A DNA stretch of 64,000 nt from a candidate division Zixibacteria bacterium HGW-Zixibacteria-1. Its GTDB lineage: Bacteria > Zixibacteria > MSB-5A5 > GN15 > PGXB01. This document shows positions 1 to 64,000 of this stretch, piece by piece. Both the position numbers and the translations under genes were made by a program. The DNA is taken from NCBI GenBank assembly GCA_002838945.1, contig PGXB01000017.1, positions 1,185-65,184 on the forward strand, in the 5' to 3' direction. The notes beneath the pieces are model-generated. The model was not told the DNA's origin, searched no databases, and saw nothing but the letters and a program-made list of their open reading frames with translations. How positions within the stretch are numbered: the stretch's first letter is position 1; each line of letters begins with the position of its first letter.

Positions 1-156
1 TTCGCCGCCGGCTAATTTAGTCTTGGAATTCTTGGTGATATATTCCCTGTACTTCCAGACATTGTTATCGGCAGTCTTTGCAGCAAAGACACTAAGTGCC
101 ATAAAGGCGACAATTAACAAGGAGAGTATGATAATTGCCGATAATCTCTTTGTCAT
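1..156 (-). CDS. hypothetical secreted or membrane-anchored protein, first 52 codons only (gene runs off the left edge)
   Basis: Minus-strand ATG at 154-156 is preceded by GAAAGGAG. Translation MTKRLSAIIILSLLIVAFMALSVFAAKTADNN looks like a signal peptide. It is too short for the ORF track. The + strand ORF 23-241 is probably its shadow. Confidence 0.45.
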   Translation of the reverse strand, partial: MTKRLSAIIILSLLIVAFMALSVFAAKTADNNVWKYREYITKNSKTKLAGGE

Positions 157-936
157 TCTTTTTCTCCTTTCGAAGACCTCAACATTAAGTTCCCAACTTA
201 TCTCCTGCGAGAATCAGTCATTAAAAAGTAACAAGTATTAAAGATTGTTAATGAACCATATTTTCATGGTTCCAAACGTACCTTTCTCTTACCCGGCAAT
301 CACCTCCTTACTATGATCCAAAAAAAATGAGGTTAAAGTCAAGCTCCTGTTTACTCAATAATTTTTTTTACTTCCGGCTTAACCACTGAAGTAATTTAAC
401 AGTAGTTCGTGGCATCAAACAACCCACCGCCCAAAAAAACATTGCCCGACCATCGCTGACATTTAATCAGCAAGTGAGGTAATTTGCAAGATGATTAAAT
501 ATATCACGCAACCGAATTTATGTCAATAATAAAAATTCCAAAATGTTCCAAAACATTGATAGTAATATAAGAGATTTGGAGACATCGTCGTAGTTATTGC
601 GTTTAAAACACACGGTGCCGCCGGAAAACCGACGACACCGTCTTGGGAGGGATATTAGGTCACCGGAATTATAATAAATAAAATAAAAAAAGGAAATGAT
701 TTTTTATGACATAACTTTGATTTTTCAACTTTTTAAGGCTATTAATTGGACTTCCAGCCAAATTTCATTCAAAAATCTCAAAAAATCGGGCCAATTCAGA
801 GCCAAATGCCAATCACCAAATTAAACTTGACAAGACGCCGTATAAATGGTTGTTTGCAAAGCAAATAAAGGCAAACCGGCGCGGCATCTGTGTCCGACGG
901 CAATTAGTATTTATGTGATCTGAGAAAGGACCTTAA

Positions 937-3051
937 ATGAACGGTCTTGAATACATTTTTAGGCCCAAATCGGTTGCCGTCATTGGCGCCTCCGCCCGCA
1001 AGGGAACTATCGGGCGGGAAATTCTTCATAACTTGATTGTCAACGAATTCAATGGTAAGGTCTTTCCGGTTAATCCGAATTACGATGTCATACATTCGAT
1101 TAAGTGTTATTCGACAATTCTGGACGTTCCTGATGCTGTCGATCTGGCTATTATGGTGGTGCCCAGGGATGCGGTTCCGGATATGGCCGAAAAATGTGGT
1201 AATAAAGGGGTTCGCGGTATGGTCGTAATTTCAGCCGGCTTTAAGGAAGTCGGCGGCCATGGCATAGAACTTGAAAATAAACTGATCGAAATTTGTCGGA
1301 AATATAGAATAAGGATGATCGGCCCCAATTGCTATGGCGTCATTAACACTGATCCCGATTATCGCTTGAACTGTACCTTTGGCAAGACAGCGGCCCTGCC
1401 CGGAAATGTCGGTTTTATATCGCAATCCGGCGGACTGGGCGAAGCTATCCTGAATCACGCCCGGGAACTCGGACTCGGTTTTTCGATGTTTGCCTCAATC
1501 GGCAACAAGGCCGATATTTCGGCCAATGATATTCTCAAATATTGCAAGGATGATCCGCGGACAGAAGTTATCCTCCTGTACCTTGAGAACTTCGGTAATC
1601 CCCGGCGTTTCACCAAAATAGCCAGAGAAATATCCCGAACCAAACCGATAGTGGCGGTTAAATCGGGCAGAACCCTGCAGGGGGCAAGAGCGGCCTCATC
1701 ACATACCGGCGCCCTGGCCGAACTTGATGTGGCGGTTGATGCTCTGTTCGATCAATGCGGGGTAATGAGGGTATCATCGGTAGAAGAAATGTTTGATGTC
1801 GCATCGGCTCTTGCCAACCAGCCCATTCCCAAAGGGAATCGGGTTGCGATCGTTTCCAATGCCGGCGGCCCGGCGCTTCTTGCCACCGACGCGCTGGTCG
1901 GTTTGGGTTTGCAGTTGCCGCCTTATACCGGCGAGACCAAAAGGAAGTTGAAAAAAGCTCTTTCAGGACAAGGCGATGTAAATAATCCGCTTGACCTCAT
2001 TGCCGGAGCCGGAGGGCAATCATTCAAGGCTGCTTTAAGCGTTGTCAAAGATGATAAAAACTATGACAGCATAATGCCGATCTTTGTCCCTCCTGTTACT
2101 ATTAACCAGATGGAAGTGGCTAATTCGATCCTTGATGGCATAAAAGGCACCAATAAGCCGGTCCTGGCATGCTTCATGGGGGCCGGTGAAGGATCGCAGG
2201 CCGTTGAATATCTTAAAAAGAACGGAATACCGGTATATCAGTTTCCTGAGGCCATTGCCAATACTTTGTCTCATCTGGACTTACATCGAAAATGGTTGGA
2301 CCGCCCCCTGGGGAAATACAAAAGCTTCCGGGTCAATAAGGAACAGGTCCAAAATATTATCAATAGCACCCTGAAAGCCGGCCAAAAGAGTATCGTCGGG
2401 GAGACCGCCCTTGAAATTCTGACTCATTACGGTATTCCGGCTCCCAGGAACATCATAGCCAATAGTGAAAAGGAGGCGGTCGCTGCCGCGGAGGAAATCG
2501 GCTACCCGGTCGTCGTTAAGATTAACACGCCCATCATTTTGCACAAAACCGAATTTGGCGCAGTCGTGGTCGATCTACGGACAAGCAAGGAAGTAAAAGC
2601 TGCCTTCAACGATTTGAGAAAGAAAACTGCTGCGGTAGCAAAGAAGGGGAAGCCCGAGAAATTCTCGGTCTTTGTTCAGGAGATGATAACGGGCGGTGTC
2701 GAGACGGTCATCGGCATGTCCACCGATGAAGCCTTTGGTCCATTGATTATGTTCGGCTTAGGCGGTATTTATGTGGAAATTCTTAAGGATGTTGCCTTTA
2801 GAATCAACCCGCTGAGCGATACCGATGTCGAAGAAATGATCAGCGGTTTGAAATCGTATCCGCTCCTGACCGGATTCCGCGGATCGGAAGCTGTTGACCT
2901 GGTTACATTAAAAGAATCTTTGCTCAGACTGTCTCAACTTGTCTCAGATTTTGATATTATTTCCGAGATCGACATCAATCCCTTTATTGCCTGCCGCAAA
3001 AAGGGTTGTTCCAAGGCAGTCGATGCCAGATTTATATTAAATGCCCGATGA
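937..3051 (+). CDS. acetate--CoA ligase (ADP-forming) family protein, fused alpha/beta type (CoA-binding + succinyl-CoA-synthetase-like + ATP-grasp)
   Basis: 704 aa. N-terminus is IFRPKSVAVIGASARKGTIGREIL (CoA-binding Rossmann), followed by ISQSGGLG and VKSGRT motifs. The C-terminal ATP-grasp region contains GYPVVVKI. Confidence 0.85.
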   Translation: MNGLEYIFRPKSVAVIGASARKGTIGREILHNLIVNEFNGKVFPVNPNYDVIHSIKCYSTILDVPDAVDLAIMVVPRDAVPDMAEKCGNKGVRGMVVISAGFKEVGGHGIELENKLIEICRKYRIRMIGPNCYGVINTDPDYRLNCTFGKTAALPGNVGFISQSGGLGEAILNHARELGLGFSMFASIGNKADISANDILKYCKDDPRTEVILLYLENFGNPRRFTKIAREISRTKPIVAVKSGRTLQGARAASSHTGALAELDVAVDALFDQCGVMRVSSVEEMFDVASALANQPIPKGNRVAIVSNAGGPALLATDALVGLGLQLPPYTGETKRKLKKALSGQGDVNNPLDLIAGAGGQSFKAALSVVKDDKNYDSIMPIFVPPVTINQMEVANSILDGIKGTNKPVLACFMGAGEGSQAVEYLKKNGIPVYQFPEAIANTLSHLDLHRKWLDRPLGKYKSFRVNKEQVQNIINSTLKAGQKSIVGETALEILTHYGIPAPRNIIANSEKEAVAAAEEIGYPVVVKINTPIILHKTEFGAVVVDLRTSKEVKAAFNDLRKKTAAVAKKGKPEKFSVFVQEMITGGVETVIGMSTDEAFGPLIMFGLGGIYVEILKDVAFRINPLSDTDVEEMISGLKSYPLLTGFRGSEAVDLVTLKESLLRLSQLVSDFDIISEIDINPFIACRKKGCSKAVDARFILNAR

Positions 3052-3188
3052 TTGCCGAAAAGGTCGGTAGTTTTATATTGAGCAGCATTGGCAGGGCATT
3101 TATATTGTATTTTTTGGCGGCCCGATGAAGAGGCCGCAAGACCTATAATTAAGAGTAGAAATTTATTTGTGTCTAAAGAGGTCAAGCT

Positions 3189-3689
3189 ATGAAACTGGAA
3201 CTTAAAAGTGTTAGTTATTGGCCACTTTTAAAAGTCTCATTCGTGGTCAACATGATTCTCGGCTTTATTATGGGCCTGTTTATGGCCCTGTTTATGGGGG
3301 CTATTCTCAGTCTGGCAGGAACTATGTCAGGCATTTATGGCGGTATGAGCGGTATGGAAGAAGAAATGCCGCCACTGGGCTTATTGATCGTACTATATCC
3401 GATACTGGGAGCCTTCTTCGGTGCTATCGTTTATACTATAGTTTTCCTGATACTCGCCTTTATTTATAATATTATGGTAAAGCTGGTTGGCGGGTTGGAA
3501 TTCGAGTTCGCCGAAGTAAAGATGCAGCCGATGCCATATGCATATCCGCCGCCGCCTCAGAATCAACCCCAATACCAGCCGCCCTATCAGCCTCCGGCGC
3601 CACCACCACCGCCGCCACCGGTTAAGCCTCTTCCACCCGATATCCCGCCGCCGACAGACAGCTCCGACAAAGATGAAGAAAGACTTTAA
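3189..3689 (+). CDS. DUF3566-like integral membrane protein with proline-rich C-terminal tail
   Basis: N-terminal SVSYWPLLKVSFVVNMILGF pattern and 3-4 hydrophobic segments. The tail is PPPPQNQPQYQPPYQPPAPPPPPPPVKPLPPDIPPP. Confidence 0.6.
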   Translation: MKLELKSVSYWPLLKVSFVVNMILGFIMGLFMALFMGAILSLAGTMSGIYGGMSGMEEEMPPLGLLIVLYPILGAFFGAIVYTIVFLILAFIYNIMVKLVGGLEFEFAEVKMQPMPYAYPPPPQNQPQYQPPYQPPAPPPPPPPVKPLPPDIPPPTDSSDKDEERL

Positions 3690-3723
3690 TATAGTAATAT
3701 AATACATGTGAGCACAACACCTT

Positions 3724-5172
3724 ATGACGTCAGAAACAATCAGAGTCAGAATAGCCCCATCACCCACCGGATACCTTCACGTGGGAACTGCCAGAACCGC
3801 CATATTCAACTGGCTTTTTGCGAGAAACAGCGGAGGAAAATTCATTGTCCGTATTGAAGATACTGATATCGAACGATCCCAGGCGGATTTAGTCGAACCG
3901 ATTCTTGACGCTCTCAAATGGCTGGGTCTTGATTGGGACGAGGAACCTTATTTCCAGTCTCAGCGGATGGACAGATATAATCCTTATGTCGAAAGGTTGC
4001 TGCAAAGCGCCCACGCCTATCGTTGTTTTTGCACCCCCGAGGAACTCGAGCGGCGGCGCAACGCAGCCATGGCCGCCAAGGAATCGCCCAGTTATAATAA
4101 GAAATGCCGAAATCTGTCCGAGCATGAAATTACGGATAATCTTAATAAGGGAATGCCGTTTGCCGTAAGGCTGGCCATTCCCGACGGTGAGACAAGCTAT
4201 GATGATCTTGTCTCGGGGACAATTACCCGGCAGAATAGCGAAATCGAAGATTTTGTGGTGCTTCGCAATGACGGCCGGGCCGTTTACAATATGGCGGTGG
4301 TCGTGGACGACCACGAGATGGCCATTACTCACGTTATCCGCGGCAATGACCATATCAGCAACACTTTCAAACAAGTACACATATACCGGGGACTGGGGCT
4401 TGATATTCCCAAATTTGCGCATGTACCGCTGATTCTCAGGCCGGATAAGAAGAAGGTTTCAAAGCGCCTGGGCGATAAGGACGTCGCCGAATACGGCAAG
4501 GATGGTATTTTGCCCGAAGCGCTGTTTAATTTCCTTTGCTTGCTGGGATGGTCGCCTAAGGATGACCGCGAGTTCCTGCCCCGCGAGGAATTAATAAGGA
4601 TTTTCACGCTGGATAATGTCAACCGCGCCAATCCTATTTTCAACGAAGAAAAGTTGCTATCTTTGAACGCCGAGTATATTCGCAGCATGTCGGATCATGA
4701 TCTGGCGGTAATAGCCGGTCCGTTATTGGTCGAGGCCGGGCACACGACCAAGTACTGGTTGGAAACCAGATGGGACTATTTGCGAAAGGTTGTCGGCCTC
4801 TTGAAGGAGAGGTGCCGTCGGACCACCGATTTTGTCAGGTTGAGCGGCTATTTCTTCTTTTCCGATTTTCAATATGATCCCGACGCGGCCAAAAAGACCT
4901 TTACACCGGAAAGCAAAGAGTATTTGATAAAACTACTTGAAAAATTCGGAAGTATCGATAAATTCACGAAGGAAAGCCTGGAGGCCGCTTTGAATAACGT
5001 CGCCGGGCAAATCGACGTTAAAAAAGGGAAGTTGATACATCCGACTCGATTGGCCGTATCCGGTATTTCGGAAGGACCGGGATTGTATGACATTCTGGAA
5101 GCTATCGGCAAAGAGGAGACTGTCAAACGGATTAAAAGAGCCATTGAATTCATAGATAATCAGGAGGGTTGA
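3724..5172 (+). CDS. gltX: glutamate--tRNA ligase
   Basis: RIAPSPTGYLHVGTARTAIFNWLFAR (class I HIGH region) and KVSKRLG (KMSKS-like). 482 aa. Confidence 0.95.
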   Translation: MTSETIRVRIAPSPTGYLHVGTARTAIFNWLFARNSGGKFIVRIEDTDIERSQADLVEPILDALKWLGLDWDEEPYFQSQRMDRYNPYVERLLQSAHAYRCFCTPEELERRRNAAMAAKESPSYNKKCRNLSEHEITDNLNKGMPFAVRLAIPDGETSYDDLVSGTITRQNSEIEDFVVLRNDGRAVYNMAVVVDDHEMAITHVIRGNDHISNTFKQVHIYRGLGLDIPKFAHVPLILRPDKKKVSKRLGDKDVAEYGKDGILPEALFNFLCLLGWSPKDDREFLPREELIRIFTLDNVNRANPIFNEEKLLSLNAEYIRSMSDHDLAVIAGPLLVEAGHTTKYWLETRWDYLRKVVGLLKERCRRTTDFVRLSGYFFFSDFQYDPDAAKKTFTPESKEYLIKLLEKFGSIDKFTKESLEAALNNVAGQIDVKKGKLIHPTRLAVSGISEGPGLYDILEAIGKEETVKRIKRAIEFIDNQEG

Positions 5173-5175
5173 GCC

Positions 5176-5340
5176 ATGGAACCACGGGAAAAACTGGAAA
5201 AAGAGATCGCGGATCTGGAAAAGAAACTGGCTAAGGACCATTTCGGCGGTATTGTCGATCGTGCCGGGCGCAGAAAGAAAGAGGACCACCTGAGAAAACT
5301 AAAAAAAGAACTGGAGAAGTTAATTAAAGAAAGTAAATGA
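5176..5340 (+). CDS. small charged coiled-coil protein (54 aa), hypothetical
   Basis: ATG lies 4 nt after the gltX stop. Translation is MEPREKLEKEIADLEKKLAKDHFGG...KLKKELEKLIKESK. It is below the ORF-track length cutoff and I recognise no homology. Confidence 0.3.
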   Translation: MEPREKLEKEIADLEKKLAKDHFGGIVDRAGRRKKEDHLRKLKKELEKLIKESK

Positions 5341-5402
5341 CCGGGACATGATGAGGACTATCCGGGAACGGTCAGGATAAATAAGTTTTAAGGAGATGAT
5401 TG

Positions 5403-5906
5403 ATGAGCAATGATGTTTTCAAGGATAAAGCTCTGCTTCTGAAAAGCGCTATAAAGAGCGAGATTGATGGATTCACATTTTATGATCTTTTATCCAAGCA
5501 GGCCGCCAATACCGAGGCCAAACGAAGACTCGAGAATTTGCGCAATGACGAGGCCCGGCATCGCGCCACCCTGATAGACATCTATAAAAAGGAAGTCGGC
5601 GGCGAAATCGGGGCACTGCCTGATACCGGTATCAGTCCGTTGCAAAAGGCCTTTGTCGGCGGCAAATTGAAAAAATTCAATTCCGAGGTGGAGTATATCA
5701 ATCTGGCCATCGAGGCGGAACTCGATGCCGTCGAGTTTTACAAAAAAGGTTCCGCTATTATTTCGGATGCCGGCTTCAAGAATATCATGAAGGAAATGGC
5801 CGAGGAAGAAAGCGGTCATTATGAGATATTGATGGCCGAGAGAGAAGCGCTCTCCGGGAATTATTTCTGGTTCTCATCCGACGGCACGTCGCCGATGGAA
5901 GACTGA
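5403..5906 (+). CDS. rubrerythrin-type ferritin-like diiron domain protein (lacks the rubredoxin domain)
   Basis: Two E...ExxH pairs (SEIDG...NDEARH and IEAELDAVEFY...EEESGH). AAGGAG lies 7 nt upstream of ATG 5403; the ORF track starts at TTG 5400. Confidence 0.75.
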   Translation: MSNDVFKDKALLLKSAIKSEIDGFTFYDLLSKQAANTEAKRRLENLRNDEARHRATLIDIYKKEVGGEIGALPDTGISPLQKAFVGGKLKKFNSEVEYINLAIEAELDAVEFYKKGSAIISDAGFKNIMKEMAEEESGHYEILMAEREALSGNYFWFSSDGTSPMED

Positions 5907-5924
5907 TAATCGGGAGGGATTCAG

Positions 5925-6035
5925 ATGAAATGGGTCTGTGAAGTTTGCGGCTATGTGCACGACGGGGAAGAGCCGCCCGAGGTTTGCCCCATCTGCGGCG
6001 CCCCGACCGATAAATTCTCCAAATTGGAAGAGTAG
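5925..6035 (+). CDS. rubredoxin-type Fe(Cys)4 mini-protein (36 aa)
   Basis: Translation is MKWVCEVCGYVHDGEEPPEVCPICGAPTDKFSKLEE, with two CxxC knuckles. GGGAGGGA lies upstream. It starts 18 nt after the ferritin-like gene. Confidence 0.7.
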   Translation: MKWVCEVCGYVHDGEEPPEVCPICGAPTDKFSKLEE

Positions 6036-6040
6036 GGATC

Positions 6041-6526
6041 ATGCCGTTTACATTTAAGAAAAAACTCAAGGTCGGGAGTAAAGCTCCCGACTTTGCTCTG
6101 CCGTCGCATCTTGGCGGCAAGATCCGTCTGTCCGATTTCAAAGGCAAAAAAAACGTCCTGCTGGCTTTTTACCCGATGGACTGGACGACTATCTGCACCA
6201 ACCAGATTCCATCGTATGAACAAGAGTTGCAGCGTTTCGAACGATTCAACACGCAGGTTTTGTCGATATCGGTTGATTCGGTACCGTGCCACCAGAACTG
6301 GCAAAAAACGCTGGGGGGGATTACTTATCCGATGCTGGCCGATAATTCACCGCATGGTGAGGTCAGCCGTCGATATGGTGTCCTGACCGAATCTGATTAC
6401 AGCGATCGGGTGGTTTTCATCATCGACAAAGAGGGTATTATCCGTTTTATAGATCAAATCGGCGTCAAAAACATCCCCGACAACAGCCACATCTTCGAGC
6501 AGCTGGCGATAATTAACCGACAATAA
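6041..6526 (+). CDS. peroxiredoxin (AhpC/TSA, Bcp-like)
   Basis: GSKAPDFALPS followed by FYPMDWTTIC, which fits the PxxxTxxC peroxidatic-Cys motif. 161 aa. Confidence 0.85.
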   Translation: MPFTFKKKLKVGSKAPDFALPSHLGGKIRLSDFKGKKNVLLAFYPMDWTTICTNQIPSYEQELQRFERFNTQVLSISVDSVPCHQNWQKTLGGITYPMLADNSPHGEVSRRYGVLTESDYSDRVVFIIDKEGIIRFIDQIGVKNIPDNSHIFEQLAIINRQ

Positions 6527-6598
6527 TCTGATGGTCCGGGTCCACATTTTCAAATGCAGTCGAAGCAATATTTAGTATCCTGTATCACTTATAACATA

Positions 6599-7159
6599 TT
6601 AGGACAATTCGGTAAAGCCCATTATACAAACGAAATACTCCTTTCTGACAAGTAGCACCTCAATCCAAAGATCGACTGGCATAAACCCCCTTATGGGTCT
6701 ATTACACCATCCTTCCCTCAACGGAAATATGAAAACTGTCTCTTCAATAACAGAATTCGTTTTTTTAAATCTAATATCGGGTAAAGACAATACCATGCAG
6801 CCAGGTTTCTCTTTGGATCGTTCAATCTGGGATTTTTCCCAATCTATTTCGTAAACAAAATCATTTCGTAATTTCGCAGGAGAATAGATTACGGGATCAT
6901 CAATATTCGCATAGAATAATGCATATCCCAATGGATATTTTTTCATTAATTCAGAATTATTTGCCTTTTTATATTCACTCATTACCTCGATGATTTCTGA
7001 TTGATTTGACTTCATCTCATCGGTATCTGATTTCTTGGCGTTAGGATTAAAAAAGCATTCCCACAGTGAAAATATTAATGATAAAATTGCTATAATCGCC
7101 CCAAACACAAAAAGTTTGTTCCAAAAATTCAATCTTTTAAATCTACTAATTATATTCAT
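6599..7159 (-). CDS. hypothetical N-terminally membrane-anchored protein (orphan, AT-rich)
   Basis: 186-aa ORF with one N-terminal TM helix (LFVFGAIIAILSLIFSLW). I recognise no family. The local sequence is markedly AT-rich. Confidence 0.55.
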   Translation of the reverse strand: MNIISRFKRLNFWNKLFVFGAIIAILSLIFSLWECFFNPNAKKSDTDEMKSNQSEIIEVMSEYKKANNSELMKKYPLGYALFYANIDDPVIYSPAKLRNDFVYEIDWEKSQIERSKEKPGCMVLSLPDIRFKKTNSVIEETVFIFPLREGWCNRPIRGFMPVDLWIEVLLVRKEYFVCIMGFTELS

Positions 7160-7451
7160 ATAACTACTTTCTAAAAATGATTTTGGATCATTTGAATAGG
7201 TGTCGATAAGCTATGTATAATCCCAACAAAGGAATATACTATTTTATTTATTTAAATTGCAACAAGAAACCGAAGACATATTTGATCTTGCGGCGTCATA
7301 AAGTAGAAAACAATCCGTATTCATTCAATAAGAGCGAATCGAAATCCACCTTTGAGGTGCGTTTGATATGTTTGACTTAATGCTGAATTGTGGATACTTA
7401 CACTGTAACACCAATTGCGCGTGCCGACATGTATTCGCATGTAAAATATTA

Positions 7452-9173
7452 TTATTCCTTATTCGCCATTTTTGCCCAGGAGTCGCGGAGGCCGACGGTA
7501 CGGTTGAACACCAGATGCCCCGGTTTCGAATCGACTGAGTCAGCCACGAAATATCCCTGCCGTAAAAACTGGTAAAATTTCCCTGACTCGGCCTTGGCCA
7601 GCGACGGTTCCAGCTTGCACCCCTTTAGGACTTCCAGTGATTTCGGATTTACTGTGGCCATGAAATCTTCATCCTCAAGCGGGTTCTCTTTGGTAAAGAG
7701 GCTGTCATACAGCCGCACTACGGCATCGAGAGCATGCGCTGCCGATACCCAGTGAAGCGTCCCTTTGACCTTGCGCCCGTCGGGCGCCGAACCGCCGGTA
7801 GTTGCGGGGTCATAAGTGCAGTGAAGCTCGACGATATTGCCGTTGGTGTCCTTTATAACACTCTCGCACTTGATAAAGTAGGTGTGTTTAAGGCGCACTT
7901 CGCGGCCGGGGGAGAGGCGGAAGAATTTCTTCGGCGGGTCCTCCATAAAATCATCGCGCTCGACATAAATTATTTTCGAAAAGGGCACCTGACGGGTTCC
8001 ATCGGCCGGGTTTTCCGGGTTGTTGTCCGCCTCGATCAATTCAACTTTATCATCAGGATAATTATCGATAACCACTTTGAGCGGATTCAGCACCGCCATC
8101 ACGCGCTGTGCACGCAGATTGAGATCCTCGCGCAAAGTATGTTCCAAAAGCGCTATATCGACCATGCTCTCGCGTTTGGCGACGCCAATCCGGTCACAGA
8201 AACGACGGACCGCTTCCGGGGTATAGCCGCGTCTTCGCAGACCCGACAGGGTCGGCATGCGGGGATCATCCCACCCGGTAACATGGCCGCCGGTCACAAG
8301 CTGGATCAGTTTGCGCTTGCTGACAACGGTATAGGTGATATTAAGCCGGGCGAATTCAATTTGCCGCGGATGATGGATTCCAAGATGTTTGACAAACCAA
8401 TCATAGAGCGGCCGGTGATCCTCGAAACTTATATCGCACAAAGAATGGGTAATCCCCTCGATAGAATCGGACTGACCGTGCGCCCAGTCATACATGGGAT
8501 AAATGCACCATTTGTCGCCGGTGCGGTGGTGAGTCGCATGCATCACGCGGTACATCACCGGGTCGCGTAAATTGATATTGGGAGCCGCCATGTCGATTTT
8601 GGCGCGAAGCACTTTTGAGCCGTCCGGGAACTCGCCTTTTTTCATTCGCTCCAGCAAATCGAGGTTTTCGTTAATTGGGCGATTGCGATGCGGGCTTTCT
8701 TTTCCCGGCTCGGTGAGAGTTCCGCGATATTCCCGGATTTCGTCGGGCGAAAGGTCATCGACATAGGCTTTGCCGTCCTTAATCAGCTTGATGGCCCATT
8801 CATAGAGCTGGTCGAAGTAATCGGAAGCATAGAACAGCCGTTCCTCCCAGTCGAAACCGAGCCATTTAATATCCCGCTGCATCGACTCGACATATTCCGA
8901 TTCTTCCTTGATCGGATTGGTGTCATCGAAGCGCAGATTATATTTGCCGCCATATTTTATGGCGGTGCCATAGTTGATGCATATCGCCTTGGCGTGGCCG
9001 ATATGAAGATAGCCATTCGGCTCCGGCGGAAAACGTGTGTGTATATGCTTGTTGAACCTGCCGTTTTTGATATCTTCATCGATAAAGTCCCAGATAAAAT
9101 TACTGGGGGATTCCGGCTCGGCGGCGCTTTCTTTATCTTTTTCTTTGTCTTCCATATTGCTCATATCGTCCAA
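7452..9173 (-). CDS. glnS: glutamine--tRNA ligase
   Basis: [19 protein letters not shown] (HIGH) and VVSKRKL (KMSKS-like). 573 aa with typical GlnRS length and N-terminus. Confidence 0.95.
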
Positions 9174-9317
9174 TTTAATAGTAATATTCCATGTTTCAAT
9201 TTATGTCCGGACGGCAACGGGATAATTTGCCATCCAGGCCAATTTCGAAGCTGTTAATATATCACATACGGTTATTTGATGCAAATAATTTACTATCGGG
9301 AACAAAACCCAACAAAA

Positions 9318-9345
9318 TTGATTTTTATTAAATAGTTGTTATATT
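9318..9345 (+). promoter_or_regulatory. possible sigma70-type promoter of nadA
   Basis: TTGATT (9318-9323), 16-nt spacer, TATATT (9340-9345), about 70 nt upstream of the nadA ATG. Confidence 0.3.
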
Positions 9346-9412
9346 GTGAGCGGAAATGCGTATATTTGCCAAATTATGGCATTATGGTGTTAATGAGGAT
9401 GTGATTTAGATC

Positions 9413-10492
9413 ATGTATTTTGCGCTGCCAAAAGAATATCGCGAGGCCACTGGCAATGACCTCAGGGAACGGATAATAGCCGCCAAAGAAAGACTTGGAA
9501 AAAGGGCCATTATTCTGACTCATCATTATCAGCGGGTCGAAGTAGTCGAATTCGGTGATGCTATCGGCGATTCCTACGCTTTGTCCCAAATTGCGGCCTC
9601 CCAGGATGATGTCGAGTATATCATATTTTGCGGCGTGCATTTCATGGCCGAAGCGGCTTATGTTCTGGCCAAAAAAGGCCAGAAGGTTTTTTTACCCAAT
9701 CCGCTGGCTGGGTGCCCGATGGCCGACATGGCAGAAATGGCCGATGTCATGGAAGCCTGGAAAACGCTGGAGCATTTCGGCGGAAATGAGCGGATTATGC
9801 CTATTTCTTATATGAATTCCGCGGCCGGTTTAAAAGCCTTTGTCGGCGAACACGGCGGTCTTATTTGTACCTCCTCCAATGCCGACGCCGCCTATAAATG
9901 GGGTTTTGAACGGCGAGAGAAGCTCTTTTTCTTTCCCGATCAGCATCTCGGATACAATACCGGTATAAAATACGGCCTGAAGCCGGAGGAGATGGTCATC
10001 TGGGATTTCTCACGCGAAGAGGGCGGCATGACCAAAGAACAGCTTGATAATGCCCGGGTGATTCTCTGGAAGGGTCACTGTCATGTTCATACCAATTTCA
10101 AAGAAGAGCATGTTCATGAAGTGAGGCAGCAATATCCCGGTGTAAAAATAGTCGTCCATCCGGAATGCCCCCACGAGGTGGTCAGACTGGCCGATGCGGT
10201 CGGTTCCACCAGTTTTATTGTCAACTTTGTCAGGAAGCAGCCGGCCGGAACGCCGATTGCAATCGGAACCGAAATAAATCTGATTAATCGGCTGGCGCTC
10301 GAAAATCCGGATAAGAAGATTTTTGAGTTGTCCGGCCAGGCCTGTCCGGTCTGCGCCAATATGTACAGGACTACTTTAAATGACCTGGCCTATTGCCTTG
10401 AGAATCTTGATACTATGAAACAGATAAAAGTTCCCGATCGAATCAGGGCCAATACCCTGCTGGCGCTTCAGCGGATGCTCGAAGTTCACTAA
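9413..10492 (+). CDS. nadA: quinolinate synthase
   Basis: ILTHHYQRVEV, CPMADMA and VHPECPHEV motifs. 359 aa. Confidence 0.9.
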   Translation: MYFALPKEYREATGNDLRERIIAAKERLGKRAIILTHHYQRVEVVEFGDAIGDSYALSQIAASQDDVEYIIFCGVHFMAEAAYVLAKKGQKVFLPNPLAGCPMADMAEMADVMEAWKTLEHFGGNERIMPISYMNSAAGLKAFVGEHGGLICTSSNADAAYKWGFERREKLFFFPDQHLGYNTGIKYGLKPEEMVIWDFSREEGGMTKEQLDNARVILWKGHCHVHTNFKEEHVHEVRQQYPGVKIVVHPECPHEVVRLADAVGSTSFIVNFVRKQPAGTPIAIGTEINLINRLALENPDKKIFELSGQACPVCANMYRTTLNDLAYCLENLDTMKQIKVPDRIRANTLLALQRMLEVH

Positions 10493-10546
10493 ATTCCAGT
10501 AATTATCAGGACTCATCTTAAATTAATATTTTGGAGAAATGGCCGG

Positions 10547-11449
10547 TTACATCGGCTCGACTCCGCCCTTTTTTTCCTTACCGGCAAATAGCTGAATTAT
10601 CACAACGCCGCCGACAATCAAGGCGCCGCCTAGCCATTCGGTCAAGGTTGGCATTGAGGCCAGAATCGCAAAAGCGAACAGGGCCGTGAACAGCGGGGTT
10701 GCCTGAGTCACCAGAGCCGCCCGGGAAATATTAATCCGCTTGAGCGCCTCCATGTAAGTGGCCCGGCCCAGCACCGGCAGCAAAATCGCCGCTGCCAGAA
10801 TCAGCCAGACCGTCTTGGTGGGAGGAATATAGATCGACTGCCCGCGGGCAAACAGAATTCCCAATGATATAAATACCATGAAGAGATTACGGTAGAACAA
10901 AAACCGCCCGGTCCCGAGCCGGGTAATATTTTTCTTAATGATAATTTCGGCGGCAGCAAACATGAACGACGATACAACCATCAAAGTCGCCGCGTGGGAG
11001 ATGGCCAGATTGGTCTTGTACTTCAGCACCAAAATTCCGACCAATGCGATCATGCCGCCGATAATTTCGAAAGCGCGCAGTCTTTCACTGAGAAGCAGAT
11101 AAGCCAGCACAACGGTAATAATAACCTCAAAACGCGAAAGAAAGGACACGGTGGCGGGCTCGATCAGCTTAAGCGACATGATAAACAGGTATAAGGCCGA
11201 AGTAAACAGCAGCGCGAGAACAAATATCAATCCGAGAGTCTTTATGTCGATAGAGCGGATTTCTTCGCGGTCCTTCGGTCGAAACCAGACATAATTTGAA
11301 AAAATGAAGCCGAAAGTGAAGAAAAAGATATTGTAAATTTCGACCGTAATATTTTCGACCGCCACCTTGGCCGGGATATTTCCCAGCCCGCAGACAATGG
11401 CGCAGGCCAGCGCATAGAGATCACCGGTGCGATGAGAGGTTAAATTCAT
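10547..11449 (-). CDS. EamA/DMT-family transporter
   Basis: About 10 hydrophobic helices with a duplicated EamA-like layout. I prefer start ATG 11449 (MNLTSH...); the ORF track extends to 11491. Confidence 0.8.
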   Translation of the reverse strand: MNLTSHRTGDLYALACAIVCGLGNIPAKVAVENITVEIYNIFFFTFGFIFSNYVWFRPKDREEIRSIDIKTLGLIFVLALLFTSALYLFIMSLKLIEPATVSFLSRFEVIITVVLAYLLLSERLRAFEIIGGMIALVGILVLKYKTNLAISHAATLMVVSSFMFAAAEIIIKKNITRLGTGRFLFYRNLFMVFISLGILFARGQSIYIPPTKTVWLILAAAILLPVLGRATYMEALKRINISRAALVTQATPLFTALFAFAILASMPTLTEWLGGALIVGGVVIIQLFAGKEKKGGVEPM

Positions 11450-12272
11450 CAGAACCCCAGTCTTGACTCTGTAATAAATGGCAATCTTCAATAATTCTAA
11501 TTACTTCATCCTCTTTCTGAATATTTCTTCCAATATCACCAATAATCTTGGAAACCGCATTTATGGATAATCCCAAGAAAAGTGTAGACCATTCTAATGG
11601 CAACGAAATGAGTTCTTTCGAGTCCTCTGGAGATCTAACAGCATTCACCTGTTCAATTGAGGCAGGATTAGAGTGCGTATGCCACGATGTTACATTATAA
11701 AATGTCTGATAGAACGACTCGTGGAATCCTGCTAGTATTGTTAGTTCTTTTATTTTCAATCGAGTAAAACTCTTTGCATCTAATATTCCATTTTTTTCCT
11801 TTTGTTTAAGCCTGTCAAAATATTTATTGCCAAGGATTTTTTCTTTGTATTCTTTGGATTCATTCTGAAATTCAGAAAGCCGAGGATTCTTGCTTTTTAG
11901 CGCTGACAATCCTTTGATTCTTTCCATTATTGAGTGATAACGAAAATAGAGATGAATAAAGTCCTTCTCATCTTTATCAGAAGTGGAGAAAAATAAATAG
12001 AAAAAATTTATATAACCTTCGAATAATGTTCTGCACAGAATATGCGCCGAGGAAAAGTCAAATATTTGTCTACCAACAAATGTCCGTATGACATCGTCAA
12101 CAGAAACTCCTTTCAGGATTTCTTTTAATGAAAAACCTGTAATTACCTGTCTTGTAAGAAATGAACTTGCTATTTCCTGTTCGCTGGTGCATAATTTCCC
12201 AGTATTTTTTATGGATTCTATGGCTGAGAACCTCAAAATCCTTAAATAATCCTTATACTCGAAAAAAGCCAT
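11421..12272 (-). CDS. hypothetical protein (orphan, AT-rich, soluble, helical-looking)
   Basis: 283-aa ORF between lgt and the EamA gene. I recognise no family and see no TM segment. The sequence is very AT-rich. Confidence 0.6.
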   Translation of the reverse strand: MAFFEYKDYLRILRFSAIESIKNTGKLCTSEQEIASSFLTRQVITGFSLKEILKGVSVDDVIRTFVGRQIFDFSSAHILCRTLFEGYINFFYLFFSTSDKDEKDFIHLYFRYHSIMERIKGLSALKSKNPRLSEFQNESKEYKEKILGNKYFDRLKQKEKNGILDAKSFTRLKIKELTILAGFHESFYQTFYNVTSWHTHSNPASIEQVNAVRSPEDSKELISLPLEWSTLFLGLSINAVSKIIGDIGRNIQKEDEVIRIIEDCHLLQSQDWGSDEFNLSSHR

Positions 12273-12286
12273 GATCTATTGCCAAA

Positions 12287-13075
12287 TTATTTTTTAGGCC
12301 GAAATATATATATCCCCAGCCCAAGCAGGAACAGCCCGATTGATATCAGGTGATTGTAAGTCGGCTGCATCCCCAGAATATTCACATGCATTTCGGATTC
12401 ATAATAGCGGACGTATTCGATACCGTAGCGAAAAACGGCCTCGATCATGAACATCAGCGCTATCACCTGGCCGACAAACTGCCGATTCTTGAGCCGCCAG
12501 TGTAGAAATATAAACAGCAGCAACCCGTACAATGAACTGTATAACTGCGCCGGATGAAGATGTTGCGTACCGAAAATATACCATGGTATCGAATGTTCCT
12601 GGAAAACCACTCCCCATGGTAATTCGGTCGGCGTCCCGAAACAGCATCCGTTCAGGTAACAGCCGATTCTCGTTATGGCCAGCCCCAAACCGATGGTCGG
12701 GGCAAAAATATCGAAGGTATCCAGCACCGACATTTTCTTGATCCGCAGGTATATATAAGATCCCAGAACGGCCAGGATGACGCCTCCGTACATATTCAAT
12801 CCGGCGATGCCGATGCGATCCGAGTGAAACGGATTAAAAGAATTGGTCCAACTGCCGCTGAATTCATCGAGATGAAACAGCACATATGACAATCTGGCGC
12901 CAATGATTCCGGCAAAAACCATAATGTATGCCAAAGTCAAATAAACACCGAAATCCTTTTTCTCTCTACTGGCCATCCGGCTGACATAGTACACACCCAG
13001 TAAAAACGAGATTGCCAGCATAACTCCGTACGACCGTATGGCAAAAGCGCCAATCTTAAATAACTCGGGATACAT
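12287..13075 (-). CDS. lgt: prolipoprotein diacylglyceryl transferase
   Basis: N-terminus is MYPELFKIGAFAIRSYGVMLAISFLLG, followed by GARLSYV and RIGCYLNGCCFG motifs. Confidence 0.9.
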   Translation of the reverse strand: MYPELFKIGAFAIRSYGVMLAISFLLGVYYVSRMASREKKDFGVYLTLAYIMVFAGIIGARLSYVLFHLDEFSGSWTNSFNPFHSDRIGIAGLNMYGGVILAVLGSYIYLRIKKMSVLDTFDIFAPTIGLGLAITRIGCYLNGCCFGTPTELPWGVVFQEHSIPWYIFGTQHLHPAQLYSSLYGLLLFIFLHWRLKNRQFVGQVIALMFMIEAVFRYGIEYVRYYESEMHVNILGMQPTYNHLISIGLFLLGLGIYIFRPKK

Positions 13076-13970
13076 AGCTTACTTTCTTCTTATTTTTTTT
13101 CGCGATAGAGTCTTTATCTGCATCAACTATTAAATATCTTTCGGTGACAAACACCGCCGCCAGGGCAATCAAACCGCCCACCACCACATCGGAGACATAA
13201 TGGTATCTTCCGTAAAATGTCCCCAGGGCCAGTCCGGTCACTACCGGAATGAGAAGTATACCTGCTTTTTTAAAATATTTCAAACAGAAAATCATGATAA
13301 CCAGTGCCACGCCAAAGTGCGTCGACGGCATGCAGCCGCCGTGAACCGCACCGCGCTGCGCCAGCTCGACCAAAGGGCGAAATATCGGCCCGGTAATTTC
13401 ATTCATGTATTGTCCTGCAAAATGATAACGAGGCCCTTCGATAGGATACAGGAAAAAAAGCGGGAACGACGTGAAAAAAGTCAGGCATACGGCCGTTATC
13501 GAGACTTTGATAAGATGATATTTTTTCATAAAAAACAGGGTGAGGAAATAAACATATATCATCGGATAAAAAGTGAAATACAGCAGACTGAGGACCTCGG
13601 TCACCCAGACATTGTTGAGATTGGTATCGAGCCATTTCGTGGGATTGATCCCGAAGATCGAATGCTCGAAGGCGGTCAATTGATAATCGAAAAAATGATT
13701 GAATATCAGTCTCATCAATCCGCCGGTTTGCTCATAGAAAACGAGAAACAGCATCGAGGGATAAAGCAGCCTGAAAAAAAGCGCCGTTCGGCTTTGCTCG
13801 CCATGAAGATAATGAATGATGGCCAGCGCCAGAACTATGATCGCGATATTGATGGCTATCTCATCGAGATAACCGGCCAGGGGCCGCCCGAAAAAGAGAA
13901 TGATCAGAGATAGAAAAACCGGATAACCGATCACGAGCCAATCGGACGGGTAAAAATCCTTTCTACTCAT
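13056..13970 (-). CDS. PAP2-superfamily membrane phosphatase/phosphotransferase
   Basis: PSTHFG and GRYHYVSDVVVG (PAP2 C2/C3 motifs). Multi-pass membrane protein. Confidence 0.75.
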   Translation of the reverse strand: MSRKDFYPSDWLVIGYPVFLSLIILFFGRPLAGYLDEIAINIAIIVLALAIIHYLHGEQSRTALFFRLLYPSMLFLVFYEQTGGLMRLIFNHFFDYQLTAFEHSIFGINPTKWLDTNLNNVWVTEVLSLLYFTFYPMIYVYFLTLFFMKKYHLIKVSITAVCLTFFTSFPLFFLYPIEGPRYHFAGQYMNEITGPIFRPLVELAQRGAVHGGCMPSTHFGVALVIMIFCLKYFKKAGILLIPVVTGLALGTFYGRYHYVSDVVVGGLIALAAVFVTERYLIVDADKDSIAKKNKKKVSYVSRVI

Positions 13971-14676
13971 CCGACTTCCTTAATTTTCTGCCAAGCCCCT
14001 CGATAACCAGAACCATCTCACCTTTGAGTTTTCGTGAACCGGCCGTCTCAAGGATTTCCGACAATGACCCCCGAATGAATTCTTCATATATTTTGGATAA
14101 TTCCCGCGCAAGACAGGCCTGTCGGTCACCCAGGATTTCGAGCGCATCGGCGACTGTCTTCTCGATGCGGTGCGGTGATTCATAAAAAACAAGCGTGTGT
14201 TCCAGCTCTTTCAATTTTTCCAGCCGATTTCTGCGGGCCGCGCCCTTATTCGGCAGAAAGCCCTCGAAGAAGAATCTATCCAGCGGCAGGCCGGAACCGG
14301 TCAAAGCCGGTATCAGTGCATTGGCACCGGGAAGAGGCGAGATTCTGATATTGTTTTCAATAGCCGCCCTAATAATTCGAAAGGCCGGATCGGACAAGCC
14401 GGGTGAACCGGCATCGGTAATCACGGAGATATTTCCGCCGGAATTCAGAACTTCCAGGAGTTGCGGAAGCCGGCGCTGCTCATTGAAATCATGATAGCTG
14501 ATCAATTTTTTCCTGATGCCGAAATGCGATAGCAGACGTCCGGACAGGCGGGTGTCTTCACAAGCAATCATTTCCGATTGTTCAAGGCATTCCAGCGCAC
14601 GGGGCGTTATGTCGCCCATATTGCCGATCGGCGTCGGCACCAGAAACAGCACACCTTTATTTTCAATCTCCGGCAT
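13963..14676 (-). CDS. rsmI: 16S rRNA (cytidine1402-2'-O)-methyltransferase
   Basis: LFLVPTPIGNMGDITPRALE, CEDTR and VITDAGSPGLSDP motifs. Confidence 0.9.
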   Translation of the reverse strand: MPEIENKGVLFLVPTPIGNMGDITPRALECLEQSEMIACEDTRLSGRLLSHFGIRKKLISYHDFNEQRRLPQLLEVLNSGGNISVITDAGSPGLSDPAFRIIRAAIENNIRISPLPGANALIPALTGSGLPLDRFFFEGFLPNKGAARRNRLEKLKELEHTLVFYESPHRIEKTVADALEILGDRQACLARELSKIYEEFIRGSLSEILETAGSRKLKGEMVLVIEGLGRKLRKSDE

Positions 14677-14680
14677 ATTC

Positions 14681-15490
14681 TTAACTAATCACTATTTTAT
14701 CGGGAATGGACCTCATACCAATATCGGCAATGGCCGGCAAATGTCTTTTGAAATAAAAGCGGTTAATAAGACCGACCGCCCGATCTATAAAAGCATCATC
14801 GAATCCGGCCTCATTAAGTTTCTTTCGCTCTGTAATGCCGTTTTCGAGAATAAGATACAGCAACTGATCGACCCGGGCATATTCCAGCCCGAGTTCGCCC
14901 TCATCGGTCTGGCCGGGCCACAGGTCGGCGGTAGGTATTTTGGTTCGGATTGATTCCGGCACCCCGTAATATGCGGCCATTTGCCTCACCTGCGTCTTAT
15001 ATAGCATCCCGATCGGGTTGACCGAACAGGCCACATCGCCGTACCAGGTTCCATATCCCAGACAGATTTCGGTGCGGTTGGATGTCCCCAGCACCAGGCG
15101 TTTCATTTCGTGGGCCGTGTCAAAGAGTATCGACATCCTCTCGCGGGCCATTTTATTTCCCGAGCGAACCGGATCGACCTCATCAAATTTCTTAAAGTAA
15201 GCATCAATCATTGGAGTTATCGAGACCGTTTTGGTCGGCATTCCCAACCTGGTTGCCAGCATGACAGCATCATCCAGCGATTTGCTCGACGAGCGCGAGT
15301 ACGGCATCAGCAGGCCCAGCACTTTTTCCGGCCCAACCGCCCTGACGGCAATCGAGGCCGACAACGCCGAATCGATTCCGCCGGAAAGTCCGATGACATA
15401 TCCTGTCAGTCCGGACTCGGACAGCTTATCCATAAGAAATCGTTCAAGTGCGGCGGCGGTATCTTTTTCATTCAGATTCAGTAATTCCAT
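14681..15490 (-). CDS. nadE: NH3-dependent NAD+ synthetase
   Basis: VIGLSGGIDSALSA PP-loop. 269 aa. Confidence 0.9.
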   Translation of the reverse strand: MELLNLNEKDTAAALERFLMDKLSESGLTGYVIGLSGGIDSALSASIAVRAVGPEKVLGLLMPYSRSSSKSLDDAVMLATRLGMPTKTVSITPMIDAYFKKFDEVDPVRSGNKMARERMSILFDTAHEMKRLVLGTSNRTEICLGYGTWYGDVACSVNPIGMLYKTQVRQMAAYYGVPESIRTKIPTADLWPGQTDEGELGLEYARVDQLLYLILENGITERKKLNEAGFDDAFIDRAVGLINRFYFKRHLPAIADIGMRSIPDKIVIS

Positions 15491-15575
15491 ATTGTATTCC
15501 TCGTGATTTGTCAGATAATAATACGATTATATCCAGTCAACAAGCAAAAAACATCGGCGACGAGGGACTTGGTGA

Positions 15576-15604
15576 TTGACAGCCGGGGAGAGGTCGATTA
15601 TATT
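15576..15604 (+). promoter_or_regulatory. sigma70-type promoter of ssb
   Basis: TTGACA (15576-15581), 17-nt spacer, TATATT (15599-15604), 40 nt upstream of the ssb ATG. An AGGAAAGG RBS follows. Confidence 0.45.
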
Positions 15605-15644
15605 CCGGGACACATTCTTGAAATCTCATTAGGAAAGGTGTCAT

Positions 15645-16076
15645 ATGGCTGGAGTCAACAAAGCTATTCTTATTGGAAATCTTGGCAAGGACCCGGAGCT
15701 TCGCTATACACCCGGGGGGCAGGCGGTAGCCACGTTTTCACTGGCGACATCCGAGAAATGGCGTGATAAGGACGGCGTCATGCAGGACAAAACCGAATGG
15801 CATAATATTGTTGTTTGGGGGCGTCAGGCGGAGATTGCCAAGGAATATCTGGCCAAGGGAAGATCGGTTTATCTGGAGGGCCGGATTCAAACGCGGTCCT
15901 GGGAAGACAAGGACGGCAATAAACGCTACACGACCGAGATCGTGGCCCAGCGGCTGCAATTTCTCGGCGGCCGCGACCAGGGTGCCGGCGGTAGTCCCGG
16001 TCCGAGTTCCGATACGCCGCCTGAGGCGCCGCCCGAAGCCGATTTGAGTGCCGAGGACGACGATCTGCCGTTCTAA
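15645..16076 (+). CDS. ssb: single-stranded DNA-binding protein
   Basis: N-terminus [25 protein letters not shown], a Gly/Pro-rich linker and an acidic tail ending DDDLPF. Confidence 0.95.
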
Positions 16077-16132
16077 GCCGGCCTGTCCGGACACGCATAT
16101 TTATTTGACATCCAGGATTGGTCCGAATATAA

Positions 16133-16163
16133 CCACCCCCGGCATCTGCCGGGGGTGGTTTTT
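16133..16163 (+). terminator. rho-independent terminator of ssb
   Basis: CCACCCCCGG / CCGGGGGTGG stem with a 6-nt loop, followed by TTTTT. Confidence 0.7.
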
Positions 16164-16210
16164 AGACTGCATTGCTCACGAATTCTAAAGATTCAAATTT
16201 GACATAGATA

Positions 16211-16238
16211 TTGACAATGATTGTTTTAGACTATAAAT
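16211..16238 (+). promoter_or_regulatory. possible promoter of the DUF262-HEPN pair
   Basis: TTGACA (16211-16216), then TATAAA/ATAAAT 15-16 nt downstream. It lies between the ssb terminator and ATG 16348. Confidence 0.3.
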
Positions 16239-16347
16239 TTCAATCGGTTGCGTCGGTTAATTGTATGAAAAACATGTTTTGTGTTCAAGTCGGATTTTAA
16301 TATGGCAATCTCATTTTTTAAATAATATCTCACTGGGGGAGAAAAAC

Positions 16348-17499
16348 ATGGCAAAAGAAGATCGGATAATAGAATCAATAAAATCTGAGAATGAGGATTT
16401 CTATACTGATGATTCAATCTTCGATATTAGTTCGTGGGGCGCGGATTTATCATTTCGTGAACTAATCGAACGATATAAAACCGGGGAGCTTGTCAAACCA
16501 GAAATTCAACGAAAATATATTTGGGATAGAATCGAAGCAAGCTATTTCATTGACTCCATTTTGCTTGGCTTACCAATCCCAAGCATCTTTCTAGCGAGAA
16601 CCAAAGATGAAAAGATGTTAATTGTCGATGGCTATCAACGCATAATGACCGTCTATGATTTTGTTGAAAAACGTGTATTTTCTCAAGATGGCAAGGATTT
16701 TAAGCTCTCCATGTCTAAGAAGATTCATGAACGGTGGCGGGGAAAAACATTTGCGGAATTGGATGACGCAGAACAGAGAAGAATTAAAAACACGACCATC
16801 CATTCCATAATTTTTGTTCAATTGAAGCCCAAAGAACCCAAAGTACCTGATAAACGAAACACTAGTATGTTTCAAATTTTTGAAAGAATAAATACGAGTG
16901 GAAGAACTTTATTATCACAAGAAATAAGGAATTGTATTTATCAAGGGTCGCTTAACAGTGCGCTAATCGAACTAAACGAGCATCCAGTATGGCGTAATCT
17001 TTATGGGCTTGAAAACGCAGATTCACGAATGCGAGATATCGAATTTATTTTAAGATATCTGGCAATGAGTTCTCATGATTTTCGAACTGATAGGACTAAA
17101 TCTATATCGCTTAAGAAATTCCTAAATGAATTCATGAACGAATCTCAAAATCCAGATGAGATGGTAATCAGAAATATGAAAGATGACTTTTTGGCAACCA
17201 TTCATTTTGTAGCGGATCTTTTTGGAGAAGAAGCCTTTCGTAATATTTCGAAGATAGATCCAGAAAGATTGGTTCACAAATTTAATCCTACAATATTCGA
17301 CTCTATTATGTTAGCAAGTTCATATGCTAGGGCAAATTTGAAACATTCGGAGATGATCGACTTTAGAGAAAGGCGTCGCGCATTGTTGAAAGATGCGAGT
17401 TATCAGAACGCGATACGAATTAGAACAACGAACATCGATCAAATTAAATTGCGTATATCATTGGCAATGAATTACTTATACGGCATGTCGTATGAATAA
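16348..17499 (+). CDS. DUF262 (ParB-like nuclease superfamily) protein without a recognisable DUF1524/HNH domain
   Basis: KPEIQRKYIW, IVDGYQR and FERINTSGRTLLSQEIRN are DUF262 hallmarks. I prefer start ATG 16348, which follows GGGGGAG; the ORF track starts at 16261. Confidence 0.85.
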   Translation: MAKEDRIIESIKSENEDFYTDDSIFDISSWGADLSFRELIERYKTGELVKPEIQRKYIWDRIEASYFIDSILLGLPIPSIFLARTKDEKMLIVDGYQRIMTVYDFVEKRVFSQDGKDFKLSMSKKIHERWRGKTFAELDDAEQRRIKNTTIHSIIFVQLKPKEPKVPDKRNTSMFQIFERINTSGRTLLSQEIRNCIYQGSLNSALIELNEHPVWRNLYGLENADSRMRDIEFILRYLAMSSHDFRTDRTKSISLKKFLNEFMNESQNPDEMVIRNMKDDFLATIHFVADLFGEEAFRNISKIDPERLVHKFNPTIFDSIMLASSYARANLKHSEMIDFRERRRALLKDASYQNAIRIRTTNIDQIKLRISLAMNYLYGMSYE

Positions 17500-17983
17500 T
17501 CCTTACGCAGATGAAATTCTCATGAAATGCAGGGCCGATTTGGACCAAGCATTGATCAGTATAACTGGCGTCGGTAAGTCAAGTCTTATTGCACCTTTCA
17601 TTACTAAATTCGCTATCATAAGGGCTTGCGGAGCCATTGAAATTGCTTTTAAATCAATAGTAGCGGATTTTTGCTCAAAGGATTCCAACAGTCAAGTGAG
17701 AAACTTTATCTCAAAGAAGATAAAAGAAAAATCCTATAATCCAAGTTATGCAATGATCTGCAATGTAATTAACGATTTTGATAATGATTGGAAAGATAAA
17801 TTTAAGGCGAAAATAGAATCTTTGCCTGATAAAGCTGAACTTTTGATGTCATTACAATCTTTGGTCAATGCGCGAAACGAGTTTGCCCATGGTGGTAACC
17901 CGGGCTCATCAATAGAAGATATATCGAAATATTTTTCGGATAGTCGCCGTATAATTGAAGAACTTGATACTATCATATCTTGA
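17492..17983 (+). CDS. putative HEPN-domain protein (Rx4H motif), partner of the DUF262 gene
   Basis: 163 aa and helical-looking, with NARNEFAHGG (Rx4H) near the C-terminus. Its start overlaps the DUF262 stop by 8 nt (ATGAATAA). Confidence 0.6.
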   Translation: MNNPYADEILMKCRADLDQALISITGVGKSSLIAPFITKFAIIRACGAIEIAFKSIVADFCSKDSNSQVRNFISKKIKEKSYNPSYAMICNVINDFDNDWKDKFKAKIESLPDKAELLMSLQSLVNARNEFAHGGNPGSSIEDISKYFSDSRRIIEELDTIIS

Positions 17984-18027
17984 TTATAAAAGGTCAATTA
18001 TTCTCCTTGACATTAATTTAGGCTGAC

Positions 18028-19044
18028 TTATTCTTCTTCCGACTGCTTTTCCAGCTTGCGGACCCGCTTGAATAATTCCGGCAGTTTGTGAATACACGCT
18101 TCGATGCGGCCCTCTTCCATCAGGTCACGGGCCGGTGAGCCGAGGACTTTCTTGCCCGGTTCGACATTGCCTGCGACACCCGACTGCGCCCCGACCTGCA
18201 CACCATCGCCAAGCTCAATATGACCCACCAATCCAACCTGGCCGGCCAGAATGACCCCTTTGCCGAGTTTGGTTGATCCGGAAATACCGACCTGGGAGAC
18301 AATTATGGAATAATCGCCGATCTCGACATTATGTGCGACCTGCACCAGGTTATCAATCTTGACATGATTACCGATTTTCGTCGGGCCGAGCGCGCCGCGG
18401 TCAACCGAGACATTGGAACCGATCTCGACATCATCGCCAATCTCAACCCAGCCGATCTGCCTGACCTTCTTGATCCCGGTTTCATGCCTTGCAAAGCCGA
18501 AACCATCGGAGCCGATAACGGTGCCGCTATGTATAATAGCATCATCGCCGATAATCGTCTTATCGAGGATATTCACACCGGGATAAATTTTGCAATTATT
18601 ACCGATTATAACCTGCCGGCCGATAAAAACCCTCGGCATAATAAGAGTATTGTCGCCGATCTCGGAATTAGCGCCGACATAGCATAACGCTCCGATGGAG
18701 GAATTGGCCCCGATTTTTACGGACGCTGCCGCCACCGCGGTTGGATGCATGCCCGGCTCGGCGATGGGCTCATCGGGATAAAGCTGATCAAGAATGATGG
18801 CAAAGGCAAGATAAGGGTTTTGATGCTTTATCACCGGAATACCCTCAAAATCGATGTCTAATGATAAAACGACTGCCGAAGCGGCAGTCGTTTCAAGATA
18901 TTTCAGGTATTTCTTATTGGCGACAAAACTAATCTGCCCGGCCATTGCGGATTGAACCGGGGCCGCCGATTCGATAATAACCGAACCGTCGCCGATCAAC
19001 CGGCCGCCGGCCAGTTCTGCCAGCTCTTCAAGTTTTATACCCAC
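18028..19044 (-). CDS. lpxD: UDP-3-O-acylglucosamine N-acyltransferase
   Basis: Long run of hexapeptide repeats (IGDN, IGSN, IGDD and similar) after an LpxD-type N-terminal domain. 338 aa. Confidence 0.92.
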   Translation of the reverse strand: MGIKLEELAELAGGRLIGDGSVIIESAAPVQSAMAGQISFVANKKYLKYLETTAASAVVLSLDIDFEGIPVIKHQNPYLAFAIILDQLYPDEPIAEPGMHPTAVAAASVKIGANSSIGALCYVGANSEIGDNTLIMPRVFIGRQVIIGNNCKIYPGVNILDKTIIGDDAIIHSGTVIGSDGFGFARHETGIKKVRQIGWVEIGDDVEIGSNVSVDRGALGPTKIGNHVKIDNLVQVAHNVEIGDYSIIVSQVGISGSTKLGKGVILAGQVGLVGHIELGDGVQVGAQSGVAGNVEPGKKVLGSPARDLMEEGRIEACIHKLPELFKRVRKLEKQSEEE

Positions 19045-19062
19045 AACACATATACCAAATTT

Positions 19063-19608
19063 TTATTCTTCCTCGAGCAACTCGATGATTTTGTCGGTGA
19101 TGTCGTAATCTTTCTTGGCATAAGCGAGTGCTTCGGAAGTGAAGATAAAGTCGAAATTGCCCTCGGTGGCAACTTGCTCGATGGCGGCGTTGATCTTATC
19201 CACCAGCGGCTGCACCAATGTTTTGTTCTTTCTTTCGGCGGTTCCACCCGGTCCAAATATTTCACGGGTGTACGCATCCAGGCTCTGGCGCTTAGCCTCG
19301 ATGGCGGCTTCGCGCTCTTTTTTCTTTTCGGGAGAGAGAATCAGTTTCTGCTTATCATATTCATCGACCATATCTTCATATGCTTTTTGCATTTCTTTGG
19401 CTTCGTCATCCCAGGCTTTATACTGCGTATTGAACTCTTCCTGTGCCTTTGCCCATTCCTTATACTCGGCGAAAATTCTATTAGAGTCGATATAGCCGAA
19501 TTTGCCGACCTGGGCCTGACCGGATGAAGTCAGCACGGCGAAAAGAACAATCGCCATGGCGGTAATCATTAAGCAGGCCTTACCTTTGTTCATCAGGGCT
19601 CCTTTCAT
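19063..19608 (-). CDS. skp: OmpH/Skp-family periplasmic chaperone
   Basis: Signal peptide, then a Lys/Glu-rich helical protein of 181 aa in the canonical position between bamA and lpxD. Confidence 0.85.
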   Translation of the reverse strand: MKGALMNKGKACLMITAMAIVLFAVLTSSGQAQVGKFGYIDSNRIFAEYKEWAKAQEEFNTQYKAWDDEAKEMQKAYEDMVDEYDKQKLILSPEKKKEREAAIEAKRQSLDAYTREIFGPGGTAERKNKTLVQPLVDKINAAIEQVATEGNFDFIFTSEALAYAKKDYDITDKIIELLEEE

Positions 19609-19631
19609 TCTATTTTATTGTTATATGTTTT

Positions 19632-22160
19632 CTATCTGAAAGTTGTTCCGATCTGGAAATGCGGTTTCCAGCCTCGTTTCTGCTCGACGGTGCCATCACT
19701 CGGATTTATCTGTTCATCGAGCGCATATCCAAAATCAAAGCCAAGGGTCCCGATACCGGGAACCACCAGTCTGAAACCGAGACCAATACCTTTATATAAG
19801 TCATTTAAGGCTATATCCTTGCGATACAGCCAGGAATTGCCGATATCAAAAAAGCCCAGCAAATACAACTGGTTCGGTATTACGGGAATTTGCAATTCAA
19901 GGTTGCCGACAAGCATATACTTGCCACGGACCGTAGCCAGACTGGGTTTATAGTTTACAACTGTTTTGTATGGATCGCCGCTCAAAGTCGTGTCGGGCCA
20001 GGCATAGTATTTTGCGGTATCCGCTCTAATAACCACGGTGTCCGGTGTCAGGGACCCGTCATCATAACCCCTTATGATACCGGTATAGCCGGTTCCGCCG
20101 GGGGAGAATCGTTCCGAGATCAGGATAGTGCTGTCGTCTTCGGAGGATGTTACGACACCATAGGTAAGTTTTCCCGCCAGCGCAATTTTCCCTAAAATTG
20201 GTATAAATTTCGATAATGAAATAATTTGCTTGTCGTACTTCCAGAAACCGCCCAGGAATGAACCGGATTTCTCGAAAGAGTATGACAGGACCGAACCGCT
20301 CGTGGCAAATTCAGGAAGGTCACGGCTGTCGCGAACGATTGACAACTGGATAGTCGAAGCGCTGAACCATTCTTCATTATAGCGCAACAATGATCCCGGG
20401 TAGGGTTCGCCTCTTTCATAATCGTACAGCTTTGTCCATTTTACAGTATCCACAGACAGGCTATCAACATATTTTTTGGTTTGATATGAGTAAGCATCCA
20501 GAAAGGACTCGCTAAAATCATAATATCTGTTATTTTCAATCCGGTAAACACCATAAACCCGGAAATAGTTATCGGGCCATCTTAAACGCCGCCCGACACG
20601 GATCGAACCGCCTCGGCTGCCCTCGGTGTAATCGGAGTACCAGACACGGTTGGTGTAATAAAGCTCCCCGCCCAGCAGGGTCGGGGTTCCGAAGGCCCAT
20701 GGTTCGGTGAATGACAGCGAGTATGAATTTCTCGCGCTGCCGATATCGACATTGATCGATGCCTGCTGGCCCATGCCGCGGAAATTGGGTATTCCCAGAC
20801 CAAAGGTGCCGACAAATTTGTCAACCCCGGAATATCCGGCTCCCGCCGATATCTGGGCGGTTGGTTTTTCCTCGACTGTTACGGTAAGATCGACATCGCC
20901 ATTGGGTAAATCCACGATATCGGGTGTGACATTCCCGAAATAGTTAAGCTGCATAATATCACGGATCGAACGGAGCAATAATGATCGATGAAACACCTGG
21001 CCGGGATGCAAGGTCATTTCACGGCGAATGACCTTTTCCTTGGTCTTGGTATTCCCAAAAATTTTGACCAGGTTGACTTCGGAAGGAAGTCCCTCGACGA
21101 TATCATAAGTTATATCCAGCAGGCTGTCGCGAGTCTTGCGATCATCCATGATTCTGACATGCAAATGACCCTTTTCCTGGTATATGAAGTAAAGTTCATA
21201 ATAAGATTCTTCGAATTTCTTATTGCTGAAGACCTGACCTTCGTGGTACTTGAGCGTTTTATCGAGATTATCGGATGTGAAGACTTCGTTGCCGCTGAAA
21301 TACGATTTGCCGAAATAGTACCGCGGGCCTTCATAGATATCGAGATAAATATACATCTTATTGGAATTGGAATCGACCGCGATGGAATCCGATTTCAGGT
21401 AAGCATCGATGTATCCCTGGTCATGCAAATATTCAATAATTTTATCTTTGTCCTCGGTATATTTTTCCTTATCGAAATCCGAGGTTTTCAGAAAACCGCG
21501 TTTGCGATTGCGCATTTTCCCGATAATTTTATCCGCCTTAACTCTCTCATTGCCGGACAGATAGACTTTTTCGACCTTTACCTTGGAACCTTCTTTAATT
21601 TTATATATCAAGTCGGCCTGCGTGGAATCATCGGTGTATTTCAATTCCGATTCGGCTGAGGCCATAAAATAGCCTTTTTCGCCATAAAGATCGATAATGA
21701 CATTTTTCTTTTCGAAAACAAGACTTCTCGACAAATAATTGCTGGTGGAGAGGCCAAGCTCTTCCTTTAATTTATTGGATTTGACTTCCTTGTTGCCCTG
21801 GAAATCGAGATTTCTGAGTTTGGGTAATTCTTTTACTTTAATGGTAATAATCAAACCGCCGGTTGTCTCGTCGGCCAACAGCTCGATATCTTCAAAAAAG
21901 CCCAAGCCGTAAAGCCGGCTGACCGCATCTTGCGAAACGGTTGCAGTCAATTCGCTGCCTTTATGAATACCGGCGACGGAAAGAATAAGGCTGGAAGTCG
22001 CCTGGTGGTTGCCTTCAACTTTGACATCGACCACATTAAAGGACTGGACCTGCCCGAAAGACAGGCCGGCAATTAGAATCAGGCCAAACAACAGGATTAC
22101 CGGCCGGAAAGGAGAGCTTTCCGGCCAGATAATCGCGTTATTTCTAATATGGTGAATCAA
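19632..22160 (-). CDS. bamA: outer membrane protein assembly factor BamA
   Basis: 842 aa with POTRA-type repeats (VDVKVEGN, VKVEKVYLSGN). The C-terminal barrel ends HFQIGTTFR. The TTG start overlaps the rplU stop. Confidence 0.9.
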   Translation of the reverse strand: MIHHIRNNAIIWPESSPFRPVILLFGLILIAGLSFGQVQSFNVVDVKVEGNHQATSSLILSVAGIHKGSELTATVSQDAVSRLYGLGFFEDIELLADETTGGLIITIKVKELPKLRNLDFQGNKEVKSNKLKEELGLSTSNYLSRSLVFEKKNVIIDLYGEKGYFMASAESELKYTDDSTQADLIYKIKEGSKVKVEKVYLSGNERVKADKIIGKMRNRKRGFLKTSDFDKEKYTEDKDKIIEYLHDQGYIDAYLKSDSIAVDSNSNKMYIYLDIYEGPRYYFGKSYFSGNEVFTSDNLDKTLKYHEGQVFSNKKFEESYYELYFIYQEKGHLHVRIMDDRKTRDSLLDITYDIVEGLPSEVNLVKIFGNTKTKEKVIRREMTLHPGQVFHRSLLLRSIRDIMQLNYFGNVTPDIVDLPNGDVDLTVTVEEKPTAQISAGAGYSGVDKFVGTFGLGIPNFRGMGQQASINVDIGSARNSYSLSFTEPWAFGTPTLLGGELYYTNRVWYSDYTEGSRGGSIRVGRRLRWPDNYFRVYGVYRIENNRYYDFSESFLDAYSYQTKKYVDSLSVDTVKWTKLYDYERGEPYPGSLLRYNEEWFSASTIQLSIVRDSRDLPEFATSGSVLSYSFEKSGSFLGGFWKYDKQIISLSKFIPILGKIALAGKLTYGVVTSSEDDSTILISERFSPGGTGYTGIIRGYDDGSLTPDTVVIRADTAKYYAWPDTTLSGDPYKTVVNYKPSLATVRGKYMLVGNLELQIPVIPNQLYLLGFFDIGNSWLYRKDIALNDLYKGIGLGFRLVVPGIGTLGFDFGYALDEQINPSDGTVEQKRGWKPHFQIGTTFR

Positions 22161-22477
22161 TTTACCGGTGGAGTGATTTTTTTGATTTTGATTTCCGTAA
22201 ATTTTTGCCGATGCCCCTGTAATTTGCGATACTTGGTCCGCTTTTTAAACTTGTAAACATCGACTTTCTTCGCCAAACCTTCGGTTATAACTTCCGCTTC
22301 CACCATAGCCGAACTGAGATAAGGAGAGCCGATGAAAGAATTATCACCATCCTTTACCAGTAAAACCTTATCAATGGAAATGCTGTCACCCGGATTCGCA
22401 GAAATATAGGGAACCTTAATCATAGAGCCCTCTTCCGCTCTGAACTGTAACCCGCCGGATTCAAATACTGCGTACAT
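22157..22477 (-). CDS. rplU: 50S ribosomal protein L21
   Basis: N-terminus MYAVFESGGLQFRAEEG and KFKKRTKYRKLQGHRQ. Confidence 0.95.
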   Translation of the reverse strand: MYAVFESGGLQFRAEEGSMIKVPYISANPGDSISIDKVLLVKDGDNSFIGSPYLSSAMVEAEVITEGLAKKVDVYKFKKRTKYRKLQGHRQKFTEIKIKKITPPVN

Positions 22478-22524
22478 TCTGTTAACCCTCCTTAATCACA
22501 TCACTAAAGGGAAATTAAAGTCCT

Positions 22525-22552
22525 AAACTTAGGGTTTTCAAGACGGCTGTCA
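22525..22552 (-). promoter_or_regulatory. possible promoter of rplU-bamA-skp-lpxD
   Basis: On the minus strand: TTGACA (22552-22547), 16-nt spacer, TAAGTT (22530-22525). Confidence 0.3.
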
Positions 22553-22697
22553 AGATAAATTTTAACGCCTTATGTTATACGAAGTTATAACCTCATTGTT
22601 TATCACCAAATTATCTAATTATTAAACGTTTGAGATTCGTTCCGGTTCCAAAACAAAAAATGAACATCACAAATCACTCGTCCGTTCTATAAATTGG

Positions 22698-22725
22698 TTG
22701 CTATAAGGAGCTTATATGATATATT
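22698..22725 (+). promoter_or_regulatory. possible promoter of uvrB
   Basis: TTGCTA (22698-22703), 16-nt spacer, TATATT (22720-22725). If real, it excludes the 22726 ORF-track start. Confidence 0.3.
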
Positions 22726-22794
22726 TTGGCTTGTAATCAAAACTTGCTTATGAATGAAAGAATGGAACATAATTTGCAGAATATTCGATTTCCT

Positions 22795-24801
22795 ATGGAA
22801 AAATCGGAATTTGAACTGGTTTCCAAATATAAACCAACCGGAGACCAACCCAGGGCAATTAGAGAGCTTTGTGAGGGACTGACCAGAAATGACAAATTTC
22901 AAACGCTGCTGGGCGTGACCGGATCCGGAAAGACCTTTACCGTGGCCAATGTTATCAAGAATTACGGACGCCCGACTCTGGTCGTTTCCCATAACAAGAC
23001 GCTGGCGGCACAGCTTTATGGTGAATTAAAGGCCTTTTTTCCAAAAAATGCGGTGGAGTTTTTTATCAGTTACTACGACTATTATCAGCCGGAGGCATAT
23101 CTCCCGACCACCGATACATATATAGAGAAAGACACTTCGATGAATGAGGACATCGATCGTCTCCGCCTGCGGGCGACCGCATCGCTGCTGGAGCGTAATG
23201 ATGTCGTTATTGTGGCTTCGGTTTCCTGTATTTACGGACTCGGCTCCCCTGAGGAATATAAACGACAGCTTTTGTTTCTGGAAAAGGGGCAGATGACCGA
23301 CCGCGATAAACTGATCCGTTCGCTGATTGATATACATTATAATCGCAATGATATCAATTTTGCGCGCGGCAACTTCCGGGTAAAAGGGGATACAATCGAA
23401 TTGATCCCTTCTTATCAGGAAACCGCCCTCAGGATTGAAATGTTCGGCGATGAAATCGACCGGATTTCGGAGATTGATCCCCTTACCGGGGAAATTCTGA
23501 ATGAGAAAAAGAAAGCGGCCATCTATCCGGCCAAGCATTTTGTGACTAGTCATCCGCAGATGAAGCGCGCGGTTGTCCAGATTGAAAAGGAACTCAATGA
23601 CAGGCTGAAGGAGTTTAGAGGCGCGGGCAAGCTCCTCGAGGCACAACGTCTGGAATCGCGGACGAAGTATGACCTTGAAATGATGAAGGAAATCGGCTAT
23701 TGCAGCGGCATCGAAAATTATTCCCGGCATTTGACCAACCGCGAGCCGGGGGAAAGGCCGGCCACCCTGATAGATTTTCTGCCCGATGATTTCCTGCTGA
23801 TTGTCGATGAATCTCATCAAACCATTCCTCAGGTGCGGGGAATGTATGCCGGCGACCGCTCCCGCAAGGAAGTGCTGGTGGAGCATGGTTTCAGACTGCC
23901 GTCGGCACTTGATAACCGGCCCCTGTTTTTCGATGAGTTTGAGGCGCTGATTAATAAGGTAATCTTTGTTTCGGCCACTCCGGCTGATTACGAACTTGAA
24001 AGATCCGGCGGTGTAGTCGTGGAGCAAGTGATTCGTCCTACCGGTCTCGTCGATCCCAAAATATCGATTCGACCTCTGGGCAATCAGGTTGATGATTTGA
24101 TTGACGAAATCAGGGAGAGAACCAAAGTTCAGGAAAGAATCCTGGTGACGACACTCACCAAACGGATGGCCGAAGATTTGACTGATTATTTGAAAAAGCT
24201 CGACATCCGCGTTCGCTATTTACACAGCGAAATCGACGCTATCGACCGCACCGAAATTATCCGCGACTTGAGATTGTCAGAATTCGATGTCCTGGTGGGG
24301 ATAAATTTACTGCGCGAGGGCCTTGATTTACCCGAAGTATCGCTGGTGGCGATTCTCGACGCCGACAAGGAAGGTTTCCTTCGATCTGAGCGATCTCTGA
24401 TACAAACCGCCGGACGAGCGGCCCGTAACAAAAACGGCGAGGTGATATTTTATGCCGACAAAATCACGGACTCGATGCGCAAGGCGATCGATGAAACGGA
24501 ACGGAGAAGACAGAAACAGCTTGAATATAACGAAAAACACCATATCACGCCGGAAACGATTTTTAAAACGAGGGAAGAAATATTAAAGGCCACCCAGTTT
24601 GCCGATTCCAAAACGGTCGTGGATGAGATCGCTTTCGAGAAACCTGATTATTTCGCGGAAATGACGGCCGAAGATAAGATCGCCTTTATGCTGAAAGCCA
24701 TGAAAAAGGCGGCCGAAAACCTTGAGTTTGAAACGGCGGCGGCACTCCGCGATGAAATAAAAAATATGAAAGAGGAATTGAAAAAACGACGAAAGAGGTA
24801 A
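22795..24801 (+). CDS. uvrB: excinuclease ABC subunit B
   Basis: [29 protein letters not shown] and DESH motifs. The C-terminal UVR domain contains [12 protein letters not shown]. Start could be 22750, 22762 or 22795. Confidence 0.93.
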
Positions 24802-24803
24802 TC

Positions 24804-25682
24804 ATGAGACGCTCTCCCTATATAATATTAATGTTTCTGATTCCAATTATATTGAGCTGGATGGCGTGCAATTCCGAGGATCCTGTCTCGACTTCTGATG
24901 ATTACGAAATAACTCGTTTCATACTCGAGTCGCTGGATGGCAAAGAACTATTTACCAATAATCTTTTCCCGACCGACCCGTTCTTAATCAATGATGGTTC
25001 GATGCTTCTTTATAAAATAGATTCCAGCTCAAGAGTTATTGATATCAAGCGATCCACATCCGGCGAAAACTTTTATGGATATGATAATATTGCGGTGGCA
25101 ACAGGCAATGTCGTGGATGTCTTCTACGGCTATGCCTGTAAACTTGATGACAATGATACTGTCGCGAAATATCCCATGACATATAATATTTCAAGAAGCG
25201 CATATTTTGCTAAATTATATGATGACAGTTATTCATACCGGGGCTGGCGCTTTTGGGGATTTTCCTCGGCCGAAATGCAGCCGCCGGGAATTTTTTCTTC
25301 CCAGGACGGCATCAGTTTCTCGACCTCTCCTCCCGAAACACTATCGGTCATACCCCGATGGAAATATTTTGAAAAGAATCAAATTATTGCCCTTTCGGCG
25401 GGGGATTCGATCACATTTGTATGCGATACTCCGGCGGTTATATTTAGCCTTAAAAGCAATGGCGGTGTCGGAACTTATGCTACATCATTGCAGAGCGGGA
25501 AATATAAAACCGGATTCCGTATCCCATCATCGAACCTTTTCTATAAACTAATCGCCGTTGATATGCCGTCGGAACTGAGCGTGGAAACTACTTTTATCGA
25601 TATCGATTCCGCCGTAATTGAGGTGGATACATCGTTGGCTAAATCAAGTATTCCGGTTATTCCATATAAGACGGCTTTTTAG
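24804..25682 (+). CDS. hypothetical protein, possible lipoprotein
   Basis: Hydrophobic N-terminus ending SWMAC, a lipobox-like sequence. It starts 2 nt after the uvrB stop. I recognise no family. Confidence 0.55.
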   Translation: MRRSPYIILMFLIPIILSWMACNSEDPVSTSDDYEITRFILESLDGKELFTNNLFPTDPFLINDGSMLLYKIDSSSRVIDIKRSTSGENFYGYDNIAVATGNVVDVFYGYACKLDDNDTVAKYPMTYNISRSAYFAKLYDDSYSYRGWRFWGFSSAEMQPPGIFSSQDGISFSTSPPETLSVIPRWKYFEKNQIIALSAGDSITFVCDTPAVIFSLKSNGGVGTYATSLQSGKYKTGFRIPSSNLFYKLIAVDMPSELSVETTFIDIDSAVIEVDTSLAKSSIPVIPYKTAF

Positions 25683-25782
25683 ATTTATTTAACTTTTACC
25701 TTGATATTGATTATTTCAAACCGTAACATAGGTTAAACAGAACAGAAAATCATTCTATTCAATTTTAAACAAGGAGGTTTCT

Positions 25783-26604
25783 ATGACGACATCCCGCATC
25801 AAAGGTTTGAAACTGCTGCCTCTTCTGCTGATTCTGGTTTTTATGACCGGTATTGTCGGCTGCGGCACACAGATCCCATCGGGACATCGAGGAGTCTTTT
25901 ATTACAAATTCGGTGATGGAACCGAAATGGGCAAAATATACACCGAGGGTTTCAGCTGGCATCTTCCGTGGAACAACATTTTTGTCTACAAGATTCAGCT
26001 TGGTGAGCAGCGTGAAGATTTGCATGTTCTTTCATCTGACGGTGCCTCAATCGGCCTGGAAATGACCATCTGGTTCCGGCCACTGGTGGATAAGCTTGAT
26101 TCTCTGCAGTTGACCGTCGGGCCCAGTTACTATGATATTGCCGTGGCTCCGGCGCTCAGAGGTGTTTCTCGAAGTGTGGTGGGAAAGTACAAACCTGAGG
26201 AAATATATTCCTCAAAACGCGAGGTAATTTCGTCGGAAATTCTGGCCGAGATGCAGACCTTAGTGTCACAAAAATTTATAACGGTGGAAAATGTCATCAT
26301 TCGCAACGTGGTTTTACCGGACCAAATTACCCAGGCCATCAATGCCAAACTCGAGGCCGACCAGGAAGCGCAAAAGATGGAATTTGTCTTATTAAAGGAA
26401 CAGCAGGAGGCCCAGAGGAAACGGATTGAGGCGCAGGGTATTTCTGATTTTCAGAAAATTGTCTCGTCCGGTTTGACGACTCCGCTCCTGACCTGGAAAG
26501 GGATTGAAGCCACCCAGAAACTGGCCGAATCGCCTAATACAAAGATTGTCATAATCGGGAAATCCGATAACGGTCTTCCGATCATTCTCGATACCGGTAA
26601 ATAG
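25783..26604 (+). CDS. SPFH/Band-7 (prohibitin/HflC-like) domain protein
   Basis: N-terminal anchor, then an SPFH core (VIIRNVVLPDQITQAINAKLEADQEAQ) and a coiled-coil tail. Confidence 0.85.
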   Translation: MTTSRIKGLKLLPLLLILVFMTGIVGCGTQIPSGHRGVFYYKFGDGTEMGKIYTEGFSWHLPWNNIFVYKIQLGEQREDLHVLSSDGASIGLEMTIWFRPLVDKLDSLQLTVGPSYYDIAVAPALRGVSRSVVGKYKPEEIYSSKREVISSEILAEMQTLVSQKFITVENVIIRNVVLPDQITQAINAKLEADQEAQKMEFVLLKEQQEAQRKRIEAQGISDFQKIVSSGLTTPLLTWKGIEATQKLAESPNTKIVIIGKSDNGLPIILDTGK

Positions 26605-26619
26605 TGTATTGGAGTATGG

Positions 26620-26646
26620 GCCGCCGCGAAAGCGGCGGCTTTTTTT
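26620..26646 (+). terminator. rho-independent terminator
   Basis: GCCGCCGC-GAAA-GCGGCGGC stem-loop followed by TTTTTTT. Confidence 0.7.
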
Positions 26647-26652
26647 GTCAGC

Positions 26653-29600
26653 TTATTTCAGTAGAAGCATCTTTTCCGTCCGGATGAAATCATCCGCCCG
26701 GAGGCGATAGAAATATACGCCGGTTGACACCGGTTTTCCATGTGAATCGTTTCCATCCCATATAATGGAATGATGCCCCGCTATGACGCGATCAGCAGTC
26801 AATACCCGGACTTTCTGTCCGAGAATGTTGTATATATCCATCTGCACATTGGCCGTACGGGGAAGATAGTACTCAATCGTCGTTGAAGGGTTAAAGGGAT
26901 TGGGATAGTTTTGGTACAATGCGAATTCATCCGGCAGAACAGGATCATCATCAGGCGCTGAAACCGGCGCCTGCTCGATGATCGTATTAATCAGATCACG
27001 GATATTCTCAGCTCCAAAAAACCAGGGATGCATAATAAATGAATAAACATCGGCATCCTCCATTGAATACCTGACGCCGCAGGGCATCCCTTCAAATTGC
27101 GATGTTTCCGGATAAAGCGAGCGATAGTAGTATATCGTCTCTGCGGGAGCCCGGGGGAAAAGGCAGCCGGTCATGGGCGGGGTTTCGATGGGCCATATAT
27201 ATGCCATATAGAAAGACGCATTCCACCAGTAAAAAGCGGTATCGACGTATAATTCCGGAAACTCATCAAGCGCAGGTTCGGCCCGAATTAACCCGCCAAG
27301 GGTATCCTCATCAGATATTATACCATCCGAGTAAAGCGTCAGCCCCAAAGTGCGCAGGGAATCGAGGTGCAGGATATCATATTCAAATATACCGGGCTGA
27401 AAGCGAAGAGTCAGAGTGTCGAGAAAAATGCTGGAATATCCGTTAAGGAGATTACCAAAATAGATCAGATTGCCGCCCGTATTAATATAGTCTTTCAAGG
27501 TATTTGTAAAAGAACCATAGACTTCATAATACAGGGTCGCATCTCGAAGATTATCATCAAAAAGAACAAAACGATACGGCGCCATTGTCGACCAGCCCAT
27601 GCAGGCATATTCCTCGCACCCATCCATACCCGCAGAATCGATGAGGAAGAAGTAGTCATATGTTAAATTCCGACCGGCAAAGACTCTGTCGTAAAAAGCC
27701 ATTAATGAATCAATGGACTGGACATTAATCGTTTTTCCCGCATTGGGCAAATATATCAGGATATCTTTATCGATCAAGTCGCGGACGAAGACATGTATCG
27801 GCGTGGACAACTCCGATTCGCGCCCGGCGGCGTCGACCGCAGTGATAAAATAATACAGGTCGGCATTCACGGCGCTGTCGATAAAAAGTGTGTCATCTGC
27901 CGGCACCGAAGCGATCGGTTCCATTTTGAAAAAATAAAGGGCCGTCGTATCATCGTCCTGAATATAGTAGGCCACACTGTCATAAGGATCACCCAGGTAC
28001 TCGGGCAATCTATAGACAGTCGGGCCGTAGCTTTTGCTGAACTCGCCATATCCGACCCTCTTGTATATATTATAGTGATCGATATCATCATCCGTCGGCA
28101 GCCAGCTAATCGTAAATAGGCCGCCTGCGCTAATATATTCGGTGGTGCTGTCGGTCATGGGCGGGTTGGGGAATCCATAGGTGAAATATGCCGGTTTTGA
28201 TTTCCGGCCCTCGCCGGCCGATGAGACCGTCGCCACCGAATAAAAATACATTAGACCTTCGGTGAGACCGTTGATGACATATTGCGTCCCGCTTATTACG
28301 GAATCAACATTATAGAGAACCATCGATGATGTATCGCGATATCTCAGAACGGTATCGGAGAAAAACGACTGACTATCAGGAACGGCAGCGATGTATATAT
28401 TATACCCGATCATATCGGGATGCTCGCGGGGCAACCATTGAATATGAACGCCGTCGCCCGCCACGCTGACAATCTCAGTGCCCTGCACCGACCCCAGAGG
28501 CGGCGCCAGGACATATTCCGATTCATAAAGCGCTTTTGCCGCTGCGGCATTTTTCTCCAGATCGGAAAAATCAAAATGATAATAAAGCTTTTCGGGCACT
28601 TCATTATCGAAATAATTGACGAAATCATCCGGTTCGACATGAACTTCTTCGCCGCCGACAAGAGCAAAAACGAACCTGACGGAATCGCCGGGCATCAAAT
28701 CAAAACCACCAAAGGAATACAAATAACGGAAGTCAAAACCACGGTCAAGATTGCCCCCGGATGTTGGATTCGGCAGCCAGTTTGGATCATCCTTCATGAA
28801 AGTCATCCAGAGAAAATCATAATCGATCTCACTGTTGGAAAGCAGGTAATACCGATCGCGATCGGTTGTCGGCTGACCGTTGCCGCCCCCGTCAAAAACA
28901 TACAATGGCTGCGAAGTGTCCCCGATATAACGCGGTCCCCAATCAGATCCACCATCAGTGGTCCGCATCCACCAGTTAAAACTGGTGTCGATCGCCGGGG
29001 GGGACATTTCAATCAACTTCATCCCGAAAACCCCTCTGATACTTTCCTCATTCCAGGTGTAATCGCCATTTATCAAAGGGTCACCATCATTATCCATGAT
29101 ATAAGCAATACCGCTAACCCGCCGCAGCCCGCCGAAATCGTCGGTATGGCCAAAAATGGGAATCGTGGTCATAGCATAAACATCGCAGTCAATGTAATAG
29201 CCGAACCAAGTATCAAAAATTGGATTGGGGCCGATGTTTCTTATTGTCAGCTCGTAAAGTATAAAATCATTATAGGGAGGCGTAACCCAGCTGCAGGTCC
29301 GCTCCCTGACGGCAAGTCCCTCGATTCGGGGGTCAAGGTAAAAGGACTCGCCGACAGTATCCGAATAAGTGGCGACGAATTGTTTGTCGGCCACACCGCC
29401 CTGCAGTCGCACTGTTCCCGGGCCGGCTTCATCGGGCCGGAATTCCTGAGAATAATAATTCCAGCCATTGGCGCCGGCCGAAACAATCGAGTCACCGTTG
29501 ACAACACCGCCAATCCAGAGCCCCCCGGCGAATAAATACTGCTGGTTGGACCTGGGCGGCATGACAAATGAAGTCGGAGGCAGGTCGCTTTCGGGATCAT

Positions 29601-29841
29601 CTATATAGCCGCTGAGAAATCTGAATCCCAATTGGCCGCTGCAATTGACGGTCATGCCTATGTTGCCATCCGAATGAACACCGACAAACTGCGGCCATTT
29701 GACGGGAAGCTGAGAGGCAGCGTTTGTTTTGGCGGTACCGCAAAATTGTGGAGAGAAGATGCTTCCTTCCGGATTGGCACAATTTGCCACAGGCGTTGTC
29801 AAAAAGATAAATAAAACTATGACCAGTGAAAGTTTACACAT
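26653..29841 (-). CDS. large secreted protein with FN3-like modules and a T9SS type-A C-terminal sorting domain
   Basis: I prefer start ATG 29841 (MCKLSLVIVLFIFLTTPVANC, a signal peptide); the ORF track extends to 30021. The C-terminus is YQNYPNPFNPSTTIEYYLP...GVYFYRLRADDFIRTEKMLLLK. Confidence 0.8.
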   Translation of the reverse strand: MCKLSLVIVLFIFLTTPVANCANPEGSIFSPQFCGTAKTNAASQLPVKWPQFVGVHSDGNIGMTVNCSGQLGFRFLSGYIDDPESDLPPTSFVMPPRSNQQYLFAGGLWIGGVVNGDSIVSAGANGWNYYSQEFRPDEAGPGTVRLQGGVADKQFVATYSDTVGESFYLDPRIEGLAVRERTCSWVTPPYNDFILYELTIRNIGPNPIFDTWFGYYIDCDVYAMTTIPIFGHTDDFGGLRRVSGIAYIMDNDGDPLINGDYTWNEESIRGVFGMKLIEMSPPAIDTSFNWWMRTTDGGSDWGPRYIGDTSQPLYVFDGGGNGQPTTDRDRYYLLSNSEIDYDFLWMTFMKDDPNWLPNPTSGGNLDRGFDFRYLYSFGGFDLMPGDSVRFVFALVGGEEVHVEPDDFVNYFDNEVPEKLYYHFDFSDLEKNAAAAKALYESEYVLAPPLGSVQGTEIVSVAGDGVHIQWLPREHPDMIGYNIYIAAVPDSQSFFSDTVLRYRDTSSMVLYNVDSVISGTQYVINGLTEGLMYFYSVATVSSAGEGRKSKPAYFTYGFPNPPMTDSTTEYISAGGLFTISWLPTDDDIDHYNIYKRVGYGEFSKSYGPTVYRLPEYLGDPYDSVAYYIQDDDTTALYFFKMEPIASVPADDTLFIDSAVNADLYYFITAVDAAGRESELSTPIHVFVRDLIDKDILIYLPNAGKTINVQSIDSLMAFYDRVFAGRNLTYDYFFLIDSAGMDGCEEYACMGWSTMAPYRFVLFDDNLRDATLYYEVYGSFTNTLKDYINTGGNLIYFGNLLNGYSSIFLDTLTLRFQPGIFEYDILHLDSLRTLGLTLYSDGIISDEDTLGGLIRAEPALDEFPELYVDTAFYWWNASFYMAYIWPIETPPMTGCLFPRAPAETIYYYRSLYPETSQFEGMPCGVRYSMEDADVYSFIMHPWFFGAENIRDLINTIIEQAPVSAPDDDPVLPDEFALYQNYPNPFNPSTTIEYYLPRTANVQMDIYNILGQKVRVLTADRVIAGHHSIIWDGNDSHGKPVSTGVYFYRLRADDFIRTEKMLLLK

Positions 29842-30584
29842 AGTCGAACATACGAAAGAAAACGGACAAGTACTCCGGCCCGGTTCAATAATTGGTCGTG
29901 AGGATTTTTTAAAACTAATGGCGGCAATAAAATGAGGTAATGAGCCAATCATGACAACCCTCCTGCTAAAGGTTGCCATCTTCTTTTCAATCTTAAGCTT
30001 AAGATACCCAGCCGATATCAAATGTCAACAAAAATCTATGTCTTGAAAAGATTAACTGCCAGTGTCCCAAAATTTAAGGGAGAATTTTATATTGAAGCTA
30101 TGTTCTTATTGAAGTGAGATATTTCAAAGCACATATTTAACGACATAATTTTGCCCCCGAAATGCCTCGTCGGATGCACTCTCATGCATACAATTGCATA
30201 GAAAATATGAACCGGTCTGCAGCAAACCTTTATAGCAATGATTATTATTGCCTCTTTTGGTCACAGCGGCTGTTTGCTCAAATATCAGCCAGAAATCGTA
30301 AGCACAATTATTCCAAGTAGTTATACGGGCCAGGAAATATCATTTCGGACAATACAACAATTTTTCCGGACAAAATTGAGATTATTTTCTTTATGGTCGG
30401 ATGGATTTTGGACAGGGCAAGGTAATTGCGTAATTAGTTGACGCAATAGTCATTTTGGTGAGATTCACAGGGTTGAAATTAACTTTTATAGATAGAGGTT
30501 ACATCAATCGCGGACAGCTGCGGAAAATTTGTTAAAAGAGTGTGAGAAAACAATTTCCGCGGGCCGCGAAGCTCCAAAAATAGC

Positions 30585-30612
30585 TTGACAGGACAACGTT
30601 TTCCGGTATATT
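30585..30612 (+). promoter_or_regulatory. possible sigma70-type promoter of the giant cargo gene
   Basis: TTGACA (30585-30590), 16-nt spacer, TATATT (30607-30612), about 185 nt upstream of ATG 30798. Confidence 0.35.
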
Positions 30613-30797
30613 AAAGTGATTTTTAAGAATACTTGCCTGGTTATAACGGAGTCTAATTAAACTCGATTTTTTTCGAGAACTGAATACTTGGTATATGAGT
30701 GACATTTTGGGAACAAAGCGAGTATTATCATATTCATCAAGCACCCTCACCACCAGTCACTGCTATCAGGAGCGTAATCGAACCTTTGGAGGAAATA

Positions 30798-33700
30798 ATG
30801 ATTAGGCCGAAACTGCTTTTGCGACTTGTGGTTTCCTTAATCTTTTTAAGTACCGCTATAGTTGTCAATGCCCTTGGGGAAACCAACAGCCCCCAGTTAA
30901 ATTTCTCGGAAAGCGACCAATCTCCGGGTGGAGATTATTTTGGCGCTGAAAGTGATTACATCACTCTGGCGCAAATTGAGATTGAACCGGAAGCCATCAC
31001 CGGCCAAACAGCGGAAGATGGTGCAATTTCCGATTGCCCAGATTGCCCGCCCGATTCAAAGCCTTATTTTGTTAACTTCACCGCGATCGACAGTATCTCT
31101 TTATGCGAAGGCCAGAGTATTTATGATACTTTTGTCGTAGTTGATTCGAACCTGAATCAGAAGGTCACGGTGGAGCTGCTGGCCGGTCCGGGGACATTAG
31201 TCTCGACCACCAGTCATCCACCCGTCAAGGCATATTATGAATTCACTCCCGAGACTGATGGAAGTTTCGAAATAACACTCCTGGCATATGACAGCAATGG
31301 TGACTCCACCATCGTCACAAAAACATATCAGGTTTTTGCCAATTTGAAGCCGATTATAACTTCCGGCGACACAACCTTTTTTAATTGTTTCGGCGGAAAA
31401 TATTATCATTATGACATCGACGCCTATGATCCGGACAGCAGCACATACTTGCGGTTCCGGTTGCTGTCACATCTTGGCACAATAAATTTTTATACCGGTG
31501 AATTGCAATTCTGGGCTGATCAGCCCGGCCAATATTGTTTCCTGGTGGAAGTTGCGGATAATTGCGGCGCGGATACGGCCGAAATATGCGTTGATATTGT
31601 TTTCAATTCAACCCCAATATTGAATAATCCTGATCAGGTGTTCCATATCTGTGCGCCGGATTCGATCTGTTTTGATATTTTCGCGACTGATCCCGATGGC
31701 GAAAATGTTATTATCACTCAACTCAGCGGCCCCGGTGCTTTCAATATGACAAGTGACACATCGGGCCAAACCTGTTTCTTGCCCGAATATGTCGATTCGG
31801 CCGATTATGTTTTTATTTATCAGGCGGTCGACAGCTGTCTGAGCGTCAAATGCAGTGAGGGCGAGCTATCCTGTCCTCCGATTCCCCTTGATACGGTCAT
31901 TATTACGGTTATCAGGGGAGAGACCGCCTTTTTAGCTTGTCCCAATGATACTTCATTGTTTATCTGTCAGCCGGATACTTTATGTTTCCCGCTGGGGGAA
32001 TTGCCTGAAGGAGCCATCGTCACAGTTGACCCGCCGTCCGCCTGGTATGATGCCCTTAACGGCACGGTCTGTTTCTATACGAATTGCACCGTCAAGAAAG
32101 ATATAAAAGTGGTTGTCGAATCGATCTGCGGTATGGACAGCTGCATGTTTGGGGTCAACGTTACCATGAATTCCGCCCCGCTGGTCATAGCGGCGCCGGA
32201 TACGGCTATGTCACTCTGCGACCCGGATGAAATATGTTTTGCCGTCGGCATCAGCGATGTTGATGATAATATTACACAAATTACCGTTACGCCGTCCGGG
32301 ATATACAATTCGATCACCGGGGAAGTCTGTTTCACCCCGGTCGGAGCCGGAACAAGCACGATAATTATTACTGCCATAGATGACTGCGGCGCTATTGATG
32401 CCGATTCAATCAATATCGATGTTACGTTGAATTCCAAGCCGACCGTCACTGCGACGACTGACACTGCAGTGTATTTCTGCAATATAGAAGAGATATGTAT
32501 TCCGGTGGAAATATCAGACGCCGATGACGATATCGTCGGAGTGTCTGTCAGCCCGTCCGGTTATTATGATTCCGAAAAAGGCGTGGTTTGTTTCACGCCC
32601 GACTCATCCGGTACCTTTGCCATTACTGTTAAGGCTGCCGACATATGTGGTTCCGAGGGGATGGCCACGATAAATGTCACGGTGGGGCTGGATAATCCGC
32701 CGGTTGTTATTTCTGCTGATGATAGTACCGTTTTCCTGTGCGAACTGGAGCAGATTTGTTTTCCTGTCAACATAACCGATCACGAGAATAATATTACCGC
32801 CATCAATGTTTATGGCGATGGCCGGTATGTTAACGGTTTTGTCTGTTTCACGCCGACGCAGTTCGGGGATTACACATTCATTATTCAGGCGGAAGATGAG
32901 TGCGGCAATCGTGGATCCGACACGACCATTATAAATGTGACCGTCAATTCCGCGCCGACCGTCGAAATGGAAAGCAGCCTGGAAGTATTCCAGTGCGTCT
33001 TCGAGCAAATTTGTATCGATGTCAATGTTTTCGACATCGATGATAATCTTACCGGCATATCGACCGATTTCGGTTCTTATGACGCCGAGAATAGAGTTGT
33101 CTGTTTCACGCCGTCCGCGGCGGGAACTTATATGATAACCGTTACGGCGACCGATGAATGCTATGCTTCCGGCAAAGACGTTATCTTTGTCACCGTCGTA
33201 AGCGGTGAGGGTGCTTCGATCGTGTGCCCGGATGGCCCGATCAGCAAGAGTCTCTGCGGCGCACAGACAATTTGTTACCCTCTTGAAGTTACTCCGGATG
33301 AGGTGGTGCTGTCTACATCCTATGGATCTATTACCGACAGCAGCCGGCTGTGTTTCACCGCCGATACGGCTGGAACATACATCATTAAAATCATTGCCGA
33401 CGCTGCCTGCGGCTCAGATACCTGTGAACTGGTCTTTAATGTCGACATGGGCGAGATTCCCGAAATCAGTTGCCCGGCCGATACCGCCGTCAGCCTTTGC
33501 GGCGCCGATGCGATCTGCCTGCCGATAGAAATATCCCCGGCCAGTGCCAATATCACCGTTTCGCCGGCTGGATATTATGAGAACGGTTCGATCTGTTTCG
33601 ATGTCGATTCTTCCGGTCACTATGAAATTACGATCGTGGCCGATAATGATTGCGGCGCTGACACCTGTTCATTCGCAGTTGAGGTTTCCTTCAACGGGGC

Positions 33701-36700
33701 ACCCGATATCATCTCGGGCGACACCGCTATGTTTATTTGCGAGCCATCTATTATAAATTATCCGGTCATCGCCAATGATTTCGAAAGCGATCCAATTACT
33801 TACTCGCTCGTTTCCGGACCCGGAAGTATAAATCCTGAAACCGGCTTGATAAGTCTCAATGCCGAATCATCCGGGAAATACTGCTTTGCAGTTGCGGCCT
33901 CGGATTTCTGCGGAAGTGATACAGTCGAAATATGCATAACCGTGGCGATTAACAGCGCTCCGGTCGTGGTTTCGCCTGAAGATTTTCAGATTAAACTCTG
34001 CCAGCCGTCACCGCAATGTTTCCCGGTGGATATCACCGATATCGACGATAATATTTCCGGTATGACGGTAAGTAAGGGCTCCTATTCGCACAAATATGTC
34101 TGCTTTACGCCTGACACGAGCGGCATCTATCAGTTTGTTATTACCGCAACCGATTCCTGCGGCGCCAGTGATGCCGATACAACAATCGTTGAAGTTATTT
34201 TGAACACCGCCCCGGTGGTCACATCAGCTCCCGATTTCGACACGATGCTTTGCGATCTTGGCGAAATTTGCGTCGATGTCGATATTTTCGATGCCGAAGA
34301 TAATATTCAATCAATATCGTCTTATACAGGTTACTATAATATCGAAACAAAACAGGTCTGTTTCAGTCCCGAGATCGAAGGCATCTATTATATTATCACG
34401 ACCGTTTCCGACTCCTGCTTTTCATCCGATGTCGATACGACAATCGTTACTGTCACTCTTGACCAGTCTCCTGCAATTACATGTCCCTTTGACCCGGCGA
34501 ATATCAGAATCTGCCAGGCTCAGGACTTCTGCTTCCCCATCGAGATTAGTCCATCGAGCGCTTTGGTCACGACTTCATATGGCGCATATTCCGATGGTCA
34601 GCTCTGCTTTATGGCCGATTCGAGCGGCATGTATGTCATCATGATAACAGCGGAAACCTCTTGCGGAACCGATACCTGCTACGCCGCTTTTGATGTCGTC
34701 ATCGGCGAGACTCCACAGTTGACTTGTCCTGCCGATACTACCATTGAGCTTTGCGCCCCCGAGAAAATATGTCTCCCGGTAAGTATGACGCCTTCAAATG
34801 CCTCTATTAACGTGTCGCCGGGCGGTTACTACGAAAATGGTTCAATCTGTTTCGATGCCGAGACTTCCGGCCATCATGAATTTCTCGTGACTCTTGAGAA
34901 CGATTGCGGGACCGATAGCTGCTCATTTGCAGTCGATGTCGTGCTCCAGGGTACTCCGATAATAGTTGCTGAAGACACGTCCATGTTTATCTGTAAACCG
35001 GGCACAATTGAATATCAAATAAACTTAACCGAAAACGGTAATAATCCGACCGCGTTTACATTGATTGCCGGAGCCGGCGAGGTCAACAGCCAGAGCGGTT
35101 TGCTGAATTTTGCGGCCGATACCTCCGGTTTATATTGTTTCACTGTCGCGGCAGCGAATGATTGCGGCGCCGATACGGCCGACTTCTGTATCGACATCAC
35201 CCTCAATAGCCGGCCGGTGGTCATTTCAGCGGAAGATTTTCAGATTAATCTCTGCAAGCCATCGCCGCAGTGTTTTCCTGTGAGCGTTTCTGATTTCGAC
35301 GGCAATATTGCGGGCATTAGTGTTAATACCGGCGCATATTCGCACGGCTATGTTTGTTTCACGCCTTATACCAGCGGTCAATACACATTTATCATAACGG
35401 CGACAGATTCCTGCGGCGCGACGGCAATGGATACCACGGTGATTAATGTTGTCATGAACACGACTCCGATCGTTGTTTCGGCTCCGGATATCGACACCTT
35501 CCTGTGCAGTCTGGATGATATTTGCGTTGATGTCGAAATTATTGATGCCGAAGGGAATATAAAGTCGATTACCAATAATATTGGGCAGTTCAATTTCGAA
35601 ACAAATCAGATTTGCTTTACACCGGACGGTGAAGGGACATATTATCTGGTTACAACCGCCGTCGATTCCTGTGGCAAATCGGATGCCGATACCACTATCG
35701 TTAACGTTACAATGGGTGAGGGCGCCTCGATAACATGCCCGATTGATCCAGCCGATGTCTTCCTTTGCCAACCCCAGGAATTCTGCTTCCCGCTGGAAAT
35801 CACAGCCCAGTCGGTCAGCACCTCTTATGGCTCATATTCCGCGGGACAATTGTGTTTCTATGCCGACAGCAGCGGCACTTATGTTATTGAAGTTATTGCC
35901 ACTACCGAGTGCGGATCGGACACCTGTTATGTAACCTTCAATATTTCATTAGGGGAGACGGTCAGTATTACCTGCCCTCCCGATACATCAATGACAATCT
36001 GCGGACCGGAGACAATTTGTCTGCCGGTTATGGTTTCGCCGGTTAATGCGGCTGTCACTGTCTCGCCGTTTGGAACATATCAGGAAGGCCATGTCTGTCT
36101 CGATATCGAGCAGGCCGGGAATTATGAGTTTACACTGACGGCACAGACTGATTGCAGCCTTGATTCCTGCTCCTTTGCCGTCAATGCACAGTTTAATAGA
36201 GCGCCGGAACTTATTGCGAGCGACACTTCTATTTATAACTGCAGCCTTGCCGAAACATATCAGTACCAGGTTAGGGCCTCGGATTTCGAAAACGACATAA
36301 TCAACTTTGATCTTATTTCTCCTATTGGAAATATTAATCCGACGACCGGTCTGATTACGTTTTCGGCTGACTCGGCAGGCACATACTGCTTTAACGTCGT
36401 CGCCAGTGACGCATGCGGCGCCGACACTGCCACGATATGTATCGCCCTTGATCTGAATTCGCCCCCGGTGGTAATTGCCGCAAATGATACCACTGTTATT
36501 ACCTGCGATTATTCCGAAATCTGCATTCCGGTCGATGCTTATGATTCCGATGGCAACCTGGATGCAGTTACATCAAATTCCGGCAGCTATGCCGATGGCC
36601 TGGTCTGTTTCAGTGCCGACGGGGCAGGCGTTTATGCCATAATCGTAACGGCCGTTGATATTTGCGGCGCCACCGATGTTGATACTGCTATCGTGACGGT

Positions 36701-39700
36701 TGTCGAGGGACAGTCACTGTCACTTCAGTGTCCGCCTGATACATCGATCTTTATTTGTAATCCGGATACCCTTTGCATACCGGTGGACGGTATTCCTGAA
36801 GGGGCAATCGTGACCGTCAATCCTCAATCCGCCTGGTATGATGCCTCTCAGCAGACCGTATGTTTCTATACAAATTGTTCGGTCGAAAAAGATTTGAAAA
36901 TAATAGCCAGGACCGATTGTGCCGTCGACAGTTGCACTTTCTCCGTCAATGTCACCATGAATTCCGCGCCCCTGGCCATTATGCAGCCGGATACGGTTCT
37001 GTCGCTTTGCGCTCCGAAAACGATTTGTCTGGCGGTCGGTATTTCCGATGTGGATGATAATATTATCGCAGTCGAGGTTTCGCCGGGTGCAGCTTATAAC
37101 GAAATTACCGGGACCGTTTGCTTTACGCCCAATATCGGCGGAAAACACGTGATCAAAGTTCGCGCGGTGGATGCCTGTGGCATGTACGATCTCGATTCGA
37201 CGGTGGTCACGGTAAACTTCAACTCAATTCCTCAGGTAATTGTACCCTCTGAATACGATGCCTTCGTCTGTGAAATAGATGAAGTTTGTTTCCCGGTCGA
37301 AATAATCGACGCCAACAACAATATTACCAATATTTCGGTCTCGCCCTCAGGCCAGTACGACCCCGCAACGGGAGAAGTGTGCTTTACGCCGGAGGCCGAC
37401 GGGACATATCGAATTGTCATTACTGCGACCGATGCCTGCGGATATATTGCTTCCGACACCACCAGCGTAAACGTAATTATGAATCGGCCGCCTGTTATAA
37501 CGGCCGCGGACACAACCGTTTTCTCGTGCAGCAGAATCACTGTTTGCGTTCCGATCAACGCGCAGGACCCGGACGGCAACTTATCGAAAACCACCGTCAC
37601 GGGAGCCGGTTATTATGGCGGTTATGCTTGTTTCTCGACATCAGTATCCGGTATTCGTCAGCTTATCATCAAGGCCGTCGATTCCTGCGGCGCCATTGAC
37701 ATGGATACGATATATGTGAACACCATAATAAATTCGGCTCCGCTGGTTATTTCCGGACCCGACACTTTGGTCTTTCAGTGTGTTTTCAGTGATATCTGTA
37801 TCGATGTGGATATCTCCGACATCGATTATAATATTACGACTATAGAGACAAATTACGGTTCTTATGACGCCTTGTCACATACGGTATGTTTCACGCCGAC
37901 CGAAGCCGGAACTTATGAAATAATCACCACAGTTCATGACGCCTGCGGACTTGTCAGTGAAGACCGGACCATTGTAACAGTCGAAACCGTTGCACCGCCG
38001 CAAATAGACTGCCCGTTTGAACCGGTGGCCAAATATCTCTGCGGTCCGGGACTTGTTTGCTACGAATTGGGAGTTTCTCCGGCTAACACCATCGTTACGA
38101 CTTCTTATGGCAACTTTGAAAACGGAAATCTGTGTTTCCAGGCCGATACTGCGGGAATATATGTTATTAATGTCACCGCGGAAACAGCCTGCGGAAACGA
38201 TGAATGCGCTTTGACGTTTAATGTAGTAATCGGCGAGGATGCTGTGGTTTCATGTCCTGCCGATACCGCCATATTCCTCTGCGGTGCAGGGCAAATATGT
38301 CTACCGGTTGCAGCTTCACCCGAATACGCTCAAATTACGGTTTCGCCGACAGGCGCCTATTCGGACGGGATGGTCTGTTTCAGCGCCGACACGGCCGGGA
38401 CATATCGACTGCTGGTCGTAGCCGCGACCGACTGTGGTTCCGATTCCTGCACGATCCGGGTCGATGTCGAGTTCAATGCGGCCCCGGTCGTCAATGCCGG
38501 AAATGACACGACCTATTTCCAGTGTGATTTGCAGGAAATCTGCCATAAGATCAATATCGTTGACTCCGATAATTCCATAGATTCGATAAAAGTAATGCCT
38601 TTTGGAACGTACAGCGAACTGACCGGTTCGGTTTGTTTCATGCCGCCCGATACAGGCCTGTACTGTTTCACTGTGACAGCTTATGACGAATGCGGCGCGA
38701 CGGATTCGGATGAATTCTGCGTAACGATTACGACCGGTCCTGCGGCTGATATTCAATGTCCGACGGCGCCCATTTACAAGAGGATCTGCGACCCCGGTGA
38801 TATATGCGTCCCGCTGACCATAACACCGGCCTCGGCCAATATCACCGTTTCCTTCGGCCATTATTCAAACGGCTCACTCTGCTTCTACGCCGACACCGCC
38901 GGACTTTATAACATCAGAGTCATTGCTTCCGATATTTGCGGGGCCGACACCTGTAATGTGGCAGTTAATGCGGCCTTTGATGCGTATGTTTCAATTGGCT
39001 GCCCCAGTCTGCCGGTTTCCGTATCACTGTGCCAGCCAGATACGGTCTCGATTCTTGTCCCGATTACACCATCGTCGGCATCATTGACTATTCAACCGGC
39101 GGGCATTTACAACTTCCAGACGAAGATGCTTAAATTCTTTGCCGATACTTCGGGCCATTATGTAATAAAGGTTATTGCCGGCACACCCTGCAGCATCGAT
39201 ACCTGTGTTATCGAAGCGGATGTCAGTCTATATCAGGTTCCGCAGATAACCTGCCCCGGCAACATCGATACCCTGATCTGTTTATCCGAAACGTCGGAAA
39301 TCTGTTTCCCGGCCGGTGTGGTGGGAGCCGAAGTAACCATAAAAATCCTGCCGGCCGGCAGCTATAGCGGGGGCATGGTTTGTATCCCGGTGACTTCGGC
39401 AGGGCTTCATCGGGTAACCATCATCGCCTCATCCCAGTGCGGCGCCGATACCTGCATAACGAACGTAAACGTCCGGGCCAACGCAGCGCCGGTTCTGACC
39501 GTTCCCGCGGACATTGTCGTTCCCTGGTGTGACGATGAAACCGAACCGCTCTGCATCGACGGCATTTTTGCCAAAGACAATAATGGCGATGCCCTTACGA
39601 TTACCAAAGTGTGCGGCATGGGCACATACACCCCGATCCGGGCCGACAGCGGAATTATCTGCTTTGATCCGCCTAATATTGATTCAACATATGAGTTCTG

Positions 39701-41273
39701 TGTCGAGGTGACTGACGGTTGTTCGACGGATCTCCAATCCTTCCTTGTGACCATATTTACCTCGCCGCTTTGCTCCGTCTGTGTGGATATTTCGATTGAA
39801 GTCGATTCCTGTCATGTGGTCGGATCCAATGTCCCCGTGAGAATCATGGCCGAAACTCGTAATCCAATAGGCGGTTTTGACCTGCTGATCGGATACGATG
39901 CTTCCGTGCTTTCGTTTACGTATGCGGTTCAGGGTGATGATATTGATCAGTGGGAATATTTCACTTACCGGCTGATTACCGACGCCACCTGCGGTTCAAG
40001 TTGCCCGTCCGGTCTGGTAAGGCTGGTCGGTATTGCCGACCAAAATAACGGGCCATATCACCCGCCGACGGAACAGCTTTCACCGAATGGAATTCTATCG
40101 GTCATAGGGTTGCGTATCGCCAACAATCAGAATCTTGGCGGTCAGTATCTGCCAATCAACTTCTACTGGATTGATTGCGGCGATAATTCGCTGGCCAATC
40201 CGATCGGTGACCAGTTGTACATTGATTCCAGGATATATAACAGTTCCGGCGGTATGTTGTGGGATGAATTCGCTGACAATCAGTATCCCGAGACATCTCG
40301 TCCACTTGGTCTGGGTGCTCCCGACGAGTGCCTTGAGGGTGACAAGACTGCCCCTATAAGATGTGTTTATTTCCATAATGGCGGCATCTGTGTTACGCAT
40401 CCGGACTCGATCGACGCCCGCGGTGATGTTAACCTGAACGGCGTGGCCTATGAAATCGCTGATGCGGTAGTCTTCACCAACTATTTCATCTATGGGGTCT
40501 CGGCCTTCACGACAAATATAGCCGGACAGACTGCGGCCACCGATGTCAATGCCGACGGCTTTACTCTGACCGTGGCCGATCTGGTCTACCTGGTACGCGT
40601 AATTATAGGCGATGCTTCGGCGATTCCGAAAGTATCTCCCAGTATGCTTGAGGTTGATTTGACGGTTACCGAAAGAAATAACAAACTCTCGATCGCGGCC
40701 GAAAGTGAATGCCCGGTCGGAGCGGTCCTGCTCGTCTTTGAATACGACGGCGTGATTCCTGAAATGCCTATTTTAGGCAATATGGCCAATGATATGAGAA
40801 TGGCTTACAGAATAGGCGATAATGAAATACGCGTCCTGATCTACAGCTTCGATAAAGGCCAGGCAATTGAAGCGGGTGAAGGAGAGATTATATCGATCAA
40901 TTACAGCGGCAAGGGACATATTTCGCTGGTGGAAACGGCCATGGCCAGCTATCACGGTGATATTATAAGGACAAGCAAAATCGAAGACCTGCTGCCGTCG
41001 ACATTCTCCGTCAGCCAGAACTATCCCAACCCGTTCAATCCGGCAACATCGATTGACCTATCACTGCCGGTTGCCTGTCACTGGGAGTTGAACATATATA
41101 ATATCAACGGCCAGCTCGTCAGAGGGTTTGACGGCGAGGCCCAGCCCGGAATCGTCACTGTAACATGGGATGGACGGAACGATGGCGGCCAGATGGCGGC
41201 ATCGGGAGTGTATTTCTATAAAGTGCAGGCCGGAGAGTTTACGGCCAAAAAGAAAATGACCCTGCTCAAATAA
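30798..41273 (+). CDS. giant (about 3,491 aa) Cys-rich Ig-like-repeat surface protein with cohesin-like and dockerin-like modules and a T9SS C-terminal sorting domain
   Basis: Uninterrupted ORF. GGAGGA RBS precedes ATG 30798, followed by the signal peptide MIRPKLLLRLVVSLIFLSTAIVVNALG. I hand-count about 34 modules of roughly 85 aa. It ends QNYPNPFNPATSIDL...GVYFYKVQAGEFTAKKKMTLLK. Confidence 0.85.
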   Translation: MIRPKLLLRLVVSLIFLSTAIVVNALGETNSPQLNFSESDQSPGGDYFGAESDYITLAQIEIEPEAITGQTAEDGAISDCPDCPPDSKPYFVNFTAIDSISLCEGQSIYDTFVVVDSNLNQKVTVELLAGPGTLVSTTSHPPVKAYYEFTPETDGSFEITLLAYDSNGDSTIVTKTYQVFANLKPIITSGDTTFFNCFGGKYYHYDIDAYDPDSSTYLRFRLLSHLGTINFYTGELQFWADQPGQYCFLVEVADNCGADTAEICVDIVFNSTPILNNPDQVFHICAPDSICFDIFATDPDGENVIITQLSGPGAFNMTSDTSGQTCFLPEYVDSADYVFIYQAVDSCLSVKCSEGELSCPPIPLDTVIITVIRGETAFLACPNDTSLFICQPDTLCFPLGELPEGAIVTVDPPSAWYDALNGTVCFYTNCTVKKDIKVVVESICGMDSCMFGVNVTMNSAPLVIAAPDTAMSLCDPDEICFAVGISDVDDNITQITVTPSGIYNSITGEVCFTPVGAGTSTIIITAIDDCGAIDADSINIDVTLNSKPTVTATTDTAVYFCNIEEICIPVEISDADDDIVGVSVSPSGYYDSEKGVVCFTPDSSGTFAITVKAADICGSEGMATINVTVGLDNPPVVISADDSTVFLCELEQICFPVNITDHENNITAINVYGDGRYVNGFVCFTPTQFGDYTFIIQAEDECGNRGSDTTIINVTVNSAPTVEMESSLEVFQCVFEQICIDVNVFDIDDNLTGISTDFGSYDAENRVVCFTPSAAGTYMITVTATDECYASGKDVIFVTVVSGEGASIVCPDGPISKSLCGAQTICYPLEVTPDEVVLSTSYGSITDSSRLCFTADTAGTYIIKIIADAACGSDTCELVFNVDMGEIPEISCPADTAVSLCGADAICLPIEISPASANITVSPAGYYENGSICFDVDSSGHYEITIVADNDCGADTCSFAVEVSFNGAPDIISGDTAMFICEPSIINYPVIANDFESDPITYSLVSGPGSINPETGLISLNAESSGKYCFAVAASDFCGSDTVEICITVAINSAPVVVSPEDFQIKLCQPSPQCFPVDITDIDDNISGMTVSKGSYSHKYVCFTPDTSGIYQFVITATDSCGASDADTTIVEVILNTAPVVTSAPDFDTMLCDLGEICVDVDIFDAEDNIQSISSYTGYYNIETKQVCFSPEIEGIYYIITTVSDSCFSSDVDTTIVTVTLDQSPAITCPFDPANIRICQAQDFCFPIEISPSSALVTTSYGAYSDGQLCFMADSSGMYVIMITAETSCGTDTCYAAFDVVIGETPQLTCPADTTIELCAPEKICLPVSMTPSNASINVSPGGYYENGSICFDAETSGHHEFLVTLENDCGTDSCSFAVDVVLQGTPIIVAEDTSMFICKPGTIEYQINLTENGNNPTAFTLIAGAGEVNSQSGLLNFAADTSGLYCFTVAAANDCGADTADFCIDITLNSRPVVISAEDFQINLCKPSPQCFPVSVSDFDGNIAGISVNTGAYSHGYVCFTPYTSGQYTFIITATDSCGATAMDTTVINVVMNTTPIVVSAPDIDTFLCSLDDICVDVEIIDAEGNIKSITNNIGQFNFETNQICFTPDGEGTYYLVTTAVDSCGKSDADTTIVNVTMGEGASITCPIDPADVFLCQPQEFCFPLEITAQSVSTSYGSYSAGQLCFYADSSGTYVIEVIATTECGSDTCYVTFNISLGETVSITCPPDTSMTICGPETICLPVMVSPVNAAVTVSPFGTYQEGHVCLDIEQAGNYEFTLTAQTDCSLDSCSFAVNAQFNRAPELIASDTSIYNCSLAETYQYQVRASDFENDIINFDLISPIGNINPTTGLITFSADSAGTYCFNVVASDACGADTATICIALDLNSPPVVIAANDTTVITCDYSEICIPVDAYDSDGNLDAVTSNSGSYADGLVCFSADGAGVYAIIVTAVDICGATDVDTAIVTVVEGQSLSLQCPPDTSIFICNPDTLCIPVDGIPEGAIVTVNPQSAWYDASQQTVCFYTNCSVEKDLKIIARTDCAVDSCTFSVNVTMNSAPLAIMQPDTVLSLCAPKTICLAVGISDVDDNIIAVEVSPGAAYNEITGTVCFTPNIGGKHVIKVRAVDACGMYDLDSTVVTVNFNSIPQVIVPSEYDAFVCEIDEVCFPVEIIDANNNITNISVSPSGQYDPATGEVCFTPEADGTYRIVITATDACGYIASDTTSVNVIMNRPPVITAADTTVFSCSRITVCVPINAQDPDGNLSKTTVTGAGYYGGYACFSTSVSGIRQLIIKAVDSCGAIDMDTIYVNTIINSAPLVISGPDTLVFQCVFSDICIDVDISDIDYNITTIETNYGSYDALSHTVCFTPTEAGTYEIITTVHDACGLVSEDRTIVTVETVAPPQIDCPFEPVAKYLCGPGLVCYELGVSPANTIVTTSYGNFENGNLCFQADTAGIYVINVTAETACGNDECALTFNVVIGEDAVVSCPADTAIFLCGAGQICLPVAASPEYAQITVSPTGAYSDGMVCFSADTAGTYRLLVVAATDCGSDSCTIRVDVEFNAAPVVNAGNDTTYFQCDLQEICHKINIVDSDNSIDSIKVMPFGTYSELTGSVCFMPPDTGLYCFTVTAYDECGATDSDEFCVTITTGPAADIQCPTAPIYKRICDPGDICVPLTITPASANITVSFGHYSNGSLCFYADTAGLYNIRVIASDICGADTCNVAVNAAFDAYVSIGCPSLPVSVSLCQPDTVSILVPITPSSASLTIQPAGIYNFQTKMLKFFADTSGHYVIKVIAGTPCSIDTCVIEADVSLYQVPQITCPGNIDTLICLSETSEICFPAGVVGAEVTIKILPAGSYSGGMVCIPVTSAGLHRVTIIASSQCGADTCITNVNVRANAAPVLTVPADIVVPWCDDETEPLCIDGIFAKDNNGDALTITKVCGMGTYTPIRADSGIICFDPPNIDSTYEFCVEVTDGCSTDLQSFLVTIFTSPLCSVCVDISIEVDSCHVVGSNVPVRIMAETRNPIGGFDLLIGYDASVLSFTYAVQGDDIDQWEYFTYRLITDATCGSSCPSGLVRLVGIADQNNGPYHPPTEQLSPNGILSVIGLRIANNQNLGGQYLPINFYWIDCGDNSLANPIGDQLYIDSRIYNSSGGMLWDEFADNQYPETSRPLGLGAPDECLEGDKTAPIRCVYFHNGGICVTHPDSIDARGDVNLNGVAYEIADAVVFTNYFIYGVSAFTTNIAGQTAATDVNADGFTLTVADLVYLVRVIIGDASAIPKVSPSMLEVDLTVTERNNKLSIAAESECPVGAVLLVFEYDGVIPEMPILGNMANDMRMAYRIGDNEIRVLIYSFDKGQAIEAGEGEIISINYSGKGHISLVETAMASYHGDIIRTSKIEDLLPSTFSVSQNYPNPFNPATSIDLSLPVACHWELNIYNINGQLVRGFDGEAQPGIVTVTWDGRNDGGQMAASGVYFYKVQAGEFTAKKKMTLLK
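31917..33690 (+). repeat. left copy of a dispersed intragenic duplication of about 1.77 kb (7 modules: B-like, A, A, A, A, B1, B2)
   Basis: It is collinear, module by module, with 36705-38475. Example: ...CPNDTSLFICQPDTLCFPLGELPEGAIVTVDPPSAWYDALNGTVCFYTNC versus ...CPPDTSIFICNPDTLCIPVDGIPEGAIVTVNPQSAWYDASQQTVCFYTNC. End coordinates are approximate. Confidence 0.75.
33201..36704 (+). repeat. in-frame higher-order tandem repeat: supermodule B1-B2-C-A-A of about 1.25 kb (about 418 aa), 2 full copies plus a third lacking the last A
   Basis: Equivalent positions (9 codons before the first Cys of B1) fall at 33201, 34458 and 35712, giving periods of 1257 and 1254 nt. Copies are diverged but clearly alignable by eye. 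Confidence 0.75.
36705..38475 (+). repeat. right copy of the dispersed intragenic duplication of about 1.77 kb
   Basis: Same 7-module order as 31917-33690, offset by about 4.79 kb. Nearly identical length (1771 versus 1774 nt by my boundaries). Confidence 0.75.
39777..40180 (+). other. cohesin-like module within the giant protein
   Basis: VCVDISIEVDSCHVVGSNVPVRIMAETRNPIGGFDLLIGYDASVLSFTYAVQGD matches the cohesin-type signature (x-G-F-x-L-x-x-x-Y-D-x-x-x-L) by eye. Confidence 0.45.
40425..40610 (+). other. dockerin-like duplicated Ca-binding segment within the giant protein
   Basis: Two EF-hand-like repeats: DVNLNGVAYEIADAVVFTNYFI and DVNADGFTLTVADLVYLVRVIIG. Confidence 0.55.
40992..41270 (+). 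other. T9SS type-A C-terminal sorting domain of the giant protein
   Basis: LPSTFSVSQNYPNPFNPATSIDLSLP...VTWDGRNDGGQMAASGVYFYKVQAGEFTAKKKMTLLK. Confidence 0.8.
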
Positions 41274-41308
41274 ATCTGACTATTGCGGTACATATTTCCT
41301 TCAAAGGA

Positions 41309-41340
41309 GAGTCGGTCGATCATCGACCGGCTCTTTCTTT
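41309..41340 (+). terminator. hairpin terminator between the convergent giant gene and rlmH
   Basis: GAGTCGGTCGA-TCA-TCGACCGGCTC (11-bp stem with one G-U pair), followed by TTTCTTTATTT. Confidence 0.55.
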
Positions 41341-41809
41341 ATTTATGATAAGATCCGCCGGCCAGGATTGAAAAGCCGCGATAAAGCTGCTCCAGCAATA
41401 CCGGGCGAACCAGTTGGTGCGACATGGTCATAGGGGAGAGGGACAGCACTGATTGACAGTTGTCGATGAATTGGCTCGACAGGCCATAGACACCGCCGAT
41501 TATAAAATCGGCCGATCCGCGAGAATCACGCTCAAGCCGGGACAGAAATTCCGCAAATTTCTCCGAATTAAATGAACGGCCCTTATCGGACAGGGCAATG
41601 ATGTAATCCGATTTCAAATTTTTCTCAAATATAACTTGCTCCCTGTCGATCAGTTCCGCCTTACTCAGGCTTTTTGAATTCTTGACGTCGGGAAGGTAAT
41701 AAATTTGAATATCAGCGTATTTCTTAAGAAGCTTCAAATAATGCGCGACCGCTTCATCAACCCATTTGTCTTTATTCTTGCCGAGAGTAGTGATATTAAT
41801 GCGAAACAT
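41339..41809 (-). CDS. rlmH: 23S rRNA (pseudouridine1915-N3)-methyltransferase
   Basis: 156-aa SPOUT protein with N-terminus MFRINITTLGKNKDKWVDEAVAHYLKLL. It ends GGSYHK. Confidence 0.9.
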   Translation of the reverse strand: MFRINITTLGKNKDKWVDEAVAHYLKLLKKYADIQIYYLPDVKNSKSLSKAELIDREQVIFEKNLKSDYIIALSDKGRSFNSEKFAEFLSRLERDSRGSADFIIGGVYGLSSQFIDNCQSVLSLSPMTMSHQLVRPVLLEQLYRGFSILAGGSYHK

Positions 41810-42210
41810 TAACCTTCAACAGCCTTAAGATGTAATTTGCGGGTTCGCGGTCCGTCGAATTCGCAGAAATAGATGCCCTGCCATGTCCCCAGCAACAGTT
41901 TTCCATCAGAAATTATCAATTGCAGCGATGGTCCAAGCAGAGAAGATTTGACATGGGCATCGGAGTTTCCCTCACCATGATGATATCCATCATTCTGAGG
42001 AATTTCCTTATTTAATTTATATAAGATGTCTCTCTTGACATCGGGATCGGCGTTTTCGTTGATGGTCACGGCTGCGGTAGTATGCGAAACATACAGGAAG
42101 AGGATGCCTTCTTCAATGCCGGTTTTTCTGACAAAATCCTGCACTGTATTTGTGACATCGATCAGTTCTTCACGCTGATGCGTCTTGACCTGAATCTGCT
42201 CAACTTTCAA
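41809..42210 (-). CDS. yjbQ: YjbQ/UPF0047-family protein (secondary thiamine-phosphate synthase family)
   Basis: SHTTAAVTINENADPDVKRD and GNSDAHVKSSLLG motifs. I prefer TTG 42210, which has GGAGG 6 nt upstream. ATG 42225 is the alternative; the ORF track extends to 42315. Its stop overlaps the rlmH ATG (TAATG). Confidence 0.8.
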   Translation of the reverse strand: MKVEQIQVKTHQREELIDVTNTVQDFVRKTGIEEGILFLYVSHTTAAVTINENADPDVKRDILYKLNKEIPQNDGYHHGEGNSDAHVKSSLLGPSLQLIISDGKLLLGTWQGIYFCEFDGPRTRKLHLKAVEG

Positions 42211-43117
42211 AAAGGGCCTCCACATACTCCTGGGCATCAAAGGGCTGCAAATCCTCGATTTTTTCACCGATCCCGATAAAATCGACCGGTACCGACAGCT
42301 CCTCGGCAATGGCAATCATTATGCCGCCCTTGGCCGTCCCGTCAAGCTTGGTAACAATCAGGCCGTCACATCCCACCGCTTCAGTAAAAACCTTGACCTG
42401 TGAAACGGCATTCTGCCCGGTCGTGCCGTCTATGATCAGCTTTGAATAAATATGCTCTGAGGGAATAACTTTCTCGGTTACGCGCCTGATTTTCTTCAGC
42501 TCTTCCATTAAATTCGCTTTGGTATGAAGCCGCCCGGCGGTATCGATTATCAGCAGGTCAATACCTCGGTTTTTGGCGGCGGTGGCGGCGTCAAAAGCGA
42601 CAGCTGCCGGATCGGCCCCGGCATGAGCTTTGACAAAATCCACTCCGGAGCGTTCGGCCCAGATGCCGAGCTGCTCAACCGCGGCTGCCCGAAAAGTATC
42701 GCAGGCGGCAATCATAACGGACTTTCCGTCTGCTTTGAAGTATTGGGCAAGCTTGCCGACCGTAGTGGTCTTACCGGTTCCATTAACTCCCGTGATAAGC
42801 CAGACCGCCGGTTTATATCCATTATCAAGCAGCGTACCTTTCCGGTTTTTTACCAGAATCCCAGTCATTTCCTGTTTCAGCAGGCGAAAGACTTCATCTG
42901 AGTCGACTATCCGCTCCGCCCGAGCCTGCTCACGAAGATTCTCGATTATTTTATCGGTGGCACCAACGCCAATGTCGGCCTTAAGCAGGATTTCTTCTAT
43001 TTCATCGATCAAATCGTCATCGATTTTTCGCCCGCTCACAAGGCGCCCGATTTTACCAAAAATATTGTCCCTGGTCTTGGACAGAGATTCCTTGAGCTTT
43101 TTTATTTTCGAAAACAT
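42200..43117 (-). CDS. ftsY: signal recognition particle receptor
   Basis: GVNGTGKTTTVGKLA, DTAGRLH and TKLDGTAKGG motifs. Confidence 0.93.
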   Translation of the reverse strand: MFSKIKKLKESLSKTRDNIFGKIGRLVSGRKIDDDLIDEIEEILLKADIGVGATDKIIENLREQARAERIVDSDEVFRLLKQEMTGILVKNRKGTLLDNGYKPAVWLITGVNGTGKTTTVGKLAQYFKADGKSVMIAACDTFRAAAVEQLGIWAERSGVDFVKAHAGADPAAVAFDAATAAKNRGIDLLIIDTAGRLHTKANLMEELKKIRRVTEKVIPSEHIYSKLIIDGTTGQNAVSQVKVFTEAVGCDGLIVTKLDGTAKGGIMIAIAEELSVPVDFIGIGEKIEDLQPFDAQEYVEALFES

Positions 43118-43134
43118 ATATTATTGATACGTCT

Positions 43135-46100
43135 CTACTCGGTATCCGGACTGTCGACCGGCTGAATATTTATTCTGGGGGTCATTCTCTCTATAACCGA
43201 TTCCGGCAAGTCATTTCTTACCGGCCTCATGCCGTCACCAACAGCAGTATCGATAAGATGATCGTCATCCTCATCTTCATTAAAGCGGACCGAGACCACT
43301 TTTGAGACACCGGGCTGTTCCATGGTTATGCCGTAAAGAATGTCGGCGGCCTCCATGGTAATCTTATTGTGGGTGATGATGATAAACTGCGTCTGTTCCG
43401 AGAAAGTCTTGATGATTCTCAGGAAACGATGAATATTGGCATCATCCAGCGGCGCGTCGATTTCGTCCAAAATACAGAACGGGGACGGTTTGACCAGATA
43501 GATCGCAAACAAAAGGGATATCGCCGTCAGGGCTCGTTCGCCGCCGGACATCTGCGCTATTGACAGAAGCTTTTTGCCGCGCGGGCGGGCAATAATCTCA
43601 ATCGGAGATTCCAGAGGATCATCTTCATTGATCATGCGAACATCGGCTTCACCTCCGGTGAAAAGTTCCTCAAAGACCTGCTTGAAGTTCTCCCGAACCT
43701 TTTCGAATGTCTCCAGAAAAAGTCGGCGCGCCGTTTGGTTGATTTTCGATATGGTTGACTGGAGAGTGGACTTGGCATTGAGAAGATCTTCCATCTGGGT
43801 CGTCAGAAACTCCTGGCGTTCTCTGGCGATATCGAATTCTTCGAGGGCCAGGAGGTTGACAGCGCCGAATTCTTTCAATCTTTCTTTGAGTTCCTGCATC
43901 CGCCTGGTCCGCTCTTCAGGCGGCACTTCCGTGGATGGCGGCTGAACGGAAGTTTCCTCTATTTCAATATCATATTCTTCTTTCATGTTATGAACGATAT
44001 TGCGCAGTTCCGATTCAATTTCCGCTATTCTGATCTCGATCGAATGCAGATTGTTGCTGGATTCCTCGCGGGAGTGACGAAGAGCCTTTATCTCTTTCTC
44101 TCGGGAATCGAGTTCCTCCTCTATAACGGTATGTTGATCGCGAACGGCCGATTGCTGGCTGCTGATTGCGGAACGGGAATCAAAAGTCTCCTTTAGACTT
44201 TTTTCCAGTTCGATTATCCGTCCGGCGGCGGTGTCGATATCACTTTCGGCCCTGATGATTTCTTCCGCTTTCGTCTGGCTGTTGGAATCGATTTCAGCAA
44301 TAAGTTCATACGTATGCCTGATCTGGCTTTCAAGCTGTTCGTGACGACTCTTGAGCTCAATCTGATTAATCTGCAGATTCGAGTATTTGGATTCCGCTTC
44401 CTGAGAAGTCTTTTCGAGTTCGACGGTTTTGGCATCATGCTCTTCGAAGGCTTTAATCAACCCGTCTTTTTCCCTGGCCAATTGATCATAATTAAGGTTA
44501 AGACTGAATTGACGGCTGTTCAGCGCTTCAAGTTTTGTGGTCGATTCACTGATTTGTTTATTAAGCCTTGCGAGATCATTTTCCATCGATTGATATTCAT
44601 ATTGATTGGCGGTGGACTCCCTCTCTGTTGCCTCTATTTCCTCCTTAAGATTTTCCTGCCTGTCAATAACCGACCTTAATTCCGCCTGTCTTGCTCCGAG
44701 TGAAGAGGTTATGCGATTTCGCGATTCCCTGGCCAGATTGAGTTTCGATCTGATTTCATTTGTAGCCTGGTCCTGTTGATCGATTTTTTCTTTTCGGCCC
44801 AGCAGGGATAAACCTTCACGGGCGCCGCCGGATATTATTGCCTTTCCGTCAAATCTCCGGCCATCGGTCGTTACCGCAGCGAAATAGGGGGGAAGTTGAT
44901 TGACGATACTATTCGTATTCTCAGATTTAATTATGGCTACTCTGGACAGAAGCAATCTGGACAGGGTTTTGAGTTCCTCGGGTACTATTACGAACTCATC
45001 GGCCCAGCCAAGAAAACCGTCGCCGTTTAATACCGGGCGAGTCGTTTCGCCGACTGCCTCGACGCCTGAGGTTATCAGTAATCCGGCTTTCCCTTTGCTT
45101 TCATTCTTAAGGTATTCAATAATTCCTTCTGCGGTTGACCGGTCGCGGCACAGCATAAAACCGGCGATTTCTCCAAGAGCAGCTTCGATCGCTTCATCAA
45201 ACCCCTCTTTGGGTATCAGGCTGTCAGCGACTGTCCCCATCAAACCGGGCCAGCGCTCTTTATCTTCCATAACCGCCACAACACCGGAGCTGAAACCTTC
45301 GTAATGAGTGACCATTTCTTTCAAAAGATGGCTGCGGGCCTCGGCAGCTTCCAGCGATGCCGTCAGATCGAAGATCTCTCCGGATACCTCATCAAGCTGC
45401 TGATCAAGATCCGTAATCTCTTTCTCGAGATTTTCCCGCTTTGTCTGCGATTCGCCGGCGCTTGCTTTCAGTTCGACAAGTTTATTTTCAATAATCGATT
45501 TTTTCTCGATTAATTGTTCTTTCAGGCGCAAAATTTCATTTTTCTGCTGTTGAAAGGCGGCGAGATTCGAGTCTATTTCGGTCTTTTGTTCCTTGATATT
45601 GCTGTCATCCGTTTTACCAGCCGACAGGCGGCTTTCCAGGGACATGAGCTGCTGCCCGAGACTTTCCCGGGCGCGACGGGCATTCAATATCAAATCATCG
45701 GCCTGAGCAAGGTTCTGCTCGGCCTCTTTTATATCCGCTTCAACCCGGACCAGTTCTTCATCCAAACTTTTAAGATCATCTTCGGTCTGCCCGATCTGCT
45801 CCAGAAGAATTTCCCCGCGTTTTTTGTAGGCCTCGATATCGAGCCGATTTTTCTCGATCAATTGCCGCGAATTATCGCGCCTTTCCCTCAGAACCGTAAT
45901 CTCTTTTTCGATCGAATGGGCCGCCTCGGACTTCTCATATATCCGGTTGGATAATTCCGAAAGCTCCCGGTCTATGTCGGTCAATTTTTTCCGTTCTTCT
46001 TCCTGCCGGGCCGACAGGGAATTAATATTGGTATCCAGTTTAATCTTGGAGTCGGAAAGGTTGTCGCGTTCGCTCAACAGGCGTCGCTTTTCAAGCTGGA

Positions 46101-46809
46101 GTTCACCGACCGCATTCTTGCCGAGATATATTTCCCATCCTTTTAATTCTTCCGAAAGGCTTTTGTATTTTTGCGCCTTATTCATCTGTCGGTGAAGAGA
46201 GTTGACCTGGGAATTGACCTCGGCCACAATATCCTTAAGGCGGAGGAGATCACCCTCTGTCGCCTCCAGCTTGCGCACAGCGGCCTTTTTACGATTTTTG
46301 TACTTGGAAATGCCGGCCGCTTCTTCAAAAAGAAAACGCCGCTCATCGGCTTTGTCGGACAGTATGGCCTCAATCATATCCTGCTGAATAACCGAATATA
46401 TGTGGGAGCCGACGCCCGTATCCATCAAAAGATCGGAAATGTCTTTCAGGCGGCAGGGGACCTTGTTAAGGAGGTACTCGGATTCGCCGGAACGAAACAG
46501 CCGGCGCGTAATCTGGACCTCGGAATATTCGGTCGGGAGGACCCCGCGGTTATTTTGAATGACCAGCGTTACTTCAGCCATGCCGAGCGGTTTGACATCA
46601 TGGGTGCCGTTAAAAATTATTTCTTCCATTTTGCTGCCGCGCAGCAGAGATACTCGCTGCTCGCCCAGAACCCAGCGTATGGAATCAAGTATATTTGTCT
46701 TGCCACATCCGTTTGGTCCGACAATCGAGGTAACTCCGGGAGTAAACTTAATAATAGTCTTATCCGGAAATGATTTAAAACCGAGAAGCTCCAGTCTTTT
46801 TAGATACAC
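43135..46809 (-). CDS. smc: chromosome segregation protein SMC
   Basis: N-terminus MYLKRLELLGFKSF...GPNGCGKTNILDSIRWVLGEQ, long coiled coils, a hinge, and C-terminal LSGGERALTAISLLFAI...LDEIDAPLD. Confidence 0.95.
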   Translation of the reverse strand: MYLKRLELLGFKSFPDKTIIKFTPGVTSIVGPNGCGKTNILDSIRWVLGEQRVSLLRGSKMEEIIFNGTHDVKPLGMAEVTLVIQNNRGVLPTEYSEVQITRRLFRSGESEYLLNKVPCRLKDISDLLMDTGVGSHIYSVIQQDMIEAILSDKADERRFLFEEAAGISKYKNRKKAAVRKLEATEGDLLRLKDIVAEVNSQVNSLHRQMNKAQKYKSLSEELKGWEIYLGKNAVGELQLEKRRLLSERDNLSDSKIKLDTNINSLSARQEEERKKLTDIDRELSELSNRIYEKSEAAHSIEKEITVLRERRDNSRQLIEKNRLDIEAYKKRGEILLEQIGQTEDDLKSLDEELVRVEADIKEAEQNLAQADDLILNARRARESLGQQLMSLESRLSAGKTDDSNIKEQKTEIDSNLAAFQQQKNEILRLKEQLIEKKSIIENKLVELKASAGESQTKRENLEKEITDLDQQLDEVSGEIFDLTASLEAAEARSHLLKEMVTHYEGFSSGVVAVMEDKERWPGLMGTVADSLIPKEGFDEAIEAALGEIAGFMLCRDRSTAEGIIEYLKNESKGKAGLLITSGVEAVGETTRPVLNGDGFLGWADEFVIVPEELKTLSRLLLSRVAIIKSENTNSIVNQLPPYFAAVTTDGRRFDGKAIISGGAREGLSLLGRKEKIDQQDQATNEIRSKLNLARESRNRITSSLGARQAELRSVIDRQENLKEEIEATERESTANQYEYQSMENDLARLNKQISESTTKLEALNSRQFSLNLNYDQLAREKDGLIKAFEEHDAKTVELEKTSQEAESKYSNLQINQIELKSRHEQLESQIRHTYELIAEIDSNSQTKAEEIIRAESDIDTAAGRIIELEKSLKETFDSRSAISSQQSAVRDQHTVIEEELDSREKEIKALRHSREESSNNLHSIEIRIAEIESELRNIVHNMKEEYDIEIEETSVQPPSTEVPPEERTRRMQELKERLKEFGAVNLLALEEFDIARERQEFLTTQMEDLLNAKSTLQSTISKINQTARRLFLETFEKVRENFKQVFEELFTGGEADVRMINEDDPLESPIEIIARPRGKKLLSIAQMSGGERALTAISLLFAIYLVKPSPFCILDEIDAPLDDANIHRFLRIIKTFSEQTQFIIITHNKITMEAADILYGITMEQPGVSKVVSVRFNEDEDDDHLIDTAVGDGMRPVRNDLPESVIERMTPRINIQPVDSPDTE

Positions 46810-46824
46810 TACTCCTCCGGAAAA

Positions 46825-47403
46825 TTATTGAGTGGTTCGGTCAATATCAGCCGGCGCAGAACTTTTTAATTTTTCTATCGTGGAAATAATGGACTTGTAA
46901 ATATTTTTTTCATCACGAATAAATTTTGTCTTGATCTCCAGATTGTAATAAGGGGCGCCGATACTGTTTCCCTTACCAATCCTGATTGCCCCCGGAAAGG
47001 CCAGCAGAACCGACTGCGTCAGGCAATTGGGAGCAAGATTCAGATCAATTATTACATCATAGTTGTTTTCTTTCAGCAAATTAATATATTTTTTGCTGGC
47101 CAAGCCGCTCCACGCGATATGGTCGGAAGACGGGGTCATAATTCGATATCCTTTGCGCGGGAAGATATCATAAACAGAGCTGCCGGGCGTGGCCATCAGA
47201 TAAATTTCCGACTCAGCAAAAATACGCGATAAATCGGGAAGCAATAGTTTTATCATGGTCAGCTCGCGTTGTCCGGGCGGGAGGCATACAAGAACATTCC
47301 TCACCCGCGCCAAGTCGCCCGGAAGAGAAATAGGCTGAGCCTGATGATTCCTGCAAAGCACCCGCAATTTAAAGCGAGCCGCTATCTGTTTTATTGCTTT
47401 CAC
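46825..47403 (-). CDS. hypothetical protein, weakly resembles the N-terminal half of GT9 heptosyltransferases
   Basis: VRNVLVCLPPG... and YDVIIDLNLAPNCLTQSVLLAFPGAIRIGKGN recall the GT9 N-domain pattern. Weak, by eye only. Confidence 0.45.
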   Translation of the reverse strand: MKAIKQIAARFKLRVLCRNHQAQPISLPGDLARVRNVLVCLPPGQRELTMIKLLLPDLSRIFAESEIYLMATPGSSVYDIFPRKGYRIMTPSSDHIAWSGLASKKYINLLKENNYDVIIDLNLAPNCLTQSVLLAFPGAIRIGKGNSIGAPYYNLEIKTKFIRDEKNIYKSIISTIEKLKSSAPADIDRTTQ

Positions 47404-48187
47404 TTTCTTCTTCTTTGGGAAACAGAAAGAAATCTTTCATATTTTCCCGATTGATCGTTACATCACGCACCGGACCGCCGGTACCGGAAAGGGTGCGTAA
47501 AAGAATACCGTCAAGAGCCATCTGGACGCCGGCCGGATTTCCCAGAGAGATTTTGAAATTATAATAGGCCTGATAATTCTTTATGGCATTGGCTTCCATA
47601 TTTGCATTAAAAACCGTATCGGTATCGGAAACTATAAGAGCCCAGCACAGGTCGGTAGCAATTATTCGCAGGTTCAGCGGGTCCGGCAATATAATTTCCG
47701 GCTCGGTCGTGTCGCTTTGAGCCATGGAATCAGAGAGCAGACCACCCGCCAGGCCGGATAAAGAATCCACCCCTATACCGGCATCAGATGCAGGCTTTTT
47801 ATCCAGCATGCCCGAAAAAAGAAGGTAAGCCGCAATGATAACTACAAATGCAGCCAGGATAAAAAAGAATGATTTCTTGCCTTTCCCGGCTGTTTTCTCT
47901 TCGGCGGCGGTCTCACCATTCACCCCATTGCCGGCTACGGCGACATTTTCCGGTTTGGCCAAATCTTCCAGAAGCTGCTCCGAATTAATTTCCAGCTCCT
48001 TGGCATAGGAACGAACAAACAGGTTGTAGAATACTTTGGAAGGCAGCTGGTCTATCTGCCCATCCTCGATTGCTATAAGATAGCTCTCGGAAATTTTAAT
48101 ATTTTCGGCGATTTCATCCAATTGCCATTGAAGTTCTTCACGGCGTTTTTTCAGAACCTTGCCGATTTCTTTATAATCATATTCCAT
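47369..48187 (-). CDS. RodZ-like protein (XRE-type HTH, TM segment, DUF4115-like C-terminus)
   Basis: IGKVLKKRREELQWQLDEIAENIKISESYLIAIEDG is the HTH. A single TM segment (FFFILAAFVVIIAAYLLF) and a C-terminal beta-rich domain follow. Confidence 0.7.
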   Translation of the reverse strand: MEYDYKEIGKVLKKRREELQWQLDEIAENIKISESYLIAIEDGQIDQLPSKVFYNLFVRSYAKELEINSEQLLEDLAKPENVAVAGNGVNGETAAEEKTAGKGKKSFFFILAAFVVIIAAYLLFSGMLDKKPASDAGIGVDSLSGLAGGLLSDSMAQSDTTEPEIILPDPLNLRIIATDLCWALIVSDTDTVFNANMEANAIKNYQAYYNFKISLGNPAGVQMALDGILLRTLSGTGGPVRDVTINRENMKDFFLFPKEEESESNKTDSGSL

Positions 48188-48803
48188 AAAAACCCTTTAT
48201 TTCAGCCATTTTGCCGGCGATGCCATCCAATAACACAAGCGGCAGACCGATAACATTATCAATATTTCCCACTATTCTGTCAACCAAAAAAACACCCAGA
48301 TCCTGAATCCCATAAGAACCCGCCTTGTCAAGCGGTTCGCCGGTTTCAACATAATCGATAATTTGCCTTTCCGTGACCGCATTAAAATAGACGTCGGTCA
48401 GCTCAAAACCGCTGGCCAGATTACGGCCCTTATCCATAAGGGCCACGGCCGAACAGACAACATGCATCCGCCCCGACATTTGCGTCAGCATATCGACCGC
48501 ATCAGCGGGCGAAACCGGCTTCCCAAGGATTTTACCATCGAGAATAACAATAGTGTCACAGCCGAGAGCGATTTCATCACCGGAAATTTTGTCCAGAACC
48601 GCCTCGGCCTTTTTCTCGGCCAAAATGGTCGCCAGGCGGTAGGGCTCGGTATGAAGATTGTTATCTTCATGAATATCCGGTATTATCTGGCGGAATTCTA
48701 TTCCGGCCTCCTGCAGGAGAAAAACCCTCCTGGGTGAACCCGAGGCCAAAACAAGCCTCTGTTTATCGAGAAGATATTTTAAATTATAATATTTCGTCGC
48801 CAT
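48177..48803 (-). CDS. maf: Maf-family nucleoside triphosphate pyrophosphatase
   Basis: LVLASGSPRR and KAGSYGIQ motifs. I prefer start ATG 48803; the ORF track extends to 48875. Confidence 0.85.
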   Translation of the reverse strand: MATKYYNLKYLLDKQRLVLASGSPRRVFLLQEAGIEFRQIIPDIHEDNNLHTEPYRLATILAEKKAEAVLDKISGDEIALGCDTIVILDGKILGKPVSPADAVDMLTQMSGRMHVVCSAVALMDKGRNLASGFELTDVYFNAVTERQIIDYVETGEPLDKAGSYGIQDLGVFLVDRIVGNIDNVIGLPLVLLDGIAGKMAEIKGFYGI

Positions 48804-49233
48804 CGAGCAATATCGTGACAGGACCGTCATTGACCAGGCTGATTTCCATTTTGGCGCCAAATACGCCTTTTTCAACCTTCAGGCCCGAGGCTGCCATTTC
48901 ATTCAGAAGTAAATTGTAAAAATTTTCGGCCTCATCCGGAGGCATGCTGTTATCGAAACCGGGACGACGGCCCTTTTTGCAATTGGCATAAAGAGTGAAT
49001 TGCGAAACCACCAACAATTCACCGCCTGTATCCAGCAGTGATAGATTCATCTTGCCGTCGTCATCCTCAAAGACTCTCAGATTAATACATTTGTCAGACA
49101 GTCTTTTTATTTCAGTTTTCACATCACCTTTGCGAAAACCGGCCAGAACGAGAAAACCCTTTCCGATTTTCCCGATAATTTCGCCATCGACCGACACCGA
49201 AGCGGCCGTAACTCTTTGTATCAACAGTCTCAT
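48784..49233 (-). CDS. dtd: D-aminoacyl-tRNA deacylase
   Basis: MRLLIQRVTAASVSV, VSQFTLYA and NDGPVT motifs. I prefer start ATG 49233. Confidence 0.9.
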   Translation of the reverse strand: MRLLIQRVTAASVSVDGEIIGKIGKGFLVLAGFRKGDVKTEIKRLSDKCINLRVFEDDDGKMNLSLLDTGGELLVVSQFTLYANCKKGRRPGFDNSMPPDEAENFYNLLLNEMAASGLKVEKGVFGAKMEISLVNDGPVTILLDGDEIL

Positions 49234-49343
49234 AATTTTATAGGATTTGAATATATATGAAGCATGCAATAATTCAAAGCGATAAAATGTTGCAAAATAT
49301 CATTGCGTATAAGTACTAAAATGCTTATCAATGGCCAGTGCCA

Positions 49344-52300
49344 ATGGTTAATAAAATGCAATCAAAAAGACCGTTATTAGGAATCGATATCGGATCAGTA
49401 TCGGTAAAAATAGCCGCGCTGGACCACACCGGGCGCATTATCAGGACCATTTACCGCAGATTTCACGGGCGACCATACCAGACATTAAAAAGCCTTCTGG
49501 ATAATGAATTCAGGGAATACAAGAATGTCCCTGTCAATCTGGGCTTTACCGGCATTGGCAGCAAGACTGCCGTCGGAATTTTGGGAGGGGACGCCTTTGG
49601 CGAGATTAATGTTATAAGCATTGCCAACTTTGCGTTATATCCGGAAATAGTAACAATTATCGAAATGGGCGGGGAGGATTCCAAATTTATCCAGCTTGAC
49701 CCGGTCAAGAAAGTCGTTGTCGATTTCAGCATGAACAATCTTTGTGCCGCCGGAACCGGGTCGTTCCTGGACCAGCAGGCCGGCAGGCTTAAAATTTCTA
49801 TCGAGGAAGAGTTCGGAAAACTGGCTCTGAAATCGAAAAACCCACCACGCATTGCCGGAAGATGCTCGGTCTTTGCCAAATCCGACATGATCCACCTTCA
49901 GCAAATCGCCACTCCCGATTTTGATATTGTGGCCGGCCTCTGTTATGCGGTCGCACGCAATTTTAAGAGCGCCATCGCCCGCGGTAAGAAATTTATCCCA
50001 CCGGTCGCTTTCGAAGGGGGGGTGGCGGCCAATCCGGGTGTTATCCGGGCGTTCACTGATATATTGGAAATCGAAGATGGTCAATTGATCGTCCCAGAAC
50101 ATTTCAACGTGATTGGCGCCATCGGCGCGGCCATGATGGCCGGTAAATCAACCAAAAGCCAATCCGCTCTTATAGACACCCACAAGATCTCCGGTTACCT
50201 GAATTACCGGGAAATCCAGCAAAATGGCCGTGAAAGGCTTACTTTTGATTACCCGGATTCAAAATACTATGCTATTACGGCCCAAAAATATACTCAAAAT
50301 ATTGATAATCTTGAAGTTTACCTCGGGATCGACGTGGGCTCTCTCTCGACCAACCTGGTTCTAATAGATAAGGACAAAAATGTTGTTGCCAGGCGGTATT
50401 TAATGACCGAAGGACGGCCAATCGAAGCTGTCCGGCGCGGTCTTGAGGAAATCGGGGATGAGGTCGGCATTCGAGTCAAGGTGGTGGGTGTTGGTACAAC
50501 CGGCTCCGGAAGATATCTTACAGGCGATTTTGTGGGAGCGGATATTATAAAAAACGAAATTACAGCCCAGGCGACAGCGGCTATCAATATTGATCCCACC
50601 GTTGATACGATTTTTGAAATCGGGGGTCAGGACTCAAAATATATTTCTTTAAATAATAAGACCGTAATCGACTTCGAAATGAATAAGGCCTGTACCGCCG
50701 GGACCGGATCCTTTTTACAGGAACAGGCTGAGAAACTGGATATCAATATTGAACGTGAGTTCGGAGATCGGGCGCTTGCGGCCGAATGCCCGGTCGGATG
50801 CGGCGAACGCTGCACCGTCTTTATGGAATCGGATCTGGTCAGCCATCAGCGCGGCGGGGCCTCTACCAATGATCTGATTGCCGGTCTGGCCTATTCCATA
50901 GCATCAAATTACCTGACCAAGGTGGTCGGAGATCGTAAGGTTGGTGACAATATATTCTTCCAGGGAGGAGTCGCCTGGAACAAAGGCGTCGTGGCGGCCT
51001 TCGAAAAGTTAACGGGGAAAAAGGTCACGGTTCCGCCTCATCATGATGTCACGGGCGCAATAGGGGCCGCCATCCTGGCGATGGAAGTCGACCAGGGGAA
51101 CGGTTCGAATTTCAAGGGATTTGATCTTTCCCGGCGAAAATATGTCCTGAGCACCTTTACCTGTGAAGATTGCTCCAATATGTGCGAAATCCACAAGGTG
51201 GAAGTCGAGGGAGAGGAGCCGCTTTACTACGGAAGCCGCTGTGAAAAATACGATGTTAAGCGGCGTGAGGAAGAAGAAACAAAGATTCCGGATTATGTCA
51301 ATTTCCGGCAGCGGCTGCTGATGAAGAGATACATCGAACATGATACAAGCAAGCCGGTTAAAGGTCGAGTCGGTATTCCCAGGATCCTTCAATTTTTTGA
51401 ATACTTTCCTTATTGGAGAGCCTTTTTTGAGACACTTGGATTTGAAGTGGTTAATTCGGATCTTTCCAATCATGAAATCGTCGAAGATTCACTGGAAATG
51501 TTTTCCGCCGAAACCTGTTTTCCGGTCAAAATGACTTTCGGTCATGTCCAGAATCTTATCAAGAAACAGGTGGACTATATTTTCCTGCCCGGAATAATCA
51601 AGTTTACGGAAAACGAGAACATGGAAAAGGGCAGTTATATATGTCCTTATGTGCAATCGATTTCAAATACAATTAATGCAAAATTTGATTTCAAGGCCGC
51701 CGGCATTGAATACATCGGCCTTCCGATAAGAATCGTCAGAAATAAAACTAAAATGTTCAGCCACTTACAACCTCTCCTTAAAGTATTACATGCAAAAGAT
51801 AAAGATCTGAAACGGGCCATAGAGAACGGCATGAAGGCTTACGATCTTTTCCGAAGCGGGTTGATAACCAAGGGGAAGGAAATTTTGGATTCCCTCGAGC
51901 CGGATGAAAAATGCATTGTGCTGGTCAGCCGGCCATATAACGGCATCGATCGCCGATTATCGCTGGAGATTCCTTCCAAGATTAGGAAAATGGGGCTGAA
52001 GGTAATTCCAATTGATTTCCTGCCTTTGGATCTCGATACTAAGGACCTCGCCACCATGTACTGGCTGTATGGACGAAAAATAATGGCGGCGGCAAGTTTT
52101 ATAAGAAAGCATCCTAATTTGTACGCCGTATATTTGACCTCCTTCGGATGCGGCCCCGATTCGTTTATAACTCATTTTTTCAGGCGGCTGATGTCAGGGA
52201 AGCCTTACCTGCAACTCGAATTGGATGAACATTCGGCTGATGCCGGTTTAATCACGAGGGTCGAAGCCTTTCTGGATTCACTACGTTTTTACTCATATCA

Positions 52301-53552
52301 CCCCTCTGTTTCGGAGTTCAGTCTGACCGGCAAGAAATTTTCGCCCCGCAATAAAATTGTTTACGTACCGAACATGTGTGATCACGCTTATCCCATCGCC
52401 GCCAGTCTGAAAAGATTTGGCGTCAATGCCGAGGTCCTGCCGGAGCCGGATGAAACCAGCCTTTACTATGGTAAGAAGTTTACTTCCGGGAAGGAATGTT
52501 TTCCATGCGTTGTCACTACCGGCGATATGATTCGCCAGGTTAAATCAAAAGATTTCAAACCGGATGATTCCGTTTTCCTGATGTTTGGCGCGGAAGGCCC
52601 CTGCCGCTTTGGCCAGTACAGTAAATATCATCGTATCGTGCTGGATGAATTGGGCTATCCGAATGTTCCGATATTTTCACCCAATTCAAACAACTCATAT
52701 TCCGAGTTCGGATTGGGCACCGGTGCCTTTCGTAAATTGGGGTGGCGATCGGTTATTTTCGTTGACTGTCTGATCAAGAGCCTGTTAAAGACCAGACCAT
52801 ATGAAACAGAAAAAGGAACTGCCGAAAAAGTCTATTATAAGTATCTTCACAAGGTCCAGGATCATATCCTTGCCGGCGGCGATCCCGTGGATCTGGCAAA
52901 GGAAGCTGCAAAAGAATTCAGCCAAATTCCCGTCCTCGGCAATCCCAGACCGGTGGTCGGATTGGTCGGAGAAATTTACCTTCGCAACAATCGTTTCTCC
53001 AATAATCATTTGATAACCAAGCTCGAGAAACTGGGCATGGAAGTCAAACTGGCCACCCTGGCCGAGTGGGTCAATTACACGACGTATACGTTTCGCCTGG
53101 ATTCGATTTATAAAAAGAACTGGAAAGGCGTTGTGGCGGCATATTTACAGCAGATTATTCAGAGCCGCGATGAACACAAAATGGAAAAGTCATTTGACCG
53201 ACATTTGCCGATTGACCATGAAGATTCGGTGATCAATATTACAAAGCTGGCGGCCCCATATTTACCGATTGAAGTCAGGGGCGAGGCGGTACTGTCCATC
53301 GGCAAGTCGATTGATTTTGTCCGAAGAGGCGCTTCCGGAATCATCAACTGCATGCCGTTTAATTGCATGCCGGGAACCATTGTAAGTTCACTGTCAAGAA
53401 AAGTCTCACATGATTTTCATGATATCCCATGGCTTAATATAAGCTACGAAGGACTTAAAGATACCGGCGAGGAGACCCGACTTGAGGCATTTGTCGACCA
53501 GGTCACGAACTATAGCAATTCGATTTCGCAGAAAATTATAACATATGAATAA
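49344..53552 (+). CDS. BadF/BadG/BcrA/BcrD-type double ATPase fused to DUF2229-like (dehydratase-component-like) domains; CoA-substrate-specific enzyme activase family
   Basis: Two ASKHA ATPase units are visible: GIDIGSVSVK...CAAGTGSFLDQQA and GIDVGSLSTN...CTAGTGSFLQEQA. A Cys-rich C-terminal extension of about 800 aa follows. Start could be 49338 (GTG), 49344 or 49356. Confidence 0.8.
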   Translation: MVNKMQSKRPLLGIDIGSVSVKIAALDHTGRIIRTIYRRFHGRPYQTLKSLLDNEFREYKNVPVNLGFTGIGSKTAVGILGGDAFGEINVISIANFALYPEIVTIIEMGGEDSKFIQLDPVKKVVVDFSMNNLCAAGTGSFLDQQAGRLKISIEEEFGKLALKSKNPPRIAGRCSVFAKSDMIHLQQIATPDFDIVAGLCYAVARNFKSAIARGKKFIPPVAFEGGVAANPGVIRAFTDILEIEDGQLIVPEHFNVIGAIGAAMMAGKSTKSQSALIDTHKISGYLNYREIQQNGRERLTFDYPDSKYYAITAQKYTQNIDNLEVYLGIDVGSLSTNLVLIDKDKNVVARRYLMTEGRPIEAVRRGLEEIGDEVGIRVKVVGVGTTGSGRYLTGDFVGADIIKNEITAQATAAINIDPTVDTIFEIGGQDSKYISLNNKTVIDFEMNKACTAGTGSFLQEQAEKLDINIEREFGDRALAAECPVGCGERCTVFMESDLVSHQRGGASTNDLIAGLAYSIASNYLTKVVGDRKVGDNIFFQGGVAWNKGVVAAFEKLTGKKVTVPPHHDVTGAIGAAILAMEVDQGNGSNFKGFDLSRRKYVLSTFTCEDCSNMCEIHKVEVEGEEPLYYGSRCEKYDVKRREEEETKIPDYVNFRQRLLMKRYIEHDTSKPVKGRVGIPRILQFFEYFPYWRAFFETLGFEVVNSDLSNHEIVEDSLEMFSAETCFPVKMTFGHVQNLIKKQVDYIFLPGIIKFTENENMEKGSYICPYVQSISNTINAKFDFKAAGIEYIGLPIRIVRNKTKMFSHLQPLLKVLHAKDKDLKRAIENGMKAYDLFRSGLITKGKEILDSLEPDEKCIVLVSRPYNGIDRRLSLEIPSKIRKMGLKVIPIDFLPLDLDTKDLATMYWLYGRKIMAAASFIRKHPNLYAVYLTSFGCGPDSFITHFFRRLMSGKPYLQLELDEHSADAGLITRVEAFLDSLRFYSYHPSVSEFSLTGKKFSPRNKIVYVPNMCDHAYPIAASLKRFGVNAEVLPEPDETSLYYGKKFTSGKECFPCVVTTGDMIRQVKSKDFKPDDSVFLMFGAEGPCRFGQYSKYHRIVLDELGYPNVPIFSPNSNNSYSEFGLGTGAFRKLGWRSVIFVDCLIKSLLKTRPYETEKGTAEKVYYKYLHKVQDHILAGGDPVDLAKEAAKEFSQIPVLGNPRPVVGLVGEIYLRNNRFSNNHLITKLEKLGMEVKLATLAEWVNYTTYTFRLDSIYKKNWKGVVAAYLQQIIQSRDEHKMEKSFDRHLPIDHEDSVINITKLAAPYLPIEVRGEAVLSIGKSIDFVRRGASGIINCMPFNCMPGTIVSSLSRKVSHDFHDIPWLNISYEGLKDTGEETRLEAFVDQVTNYSNSISQKIITYE

Positions 53553-55199
53553 CAGCGGATACGACAATCATGCATTTGATAAGCTGGTTGATGAATTCCT
53601 ATTGGAGCGTTGGCGGTTTAAGCCGACCGAGGCCACTTTCGAGGGGATTCATGATTATGATTGTGAGCTGGACCAGGTCGATCAACGGAGTCTTCTGCAG
53701 TTTATTCAAAGGGAAGAAAAATATCTTGCCCGGCTGGAGGGTTTCAAAAACAGCGGGACCTTAACGCAGGACAAAATGCTTGATCTTAAAATTCTTGAAG
53801 GCCAGTTAAAGAAAGATATCATCTCCGAAAGATTGTTTTCCCGTTATCGCCGAGACCCTTCAATTTATGTTAATCTGGCTGTTTTTTCATGCATGGCGCT
53901 TCTCCTTCGTGAATTTGCGCCGGAAGAGATCCGTTATAAAGCTCTTATAAGCAGGCTGAAGCAGGTCCCGCGGCTGTTGCAGCAGGGTATGGAGAATCTC
54001 GGCGATGCCGACTCGATCCCGGCGGTCTGGAATAAGATCGGTCAGGCATCGGCGCAGTCGGCTCAAAGTTTTTTTTCCAACATCATCTTGAATATAGCAG
54101 TGCAGGCAGACGGCCTGAAGAATGATATGCTGGCCGCGGCCACACTGGCATCGAAAGCCTTCAAGCATTACTCTGAGTTTCTGACGAATGAACTGTCGCA
54201 AAAGCCGGAAGGTGATTTTGCCGCCGGGAGGGAATATTTCGAATTTCTTCTCAGGGAATTTCATTTGCTGCCATACAATCCGGAAGATATCGAGAAAATC
54301 GGCCTTAAATTTATTGAGACGACCATTGGGGAAATCAAAAATCTGGCCGGGCGAATCAGTCCCGAGGCGGACTGGACCGAAGTGATTGAAATAATCAAGA
54401 ATGATACTCCGTCAAAGGAAGCCCTGCTTGATTATTATCGCGCCGAGATCATCAAGTCCCGCAAGTTTGTGCTCGAAAATGATCTTGTATCCATTCCGGA
54501 CGGGGAATCGCTGAAAGTTATTGAGACGCCCGCAAGCCATCGGAACACTTATCCTTATGCGGCCTATTTGTCGCCCCCCCTTTCGAAAAGACCCATGAGG
54601 GAATATTCTGGGTGACGCCTGTCGATGAAAAGGCCGACCGGCAGAGACAGAAGGAGCAATTGGCCGGACACAGTCGGGCCGCAATTTCGGTCCGAACGCT
54701 TCATGAAGGCTACCCGGGGCATCATCTTCAGTATTGTCATGCCAACCGGGTGGATTCAAGAATCCGGCGAATCTTCGGGACGTCGGTATTTGCCGAGGGC
54801 TGGGCGTTGTACTGCGAGAAAATGATGAATGAACAGGGATATTACAGTGATAATAAGACGCAGTTGACTCAATTGAAGGATCAATTATGGCGCGCCTGCC
54901 GTATCGTTCTTGATGTTCGCCTGCACATGCATGGCTGCAGTTATGAAGATGCGGTCGATATGCTGGTGGATGTCGCGCGCCTTGAAAGGAGTAATGCCGA
55001 GGCTGAAGTCAACCGTTATACCCAGTCGCCGACCCAGCCGTTGAGCTATCTTATCGGTCAACTGGAAATTGACAAACTTCTGAAGAGTTATCGAGAAAAT
55101 AATCCCGGATTAAAGATTAAGGAAATTCATAATAAACTGCTATCATACGGTACAATCCCGGTTGCCCTCGTTCGTAACTCAATGCTGGGAACAAATTAA
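53545..55199 (+). pseudogene. DUF885-family protein interrupted by a 1-nt frameshift at a C7 run (or a sequencing error)
   Basis: ORFs 53545-54615 and 54612-55199 are the two halves. Reading ...YLSPP then shifting frame inside CCCCCCC (54574-54580) gives PFEKTHEGIFWVTPVDEK..., continuing to HEGYPGHHLQ (the DUF885 signature). Confidence 0.8.
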
Positions 55200-55254
55200 T
55201 ATGAGAATTGTTAGAAGACCAGAAATGATAAATTAAATTTAAGAAAGGAAAGAA

Positions 55255-55581
55255 ATGAGCAAACCGGTCGAGATTAGTGACGCTACTTTTGATTCTGAAG
55301 TAATAAAATCAGAGGTTCCGGTTATTGTCGATTTCTGGGCGCCCTGGTGCGGTCCGTGCAAAATGATTGCGCCTATCCTGGAGGAAATTGCAAAGGACTA
55401 CAACGGAAAGGTTAAAGTAGCCAAGATGGATGTTGATACCAATACACAGATAGCCAGCCAGTACAAAATTATGTCGATACCTTCGCTCTTGATATTCAAG
55501 GATGGCAAACTGGTGGACCAGGTTGTCGGCGCCCTTCCCAAGGCTCAATTACTTAACCATTTGACAAAGGTCATTGGCTGA
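55255..55581 (+). CDS. trxA: thioredoxin
   Basis: DFWAPWCGPCK active site. 108 aa. Confidence 0.93.
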   Translation: MSKPVEISDATFDSEVIKSEVPVIVDFWAPWCGPCKMIAPILEEIAKDYNGKVKVAKMDVDTNTQIASQYKIMSIPSLLIFKDGKLVDQVVGALPKAQLLNHLTKVIG

Positions 55582-55582
55582 T

Positions 55583-56026
55583 ATGCCGGCTTACGGCGAA
55601 AATTCGGGAGGATGGAAAAACCCATCATCGGAAGATATCAGAAAATTACTGGATAATTCCGGGACCATTGCCGTGGTGGGTTTGTCCTCCAACCCGGAAC
55701 GCCCCAGTTTTCGAGTGGGCGGTTATTTGGTACAGAAGGGGTATCGGGTGATTCCGATCAACCCCGGTGAAAAAGAAATAATGGGCCTGAAAAGTTATCC
55801 GGATTTGGAGTCGGTTCCGGAAAAGATTGACATTGTTGACGTTTTCCGACGACCGTCAGAGGCGGTCAATATTGTCGAACAGGCCATTACCTGCGGAGCC
55901 GGAGCAGTCTGGCTTCAGGAATCGGTGGTTTCGCCCGAGGCTTTCCACCTGGGCGAGAAGGCGGGATTGATGATGGTTATGGACAGGTGTATTTATAAGG
56001 AACACTGCCGTCTCGTCAAAGGATAA
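55583..56026 (+). CDS. CoA-binding domain protein (YccU/YneT-like)
   Basis: IAVVGLSSNPERPSFRVGGYLVQKGYRVIPINP. ATG 55583 lies just after the trxA stop; the ORF track starts at TTG 55574. Confidence 0.8.
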   Translation: MPAYGENSGGWKNPSSEDIRKLLDNSGTIAVVGLSSNPERPSFRVGGYLVQKGYRVIPINPGEKEIMGLKSYPDLESVPEKIDIVDVFRRPSEAVNIVEQAITCGAGAVWLQESVVSPEAFHLGEKAGLMMVMDRCIYKEHCRLVKG

Positions 56027-56308
56027 TCGGGGGCAATTATGGATACCTATGATATAATATTCCTTCTGGCTTTTTTGGTTATCTGGTTTATTCTGGTGAA
56101 AATAGTCCTGCCAAAAATCGGTGTTCCGACCTGAATGGGGCCATCATGCGATGTCCAGTTGGGCAAAAACAAAAAGAAAAACCTGGCCGATAAGTCGAAG
56201 ACCGATAATCCATAAATGCATCCAAAAGCGCCGTCAGATATTGACTTTCGCCCATTACGGCGTTAAATATATAGATGAAGAGGCTTAAATTAAATGCCGA
56301 TAGGTTAA

Positions 56309-57139
56309 ATGATGAGGCCAAATAACCCATATTATCAAAATACGGGCGGATTTCAAATCGGACCGGGATCACTAAGTCCGATTATTAGATACCTGTTAAT
56401 AGTCAATGGGCTGGTCTATCTGATCCAGAATTTCACGGCGGCCGGTCTGGCGGGAACGTTTGGTCTTACGCCGGCGCTTTTTTACCGGGAATTTCCAAAC
56501 TACACCTTTCAAATATTCACGTACATGTTTTTGCATGCCGGTTTTTTTCATATTTTCTTTAACATGTTTGCGCTGTGGATGTTTGGGACGGAAATCGAGT
56601 ATCGGTGGGGGTCGCGGTCTTTTCTGAAATTTTACATATTGTGCGGGCTTGGCGGCGCTTTGATGTCACTGGTATTCAATCCGGGCCTGTCATATCCGAT
56701 TGTAGGAGCTTCCGGAGCCATTTACGGCGTGCTGGTGGCCTACTGGTTTATGTTTCCTGACCGAATTTTATACATTTTCTTTCTATTTCCCATGAAAGTC
56801 CGCTGGGCAATTCCCCTTTTTGCGCTGCTCAATTTCGTGGCTTCCGGGTCAAATGTGGCCCATCTGGCTCATCTTGGAGGCGCCATTGTGGGCTTTATTT
56901 ATATCAAGACAGACTGGCGCTTGCGGATAATTCCAAATTGGCTTAAGTCGCGGCGGCTCAAGAAGAAAGAGATAAAGATCGAAAAGAATAGACAAAAAGC
57001 CGAAGAAATCATGAAACGGGTCGATAAAATACTAGATAAGATAAATGAGGTTGGTCTCGAAAATATCTCCAAAGAGGACCGTAAATTTCTTGAGGACGCC
57101 AGCCAGATATTATCTAATAAGGACAATAAAACCATCTAG
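56309..57139 (+). CDS. rhomboid-family intramembrane serine protease
   Basis: HAGFFHIFFNM, GASGAIYG (catalytic Ser) and HLAHLGG (catalytic His) motifs. Confidence 0.85.
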   Translation: MMRPNNPYYQNTGGFQIGPGSLSPIIRYLLIVNGLVYLIQNFTAAGLAGTFGLTPALFYREFPNYTFQIFTYMFLHAGFFHIFFNMFALWMFGTEIEYRWGSRSFLKFYILCGLGGALMSLVFNPGLSYPIVGASGAIYGVLVAYWFMFPDRILYIFFLFPMKVRWAIPLFALLNFVASGSNVAHLAHLGGAIVGFIYIKTDWRLRIIPNWLKSRRLKKKEIKIEKNRQKAEEIMKRVDKILDKINEVGLENISKEDRKFLEDASQILSNKDNKTI

Positions 57140-57152
57140 GGCGGATTGGATT

Positions 57153-58424
57153 ATGAGGAAGAAGATATTAGTTGCCGAAAAATCGGATGCCATCAGAAGC
57201 ATTGCCGAGTCAATCCTGCATCAGAATGGCTATGATGTCATTACGGCCTCAACTGTGGAAAAGGCAAAAGAACTGATTATTACCAGTCAGCCCAATATGG
57301 TTATTGTCGGCGCCGATATGCGTGACGCCCAGGAAGCTTATCTGTATGATACTCTGGAAGAGAGCGAAAATACCTCATCGATACCAATCCTCCTGATCGC
57401 CGATCCCGAAGGAAGATCCCTGCCATATCCGGATGAGGTCATTCTGCCGCGCCCCTTTGATCCCAAGGACTTTCTCGAACGCGTACGTTTATTCGTCGGG
57501 GGCGGGATCGAAGAACAGCCCGAGGAAAAAATCGAGGCAGTCGAGCCGCTCTCGATGGAGGCCGTTGACGATGAATTTCTGGATGCTGCCCTGGGTATAG
57601 ACAGAATCGAAGTCGAGGAATCGGAAATAATGGATAAGACCAGCTTGAATATGAAACCGGATTTGAAATTAAAGGCTCCGCAAAAAGATATTTTTGAGAT
57701 TCATCGCCCGGAAGAAGAAAAAGAAAAGAACGGCATGAATGACAGCGATCGAGTTGAATCGCTGATGATTCGTGATGAACCGACCAAAAAGGAACCGGTT
57801 GAGGAAAATTTGGAATCGGATTTTTCATCATCTTCCAAGCTGGAGATCGCCTCGGATCAATATGGACTTATGGAGCCGGATCAATTGCGGCCTGATAAGA
57901 CCGAGCAAGTCGATTCGGATCATGATTATCGCTGGTTTATAAAGGAAATGCAGAAAGAAACCACGGCTCCCGCGAAGTATGACGATGATCCACAATCAGG
58001 CGAAGATTCTGAATTAATAACAAGGTCAACACGGGACTCAGTTGAACCAATCAATATTCCATCTTCAAAATCACACGACTCTTCGCTGGAAGAATTTGAA
58101 TCCGAGCCATCGATAAGTCCCGGCGGCGTCGATGAATTTATCTCGGAATTCAAAAAAGAGGTTCAGAATATAAGTTCGGGGGTCCCTGAAGATCCATCCG
58201 GGCAGCCCGAAGAAACCACCGTTGCAGTAGCTGAGGAAATGCAGCCGGCGTCCGAGCGGGAATTTAATCAGGCGGAGATACATCATTTCGTCAACAATCT
58301 GGTTGACGTACTGTCAGAAAAGCTGGCCAAAAAGATTATTGAGAAGATCGACAAGGAAGAATTATATCGGATAATCAAGGAAGATATGGCCGGTATTCTG
58401 AGTCTCAAAAAGCGGGAAGACTGA
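57153..58424 (+). CDS. receiver (REC)-like domain protein with a long acidic low-complexity tail
   Basis: MRKKILVAEKSDAIRSI...PNMVIVGADM...ILPRPFDPKDF resembles a CheY-like fold. About 300 aa of E/D/S/P-rich sequence follows. The ORF track starts upstream at 57045, inside the rhomboid gene. Confidence 0.65.
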   Translation: MRKKILVAEKSDAIRSIAESILHQNGYDVITASTVEKAKELIITSQPNMVIVGADMRDAQEAYLYDTLEESENTSSIPILLIADPEGRSLPYPDEVILPRPFDPKDFLERVRLFVGGGIEEQPEEKIEAVEPLSMEAVDDEFLDAALGIDRIEVEESEIMDKTSLNMKPDLKLKAPQKDIFEIHRPEEEKEKNGMNDSDRVESLMIRDEPTKKEPVEENLESDFSSSSKLEIASDQYGLMEPDQLRPDKTEQVDSDHDYRWFIKEMQKETTAPAKYDDDPQSGEDSELITRSTRDSVEPINIPSSKSHDSSLEEFESEPSISPGGVDEFISEFKKEVQNISSGVPEDPSGQPEETTVAVAEEMQPASEREFNQAEIHHFVNNLVDVLSEKLAKKIIEKIDKEELYRIIKEDMAGILSLKKRED

Positions 58425-58478
58425 GAAACCTCTCAGGATATCGTCGATTCCAGCCCCACAGTTGAATTATCTCGGTTT

Positions 58479-60401
58479 TCAATGCACCTTGCGCATTTCG
58501 GCAATCATTTCATCCGGTCCAACAACCCCCTGCATAATTCTCTGAACATTGCCTTCTGAATCCAGCAACAGGGTCGTTGGAAGCGAATAGTGCTTCATAC
58601 CGAACCGCATCATGAAATCATTGGTCTCGGGCGTGCCCGATTTTTCGAGCTGGATTTTTAAGGGATAGAACCTTTCGGACTCGGCGGCAACCTCGAGATT
58701 CCCAAATGTTTTCTTCTCAAGAACACGACAGTTAACGCACCAGGTCGCCCACGTATCAATCAGTACCGGCTTGCCCTGAGATCTGGCTTCAGCCAAACCC
58801 ATCTCCAAATCGGTTTTCCATGGAATTAGTTTCTCCTCGACGCGGGAAGAATTCCCCATTGCGCCACCCGCGAAACTGACCCCCTCCGGCAGTAGAAAGC
58901 CGCTGCCTAACATTGTGCCGAGAAGCAGGTAGGCACCGACCAAAAAGGCCAGAATGCCAAGATATTTCTTCAATCGTGGAAAGAGTCCGTCCTCGGATGT
59001 CAGCCTGTCGAAGGCGCCCCCGAATACGGCAAAGGCAACTAACAACAATCCGGCCATGACGGCAAACCAGACCGGCGAAATAATCGTACGCAGGAAGTAG
59101 AGAGCCATGAAAAGGAGAACGAACCCGAAAAAGCCCTTGACCGTCTCCATCCATGTTCCGGCACCCGGAAGGGCGCTGATCGCCGATGAAAATGTGCCAA
59201 TTAAAATATATAGAGTCCCCAGACCGATCGCAAAAACAAACAGGGTAATGAAGCCGAATATCGGTGAACCATAGGTGGCTATATACAGAAGTATCCCGGC
59301 TACAAAGGGACCGACACATGGTGACACCACCAAAGCCGCCACAATGCCCAGGACTATTGATCCACCCACACCGCCGCCGGCCTGTTTGGTTCCCAGCTTC
59401 TGGCGTAAAGAATAAGGTACCTGCAATTCATACACGCCGAACATCGACAGGGCAAATATTACAAAAACAACGGCAATGCCGATGACGACTGCGGGACTGG
59501 CCAGCCAGGCGCCGAAAACACCGCCCACGAGCGATACAATCAGACCCATTATTCCATACATTACCGCCATGGAACCAACATAAAACAGGGATAATATGAA
59601 TCCTTTCCCGATACTTCGATCCTGCCCCGCGAAAATCGACACAGTGATTGGAATCATGGGATAAGTACAGGGAGAAAATGACAACAGTAAACCGGTAATA
59701 AAGGCCAATCCAAGGGCCAGGAAATAACCCCAAAAACCATATTTTTCGATTAGTCGCCCAAGGTCAGATTCCTGCTCAGCGCCGGCCGGTGACGGTTTAC
59801 CACTATCGCTGAAAGTAATCTTCGCGGCAAATACTTCCTGGTTGATCGGCTGTCCTTCGACACCGACGGTAACGGCTATCACATCGGAAAGCGTCATAGG
59901 CGGCCGACATTCCTTGTCATTACAGGCCTGATAGGTAAAAAGTACCGGGACGGTGTAATCGCCTCCGGCAGTATTTTCATCAACGGCCAGGCTGAATCGG
60001 ATAATGACACTATCGTTATAGACCGACATATTCTCGCCGAGCAGAAAAATGGTTGATGCCCCGGTGAAAGTGATATTTAACGGCGTAAACTCATTGGTTG
60101 TATCGATATGAAGCTCCGCCGGTATAAGCCAGTCTTGAAATGGTTTTACTGAATTGATGTGCCAGTTTTCTTTAATATTGATGATTACCGCCGCGTCATA
60201 GGTTTTGCCGGGTTGCAGGGAACTATTGGAAATTACCGTTATAATCTCGGCCAGTTGCTCCTCCTGTGCATTTCCAAAATCACCGAAAACACCGTTGGAA
60301 GCGGCTGCCGGTATCGCGGCGGCGAAATAAGTCATCGCCAAAACCATGATAAAACATATCCATAAAACGGGCTTATAATGATTTTTCATCGATCTGGTCA
60401 A
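58479..60401 (-). CDS. dsbD: protein-disulfide reductase DsbD family
   Basis: Signal peptide and an N-terminal periplasmic domain. The TM core carries SFSPCTYP and VVSPCVGP. The C-terminal thioredoxin fold carries WATWCVNCR. Confidence 0.85.
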   Translation of the reverse strand: MTRSMKNHYKPVLWICFIMVLAMTYFAAAIPAAASNGVFGDFGNAQEEQLAEIITVISNSSLQPGKTYDAAVIINIKENWHINSVKPFQDWLIPAELHIDTTNEFTPLNITFTGASTIFLLGENMSVYNDSVIIRFSLAVDENTAGGDYTVPVLFTYQACNDKECRPPMTLSDVIAVTVGVEGQPINQEVFAAKITFSDSGKPSPAGAEQESDLGRLIEKYGFWGYFLALGLAFITGLLLSFSPCTYPMIPITVSIFAGQDRSIGKGFILSLFYVGSMAVMYGIMGLIVSLVGGVFGAWLASPAVVIGIAVVFVIFALSMFGVYELQVPYSLRQKLGTKQAGGGVGGSIVLGIVAALVVSPCVGPFVAGILLYIATYGSPIFGFITLFVFAIGLGTLYILIGTFSSAISALPGAGTWMETVKGFFGFVLLFMALYFLRTIISPVWFAVMAGLLLVAFAVFGGAFDRLTSEDGLFPRLKKYLGILAFLVGAYLLLGTMLGSGFLLPEGVSFAGGAMGNSSRVEEKLIPWKTDLEMGLAEARSQGKPVLIDTWATWCVNCRVLEKKTFGNLEVAAESERFYPLKIQLEKSGTPETNDFMMRFGMKHYSLPTTLLLDSEGNVQRIMQGVVGPDEMIAEMRKVH

Positions 60402-60545
60402 CCTCCTGAAATTAAAACATAATTATACCGAAGCATAACTTTGTTTGTCAAGGCAATTTGGCGCTCATCTCCGCATTATACACCTTAAACACTTAATACC
60501 ATCATTGGTTTGGCTAATTTGGATGTAAAAAAAAGAATCCTGCTC

Positions 60546-60574
60546 TTGACGAGAGGAAAAGGCTTCTTTATATT
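60546..60574 (+). promoter_or_regulatory. possible sigma70-type promoter
   Basis: TTGACG (60546-60551), 17-nt spacer, TATATT (60569-60574). Confidence 0.35.
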
Positions 60575-60588
60575 TGGCGAAACTGGGA

Positions 60589-61356
60589 ATGAAAATTAAA
60601 GATATGAATGATATGTCCAAAACAAAGAAAAATGAAGCCGTTCTGGCGATTTGTATTCAGGAAACAGAGGAAGATGGTTCCGAACTGAATATCGGCGATT
60701 ACCTGTTGAAGGAAGAAATTGAATTTTTGCATCAGGCCTTTATCGCCGACACATTGGTCAACATCCTTGATCTGAAGTCGGTTGACTTCCGTCTCTTTTA
60801 TGCCGGGTTGCCCAAGACCGAAAAGTCGGTCAACACCATATTGAAATATCTAAAGAAGAAACTGAAAGGCCGTAAGGCCAGAATATTGGAAGATGAGCTG
60901 AAGATTAGTATCCTTCCGCCGGAAAGGTGGGGGATAAAAATGGAAAAGGTTTTTTGTTCCTGTCTTGATGAAGGCTACAAACATATCCTTTTCATCGGCA
61001 GCAGGACGCCGACATTGAAAGCTGATATGCTTAAGACGGCGCTGAAGCTGCTCAAGAATTCCGATGCCATTTTCGGGCCGACGGTCGAGGGCAGGTATTA
61101 CCTGCTTGGCATGACCGAGAAATGCCATGTCAAGATGTCGCAATTCGATTGGAAATCTCCAACCATATATGCCGAGGTGGCGAATCATTTCAAGGAACAG
61201 GGACTGACCTGGTCGGAGCTTGAGCTGTGGTACGCTGTCGAGCATCATGAGGATCTGGAATATCTTATCAGAGATATAAATCAATATCGCCTCGAAGGCG
61301 ACGAAATTTCAGCCAAAGAAACTGAAATCGTCCTCGACAGATATCTTAACAGGTAA
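60589..61356 (+). CDS. DUF2064-like (TIGR04282-type glycosyltransferase-like) protein
   Basis: ILFIGSRTPTLKADMLKTALKLLKNSDAIFGPTVEGRYYLLGM resembles the DUF2064 core. Start is uncertain: the predicted promoter excludes TTG 60574, so ATG 60589, 60604 or 60613. Confidence 0.5.
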   Translation: MKIKDMNDMSKTKKNEAVLAICIQETEEDGSELNIGDYLLKEEIEFLHQAFIADTLVNILDLKSVDFRLFYAGLPKTEKSVNTILKYLKKKLKGRKARILEDELKISILPPERWGIKMEKVFCSCLDEGYKHILFIGSRTPTLKADMLKTALKLLKNSDAIFGPTVEGRYYLLGMTEKCHVKMSQFDWKSPTIYAEVANHFKEQGLTWSELELWYAVEHHEDLEYLIRDINQYRLEGDEISAKETEIVLDRYLNR

Positions 61357-61362
61357 ACAAAT

Positions 61363-62091
61363 ATGCAAAGAGAACTTCAGAAACTGACCTGGAAGAATGT
61401 TCGCGAGCTTGTTCCGGGTAAAATTGATACGGTCATTTTTCCGGTCGGCACGGTCGAGGCTCATGGTGTAACAGTCCTGGGAACCGACAATCTTATTCCC
61501 GATTCGATCGCCCTTAACCTGGCCGACAAGATTAATGCCATTATCGCGCCGACGTTGAATTACGGAATCACCAAATCGCTTTATGGTTATCCCGGTTCGA
61601 TGACTGTCAAGTCGGATAGTTTTCAGAATTTTGTTTTTGATATTCTAAAATCGCTGCGCGATGTCGGTTTCAGGAAGATTATTGTTCTTAACGGACATGG
61701 CGGCAATAATACATCCCTGAAGACGGCCGCTCATGATTTTTATTACGAATATCGCATCAATACAGCCATCATCCACTGGTGGGAATTGTGCGAAGACCTG
61801 GTCGAGGAAATTTACGGTGAAGCGGGCGGTCATGCCGGCAATAATGAGACAGCCATGATTCAGGCCATCGATGAAACGCTGGTGGACAAGTCGCAGCTTG
61901 ACGACAACATGCCGTATCATTACATTTCGGGCGCCGATATCTTTCCGGTACCGGGATCAATATTGCAGTACAAACCGAATGAAGGGCTGCCGGATTTCGA
62001 TCTGGCCAGATCGAAACAATTCCAGGCGGGGGTTTTTGCTCAAGTCGAAGAATTCGTTAAGATGATCATATCGCGCTGGGACAATATCTGA
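61363..62091 (+). CDS. creatininase-family amidohydrolase
   Basis: FPVGTVEAHG, LNGHGGN and GGHAGNNETA motifs. Confidence 0.85.
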   Translation: MQRELQKLTWKNVRELVPGKIDTVIFPVGTVEAHGVTVLGTDNLIPDSIALNLADKINAIIAPTLNYGITKSLYGYPGSMTVKSDSFQNFVFDILKSLRDVGFRKIIVLNGHGGNNTSLKTAAHDFYYEYRINTAIIHWWELCEDLVEEIYGEAGGHAGNNETAMIQAIDETLVDKSQLDDNMPYHYISGADIFPVPGSILQYKPNEGLPDFDLARSKQFQAGVFAQVEEFVKMIISRWDNI

Positions 62092-62111
62092 GATAAAATT
62101 AATACAGCATG

Positions 62112-62141
62112 AAAAAAGGCGGTCGCGAGACCGCCTTTTTT
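62112..62141. terminator. bidirectional rho-independent terminator between convergent genes
   Basis: AAAAAA-GGCGGTC-GCGA-GACCGCC-TTTTTT. Confidence 0.7.
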
Positions 62142-62161
62142 CGACCTAGAACAGAGTGAAA

Positions 62162-63443
62162 TTAAAATCTATATGATGCCGTCATAAAGAGACGGTCGGT
62201 GGTAACATCTTCATTCAAGGCGATACTGTTGACAAAGTCGCCGCTCTCCAGAACAAAACTGTTGCTGAATGATCCGTGCACATAGGCCAGATCAATCATC
62301 ATTACCTGATCGACCAGAAAGCCGAAGCCAAAGCTGTATCCGTAACGGGTGTCGCGCTTATATGACAGGGTTTCATTGTAGGGGAGGGGGGTCATTAAAA
62401 AAGCCGCCGCGCAGGGCCAGATCGATATTGGGAATGACATATTCCGCTCCGATTCTGAAACGAACCACTTCGCGGTAAGCATCTTCAAGATCACTGCTGA
62501 GCAGTTCCATCGCCAGATTTTTGGAATATGACATCTGACTCCAGTCGGTATAATCGATGTCGGCCATCAAAGTCAAATAATCGAAACGGCCGATCGCGCC
62601 GGCTGAAAAAACGAACGGTTTTTTCAGATCATATTCAGTGGTCGAGTAATAGCTGATGTCACTGCCGTCAACCTCGGAGCCGTCCTGATCGATACTGAAT
62701 GCAACCGGCGATTCGACAGCCATCCCGATACCGATTCGCGGCGACAACTGCATCCCGAGACCGATCTTGGCGCCATAGCCGAGATAGCGGTATTCAAGGA
62801 ACTGCTCATAGTCAGATACCAGCGATCCAGCCGTGTAAAGAGGGGACTGAAGATTCAATTTATGTTTGCCGTGGTAAAGACTGATCGATCCGCCGAAAGC
62901 AACGCGTGGTGACAGGTCGACACCGAATCCGAAGGACCATTGATTGATGCCGCCGGTTTCCCTGACCTTTTCACTCGTGGCCGTGATTTCGCCGGCATTG
63001 TCTTCCTCGAAATAGAAATTGCTGATACGGTCAAAATCGGTGGTGCGCCCCACGCCAAACGCAAAGACAAGGGACCCGCGATAGGTGGGGTATGGTATGG
63101 TCATAATGGCCGAACTGATACGGGTATTGGCCCGTGAGTCATTGGCATCGTAACTGGTTCCAAGAGACGGGGCATTGGTTTCCATGTCTGTCTTATATTT
63201 CTGATAGGACATTCCAAGCATAAATTCAAGCCTGGGTACGCGGGTCAGATTGGCCGGATTATAGAAGAGCGAGGAGCCGTCGATGGACATCATTCCGGTC
63301 CCGCCCATGGCCATTTCTTTGGCGCCGATACCGGATAAATTTCCGGCGATGACTTCATTGGCATTATTAAGATAACTTGCCGCAACCGGTGAAGCTATCA
63401 TGATGCCGGCAGCCAATATTAATATTAAGCCTGAGTATTTCAT
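62162..63443 (-). pseudogene. outer-membrane beta-barrel protein (FadL/PorV-like N-terminal motif) interrupted by a frameshift near T6/C6 runs (or a sequencing error)
   Basis: ORFs 62373-63455 and 62162-62494 are the two halves. The signal peptide is MKYSGLILILAAGIMIASPVAAS (ATG 63443, after GGGGAGG). A GAKEMAMGGTG...FYNPANL motif follows. The downstream piece ends in the barrel-type terminus TASYRF. Confidence 0.7.
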
Positions 63444-63955
63444 TTTGTCTGCCACCTCCCCTTGGGCTGATTGGTTTCCTCTTTGGAATCGTCGTTTTTG
63501 GAAGGTTCTTCTTTTTTCTTCGTTTCCGGTTTATCTTTAGTTTCGGGTGAGGTTTGTTTGCCGCTGGTTGTCCCGCCGGTCGAACCCGCCGAACTGCCGG
63601 TACTGATTTGATTGGCCCCGTCGAGCCCCGTAGGCTGCCAACGACTGCCGGGCCGGGTTGCCTGGCCGGGGACTTCCGGACGCGGTGACTCGCCGCCATT
63701 ATCATCGTCGTAATAGTGGCCGCCGTCATAATAATCATACCACCAGGGCTGGGCATAATAATGCCCCCAGTTGCCGTAAAGCGTCCAGTAGCTCGGATAA
63801 TAATAGTGCGTGTTTCCATAATTATCATCGGCACTGGTATCATTTCTTTCGAGATAACTGCCTTCATCACCAGGTTGGGCGATTTTGGTATAGCAGCCGG
63901 ATATAAGAAATGAGAGGACCAACAAAGGTATTAACAGGGTAAAATGCTTTTTCAT
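63440..63955 (-). CDS. lipoprotein with a Tyr/Trp/Asp-rich segment and a Ser/Thr/Lys-rich tail, hypothetical
   Basis: MKKHFTLLIPLLVLSFLISGC is a canonical lipobox, and GGAGAT precedes ATG 63955. Its stop overlaps the start of the barrel gene (ATGA). Confidence 0.65.
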   Translation of the reverse strand: MKKHFTLLIPLLVLSFLISGCYTKIAQPGDEGSYLERNDTSADDNYGNTHYYYPSYWTLYGNWGHYYAQPWWYDYYDGGHYYDDDNGGESPRPEVPGQATRPGSRWQPTGLDGANQISTGSSAGSTGGTTSGKQTSPETKDKPETKKKEEPSKNDDSKEETNQPKGRWQTK

Positions 63956-64000
63956 AATATCTCCATTCAAGGTCTAAAAGAATTCAATATAAGTAAAACG

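Follow-up and report, generated by a model that had tools for sequence, protein, structure and literature searches.

Between the genes ssb and lpxD of a candidate division Zixibacteria bacterium (HGW-Zixibacteria-1; contig PGXB01000017.1) lies a pair of genes, ORF1 and ORF2, that we take to be a PD-T4-2-type anti-phage module acquired horizontally. We put the probability of this reading at about 0.7; the mechanism that goes with it, from sensor to RNase, is one that we infer. The stretch of DNA analyzed, 64,000 nucleotides long, is termed ‘the window’, and the features given by position below all lie on its + strand. ORF1 (16348..17499) encodes a protein of 383 amino acids that is PD-T4-2A/NsnA-like by PADLOC profiles and homology, and is presumed to be the sensor/NTPase. 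ORF2 (17492..17983) encodes a protein of 163 amino acids, assigned by Pfam PF18735 to the RiboL-PSP family of HEPN proteins, and presumed to be the RNase effector. They occupy an AT-rich inserted islet of ~1.85 kb (16164..18027), flanked by the convergent ssb and lpxD, and the window copy carries no annotation beyond ‘hypothetical protein’. Judged by sequence, the pair is a divergent relative of PD-T4-2 and a credible defense module of a known kind; because this architecture has already been catalogued and validated as PD-T4-2, the locus reveals no new kind of system.

PD-T4-2 is the ‘DUF262, HEPN’ system of E. coli ECOR65 described by Vassallo et al. 2022 (PMC9519451). Its deletion from ECOR65 restores plaquing by T4, and the cloned system protects K-12 (PMC9519451). 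A preliminary description of the locus, made from the letters of the DNA, had held that no system with this architecture was experimentally characterized; that claim does not stand, since PD-T4-2 has been validated against T4 in both native and heterologous hosts (PMC9519451). The same description mentioned a link between some HEPN families and DUF262 genes, and this is correct: Anantharaman et al. 2013 write of ‘Ribo L-PSP-HEPN ... operon with ParB’ (PMC3710099). A plasmid encoding PD-T4-2B H127A is among exactly four site-directed mutants listed by Vassallo et al., who state that the residues so altered ‘were essential to phage protection’ (PMC9519451). The system has been called ‘largely uncharacterized’ (PMC12065111), and our search of the literature for a PD-T4-2 mechanism found no paper.

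For direct comparison, the prototype locus was recovered from E. coli 2009C-3133; its identity is confirmed by the scores of its proteins, 538 and 213 bits, on the PADLOC profiles PD-T4-2_A and PD-T4-2_B. By BLASTP, ORF1 is 32% identical to the prototype PD-T4-2A over 295 amino acids (E = 4e-32), and ORF2 is 29% identical to PD-T4-2B over 115 (E = 2e-7). In the latter alignment, the histidine that Vassallo et al. mutated in PD-T4-2B, H127, corresponds to H133 of ORF2. The prototype and the window locus alike consist of two adjacent genes on one strand, A then B. PD-T4-2A (364 amino acids to the 383 of ORF1) likewise joins a DUF262 domain to a helical C-terminal domain and is without DUF1524; PD-T4-2B (167 to the 163 of ORF2) is likewise a RiboL-PSP HEPN protein, with R-N-x3-H at the same position. 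The two loci differ in that the prototype genes are 4 nt apart whereas those of the window overlap, and in that the prototype resides in a P4-like satellite at ssrA whereas the window copy is unaccompanied by mobility genes. They differ, too, in clade: that of the window pair is distinct and more widespread, and is represented in E. coli by a pair in a P2-like prophage of strain 504239, to which the window proteins are 51% (ORF1) and 38% (ORF2) identical. The phage-resistance experiments concern the ECOR65 prototype only, and the window pair is just ~30% identical to this prototype.

The N-terminal part of ORF1 (aa 37–198; 16456..16941) is a DUF262/GmrSD_N domain of the ParB/Srx fold, matched by Pfam PF03235 at 1.6e-24 (87.6 bits). 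The DUF262 hallmarks to which the preliminary description had drawn attention are all found in the protein, namely KPEIQRKYIW (aa 50–59), IVDGYQR (aa 92–98) and FERINTSGRTLLSQEIRN (aa 178–195). The codons for DGYQR (aa 94–98) occupy 16627–16641, and the motif DG[YF]QR is present in 79/79 members of the family. Compared with the PDB by Foldseek, ORF1 finds BrxU (7p9k) and SspE (6jiv) as its best matches, both marginal (7.5e-3 and 1.5e-2, respectively), and next ParB, Noc and Srx; a profile search matches BrxU at 1.5e-4. The remainder of the protein (aa 199–383; 16942..17496) is modeled by AF2 as an all-helical domain, ‘ParBDB’-like and putatively DNA-binding, with pLDDT mostly 85–97. Both the NsnA and the PD-T4-2_A profiles extend across this domain: PADLOC NsnA matches ORF1 at 1.1e-67 (227 bits; profile positions 44–378 of 385), and PD-T4-2_A at 5.1e-51 (172 bits; 27–359 of 363). 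DUF1524 (PF07510) is absent from ORF1, in which Pfam at E ≤ 1 finds PF03235 only, and no invariant histidine occurs within aa 199–383 across 34 homologues, results that bear out the earlier impression that the protein contains no His-Me/DUF1524 motif. Homologues of ORF1 number more than 2,495 in a protein-collection search; NCBIfam holds no match for ORF1 or ORF2. The listing of open reading frames offers a longer ORF1, starting at TTG 16261, but alignment with 33 homologues favors ATG 16348.

ORF2 matches Pfam PF18735 at 9.8e-20, its 71.7 bits lying well above the gathering cut-off of 28.4 and the match covering profile positions 23–189 of 191. The R-x4-H motif, R128-N-E-F-A-H133 (codons 17873..17890), is the presumed catalytic motif, identified by homologue alignment; R128 and H133 are invariant across 41 homologues, and R-[NH]-x-F-A-H is kept in 77/79 paired loci, the two exceptions being truncated or frameshifted. 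A HEPN protein with RNEFAH, as had been proposed from the reading of the sequence, is thus what profile and motif point to. The two top Pfam families, PF18735 and then PF18737, are those reported for PD-T4-2B, and the PADLOC PD-T4-2_B profile matches at the modest strength of 3.7e-9 (positions 29–158 of 168); the PADLOC models for both PD-T4-2 genes thus recognize the window proteins. AF2 predicts an all-alpha protein of seven helices (pLDDT 96.3). Foldseek of this model against the PDB returns no match at E < 0.1; the best is a HepT HEPN toxin (E 0.5, TM 0.40–0.47), and the top rows comprise HEPN toxins (8xdj, 7ae8, 2hsb and 4nqf) among designed helical bundles (E ≥ 0.5, TM 0.3–0.47). Profile comparison with PDB sequences gives weak matches only, to the C-terminal half of PtuB (E 0.009) and to a CRISPR-associated HEPN protein (0.08) whose RNSVAHGG aligns with RNEFAHGG of ORF2; models of CARF-HEPN, Csx1 and ApeA also match weakly. 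The assignment of ORF2 as a HEPN protein is supported, profile and motif providing the backing for the fold.

The two genes keep company almost without exception. A HEPN gene lies directly downstream of the ORF1 homologue (gene A), on the same strand, in 78/80 genome loci drawn from archaea and a wide range of bacterial phyla. The two unpaired loci are on cut contigs that end 70–260 bp after gene A, so that all 78 informative loci are paired. Starting from the HEPN side (gene B), a DUF262 gene is found upstream in 6/6 independent contexts, and among close relatives on viral contigs eight of nine are also paired. The pairwise identities of A and B correlate (r = 0.76, Mantel p ≤ 0.001). As far as gene order and identity can tell, then, the DUF262–HEPN pairing is obligate, and homologous pairs, whose synteny elsewhere the preliminary description had proposed to survey, are strictly syntenic. 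A collection of genomes from 185,579 species yielded at least 167 loci.

The clade to which the window pair belongs spans bacteria, archaea and CPR, and with a mean gene A identity of 54% is unusually conserved for a defense system. It travels as a bare, AT-rich, two-gene cassette without mobility genes, and in several genomes forms a solitary insert among housekeeping genes. Related pairs occur in a variety of other settings. One adjoins a type III R–M system, and another an integrase at smpB/ssrA, with an R–M methylase nearby. Pairs in E. coli are found in a P2-like prophage and in a P4-like satellite, and further relatives in temperate phages (e.g. Akkermansia phage Chambord, near methyltransferases) and on a 3.9-kb E. 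coli plasmid.

At a G+C content of 0.354, positions 16164–18027 form the minimum among all 1864-nt segments of the 64 kb, ~4.4 sd below their mean (0.469, sd 0.026). The flanking genes, identified by Pfam as SSB (PF00436) and LpxD (PF04613 plus hexapeptide repeats), have G+C contents of 0.579 and 0.521, respectively. Spot counts made earlier on single lines of sequence, 0.300 at 17041–17100 and 0.583 at 15901–15960, turn out to be exact. The pair is more AT-rich than its own flanks in 71/72 loci. From stop to stop, ssb and lpxD are 1951 bp apart in the window. In the closest relatives (contigs L089 and L090, whose LpxD is 75–76% and Ssb 89–90% identical to those of the window) the gap is 131–147 bp, and in L093, L095, L099 and L102 it is 67–94 bp. 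The islet is therefore a real insertion of ~1.85 kb, as the empty sites of the closest related contigs show. These empty sites and the window-minimum G+C content uphold the earlier suggestion of a horizontally acquired islet, and support acquisition of the pair as a bare cassette between two housekeeping genes. Searches for flanking direct or inverted repeats, as marks of transposition or integration, found short, chance-level repeats only and no target-site duplication. Conserved non-coding sequence up- or downstream of the pair, sought in 75 loci, was found among close relatives only, and none matched the window. No further defense genes adjoin the pair in the window, where the neighbors are housekeeping genes. 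The lpxD–ssb gap was also considered as a hotspot for defense genes, and rejected: what it otherwise accommodates, in related contigs, is a SpoIIE/GAF phosphatase, and RtcB with archease, none of them a defense gene.

The left edge of the islet is marked by the intrinsic terminator of ssb (16131..16163), which had been noticed in the first reading of the sequence. It comprises a perfect 14-bp stem (16131–16144 and 16147–16160, 100% complementary) with a 2-nt loop, followed by the T-run TTTTT, and an analogous hairpin lies between ssb and lpxD in related contigs. The leader region that follows (16164..16347) contains a sigma-70-like promoter candidate at 16211–16239, a consensus match only, in which TTGACA (16211–16216) and TAAATT (16234–16239) are separated by 17 nt and 10/12 positions agree. 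TATAAA occurs within it, at 16232–16237, so the letters of the TTGACA/TATAAA-like promoter suggested earlier are present. A Shine–Dalgarno-like GGGGGAG (16335–16341) precedes the ORF1 ATG. At the junction of the two genes, the stop of ORF1 and the start of ORF2 overlap by 8 nt, ATGAATAA (17492..17499), exactly as first described. Overlaps of 1–20 nt occur in 66/78 related loci; 8 nt is the commonest (21 loci), and no gap in the 78 loci exceeds 16 nt. Such stop/start overlap suggests that translation of ORF1 and ORF2 is coupled.

How the pair might work can be gauged from better-known systems that share its parts. The type IV restriction enzymes GmrSD, BrxU and SspE possess the same N-terminal DUF262 NTP-binding domain with DGxQR, and BrxU and SspE are the best structural matches of ORF1. 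They are single polypeptides of ~560–600 amino acids (BrxU, 7p9k_A, 580; SspE, 6jiv_A, 560), however, in contrast to the 383 of ORF1, and they end in a DUF1524 His-Me DNase that ORF1 is without, its partner being a predicted RNase instead. This DNase cuts or nicks modified DNA. The Menshen system (NsnABC), reportedly from the work of Millman et al. in 2022, is alike in that ORF1 has the architecture of NsnA (ParB-DUF262 plus ParBDB), and in that a DUF262 sensor is proposed to act upstream of an RNase effector. It is unlike in that no NsnB ABC-ATPase transducer (AAA_15 plus DUF3696) stands beside ORF1, whose neighbors are ORF2, lpxD and ssb, and no NsnC inPIN-BECR effector is found in or beside the islet, which has a stand-alone HEPN protein in its place. 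In Menshen, DUF262 is coupled to a BECR RNase, according to an analysis of the system (PMC12065111) from which the concept of the ParBDB also comes. EcoSlfn7, a DUF262–Schlafen fusion that protects E. coli from phages, T7 included (PMC13056530), is a further case of a nuclease-less DUF262 module coupled to an RNase effector; there a single chain unites the two, and a Schlafen nuclease takes the place of HEPN as effector. On the ORF2 side, HepT–MNT, AbiD/F, ApeA, DARNA/PD-T7-3 and Csm6/Csx1 all carry an R-x4-6-H motif in a helical domain, and DARNA is an earlier example of a HEPN tRNase that a nucleic-acid cue turns on. Their partners are an MNT nucleotidyltransferase, CARF or a fused sensor, whereas that of ORF2 is a DUF262 protein; no MNT nucleotidyltransferase antitoxin, as in HEPN–MNT toxin–antitoxin systems of type II/VII, lies beside ORF2, and Pfam finds no NTase domain there.

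For the pair we infer the sensor/NTPase-to-RNase logic and the label ‘abortive infection’. ORF1 and ORF2 would bind each other, and the HEPN RNase would be kept inactive within the complex. ORF1 would recognize some feature of invading phage DNA, perhaps a base modification (cf. GmrSD, BrxU and SspE), or perhaps an intermediate of replication or injection. The DUF262 domain might then change its conformation in an NTP-dependent manner and so license the HEPN protein, as a dimer, to cleave RNA, most plausibly tRNA or mRNA. Translation would stop, and the infection would be aborted or blocked.

Other readings of the locus deserve consideration. The pair could be a toxin–antitoxin (TA)-like addiction or selfish cassette, with the HEPN protein as toxin and the ORF1 protein as antitoxin, that has no dedicated anti-phage role here and owes its persistence and spread to the toxicity of losing it. 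In favor are the small size of the genes, their overlap and their translational coupling; the solitary inserts among housekeeping genes, and the 3.9-kb E. coli plasmid with hardly anything else on it, fit such a lifestyle, as do the HEPN toxins such as HepT that head the Foldseek matches of ORF2 (E ≥ 0.5). HepT and similar HEPN toxins are classical TA toxins. But a partner of 383 amino acids, with an NTP-binding motif kept in all 79 family members, is far more elaborate than a simple neutralizing antitoxin, and the homologous PD-T4-2 protects its native strain from T4 (PMC9519451). TA architecture and abortive-infection defense are, besides, compatible rather than exclusive, and we consider a cassette of this kind unlikely. 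The roles might instead be reversed: ORF1 would then be the effector, cutting or nicking foreign DNA as a ParB-like nuclease in the style of type IV restriction, and ORF2 would be an auxiliary regulator that binds RNA or nucleotides. The original description of the ParB/DUF262 proteins of such operons was ‘ParB nuclease’ (PMC3710099), ORF1 has its nearest structural relatives in two restriction enzymes, BrxU and SspE, and relatives adjoin methyltransferases (e.g. those of phage Chambord and of the type III R–M system), which suggests discrimination based on modification. Yet GmrSD, BrxU and SspE have as their nuclease a DUF1524 His-Me domain, which is missing from ORF1, and it was the HEPN histidine that was chosen for mutation in PD-T4-2 and reported essential. 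Conservation of R-x4-H in 77/79 pairs likewise argues for catalysis by HEPN, and makes the reversed assignment, in our estimation, quite improbable.

That NsnA is the best PADLOC match of ORF1, at full length, might also mean that the pair is what remains of a Menshen system after loss of NsnB and NsnC, or some other inactive relic. The PD-T4-2A prototype itself matches the NsnA profile, however, at 1.6e-58, and this profile is thus generic for the architecture of ORF1. Next to ORF1 come ORF2 and lpxD, with no neighboring gene for an ABC-ATPase or an inPIN effector, and the HEPN gene follows close homologues of ORF1 in every informative locus. Both reading frames are intact, moreover, with every invariant residue kept, and we judge a remnant or relic to be very improbable indeed. 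A module of the PD-T4-2 type remains the reading that we prefer. The higher score of gene A on NsnA than on PD-T4-2_A has a practical side, in that automated defense finders may miss such loci or misfile them.

What emerges is a divergent, PD-T4-2-like clade that is widespread, and in the window a clean, natural insertion of one of its members, with empty sites as controls. The invariant DG[YF]QR, E50, R128 and H133, together with the presumed, universal coupling of the two genes in translation, provide direct targets for mutagenesis and structural study. It is possible, though we hold the idea only tentatively, that in this clade a ParB-like, NTP-gated switch acting on foreign DNA directly licenses a HEPN RNase encoded in trans, something that would be new for DUF262 systems. 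If true, DNA sensing would here be joined to an RNA-cleavage output with neither an ATPase transducer nor a fused nuclease in between.

The two genes between ssb and lpxD belong to a defence system that is already known and validated, of which they are a new and divergent member. ORF1 (16348–17499, forward strand) encodes a DUF262 protein of 383 aa, and ORF2 (17492–17983, forward strand) a HEPN protein of 163 aa. They overlap by 8 nt (ATGAATAA), and both ORFs and their overlap are present as first reported in the preliminary description. A Shine–Dalgarno-like GGGGGAG lies 6 nt upstream of the ATG at 16348. A longer ORF1, starting from a TTG at 16261, was dropped because 33 of 33 aligned homologues start at the position of this ATG. 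The flanking genes encode SSB and LpxD (Pfam). The terminator described after ssb is a perfect 14-bp hairpin (16131–16160) followed by a T-run, and the promoter proposed for the pair corresponds to a candidate site at 16211–16239, TTGACA-17-TAAATT, a match to the consensus.

The pair lies on inserted DNA. No window of equal length in the 64 kb has a lower GC content than 16164–18027, whose 0.354 is ∼4.4 standard deviations under the mean of 0.469; the two spot counts made earlier, 0.300 and 0.583, are exact. We compared the locus with 80 metagenomic loci encoding LpxD relatives. The arrangement bamA–skp–lpxD/ssb–nadE is common to this lineage, and the closest contigs that have it, L089 and L090, encode LpxD and Ssb proteins 75–76% and 89–90% identical, respectively, to those of the window. 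The stop-to-stop gap between the convergent lpxD and ssb genes is 131–147 bp in these contigs and 67–94 bp in four more relatives, all of which have a terminator hairpin there and nothing more, versus 1951 bp in the window. The DNA at ∼16164–18027 is an insertion between ssb and lpxD. It starts directly after the ssb terminator and stops ∼44 nt short of the lpxD stop, edges that essentially match the islet as originally delimited. It comes with neither flanking repeats nor a duplicated target, and it has no mobility gene. The window copy, from an uncultured phylum, has a clean insertion signature. Downstream of lpxD in related Zixibacteria-like contigs, ssb is replaced by other cargo: a GAF–SpoIIE phosphatase, or an RtcB RNA ligase with archease (L096:4731–7250; L101:6381–8257; L120:6366–8242). 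This site is variable, yet is no defence hotspot. The window's second AT-rich patch (GC 0.33–0.38 around 11400–12200) contains a gene for a 282-aa DUF5677 protein (11421–12272, reverse strand; Pfam 2.9e-16), which has no PADLOC match and may be another small acquired gene.

GmrSD_N/DUF262 covers aa 37–198 of ORF1 (1.6e-24). ORF1 matches nearly the whole of two PADLOC profiles, NsnA of Menshen (1.1e-67) and PD-T4-2_A (5.1e-51). Invariant among 34 aligned family members are D94-G-[Y/F]-Q97-R98, E52-x-Q54-R55, and a block, F178-E-R-I-N182 ... Q191-E-I-R-N195. A His-Me (DUF1524) nuclease is the defining feature of GmrSD, BrxU and SspE. ORF1 lacks one, as had been supposed when no such motif was seen, because the 34 members have no histidine in common in their C-terminal halves, and nothing in Pfam besides GmrSD_N/DUF262 matches at E ≤ 1. 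The AF2 model (pLDDT 78) combines an alpha/beta N-domain with a helical C-domain that is well predicted. In the PDB it most resembles BrxU and SspE, followed by ParB, Noc, KorB and sulfiredoxin, at marginal significance throughout; BrxU is also matched by the ORF1 sequence profile (1.5e-4). The C-domain corresponds to ParBDB, the DNA-binding domain common to DndB, SspE and GmrSD in the Menshen analysis (PMC12065111).

The assignment of ORF2 to the HEPN proteins is upheld by Pfam HEPN_RiboL-PSP (71.7 bits; threshold 28.4), with weaker matches to HEPN_MAE_28990 and other HEPN families, and by the invariance of R128, N129 and H133 (RNxFAHGG) in 41 homologues. G47, E50, K54, D59 and N83-P84 are also invariant, and PADLOC PD-T4-2_B matches at 3.7e-9. 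The AF2 model is confident (pLDDT 96) and has seven helices. HepT-type HEPN toxins and other HEPN domains rank first in Foldseek against the PDB, at E ≥ 0.5 and TM 0.3–0.47, and so the fold is assigned from profile and motif, without a significant structural match. In a profile search of PDB sequences, RNeFAHGg aligned to RNSVAHGG of a CRISPR-associated protein (E 0.08). Positions 36–138 of the ORF2-family profile also match, weakly (E 0.009), residues 120–222 of 9kjx_F. These make up the C-terminal half of PtuB/TIGR02646, which is the effector in both Septu and retron I-A. The R and H residues are missing from the aligned segment, and PtuB may contain an inactive HEPN-like domain.

The preliminary description knew of no experimentally characterised system with this architecture. 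In this it was mistaken, although its interpretation was otherwise largely right: PD-T4-2 of Escherichia coli ECOR65, listed as ‘DUF262, HEPN’, acts against T4 (Vassallo et al. 2022, PMC9519451). Loss of PD-T4-2 from ECOR65 restores T4 plaquing, and the cloned system protects K-12. One of four listed site-directed mutants is a PD-T4-2B H127A plasmid, and the text describes the mutated residues as essential for protection (PMC9519451). In the HHpred tables, gene A matches DUF262, DndB and ParBc, and gene B matches HEPN_RiboL-PSP, then HEPN_MAE_28990 (PMC9519451), the families found for ORF1 and ORF2. An operon link between HEPN and ParB genes was on record by 2013, as ‘Ribo L-PSP-HEPN ... operon with ParB’ (PMC3710099). 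In reviews, PD-T4-2 is one of the DUF262 systems lacking DUF1524 that ‘remain largely uncharacterized’ (PMC12065111; PMC10952713).

Using a lambda-red primer (PMC9519451, Table S8), we found the prototype in 17 complete E. coli genomes. In 2009C-3133 (gene A, L088:6001–7095; gene B, L088:7100–7603) it occupies a P4-like satellite at ssrA, with psu on one side and the integrase on the other; its identity is confirmed by the PADLOC PD-T4-2 profiles, on which the two proteins score 538 and 213 bits. ORF1 and PD-T4-2A share 32% identity over 295 aa (E 4e-32), and ORF2 and PD-T4-2B 29% over 115 aa (E 2e-7), with H133 aligned to H127. A nearer pair (51% and 38% identity) lies in a P2-like prophage, between genes for the CI repressor and the integrase, in strain 504239 of E. 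coli (L087:5915–7685) and in about a dozen other genomes. Since this pair, too, scores low on the PD-T4-2 profiles (only ∼186 and ∼33 bits), sequence comparison places the window pair in a sister clade of the tested prototype. E. coli has two distinct DUF262–HEPN clades, each in a mobile-element slot of its own.

Pairing is obligate, and the two genes co-evolve. Searches returned >2,495 ORF1-type proteins, and 677 HEPN-family representatives (50% clustering, E ≤ 1e-3) among 1.84 billion proteins. Scanning one genome per species (185,579 species) for the ORF1 family gave 167 loci, of which the best 80 were kept. These 80 come from Bacteroidota, Verrucomicrobia, Acidobacteria, Pseudomonadota, Cyanobacteria, Actinomycetes, Bacillota, Desulfobacterota, Planctomycetota, Lentisphaerota, one CPR member and two archaeal MAGs. 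An ORF2-family gene follows directly, on the same strand, in 78, and the other two contigs stop 70–260 bp past gene A, which bears out the suggested synteny. From the HEPN side, a GmrSD_N gene is directly upstream in six of six independent genomic contexts. Stop and start overlap in 66 of the 78, most commonly by 8 nt, as in the window, and the largest gap is ≤16 nt. Pairwise identities of the A and B proteins correlate (r = 0.76, Mantel p ≤ 0.001). DG[YF]QR is present in 79/79 gene A members and R-[N/H]-x-F-A-H in 77/79 gene B members, the other two being truncated or frameshifted. Whatever the host phylum, the pair is AT-richer than its flanks (71 of 72 loci; mean 10.6 GC points), and no conserved non-coding flanks or mobility genes in these genome loci account for the spread of the cassette.

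Some relatives depart from the simple form. The HEPN partner in Sutcliffiella halmapala (L083:5091–6383; also P0243) is 430 aa long, its N-terminal HEPN domain being followed by a ∼260-aa extension with no Pfam match; the global HEPN search includes a 422-aa representative. An integrase-associated island at smpB carries a second, GmrSD_N-only ORF (163 aa; L172:8528–9019, reverse strand) convergent to the pair, and a type III R–M methylase farther downstream. The E. coli plasmid NZ_AP027804.1 (L176; 3959 bp) is tiny and non-mobilisable, and its four annotated genes are a rep fragment, a VbhA-family antitoxin and the pair, the HEPN protein being 38% identical to ORF2.

A pure toxin–antitoxin or addiction module would fit the layout of the genes, as well as carriage of the pair by a 3.9-kb plasmid, but leaves unexplained both the elaborate, motif-conserved partner and the phenotype of the prototype. 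That ORF1 is instead a DNA nuclease, and the HEPN protein its accessory, is disfavoured by the lack of a His-Me domain, by the conservation of the HEPN catalytic residues and by the effect of their mutation in the prototype. A degraded Menshen (NsnABC) system is excluded: NsnB and NsnC are absent, and the partner is HEPN in 78/78 informative loci among the best 80 of 167.

For a DUF262–HEPN defence system, the mechanism we propose builds on features established in this analysis or in published work: the domains that the two proteins contain; the conserved nucleotide-binding and R-x4-H residues; the obligate, translationally coupled pairing; and the prototype's anti-T4 activity and dependence on the HEPN histidine. 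ORF1 would be the sensor, like DUF262 in SspE, GmrSD and BrxU and like NsnA as modelled for Menshen. NTP binding or hydrolysis would be its switch, freeing or activating a dimeric HEPN RNase that would cleave host or phage RNA. Nuclease-less DUF262 modules with RNase effectors have precedents in the BECR effectors of Menshen, the ptuXYZ operon and the DUF262–Schlafen fusion EcoSlfn7, and DARNA/PD-T7-3 is a precedent for a HEPN tRNase turned on by a nucleic-acid cue. Links of some relatives to methyltransferases (for example, Akkermansia phage Chambord; a locus with a type III R–M neighbour) hint that DNA modification status could be the cue; no methylase adjoins the window pair. In Chambord, a temperate phage, three tightly packed genes (L177:1845–4655) encode a DNA methyltransferase, a DUF262 protein (387 aa) and a RiboL-PSP HEPN protein (178 aa), a variant that hints at modification-based self/non-self discrimination. 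What remains new is the breadth and conservation of the sister clade, and the way in which a bare cassette spreads.

Follow-up and report, generated by a model that had tools for sequence, protein, structure and literature searches.

A giant cysteine-rich Ig-repeat protein with a T9SS sorting domain and a cohesin-dockerin-like cassette in a Zixibacteria genome

The window, meaning the whole 64,000-nucleotide stretch of DNA that was analysed, carries a stand-alone gene for a protein of 3,491 aa (P0001), which begins with an ATG and runs through zero internal stops; its features are collected in Table 1. The single uninterrupted ORF with a ribosome-binding site, a signal peptide, and a T9SS-type C-terminal domain that the original prediction had described is present in all its parts. 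Judged by eye from the translation, the signal peptide comprises a basic n-region and a 14-residue hydrophobic core, with the cut placed between VNA and LG, while the acidic segment behind it (aa 27-86) returned no match in a family search. The flanking genes rlmH, yjbQ, ftsY, and smc are shared with an orthologue (P0002) of 3,462 aa, which is 63.7% identical and displays the same module order.

Table 1. Features of the P0001 gene and protein (window coordinates)
Feature	Position	Strand	Basis
Promoter-like site TTGACA-N16-TATATT, ~185 nt 5' of the start codon	30585..30612	+	Consensus scan, 11/12 matches; pattern match alone
Ribosome-binding site GGAGG, ATG 5 nt downstream	30788..30792	+	Read from sequence
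CDS of P0001, stop codon included	30798..41273	+	ORF call; orthologue of 3,462 aa in same synteny
Sec signal peptide, aa 1-26, MIRPKLLLRLVVSLIFLSTAIVVNA followed by LG	30798..30875	+	Read from translation
Acidic N-terminal (distal) segment, aa 27-86, CPDC motif at aa 80-83	30876..31055	+	Read from translation
34 Cys-rich Ig-like (cadherin/PKD-like) modules, aa 87-2986, 164/178 Cys	31056..39755	+	HMM segmentation, AF2, Foldseek
Three tandem AABBC super-repeats	32685-33944, 33945-35198, 35199-36452	+
Conserved C-terminal cassette, aa 2987-3405	39756..41012	+	Conservation, AF2, Foldseek, Pfam
Cohesin-like β-sandwich of cassette	39783-40394	+	AF2 and Foldseek
Dockerin-like helical pair: loops DVNLNG (aa 3210-3215) and DVNADG (aa 3249-3254)	40425-40442 and 40542-40559	+	AF2, sequence
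Second β-sandwich of cassette	40647-40985	+	AF2
T9SS type-A C-terminal sorting domain, aa 3409-3487 of 3,491	41022..41258	+	TIGR04183, 42.2 bits (cut-off 23)
Terminator-like hairpin, 14-bp stem then T-rich run, separating the gene from convergent rlmH	41306..41336	+	Pattern match alone

Most of the protein is a rod of tandem modules. Segmentation with HMMs built from family alignments yielded exactly 34 non-overlapping modules of ~85 aa, the number and size that had been estimated by hand, in the order CCABAAAABBCAABBCAABBCABAAAABBABBBA, which includes three tandem AABBC super-repeats. The rod is strongly acidic (442 D+E versus 99 K+R), and a D-x-D/E-x-N motif, a possible Ca2+ site, occurs in many of its A modules; by resemblance alone, this motif and the opening "N-x-x-P-V" of the modules are reminiscent of cadherin Ca2+ sites. 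By sequence comparison, one putative cadherin/PKD-like Ig domain underlies all three types, A, B, and C. Their treatment as three separate domain families is ruled out by the homology of A and B (hhalign 99.3%) together with the C-module HMM, which also matches A-like modules of a paralogue.

An AF2 model of aa 1047-1470 (pLDDT 90.3) consists of five β-sandwiches, for which Foldseek retrieved titin and cadherin/protocadherin ectodomains (E 1e-14 to 1e-16, TMq up to 0.54) as well as the T9SS fibre protein GhpA (PDB 9fly, E 2e-12). Kinship at the sequence level is far fainter. Summed over the whole protein, PKD, K319L-like PKD, and Big_9 reach 58.8, 49.6, and 42.0 bits against cut-offs of 27, 23.5, and 23.6, whereas every individual stretch is under its Pfam cut-off; an isolated A module is likewise under threshold (Big_9 E 0.007, K319L-like PKD E 0.11), and isolated B and C modules gave no match to the related Pfam families. 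The module-A profile did find the cadherin-like module of SraP (PDB 4m03) at E 1e-4. The predicted β-sandwich fold is shared by the modules with the cadherin-like, PKD, and Big_9 domains (PF17963, PF22352, PF00801), whereas neither their set arrangement of 4-6 Cys nor the Cys pair at the junctions belongs to those family definitions.

Two of the domain comparisons drawn in the original prediction fared less well. The likening of type C to cadherin-like or He_PIG domains meets sequence scores of just E 0.07-0.09 (Cadherin E 0.069, He_PIG E 0.085), far under the Pfam cut-offs. Type B, thought reminiscent of HYR, does resemble HYR and HYR_4C in being an Ig-like extracellular module with four conserved Cys and a "CP" opening, but kinship was undetectable, with zero Pfam matches to HYR (PF02494) or HYR_4C (PF23237) at E <= 0.1 and a failure of the B modules to align with the true HYR_4C repeats of a paralogue (hhalign 1.8%). 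That paralogue, at C31:54303-60914 of the same genome, has its HYR_4C repeats beside A-like modules and carries the same C-terminal cassette.

The cysteine content, extrapolated earlier to well over a hundred, amounts to 178 residues (5.1% of the protein), all of which are kept in the orthologue. As regular expressions, the spacings are C-x5-C-x28-31-C-x18-C in type A, C-x8/9-C-x5-C-x~25-C-x18-C-x4-C in type B, and C-x47-C-x8-C-x7-C in type C. In a set of 3,181 modules drawn from 121 members of the family, Cys come and go in pairs. The C2 and C3 positions co-vary with phi 0.96-0.98, Ca and C5 with phi 0.81, and an F-G pair, mutually exclusive with C2-C3, with phi 0.99. Even Cys counts are found in 93% of the A, 87% of the B, and 91% of the C modules of the family set and in 30 of the 34 modules of P0001, whose two B2-type modules have seven Cys each. 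The C2-C3 pair was assigned to strands B and E by the AF2 secondary structure; as these strands are neighbours within one sheet in the canonical Ig fold, the placement would suit a cross-strand disulfide.

The two near-invariant positions, C1 and C4, appear to link neighbouring modules, a point that the original prediction had overlooked. C1 of one module co-varies with C4 of the following module at phi 0.70, as opposed to 0.05 for C1 and C4 within one module and -0.01 for C4(n) with C1(n+1); an intramodule C1-C4 disulfide was accordingly dropped in favour of C1(n)-C4(n+1). The two are lost together 30 times, in nine sequence clusters, where fewer than one co-loss would be expected by chance from the base rates, and single-sided losses number 20 for C1 and six for C4. 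The phi values are inflated by related sequences, with about nine of the co-loss events looking independent. The first module has no C4 in 55 of 101 proteins; that of P0001 contains a single Cys (Cys103), placed at C1 by reading the sequence, and its C4 position reads D-S-N-G. Because C1(n) co-varies with C4(n+1), a disulfide is predicted at every module junction. In the disulfide-stapled surface fibre of the original prediction, the part that stands is the occurrence of Cys as structural pairs, as attested by pairwise gain and loss, even counts, and the 178/178 retention in the orthologue, from which we infer the bonds, including that at the junction; surface location is likewise a putative element.

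The C-terminus bears the type-A T9SS sorting signal that had been claimed, both TIGR04183 and Pfam Por_Secre_tail (PF18962, 28.6 bits, cut-off 27) exceeding their thresholds, with FlgD_ig at 35.6 bits. A search of the genome for T9SS core genes found SprA, as neighbouring matches of 486.7 and 134.1 bits (620 together; cut-off 200), PorU (663 bits; cut-off 420), and, directly 3' of PorU, a gene of the PorV/PorQ family taken as PorV (NF033709, 253.7 bits; cut-off 90), which is under the PorV equivalog cut-off (183.8 versus 250). Profile searches for GldL and GldM had zero matches in the genome and zero in the control genomes too, while GldK is represented by a weak and isolated FGE-sulfatase-type match of 72 bits, beside which a gldKLMN operon is absent. 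The same sorting domain occurs in 65 ORFs of the genome; these cargo proteins have no overall bias towards even Cys numbers (31 even versus 30 odd).

Between the rod and the sorting domain lies a cassette that the original prediction had overlooked and which, from its predicted structure, is a recurring cohesin-dockerin-sandwich unit. It was modelled by AF2 at pLDDT 84.4 and aligned by Foldseek with type I cohesins (E 1e-7 to 4e-11, TMt 0.7-0.79). In P0001 itself the Pfam scores are under threshold, with Cohesin at 14.3-14.5 bits versus 24.1 and Dockerin_1 at 16 bits (E 0.014) versus 22.9; among 40 homologues, Cohesin reaches E <= 0.01 in 24. The predicted cohesin fold is shared with the cellulosomal pairs, such as Clostridium thermocellum CipA with its type I dockerins and the Acetivibrio cellulolyticus ScaA cohesin dyad (PDB 3l8q), and the likeness to dockerins resides in two D-x-N-x-D-G loops, 39 residues apart within predicted helices. 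Unlike in the cellulosome, P0001 has both elements in one polypeptide, in the order cohesin, dockerin, sandwich, and sorting domain, its host is Gram-negative, the protein is a T9SS cargo, and its cohesin-like domain holds Cys-rich inserts and scores under the sequence thresholds. Its presence would point to docking of the cellulosome kind at the surface of a Gram-negative cell.

Taken together, P0001 is best read, with a probability of roughly 0.6, as an as yet uncharacterised form of the giant surface fibres that are built of Ig-like repeats and secreted by the T9SS, probably serving as an adhesin, in which the Cys pairs are disulfide-bonded. The protein would be exported over the inner membrane by Sec via its signal peptide, after which its type-A C-terminal domain would be recognised for passage through the SprA translocon, and PorU with PorV would presumably cleave that domain and anchor the protein at the cell surface. 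The rod of 34 cadherin/PKD-like β-sandwiches would measure ~130-150 nm if each spans ~4 nm. Within each module, one or two predicted disulfides would hold the fold together: C2-C3 joining strands B and E, the Ca-C5 bond of type B, or the F-G hairpin pair of type C. Successive modules would be tied by the predicted C1(n)-C4(n+1) bond. In the segment modelled by AF2, the junction bonds are predicted for Cys pairs 1068-1207, 1152-1289, 1239-1370, and 1319-1456, and those inside modules for 1074-1102, 1158-1188, 1229-1294, 1245-1270, 1310-1375, 1325-1351, and 1447-1464. The resulting ~85 disulfides would give a stiff rod that should withstand proteases and shear. Through its cell-proximal cassette, the fibre probably binds its own kind or the six other cassette proteins of the genome. 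Attachment to the surface, adhesion, and docking are all putative roles in this scheme.

Giant T9SS fibres have so far been studied almost only in Bacteroidota. SprB and RemA of Flavobacterium johnsoniae are very large, repetitive surface filaments of Ig-like repeats exported by the T9SS, of which SprB is sorted by a domain of type B (CHU_C-like) and propelled over the surface by the gliding motor. P0001 differs from SprB in its type-A sorting domain, in the presence of the cohesin-dockerin cassette, and in a genome where gliding motor genes were undetected by the GldL and GldM searches, which were blank in the controls too. GhpA, the "grappling hook" of Aureispira, was itself compared with SprB/RemA-type adhesins, and its cryo-EM structure revealed a stem stiffened by intramolecular disulfides that join nearby Ig-like domains (bioRxiv 10.1101/2024.01.29.577165). 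It resembles P0001 in being a giant cargo of Sec and the T9SS, with sorting by a C-terminal domain and a long stem of tandem Ig-like repeats; the match to the P0001 model is structural (Foldseek), and sequence kinship is not established. GhpA comes from Bacteroidota and not from Zixibacteria, and forms a heptameric hollow stem with distal hooks. Its anchoring was proposed to proceed via PorP/PorE homologues encoded downstream (bioRxiv 10.1101/2024.01.29.577165), in place of which P0001 has the cohesin-dockerin cassette.

It might be considered instead that P0001 is mainly a scaffold, scaffoldin-like or an S-layer-type matrix, in which the rod is a spacer and the cassette builds a multi-protein lattice with the six other cassette proteins. 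The cassette is 37-69% identical across more than 60 loci, its conservation being equal to or above that of the rod, and nearly all family members (119 of 121) have it, as do seven ORFs of the genome, including the C42 ORF of 1,184 aa with 2.5 tandem cassettes and a sorting domain; the cohesin fold, moreover, is confidently predicted. However, the cohesin and dockerin sequence matches are under threshold (E 0.01-0.05), and the retention of every Cys along 34 modules points to strong selection on the rod itself. As a main function the scaffold is considered unlikely, and it overlaps the adhesive fibre favoured here, since docking and adhesion are compatible in one fibre.

The oddity of so Cys-rich a protein in an anaerobe-style genome, raised in the original prediction, is real and sharper than claimed. 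DsbA (PF01323, PF13462), DsbB, and VKOR were all undetected in the genome by profile searches that matched control genomes, and across 50 genomes carrying the family DsbB was found in none and VKOR in six. A search with the oxidase motifs GRQPW and GHPEVY found a CydA-like motif but no A-type haem-copper oxidase motif in the genome, a result to be read as only indicative. From its sequence, the genome looks anaerobe-like or microaerobe-like, and many multihaem cytochromes are encoded, suggesting extracellular electron transfer. The proposal that DsbD and thioredoxin service the folding of P0001 is unlikely to be right, because the thioredoxin has no signal peptide and is of the cytoplasmic TrxA type, and because DsbD imports reducing power, which the many multihaem cytochromes of the genome need. 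An exported thioredoxin-fold WCGYC protein is encoded at C53:30585-31151.

In such a setting the Cys might stay reduced in the anoxic habitat, with paired thiols on the long surface rod acting as ligands for metals or for metal-sulfide and iron mineral surfaces, or as a redox buffer or sensor, forming disulfides only on exposure to an oxidant. This would accord with the undetected DsbA, DsbB, and VKOR, with the anaerobe- or microaerobe-like, cytochrome-rich genome, and with the missing even-Cys bias among the other cargo proteins, but the strictly pairwise gain and loss of Cys, in pairs that are mutually independent, fits covalent pairs better than metal sites of three to four ligands, and the placement of C2-C3 on strands B and E suits a cross-strand bond. 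GhpA, a fibre of the same kind, has real disulfides, and the obligate anaerobe Porphyromonas gingivalis depends on an essential PorK-PorG disulfide (PMC12365241). The reduced state is hence judged quite improbable.

That the giant ORF is an artefact of assembly, from repeats joined wrongly or collapsed in a metagenome-derived genome, is scarcely credible in spite of a MAG-like assembly of 82 contigs and a gene highly repetitive at the protein level, as repeat collapse is unlikely because the intragenic DNA repeats are just 60-80% identical, and the assembly chimera envisaged earlier is rejected on this divergence and on the syntenic orthologue, recovered with its 34-module order and the same downstream genes on two contigs (ENA and Logan), to which are added at least 265 homologues at E <= 0.001, the 120 listed spanning 1,933-4,184 aa. 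Related loci were found with an alignment query, a single-protein query having found none. The family comprises 1,012 clusters at 50% identity (E <= 1e-30) or 6,887 (E <= 1e-10), its named members belong mostly to Zixibacteria or the GN15 division, and in the literature on Zixibacteria T9SS or Cys-rich proteins neither a family name nor a study was found.

Should the disulfide-bonded fibre hold, its junction bonds would represent a simple and general way to build a rod of more than 100 nm from small domains, with GhpA as the experimental precedent. A more tentative proposal is that Zixibacteria routinely make fibres with ~85 structural disulfides per molecule, one per junction, without DsbA, DsbB, or VKOR, and do so either by an undescribed oxidative-folding route, for which candidates would be exported proteins with a thioredoxin fold, the WCGYC protein among them, or by bonds formed only extracellularly on meeting an oxidant. 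If the bonds form only outside the cell, the fibre would act as a material switched by redox state: flexible under anoxic conditions, it would become locked and rigid at oxic or Fe(III) interfaces. As the family is abundant where DsbA, DsbB, and VKOR are missing, the oxidation of exported proteins becomes a testable question with a defined and highly sensitive substrate. If the more tentative proposal is true, such fibres would, along with the cassette, represent a hitherto undescribed way of assembling the cell surface that characterises an entire phylum.

The gene for P0001, the giant cysteine-rich protein, is unbroken on the forward strand, and its longest frame opens at GTG 30699. The ATG at 30798 was chosen as the start, with GGAGG (30788-30792) just 5' and a textbook signal peptide encoded directly, giving a product of 3,491 residues that contains 178 cysteines (5.1%) and is strongly acidic (442 D+E versus 99 K+R). 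The gene looks monocistronic because its upstream neighbour, encoding a 1,122-aa T9SS cargo, is divergent (with a spacer of ~780-955 bp, set by the choice of start codon), while housekeeping genes (rlmH, a UPF0047/YjbQ-family gene, ftsY, smc, and rodZ) lie downstream. The N-terminal 500 aa of that cargo returned no family match. Elsewhere in the window, a gene for a FadL/TodX-type outer-membrane barrel (62373-63455, reverse strand; Toluene_X, 59 bits) overlaps the end of a small lipoprotein gene (63440-63970), itself with no family match. An assembly chimera was ruled out by P0002, the closest orthologue, which shares the architecture and synteny of P0001 on two contigs (ENA and Logan).

At least 265 giant homologues were found at E <= 0.001, the 120 listed spanning 1,933-4,184 aa; named organisms among these were mostly Zixibacteria or GN15, the others being just "bacterium". 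Species-representative genomes yielded 253 matching stretches, the majority labelled Zixibacteria, together with many automated TPA records labelled Ignavibacteriales and single records of Calditrichaeota, Candidatus Deferrimicrobium, and the "FCB group". An exhaustive profile search returned 1,012 clusters at E <= 1e-30, and 115 of its 134 new top matches had at least 4% cysteine.

Coordinates of the principal features in the window and in the genome of the source bacterium (G000)
Feature	Location	Strand	Remarks
Promoter-like site	window 30585-30612		upstream of P0001 gene
14-bp hairpin	window 41306-41336		3' of P0001 stop codon
Second T9SS cargo, 1,122 aa	window 26653-30021	-	fn3, sorting domain; 12 Cys; divergent from giant gene
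TrxA	window 55255-55581	+	WCGPC; no signal peptide
DsbD	window 58479-60401	-	DsbD_TM 190 bits; C-terminal thioredoxin-like domain with CVNC
PorU-region gene run (L091)	G000 C3:102348-118319	-	
Second Cys-rich giant, 2,203 aa (L093)	G000 C31:54303-60914	+	116 Cys; A-like modules, true HYR_4C/HYR repeats, cassette, sorting domain
Cassette-only T9SS cargo, 1,184 aa	G000 C42:30005-33559	+	nearly all 2.5 tandem cassettes plus sorting domain
Third Cys-rich cargo, 1,001 aa	G000 C59:81831-84836		53 Cys

Three cysteine-pattern regular expressions located 29 modules in P0001, and HMMs built from family alignments located 34, non-overlapping and in the order CCABAAAABBCAABBCAABBCABAAAABBABBBA, in agreement with the approximately 34 counted by hand in the original prediction. 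Its three module types are not separate domain families: A and B modules are homologous (hhalign 99.3%, E 1e-20), and the "types" are therefore cysteine-pattern variants of one domain. The proposed HYR likeness of type B did not survive, as P0001 gave no Pfam match to HYR or HYR_4C at E <= 0.1, and B modules failed to align with a paralogue's genuine HYR_4C repeats (hhalign 1.8%). No isolated module exceeded the Pfam threshold; the whole protein gave summed weak matches to K319L-like PKD, PKD, Y_Y_Y, and Big_9, and the nearest solved structure by sequence was the SraP cadherin-like module (E 1e-4). For the stretch A-A-B-B-C (aa 1047-1470), an AF2 model built on a 20-sequence alignment showed five β-sandwiches with a mean pLDDT of 90.3. 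Tandem Ig/cadherin arrays (titin I65-I70, contactins, and protocadherins; TMq up to 0.54) occupied the top Foldseek ranks, and the base of GhpA, the "grappling hook" that Aureispira secretes by T9SS, was also recovered. Six adjoining large genes of the same genome (C58:73892-96943, reverse strand) encode A/C-like modules almost free of cysteine (for example, 2,822 aa with one), two of the six also carrying the C-terminal cassette described below; the fold therefore occurs without cysteine staples in the same genome.

Cysteine co-variation was analysed in 3,181 distinct modules cut from 121 family members and aligned by type, related sequences being counted. Within modules, C2 and C3 are gained or lost jointly (phi 0.96-0.98), the additional Ca and C5 of type B co-occur (phi 0.81), and type C carries an F-strand/G-strand pair (phi 0.99) that takes the place of C2-C3 (phi about -0.5). 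C1 and C4, each present in ~97-98% of modules, do not co-vary inside one module (phi 0.05), but C1 of one module tracks C4 of the next, C1(n) with C4(n+1) (phi 0.70, from counts that include related sequences), with 30 joint losses in nine sequence clusters where fewer than one chance event is predicted from base rates; pairing the other way round, C4(n) with C1(n+1), gave no signal (phi -0.01). The first module of the protein keeps C1 and is missing C4 in 55 of 101 proteins, and the lone cysteine of module 1 in P0001, Cys103, was placed at C1 by sequence reading, the C4 position being D-S-N-G. By strand position in the AF2 model, C1 comes directly after strand A', and the F-G turn holds C4. 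The canonical Ig fold has its A'-B turn at the C-terminal end of the domain and its F-G turn at the N-terminal end, so that C1(n) and C4(n+1) would both lie at the module junction. Taken together with the co-variation, this placement predicts a map of one junction disulfide per module boundary and one to two intramodule disulfides, ~85 in total. Even cysteine counts were found in 93% of A, 87% of B, and 91% of C modules, a bias accepted as a bioinformatic mark of disulfide bonding (PMC2823432), and all 178 cysteines are kept in P0002 at 63.7% identity. Two "B2" variants, modules 4 and 23 (window 31917-32162 and 36708-36953), have seven cysteines with an extra CFYTNC, which leaves one without a predicted partner. 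A CPDC (CxxC) motif (window 31035-31046; aa 80-83), also kept in the orthologue, is found in the distal N-terminal segment, which is acidic and elsewhere disordered.

Near the C-terminus, a cassette (aa 2987-3405) is conserved at 37-69% identity across more than 60 loci; 119 of 121 family members have it, as do seven ORFs of the genome. Its AF2 model (pLDDT 84.4) comprises a β-sandwich resembling cohesins (TMt 0.7-0.79; best, the type II cohesin dyad 3l8q, E 4e-11), a helical pair bearing DVNLNG and DVNADG 39 residues apart, and a second β-sandwich. Pfam Cohesin was matched by 24 of 40 homologues at E <= 0.01, and Dockerin_1 (E 0.014) was the sole match of the helical piece. The cassette-only cargo may serve the other cassette proteins as a scaffold or an anchor.

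The original prediction had called for a search for T9SS core genes, and the genome (3.83 Mb, 82 contigs, 96.7% complete) encodes SprA/Sov, a full-length PorU and, immediately downstream of PorU, a PorV/PorQ-family barrel, along with 65 ORFs ending in a type-A sorting domain. GldK was matched weakly; GldL and GldM were not matched, the searches matching nothing in controls either. In the PorU region, the barrel (948 aa) has a long extension at its N-terminus. Behind it come a cargo gene, matching best, under the family cut-off, to the T9SS-dependent inactivated M6-like metalloprotease family, then two DUF5683-like proteins, an NHL-repeat protein, and one of 1,086 aa that includes a faintly SprA-like stretch. 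The run could be an operon for the attachment complex.

Of the 65 cargo proteins, just three are cysteine-rich (>5%), the remainder showing no even-number bias; the third of these, at C59, gave no domain match besides its sorting domain. VKOR, DsbB, DSBA, and the DsbA-like Thioredoxin_4 family were absent from the genome in searches that did match control genomes, and among 50 other genomes with a family member, DsbB was found in none and VKOR in six. DsbD and thioredoxin, earlier suggested to assist folding of P0001, both belong to the reducing pathway, and the thioredoxin carries no signal peptide; the genome is rich in multihaem cytochromes, which require DsbD/CcdA-type reduction. Exported thioredoxin-fold proteins of the WCGYC, WCPPC, and WCVWC types are candidate isomerases or an unrecognised oxidase. 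The obligate anaerobe P. gingivalis, of the same superphylum, makes an essential envelope disulfide (PMC12365241); disulfide formation without DsbA/DsbB is thus possible, but unexplained. Multihaem cytochrome clusters (C67:171092-179562 and C40:78047-92023; up to 21 CxxCH in 883 aa) found by motif search suggest extracellular electron transfer; searches of the same kind gave a CydA-like ORF (C16:48601-49947) and no A-type haem-copper oxidase motif.

P0001 is best read as a surface fibre or adhesin that would be exported via Sec and T9SS, its Ig-like modules putatively locked by disulfides both internally and from module to module, and that would be docked close to the cell through its cohesin-dockerin cassette. 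Of the structures already characterised, GhpA comes nearest, and cryo-EM of it shows disulfides between nearby Ig-like domains (bioRxiv 10.1101/2024.01.29.577165); the design principle is therefore already known; what P0001 adds is the absence of any known oxidase, the phylum, the domain variant, and the cassette.
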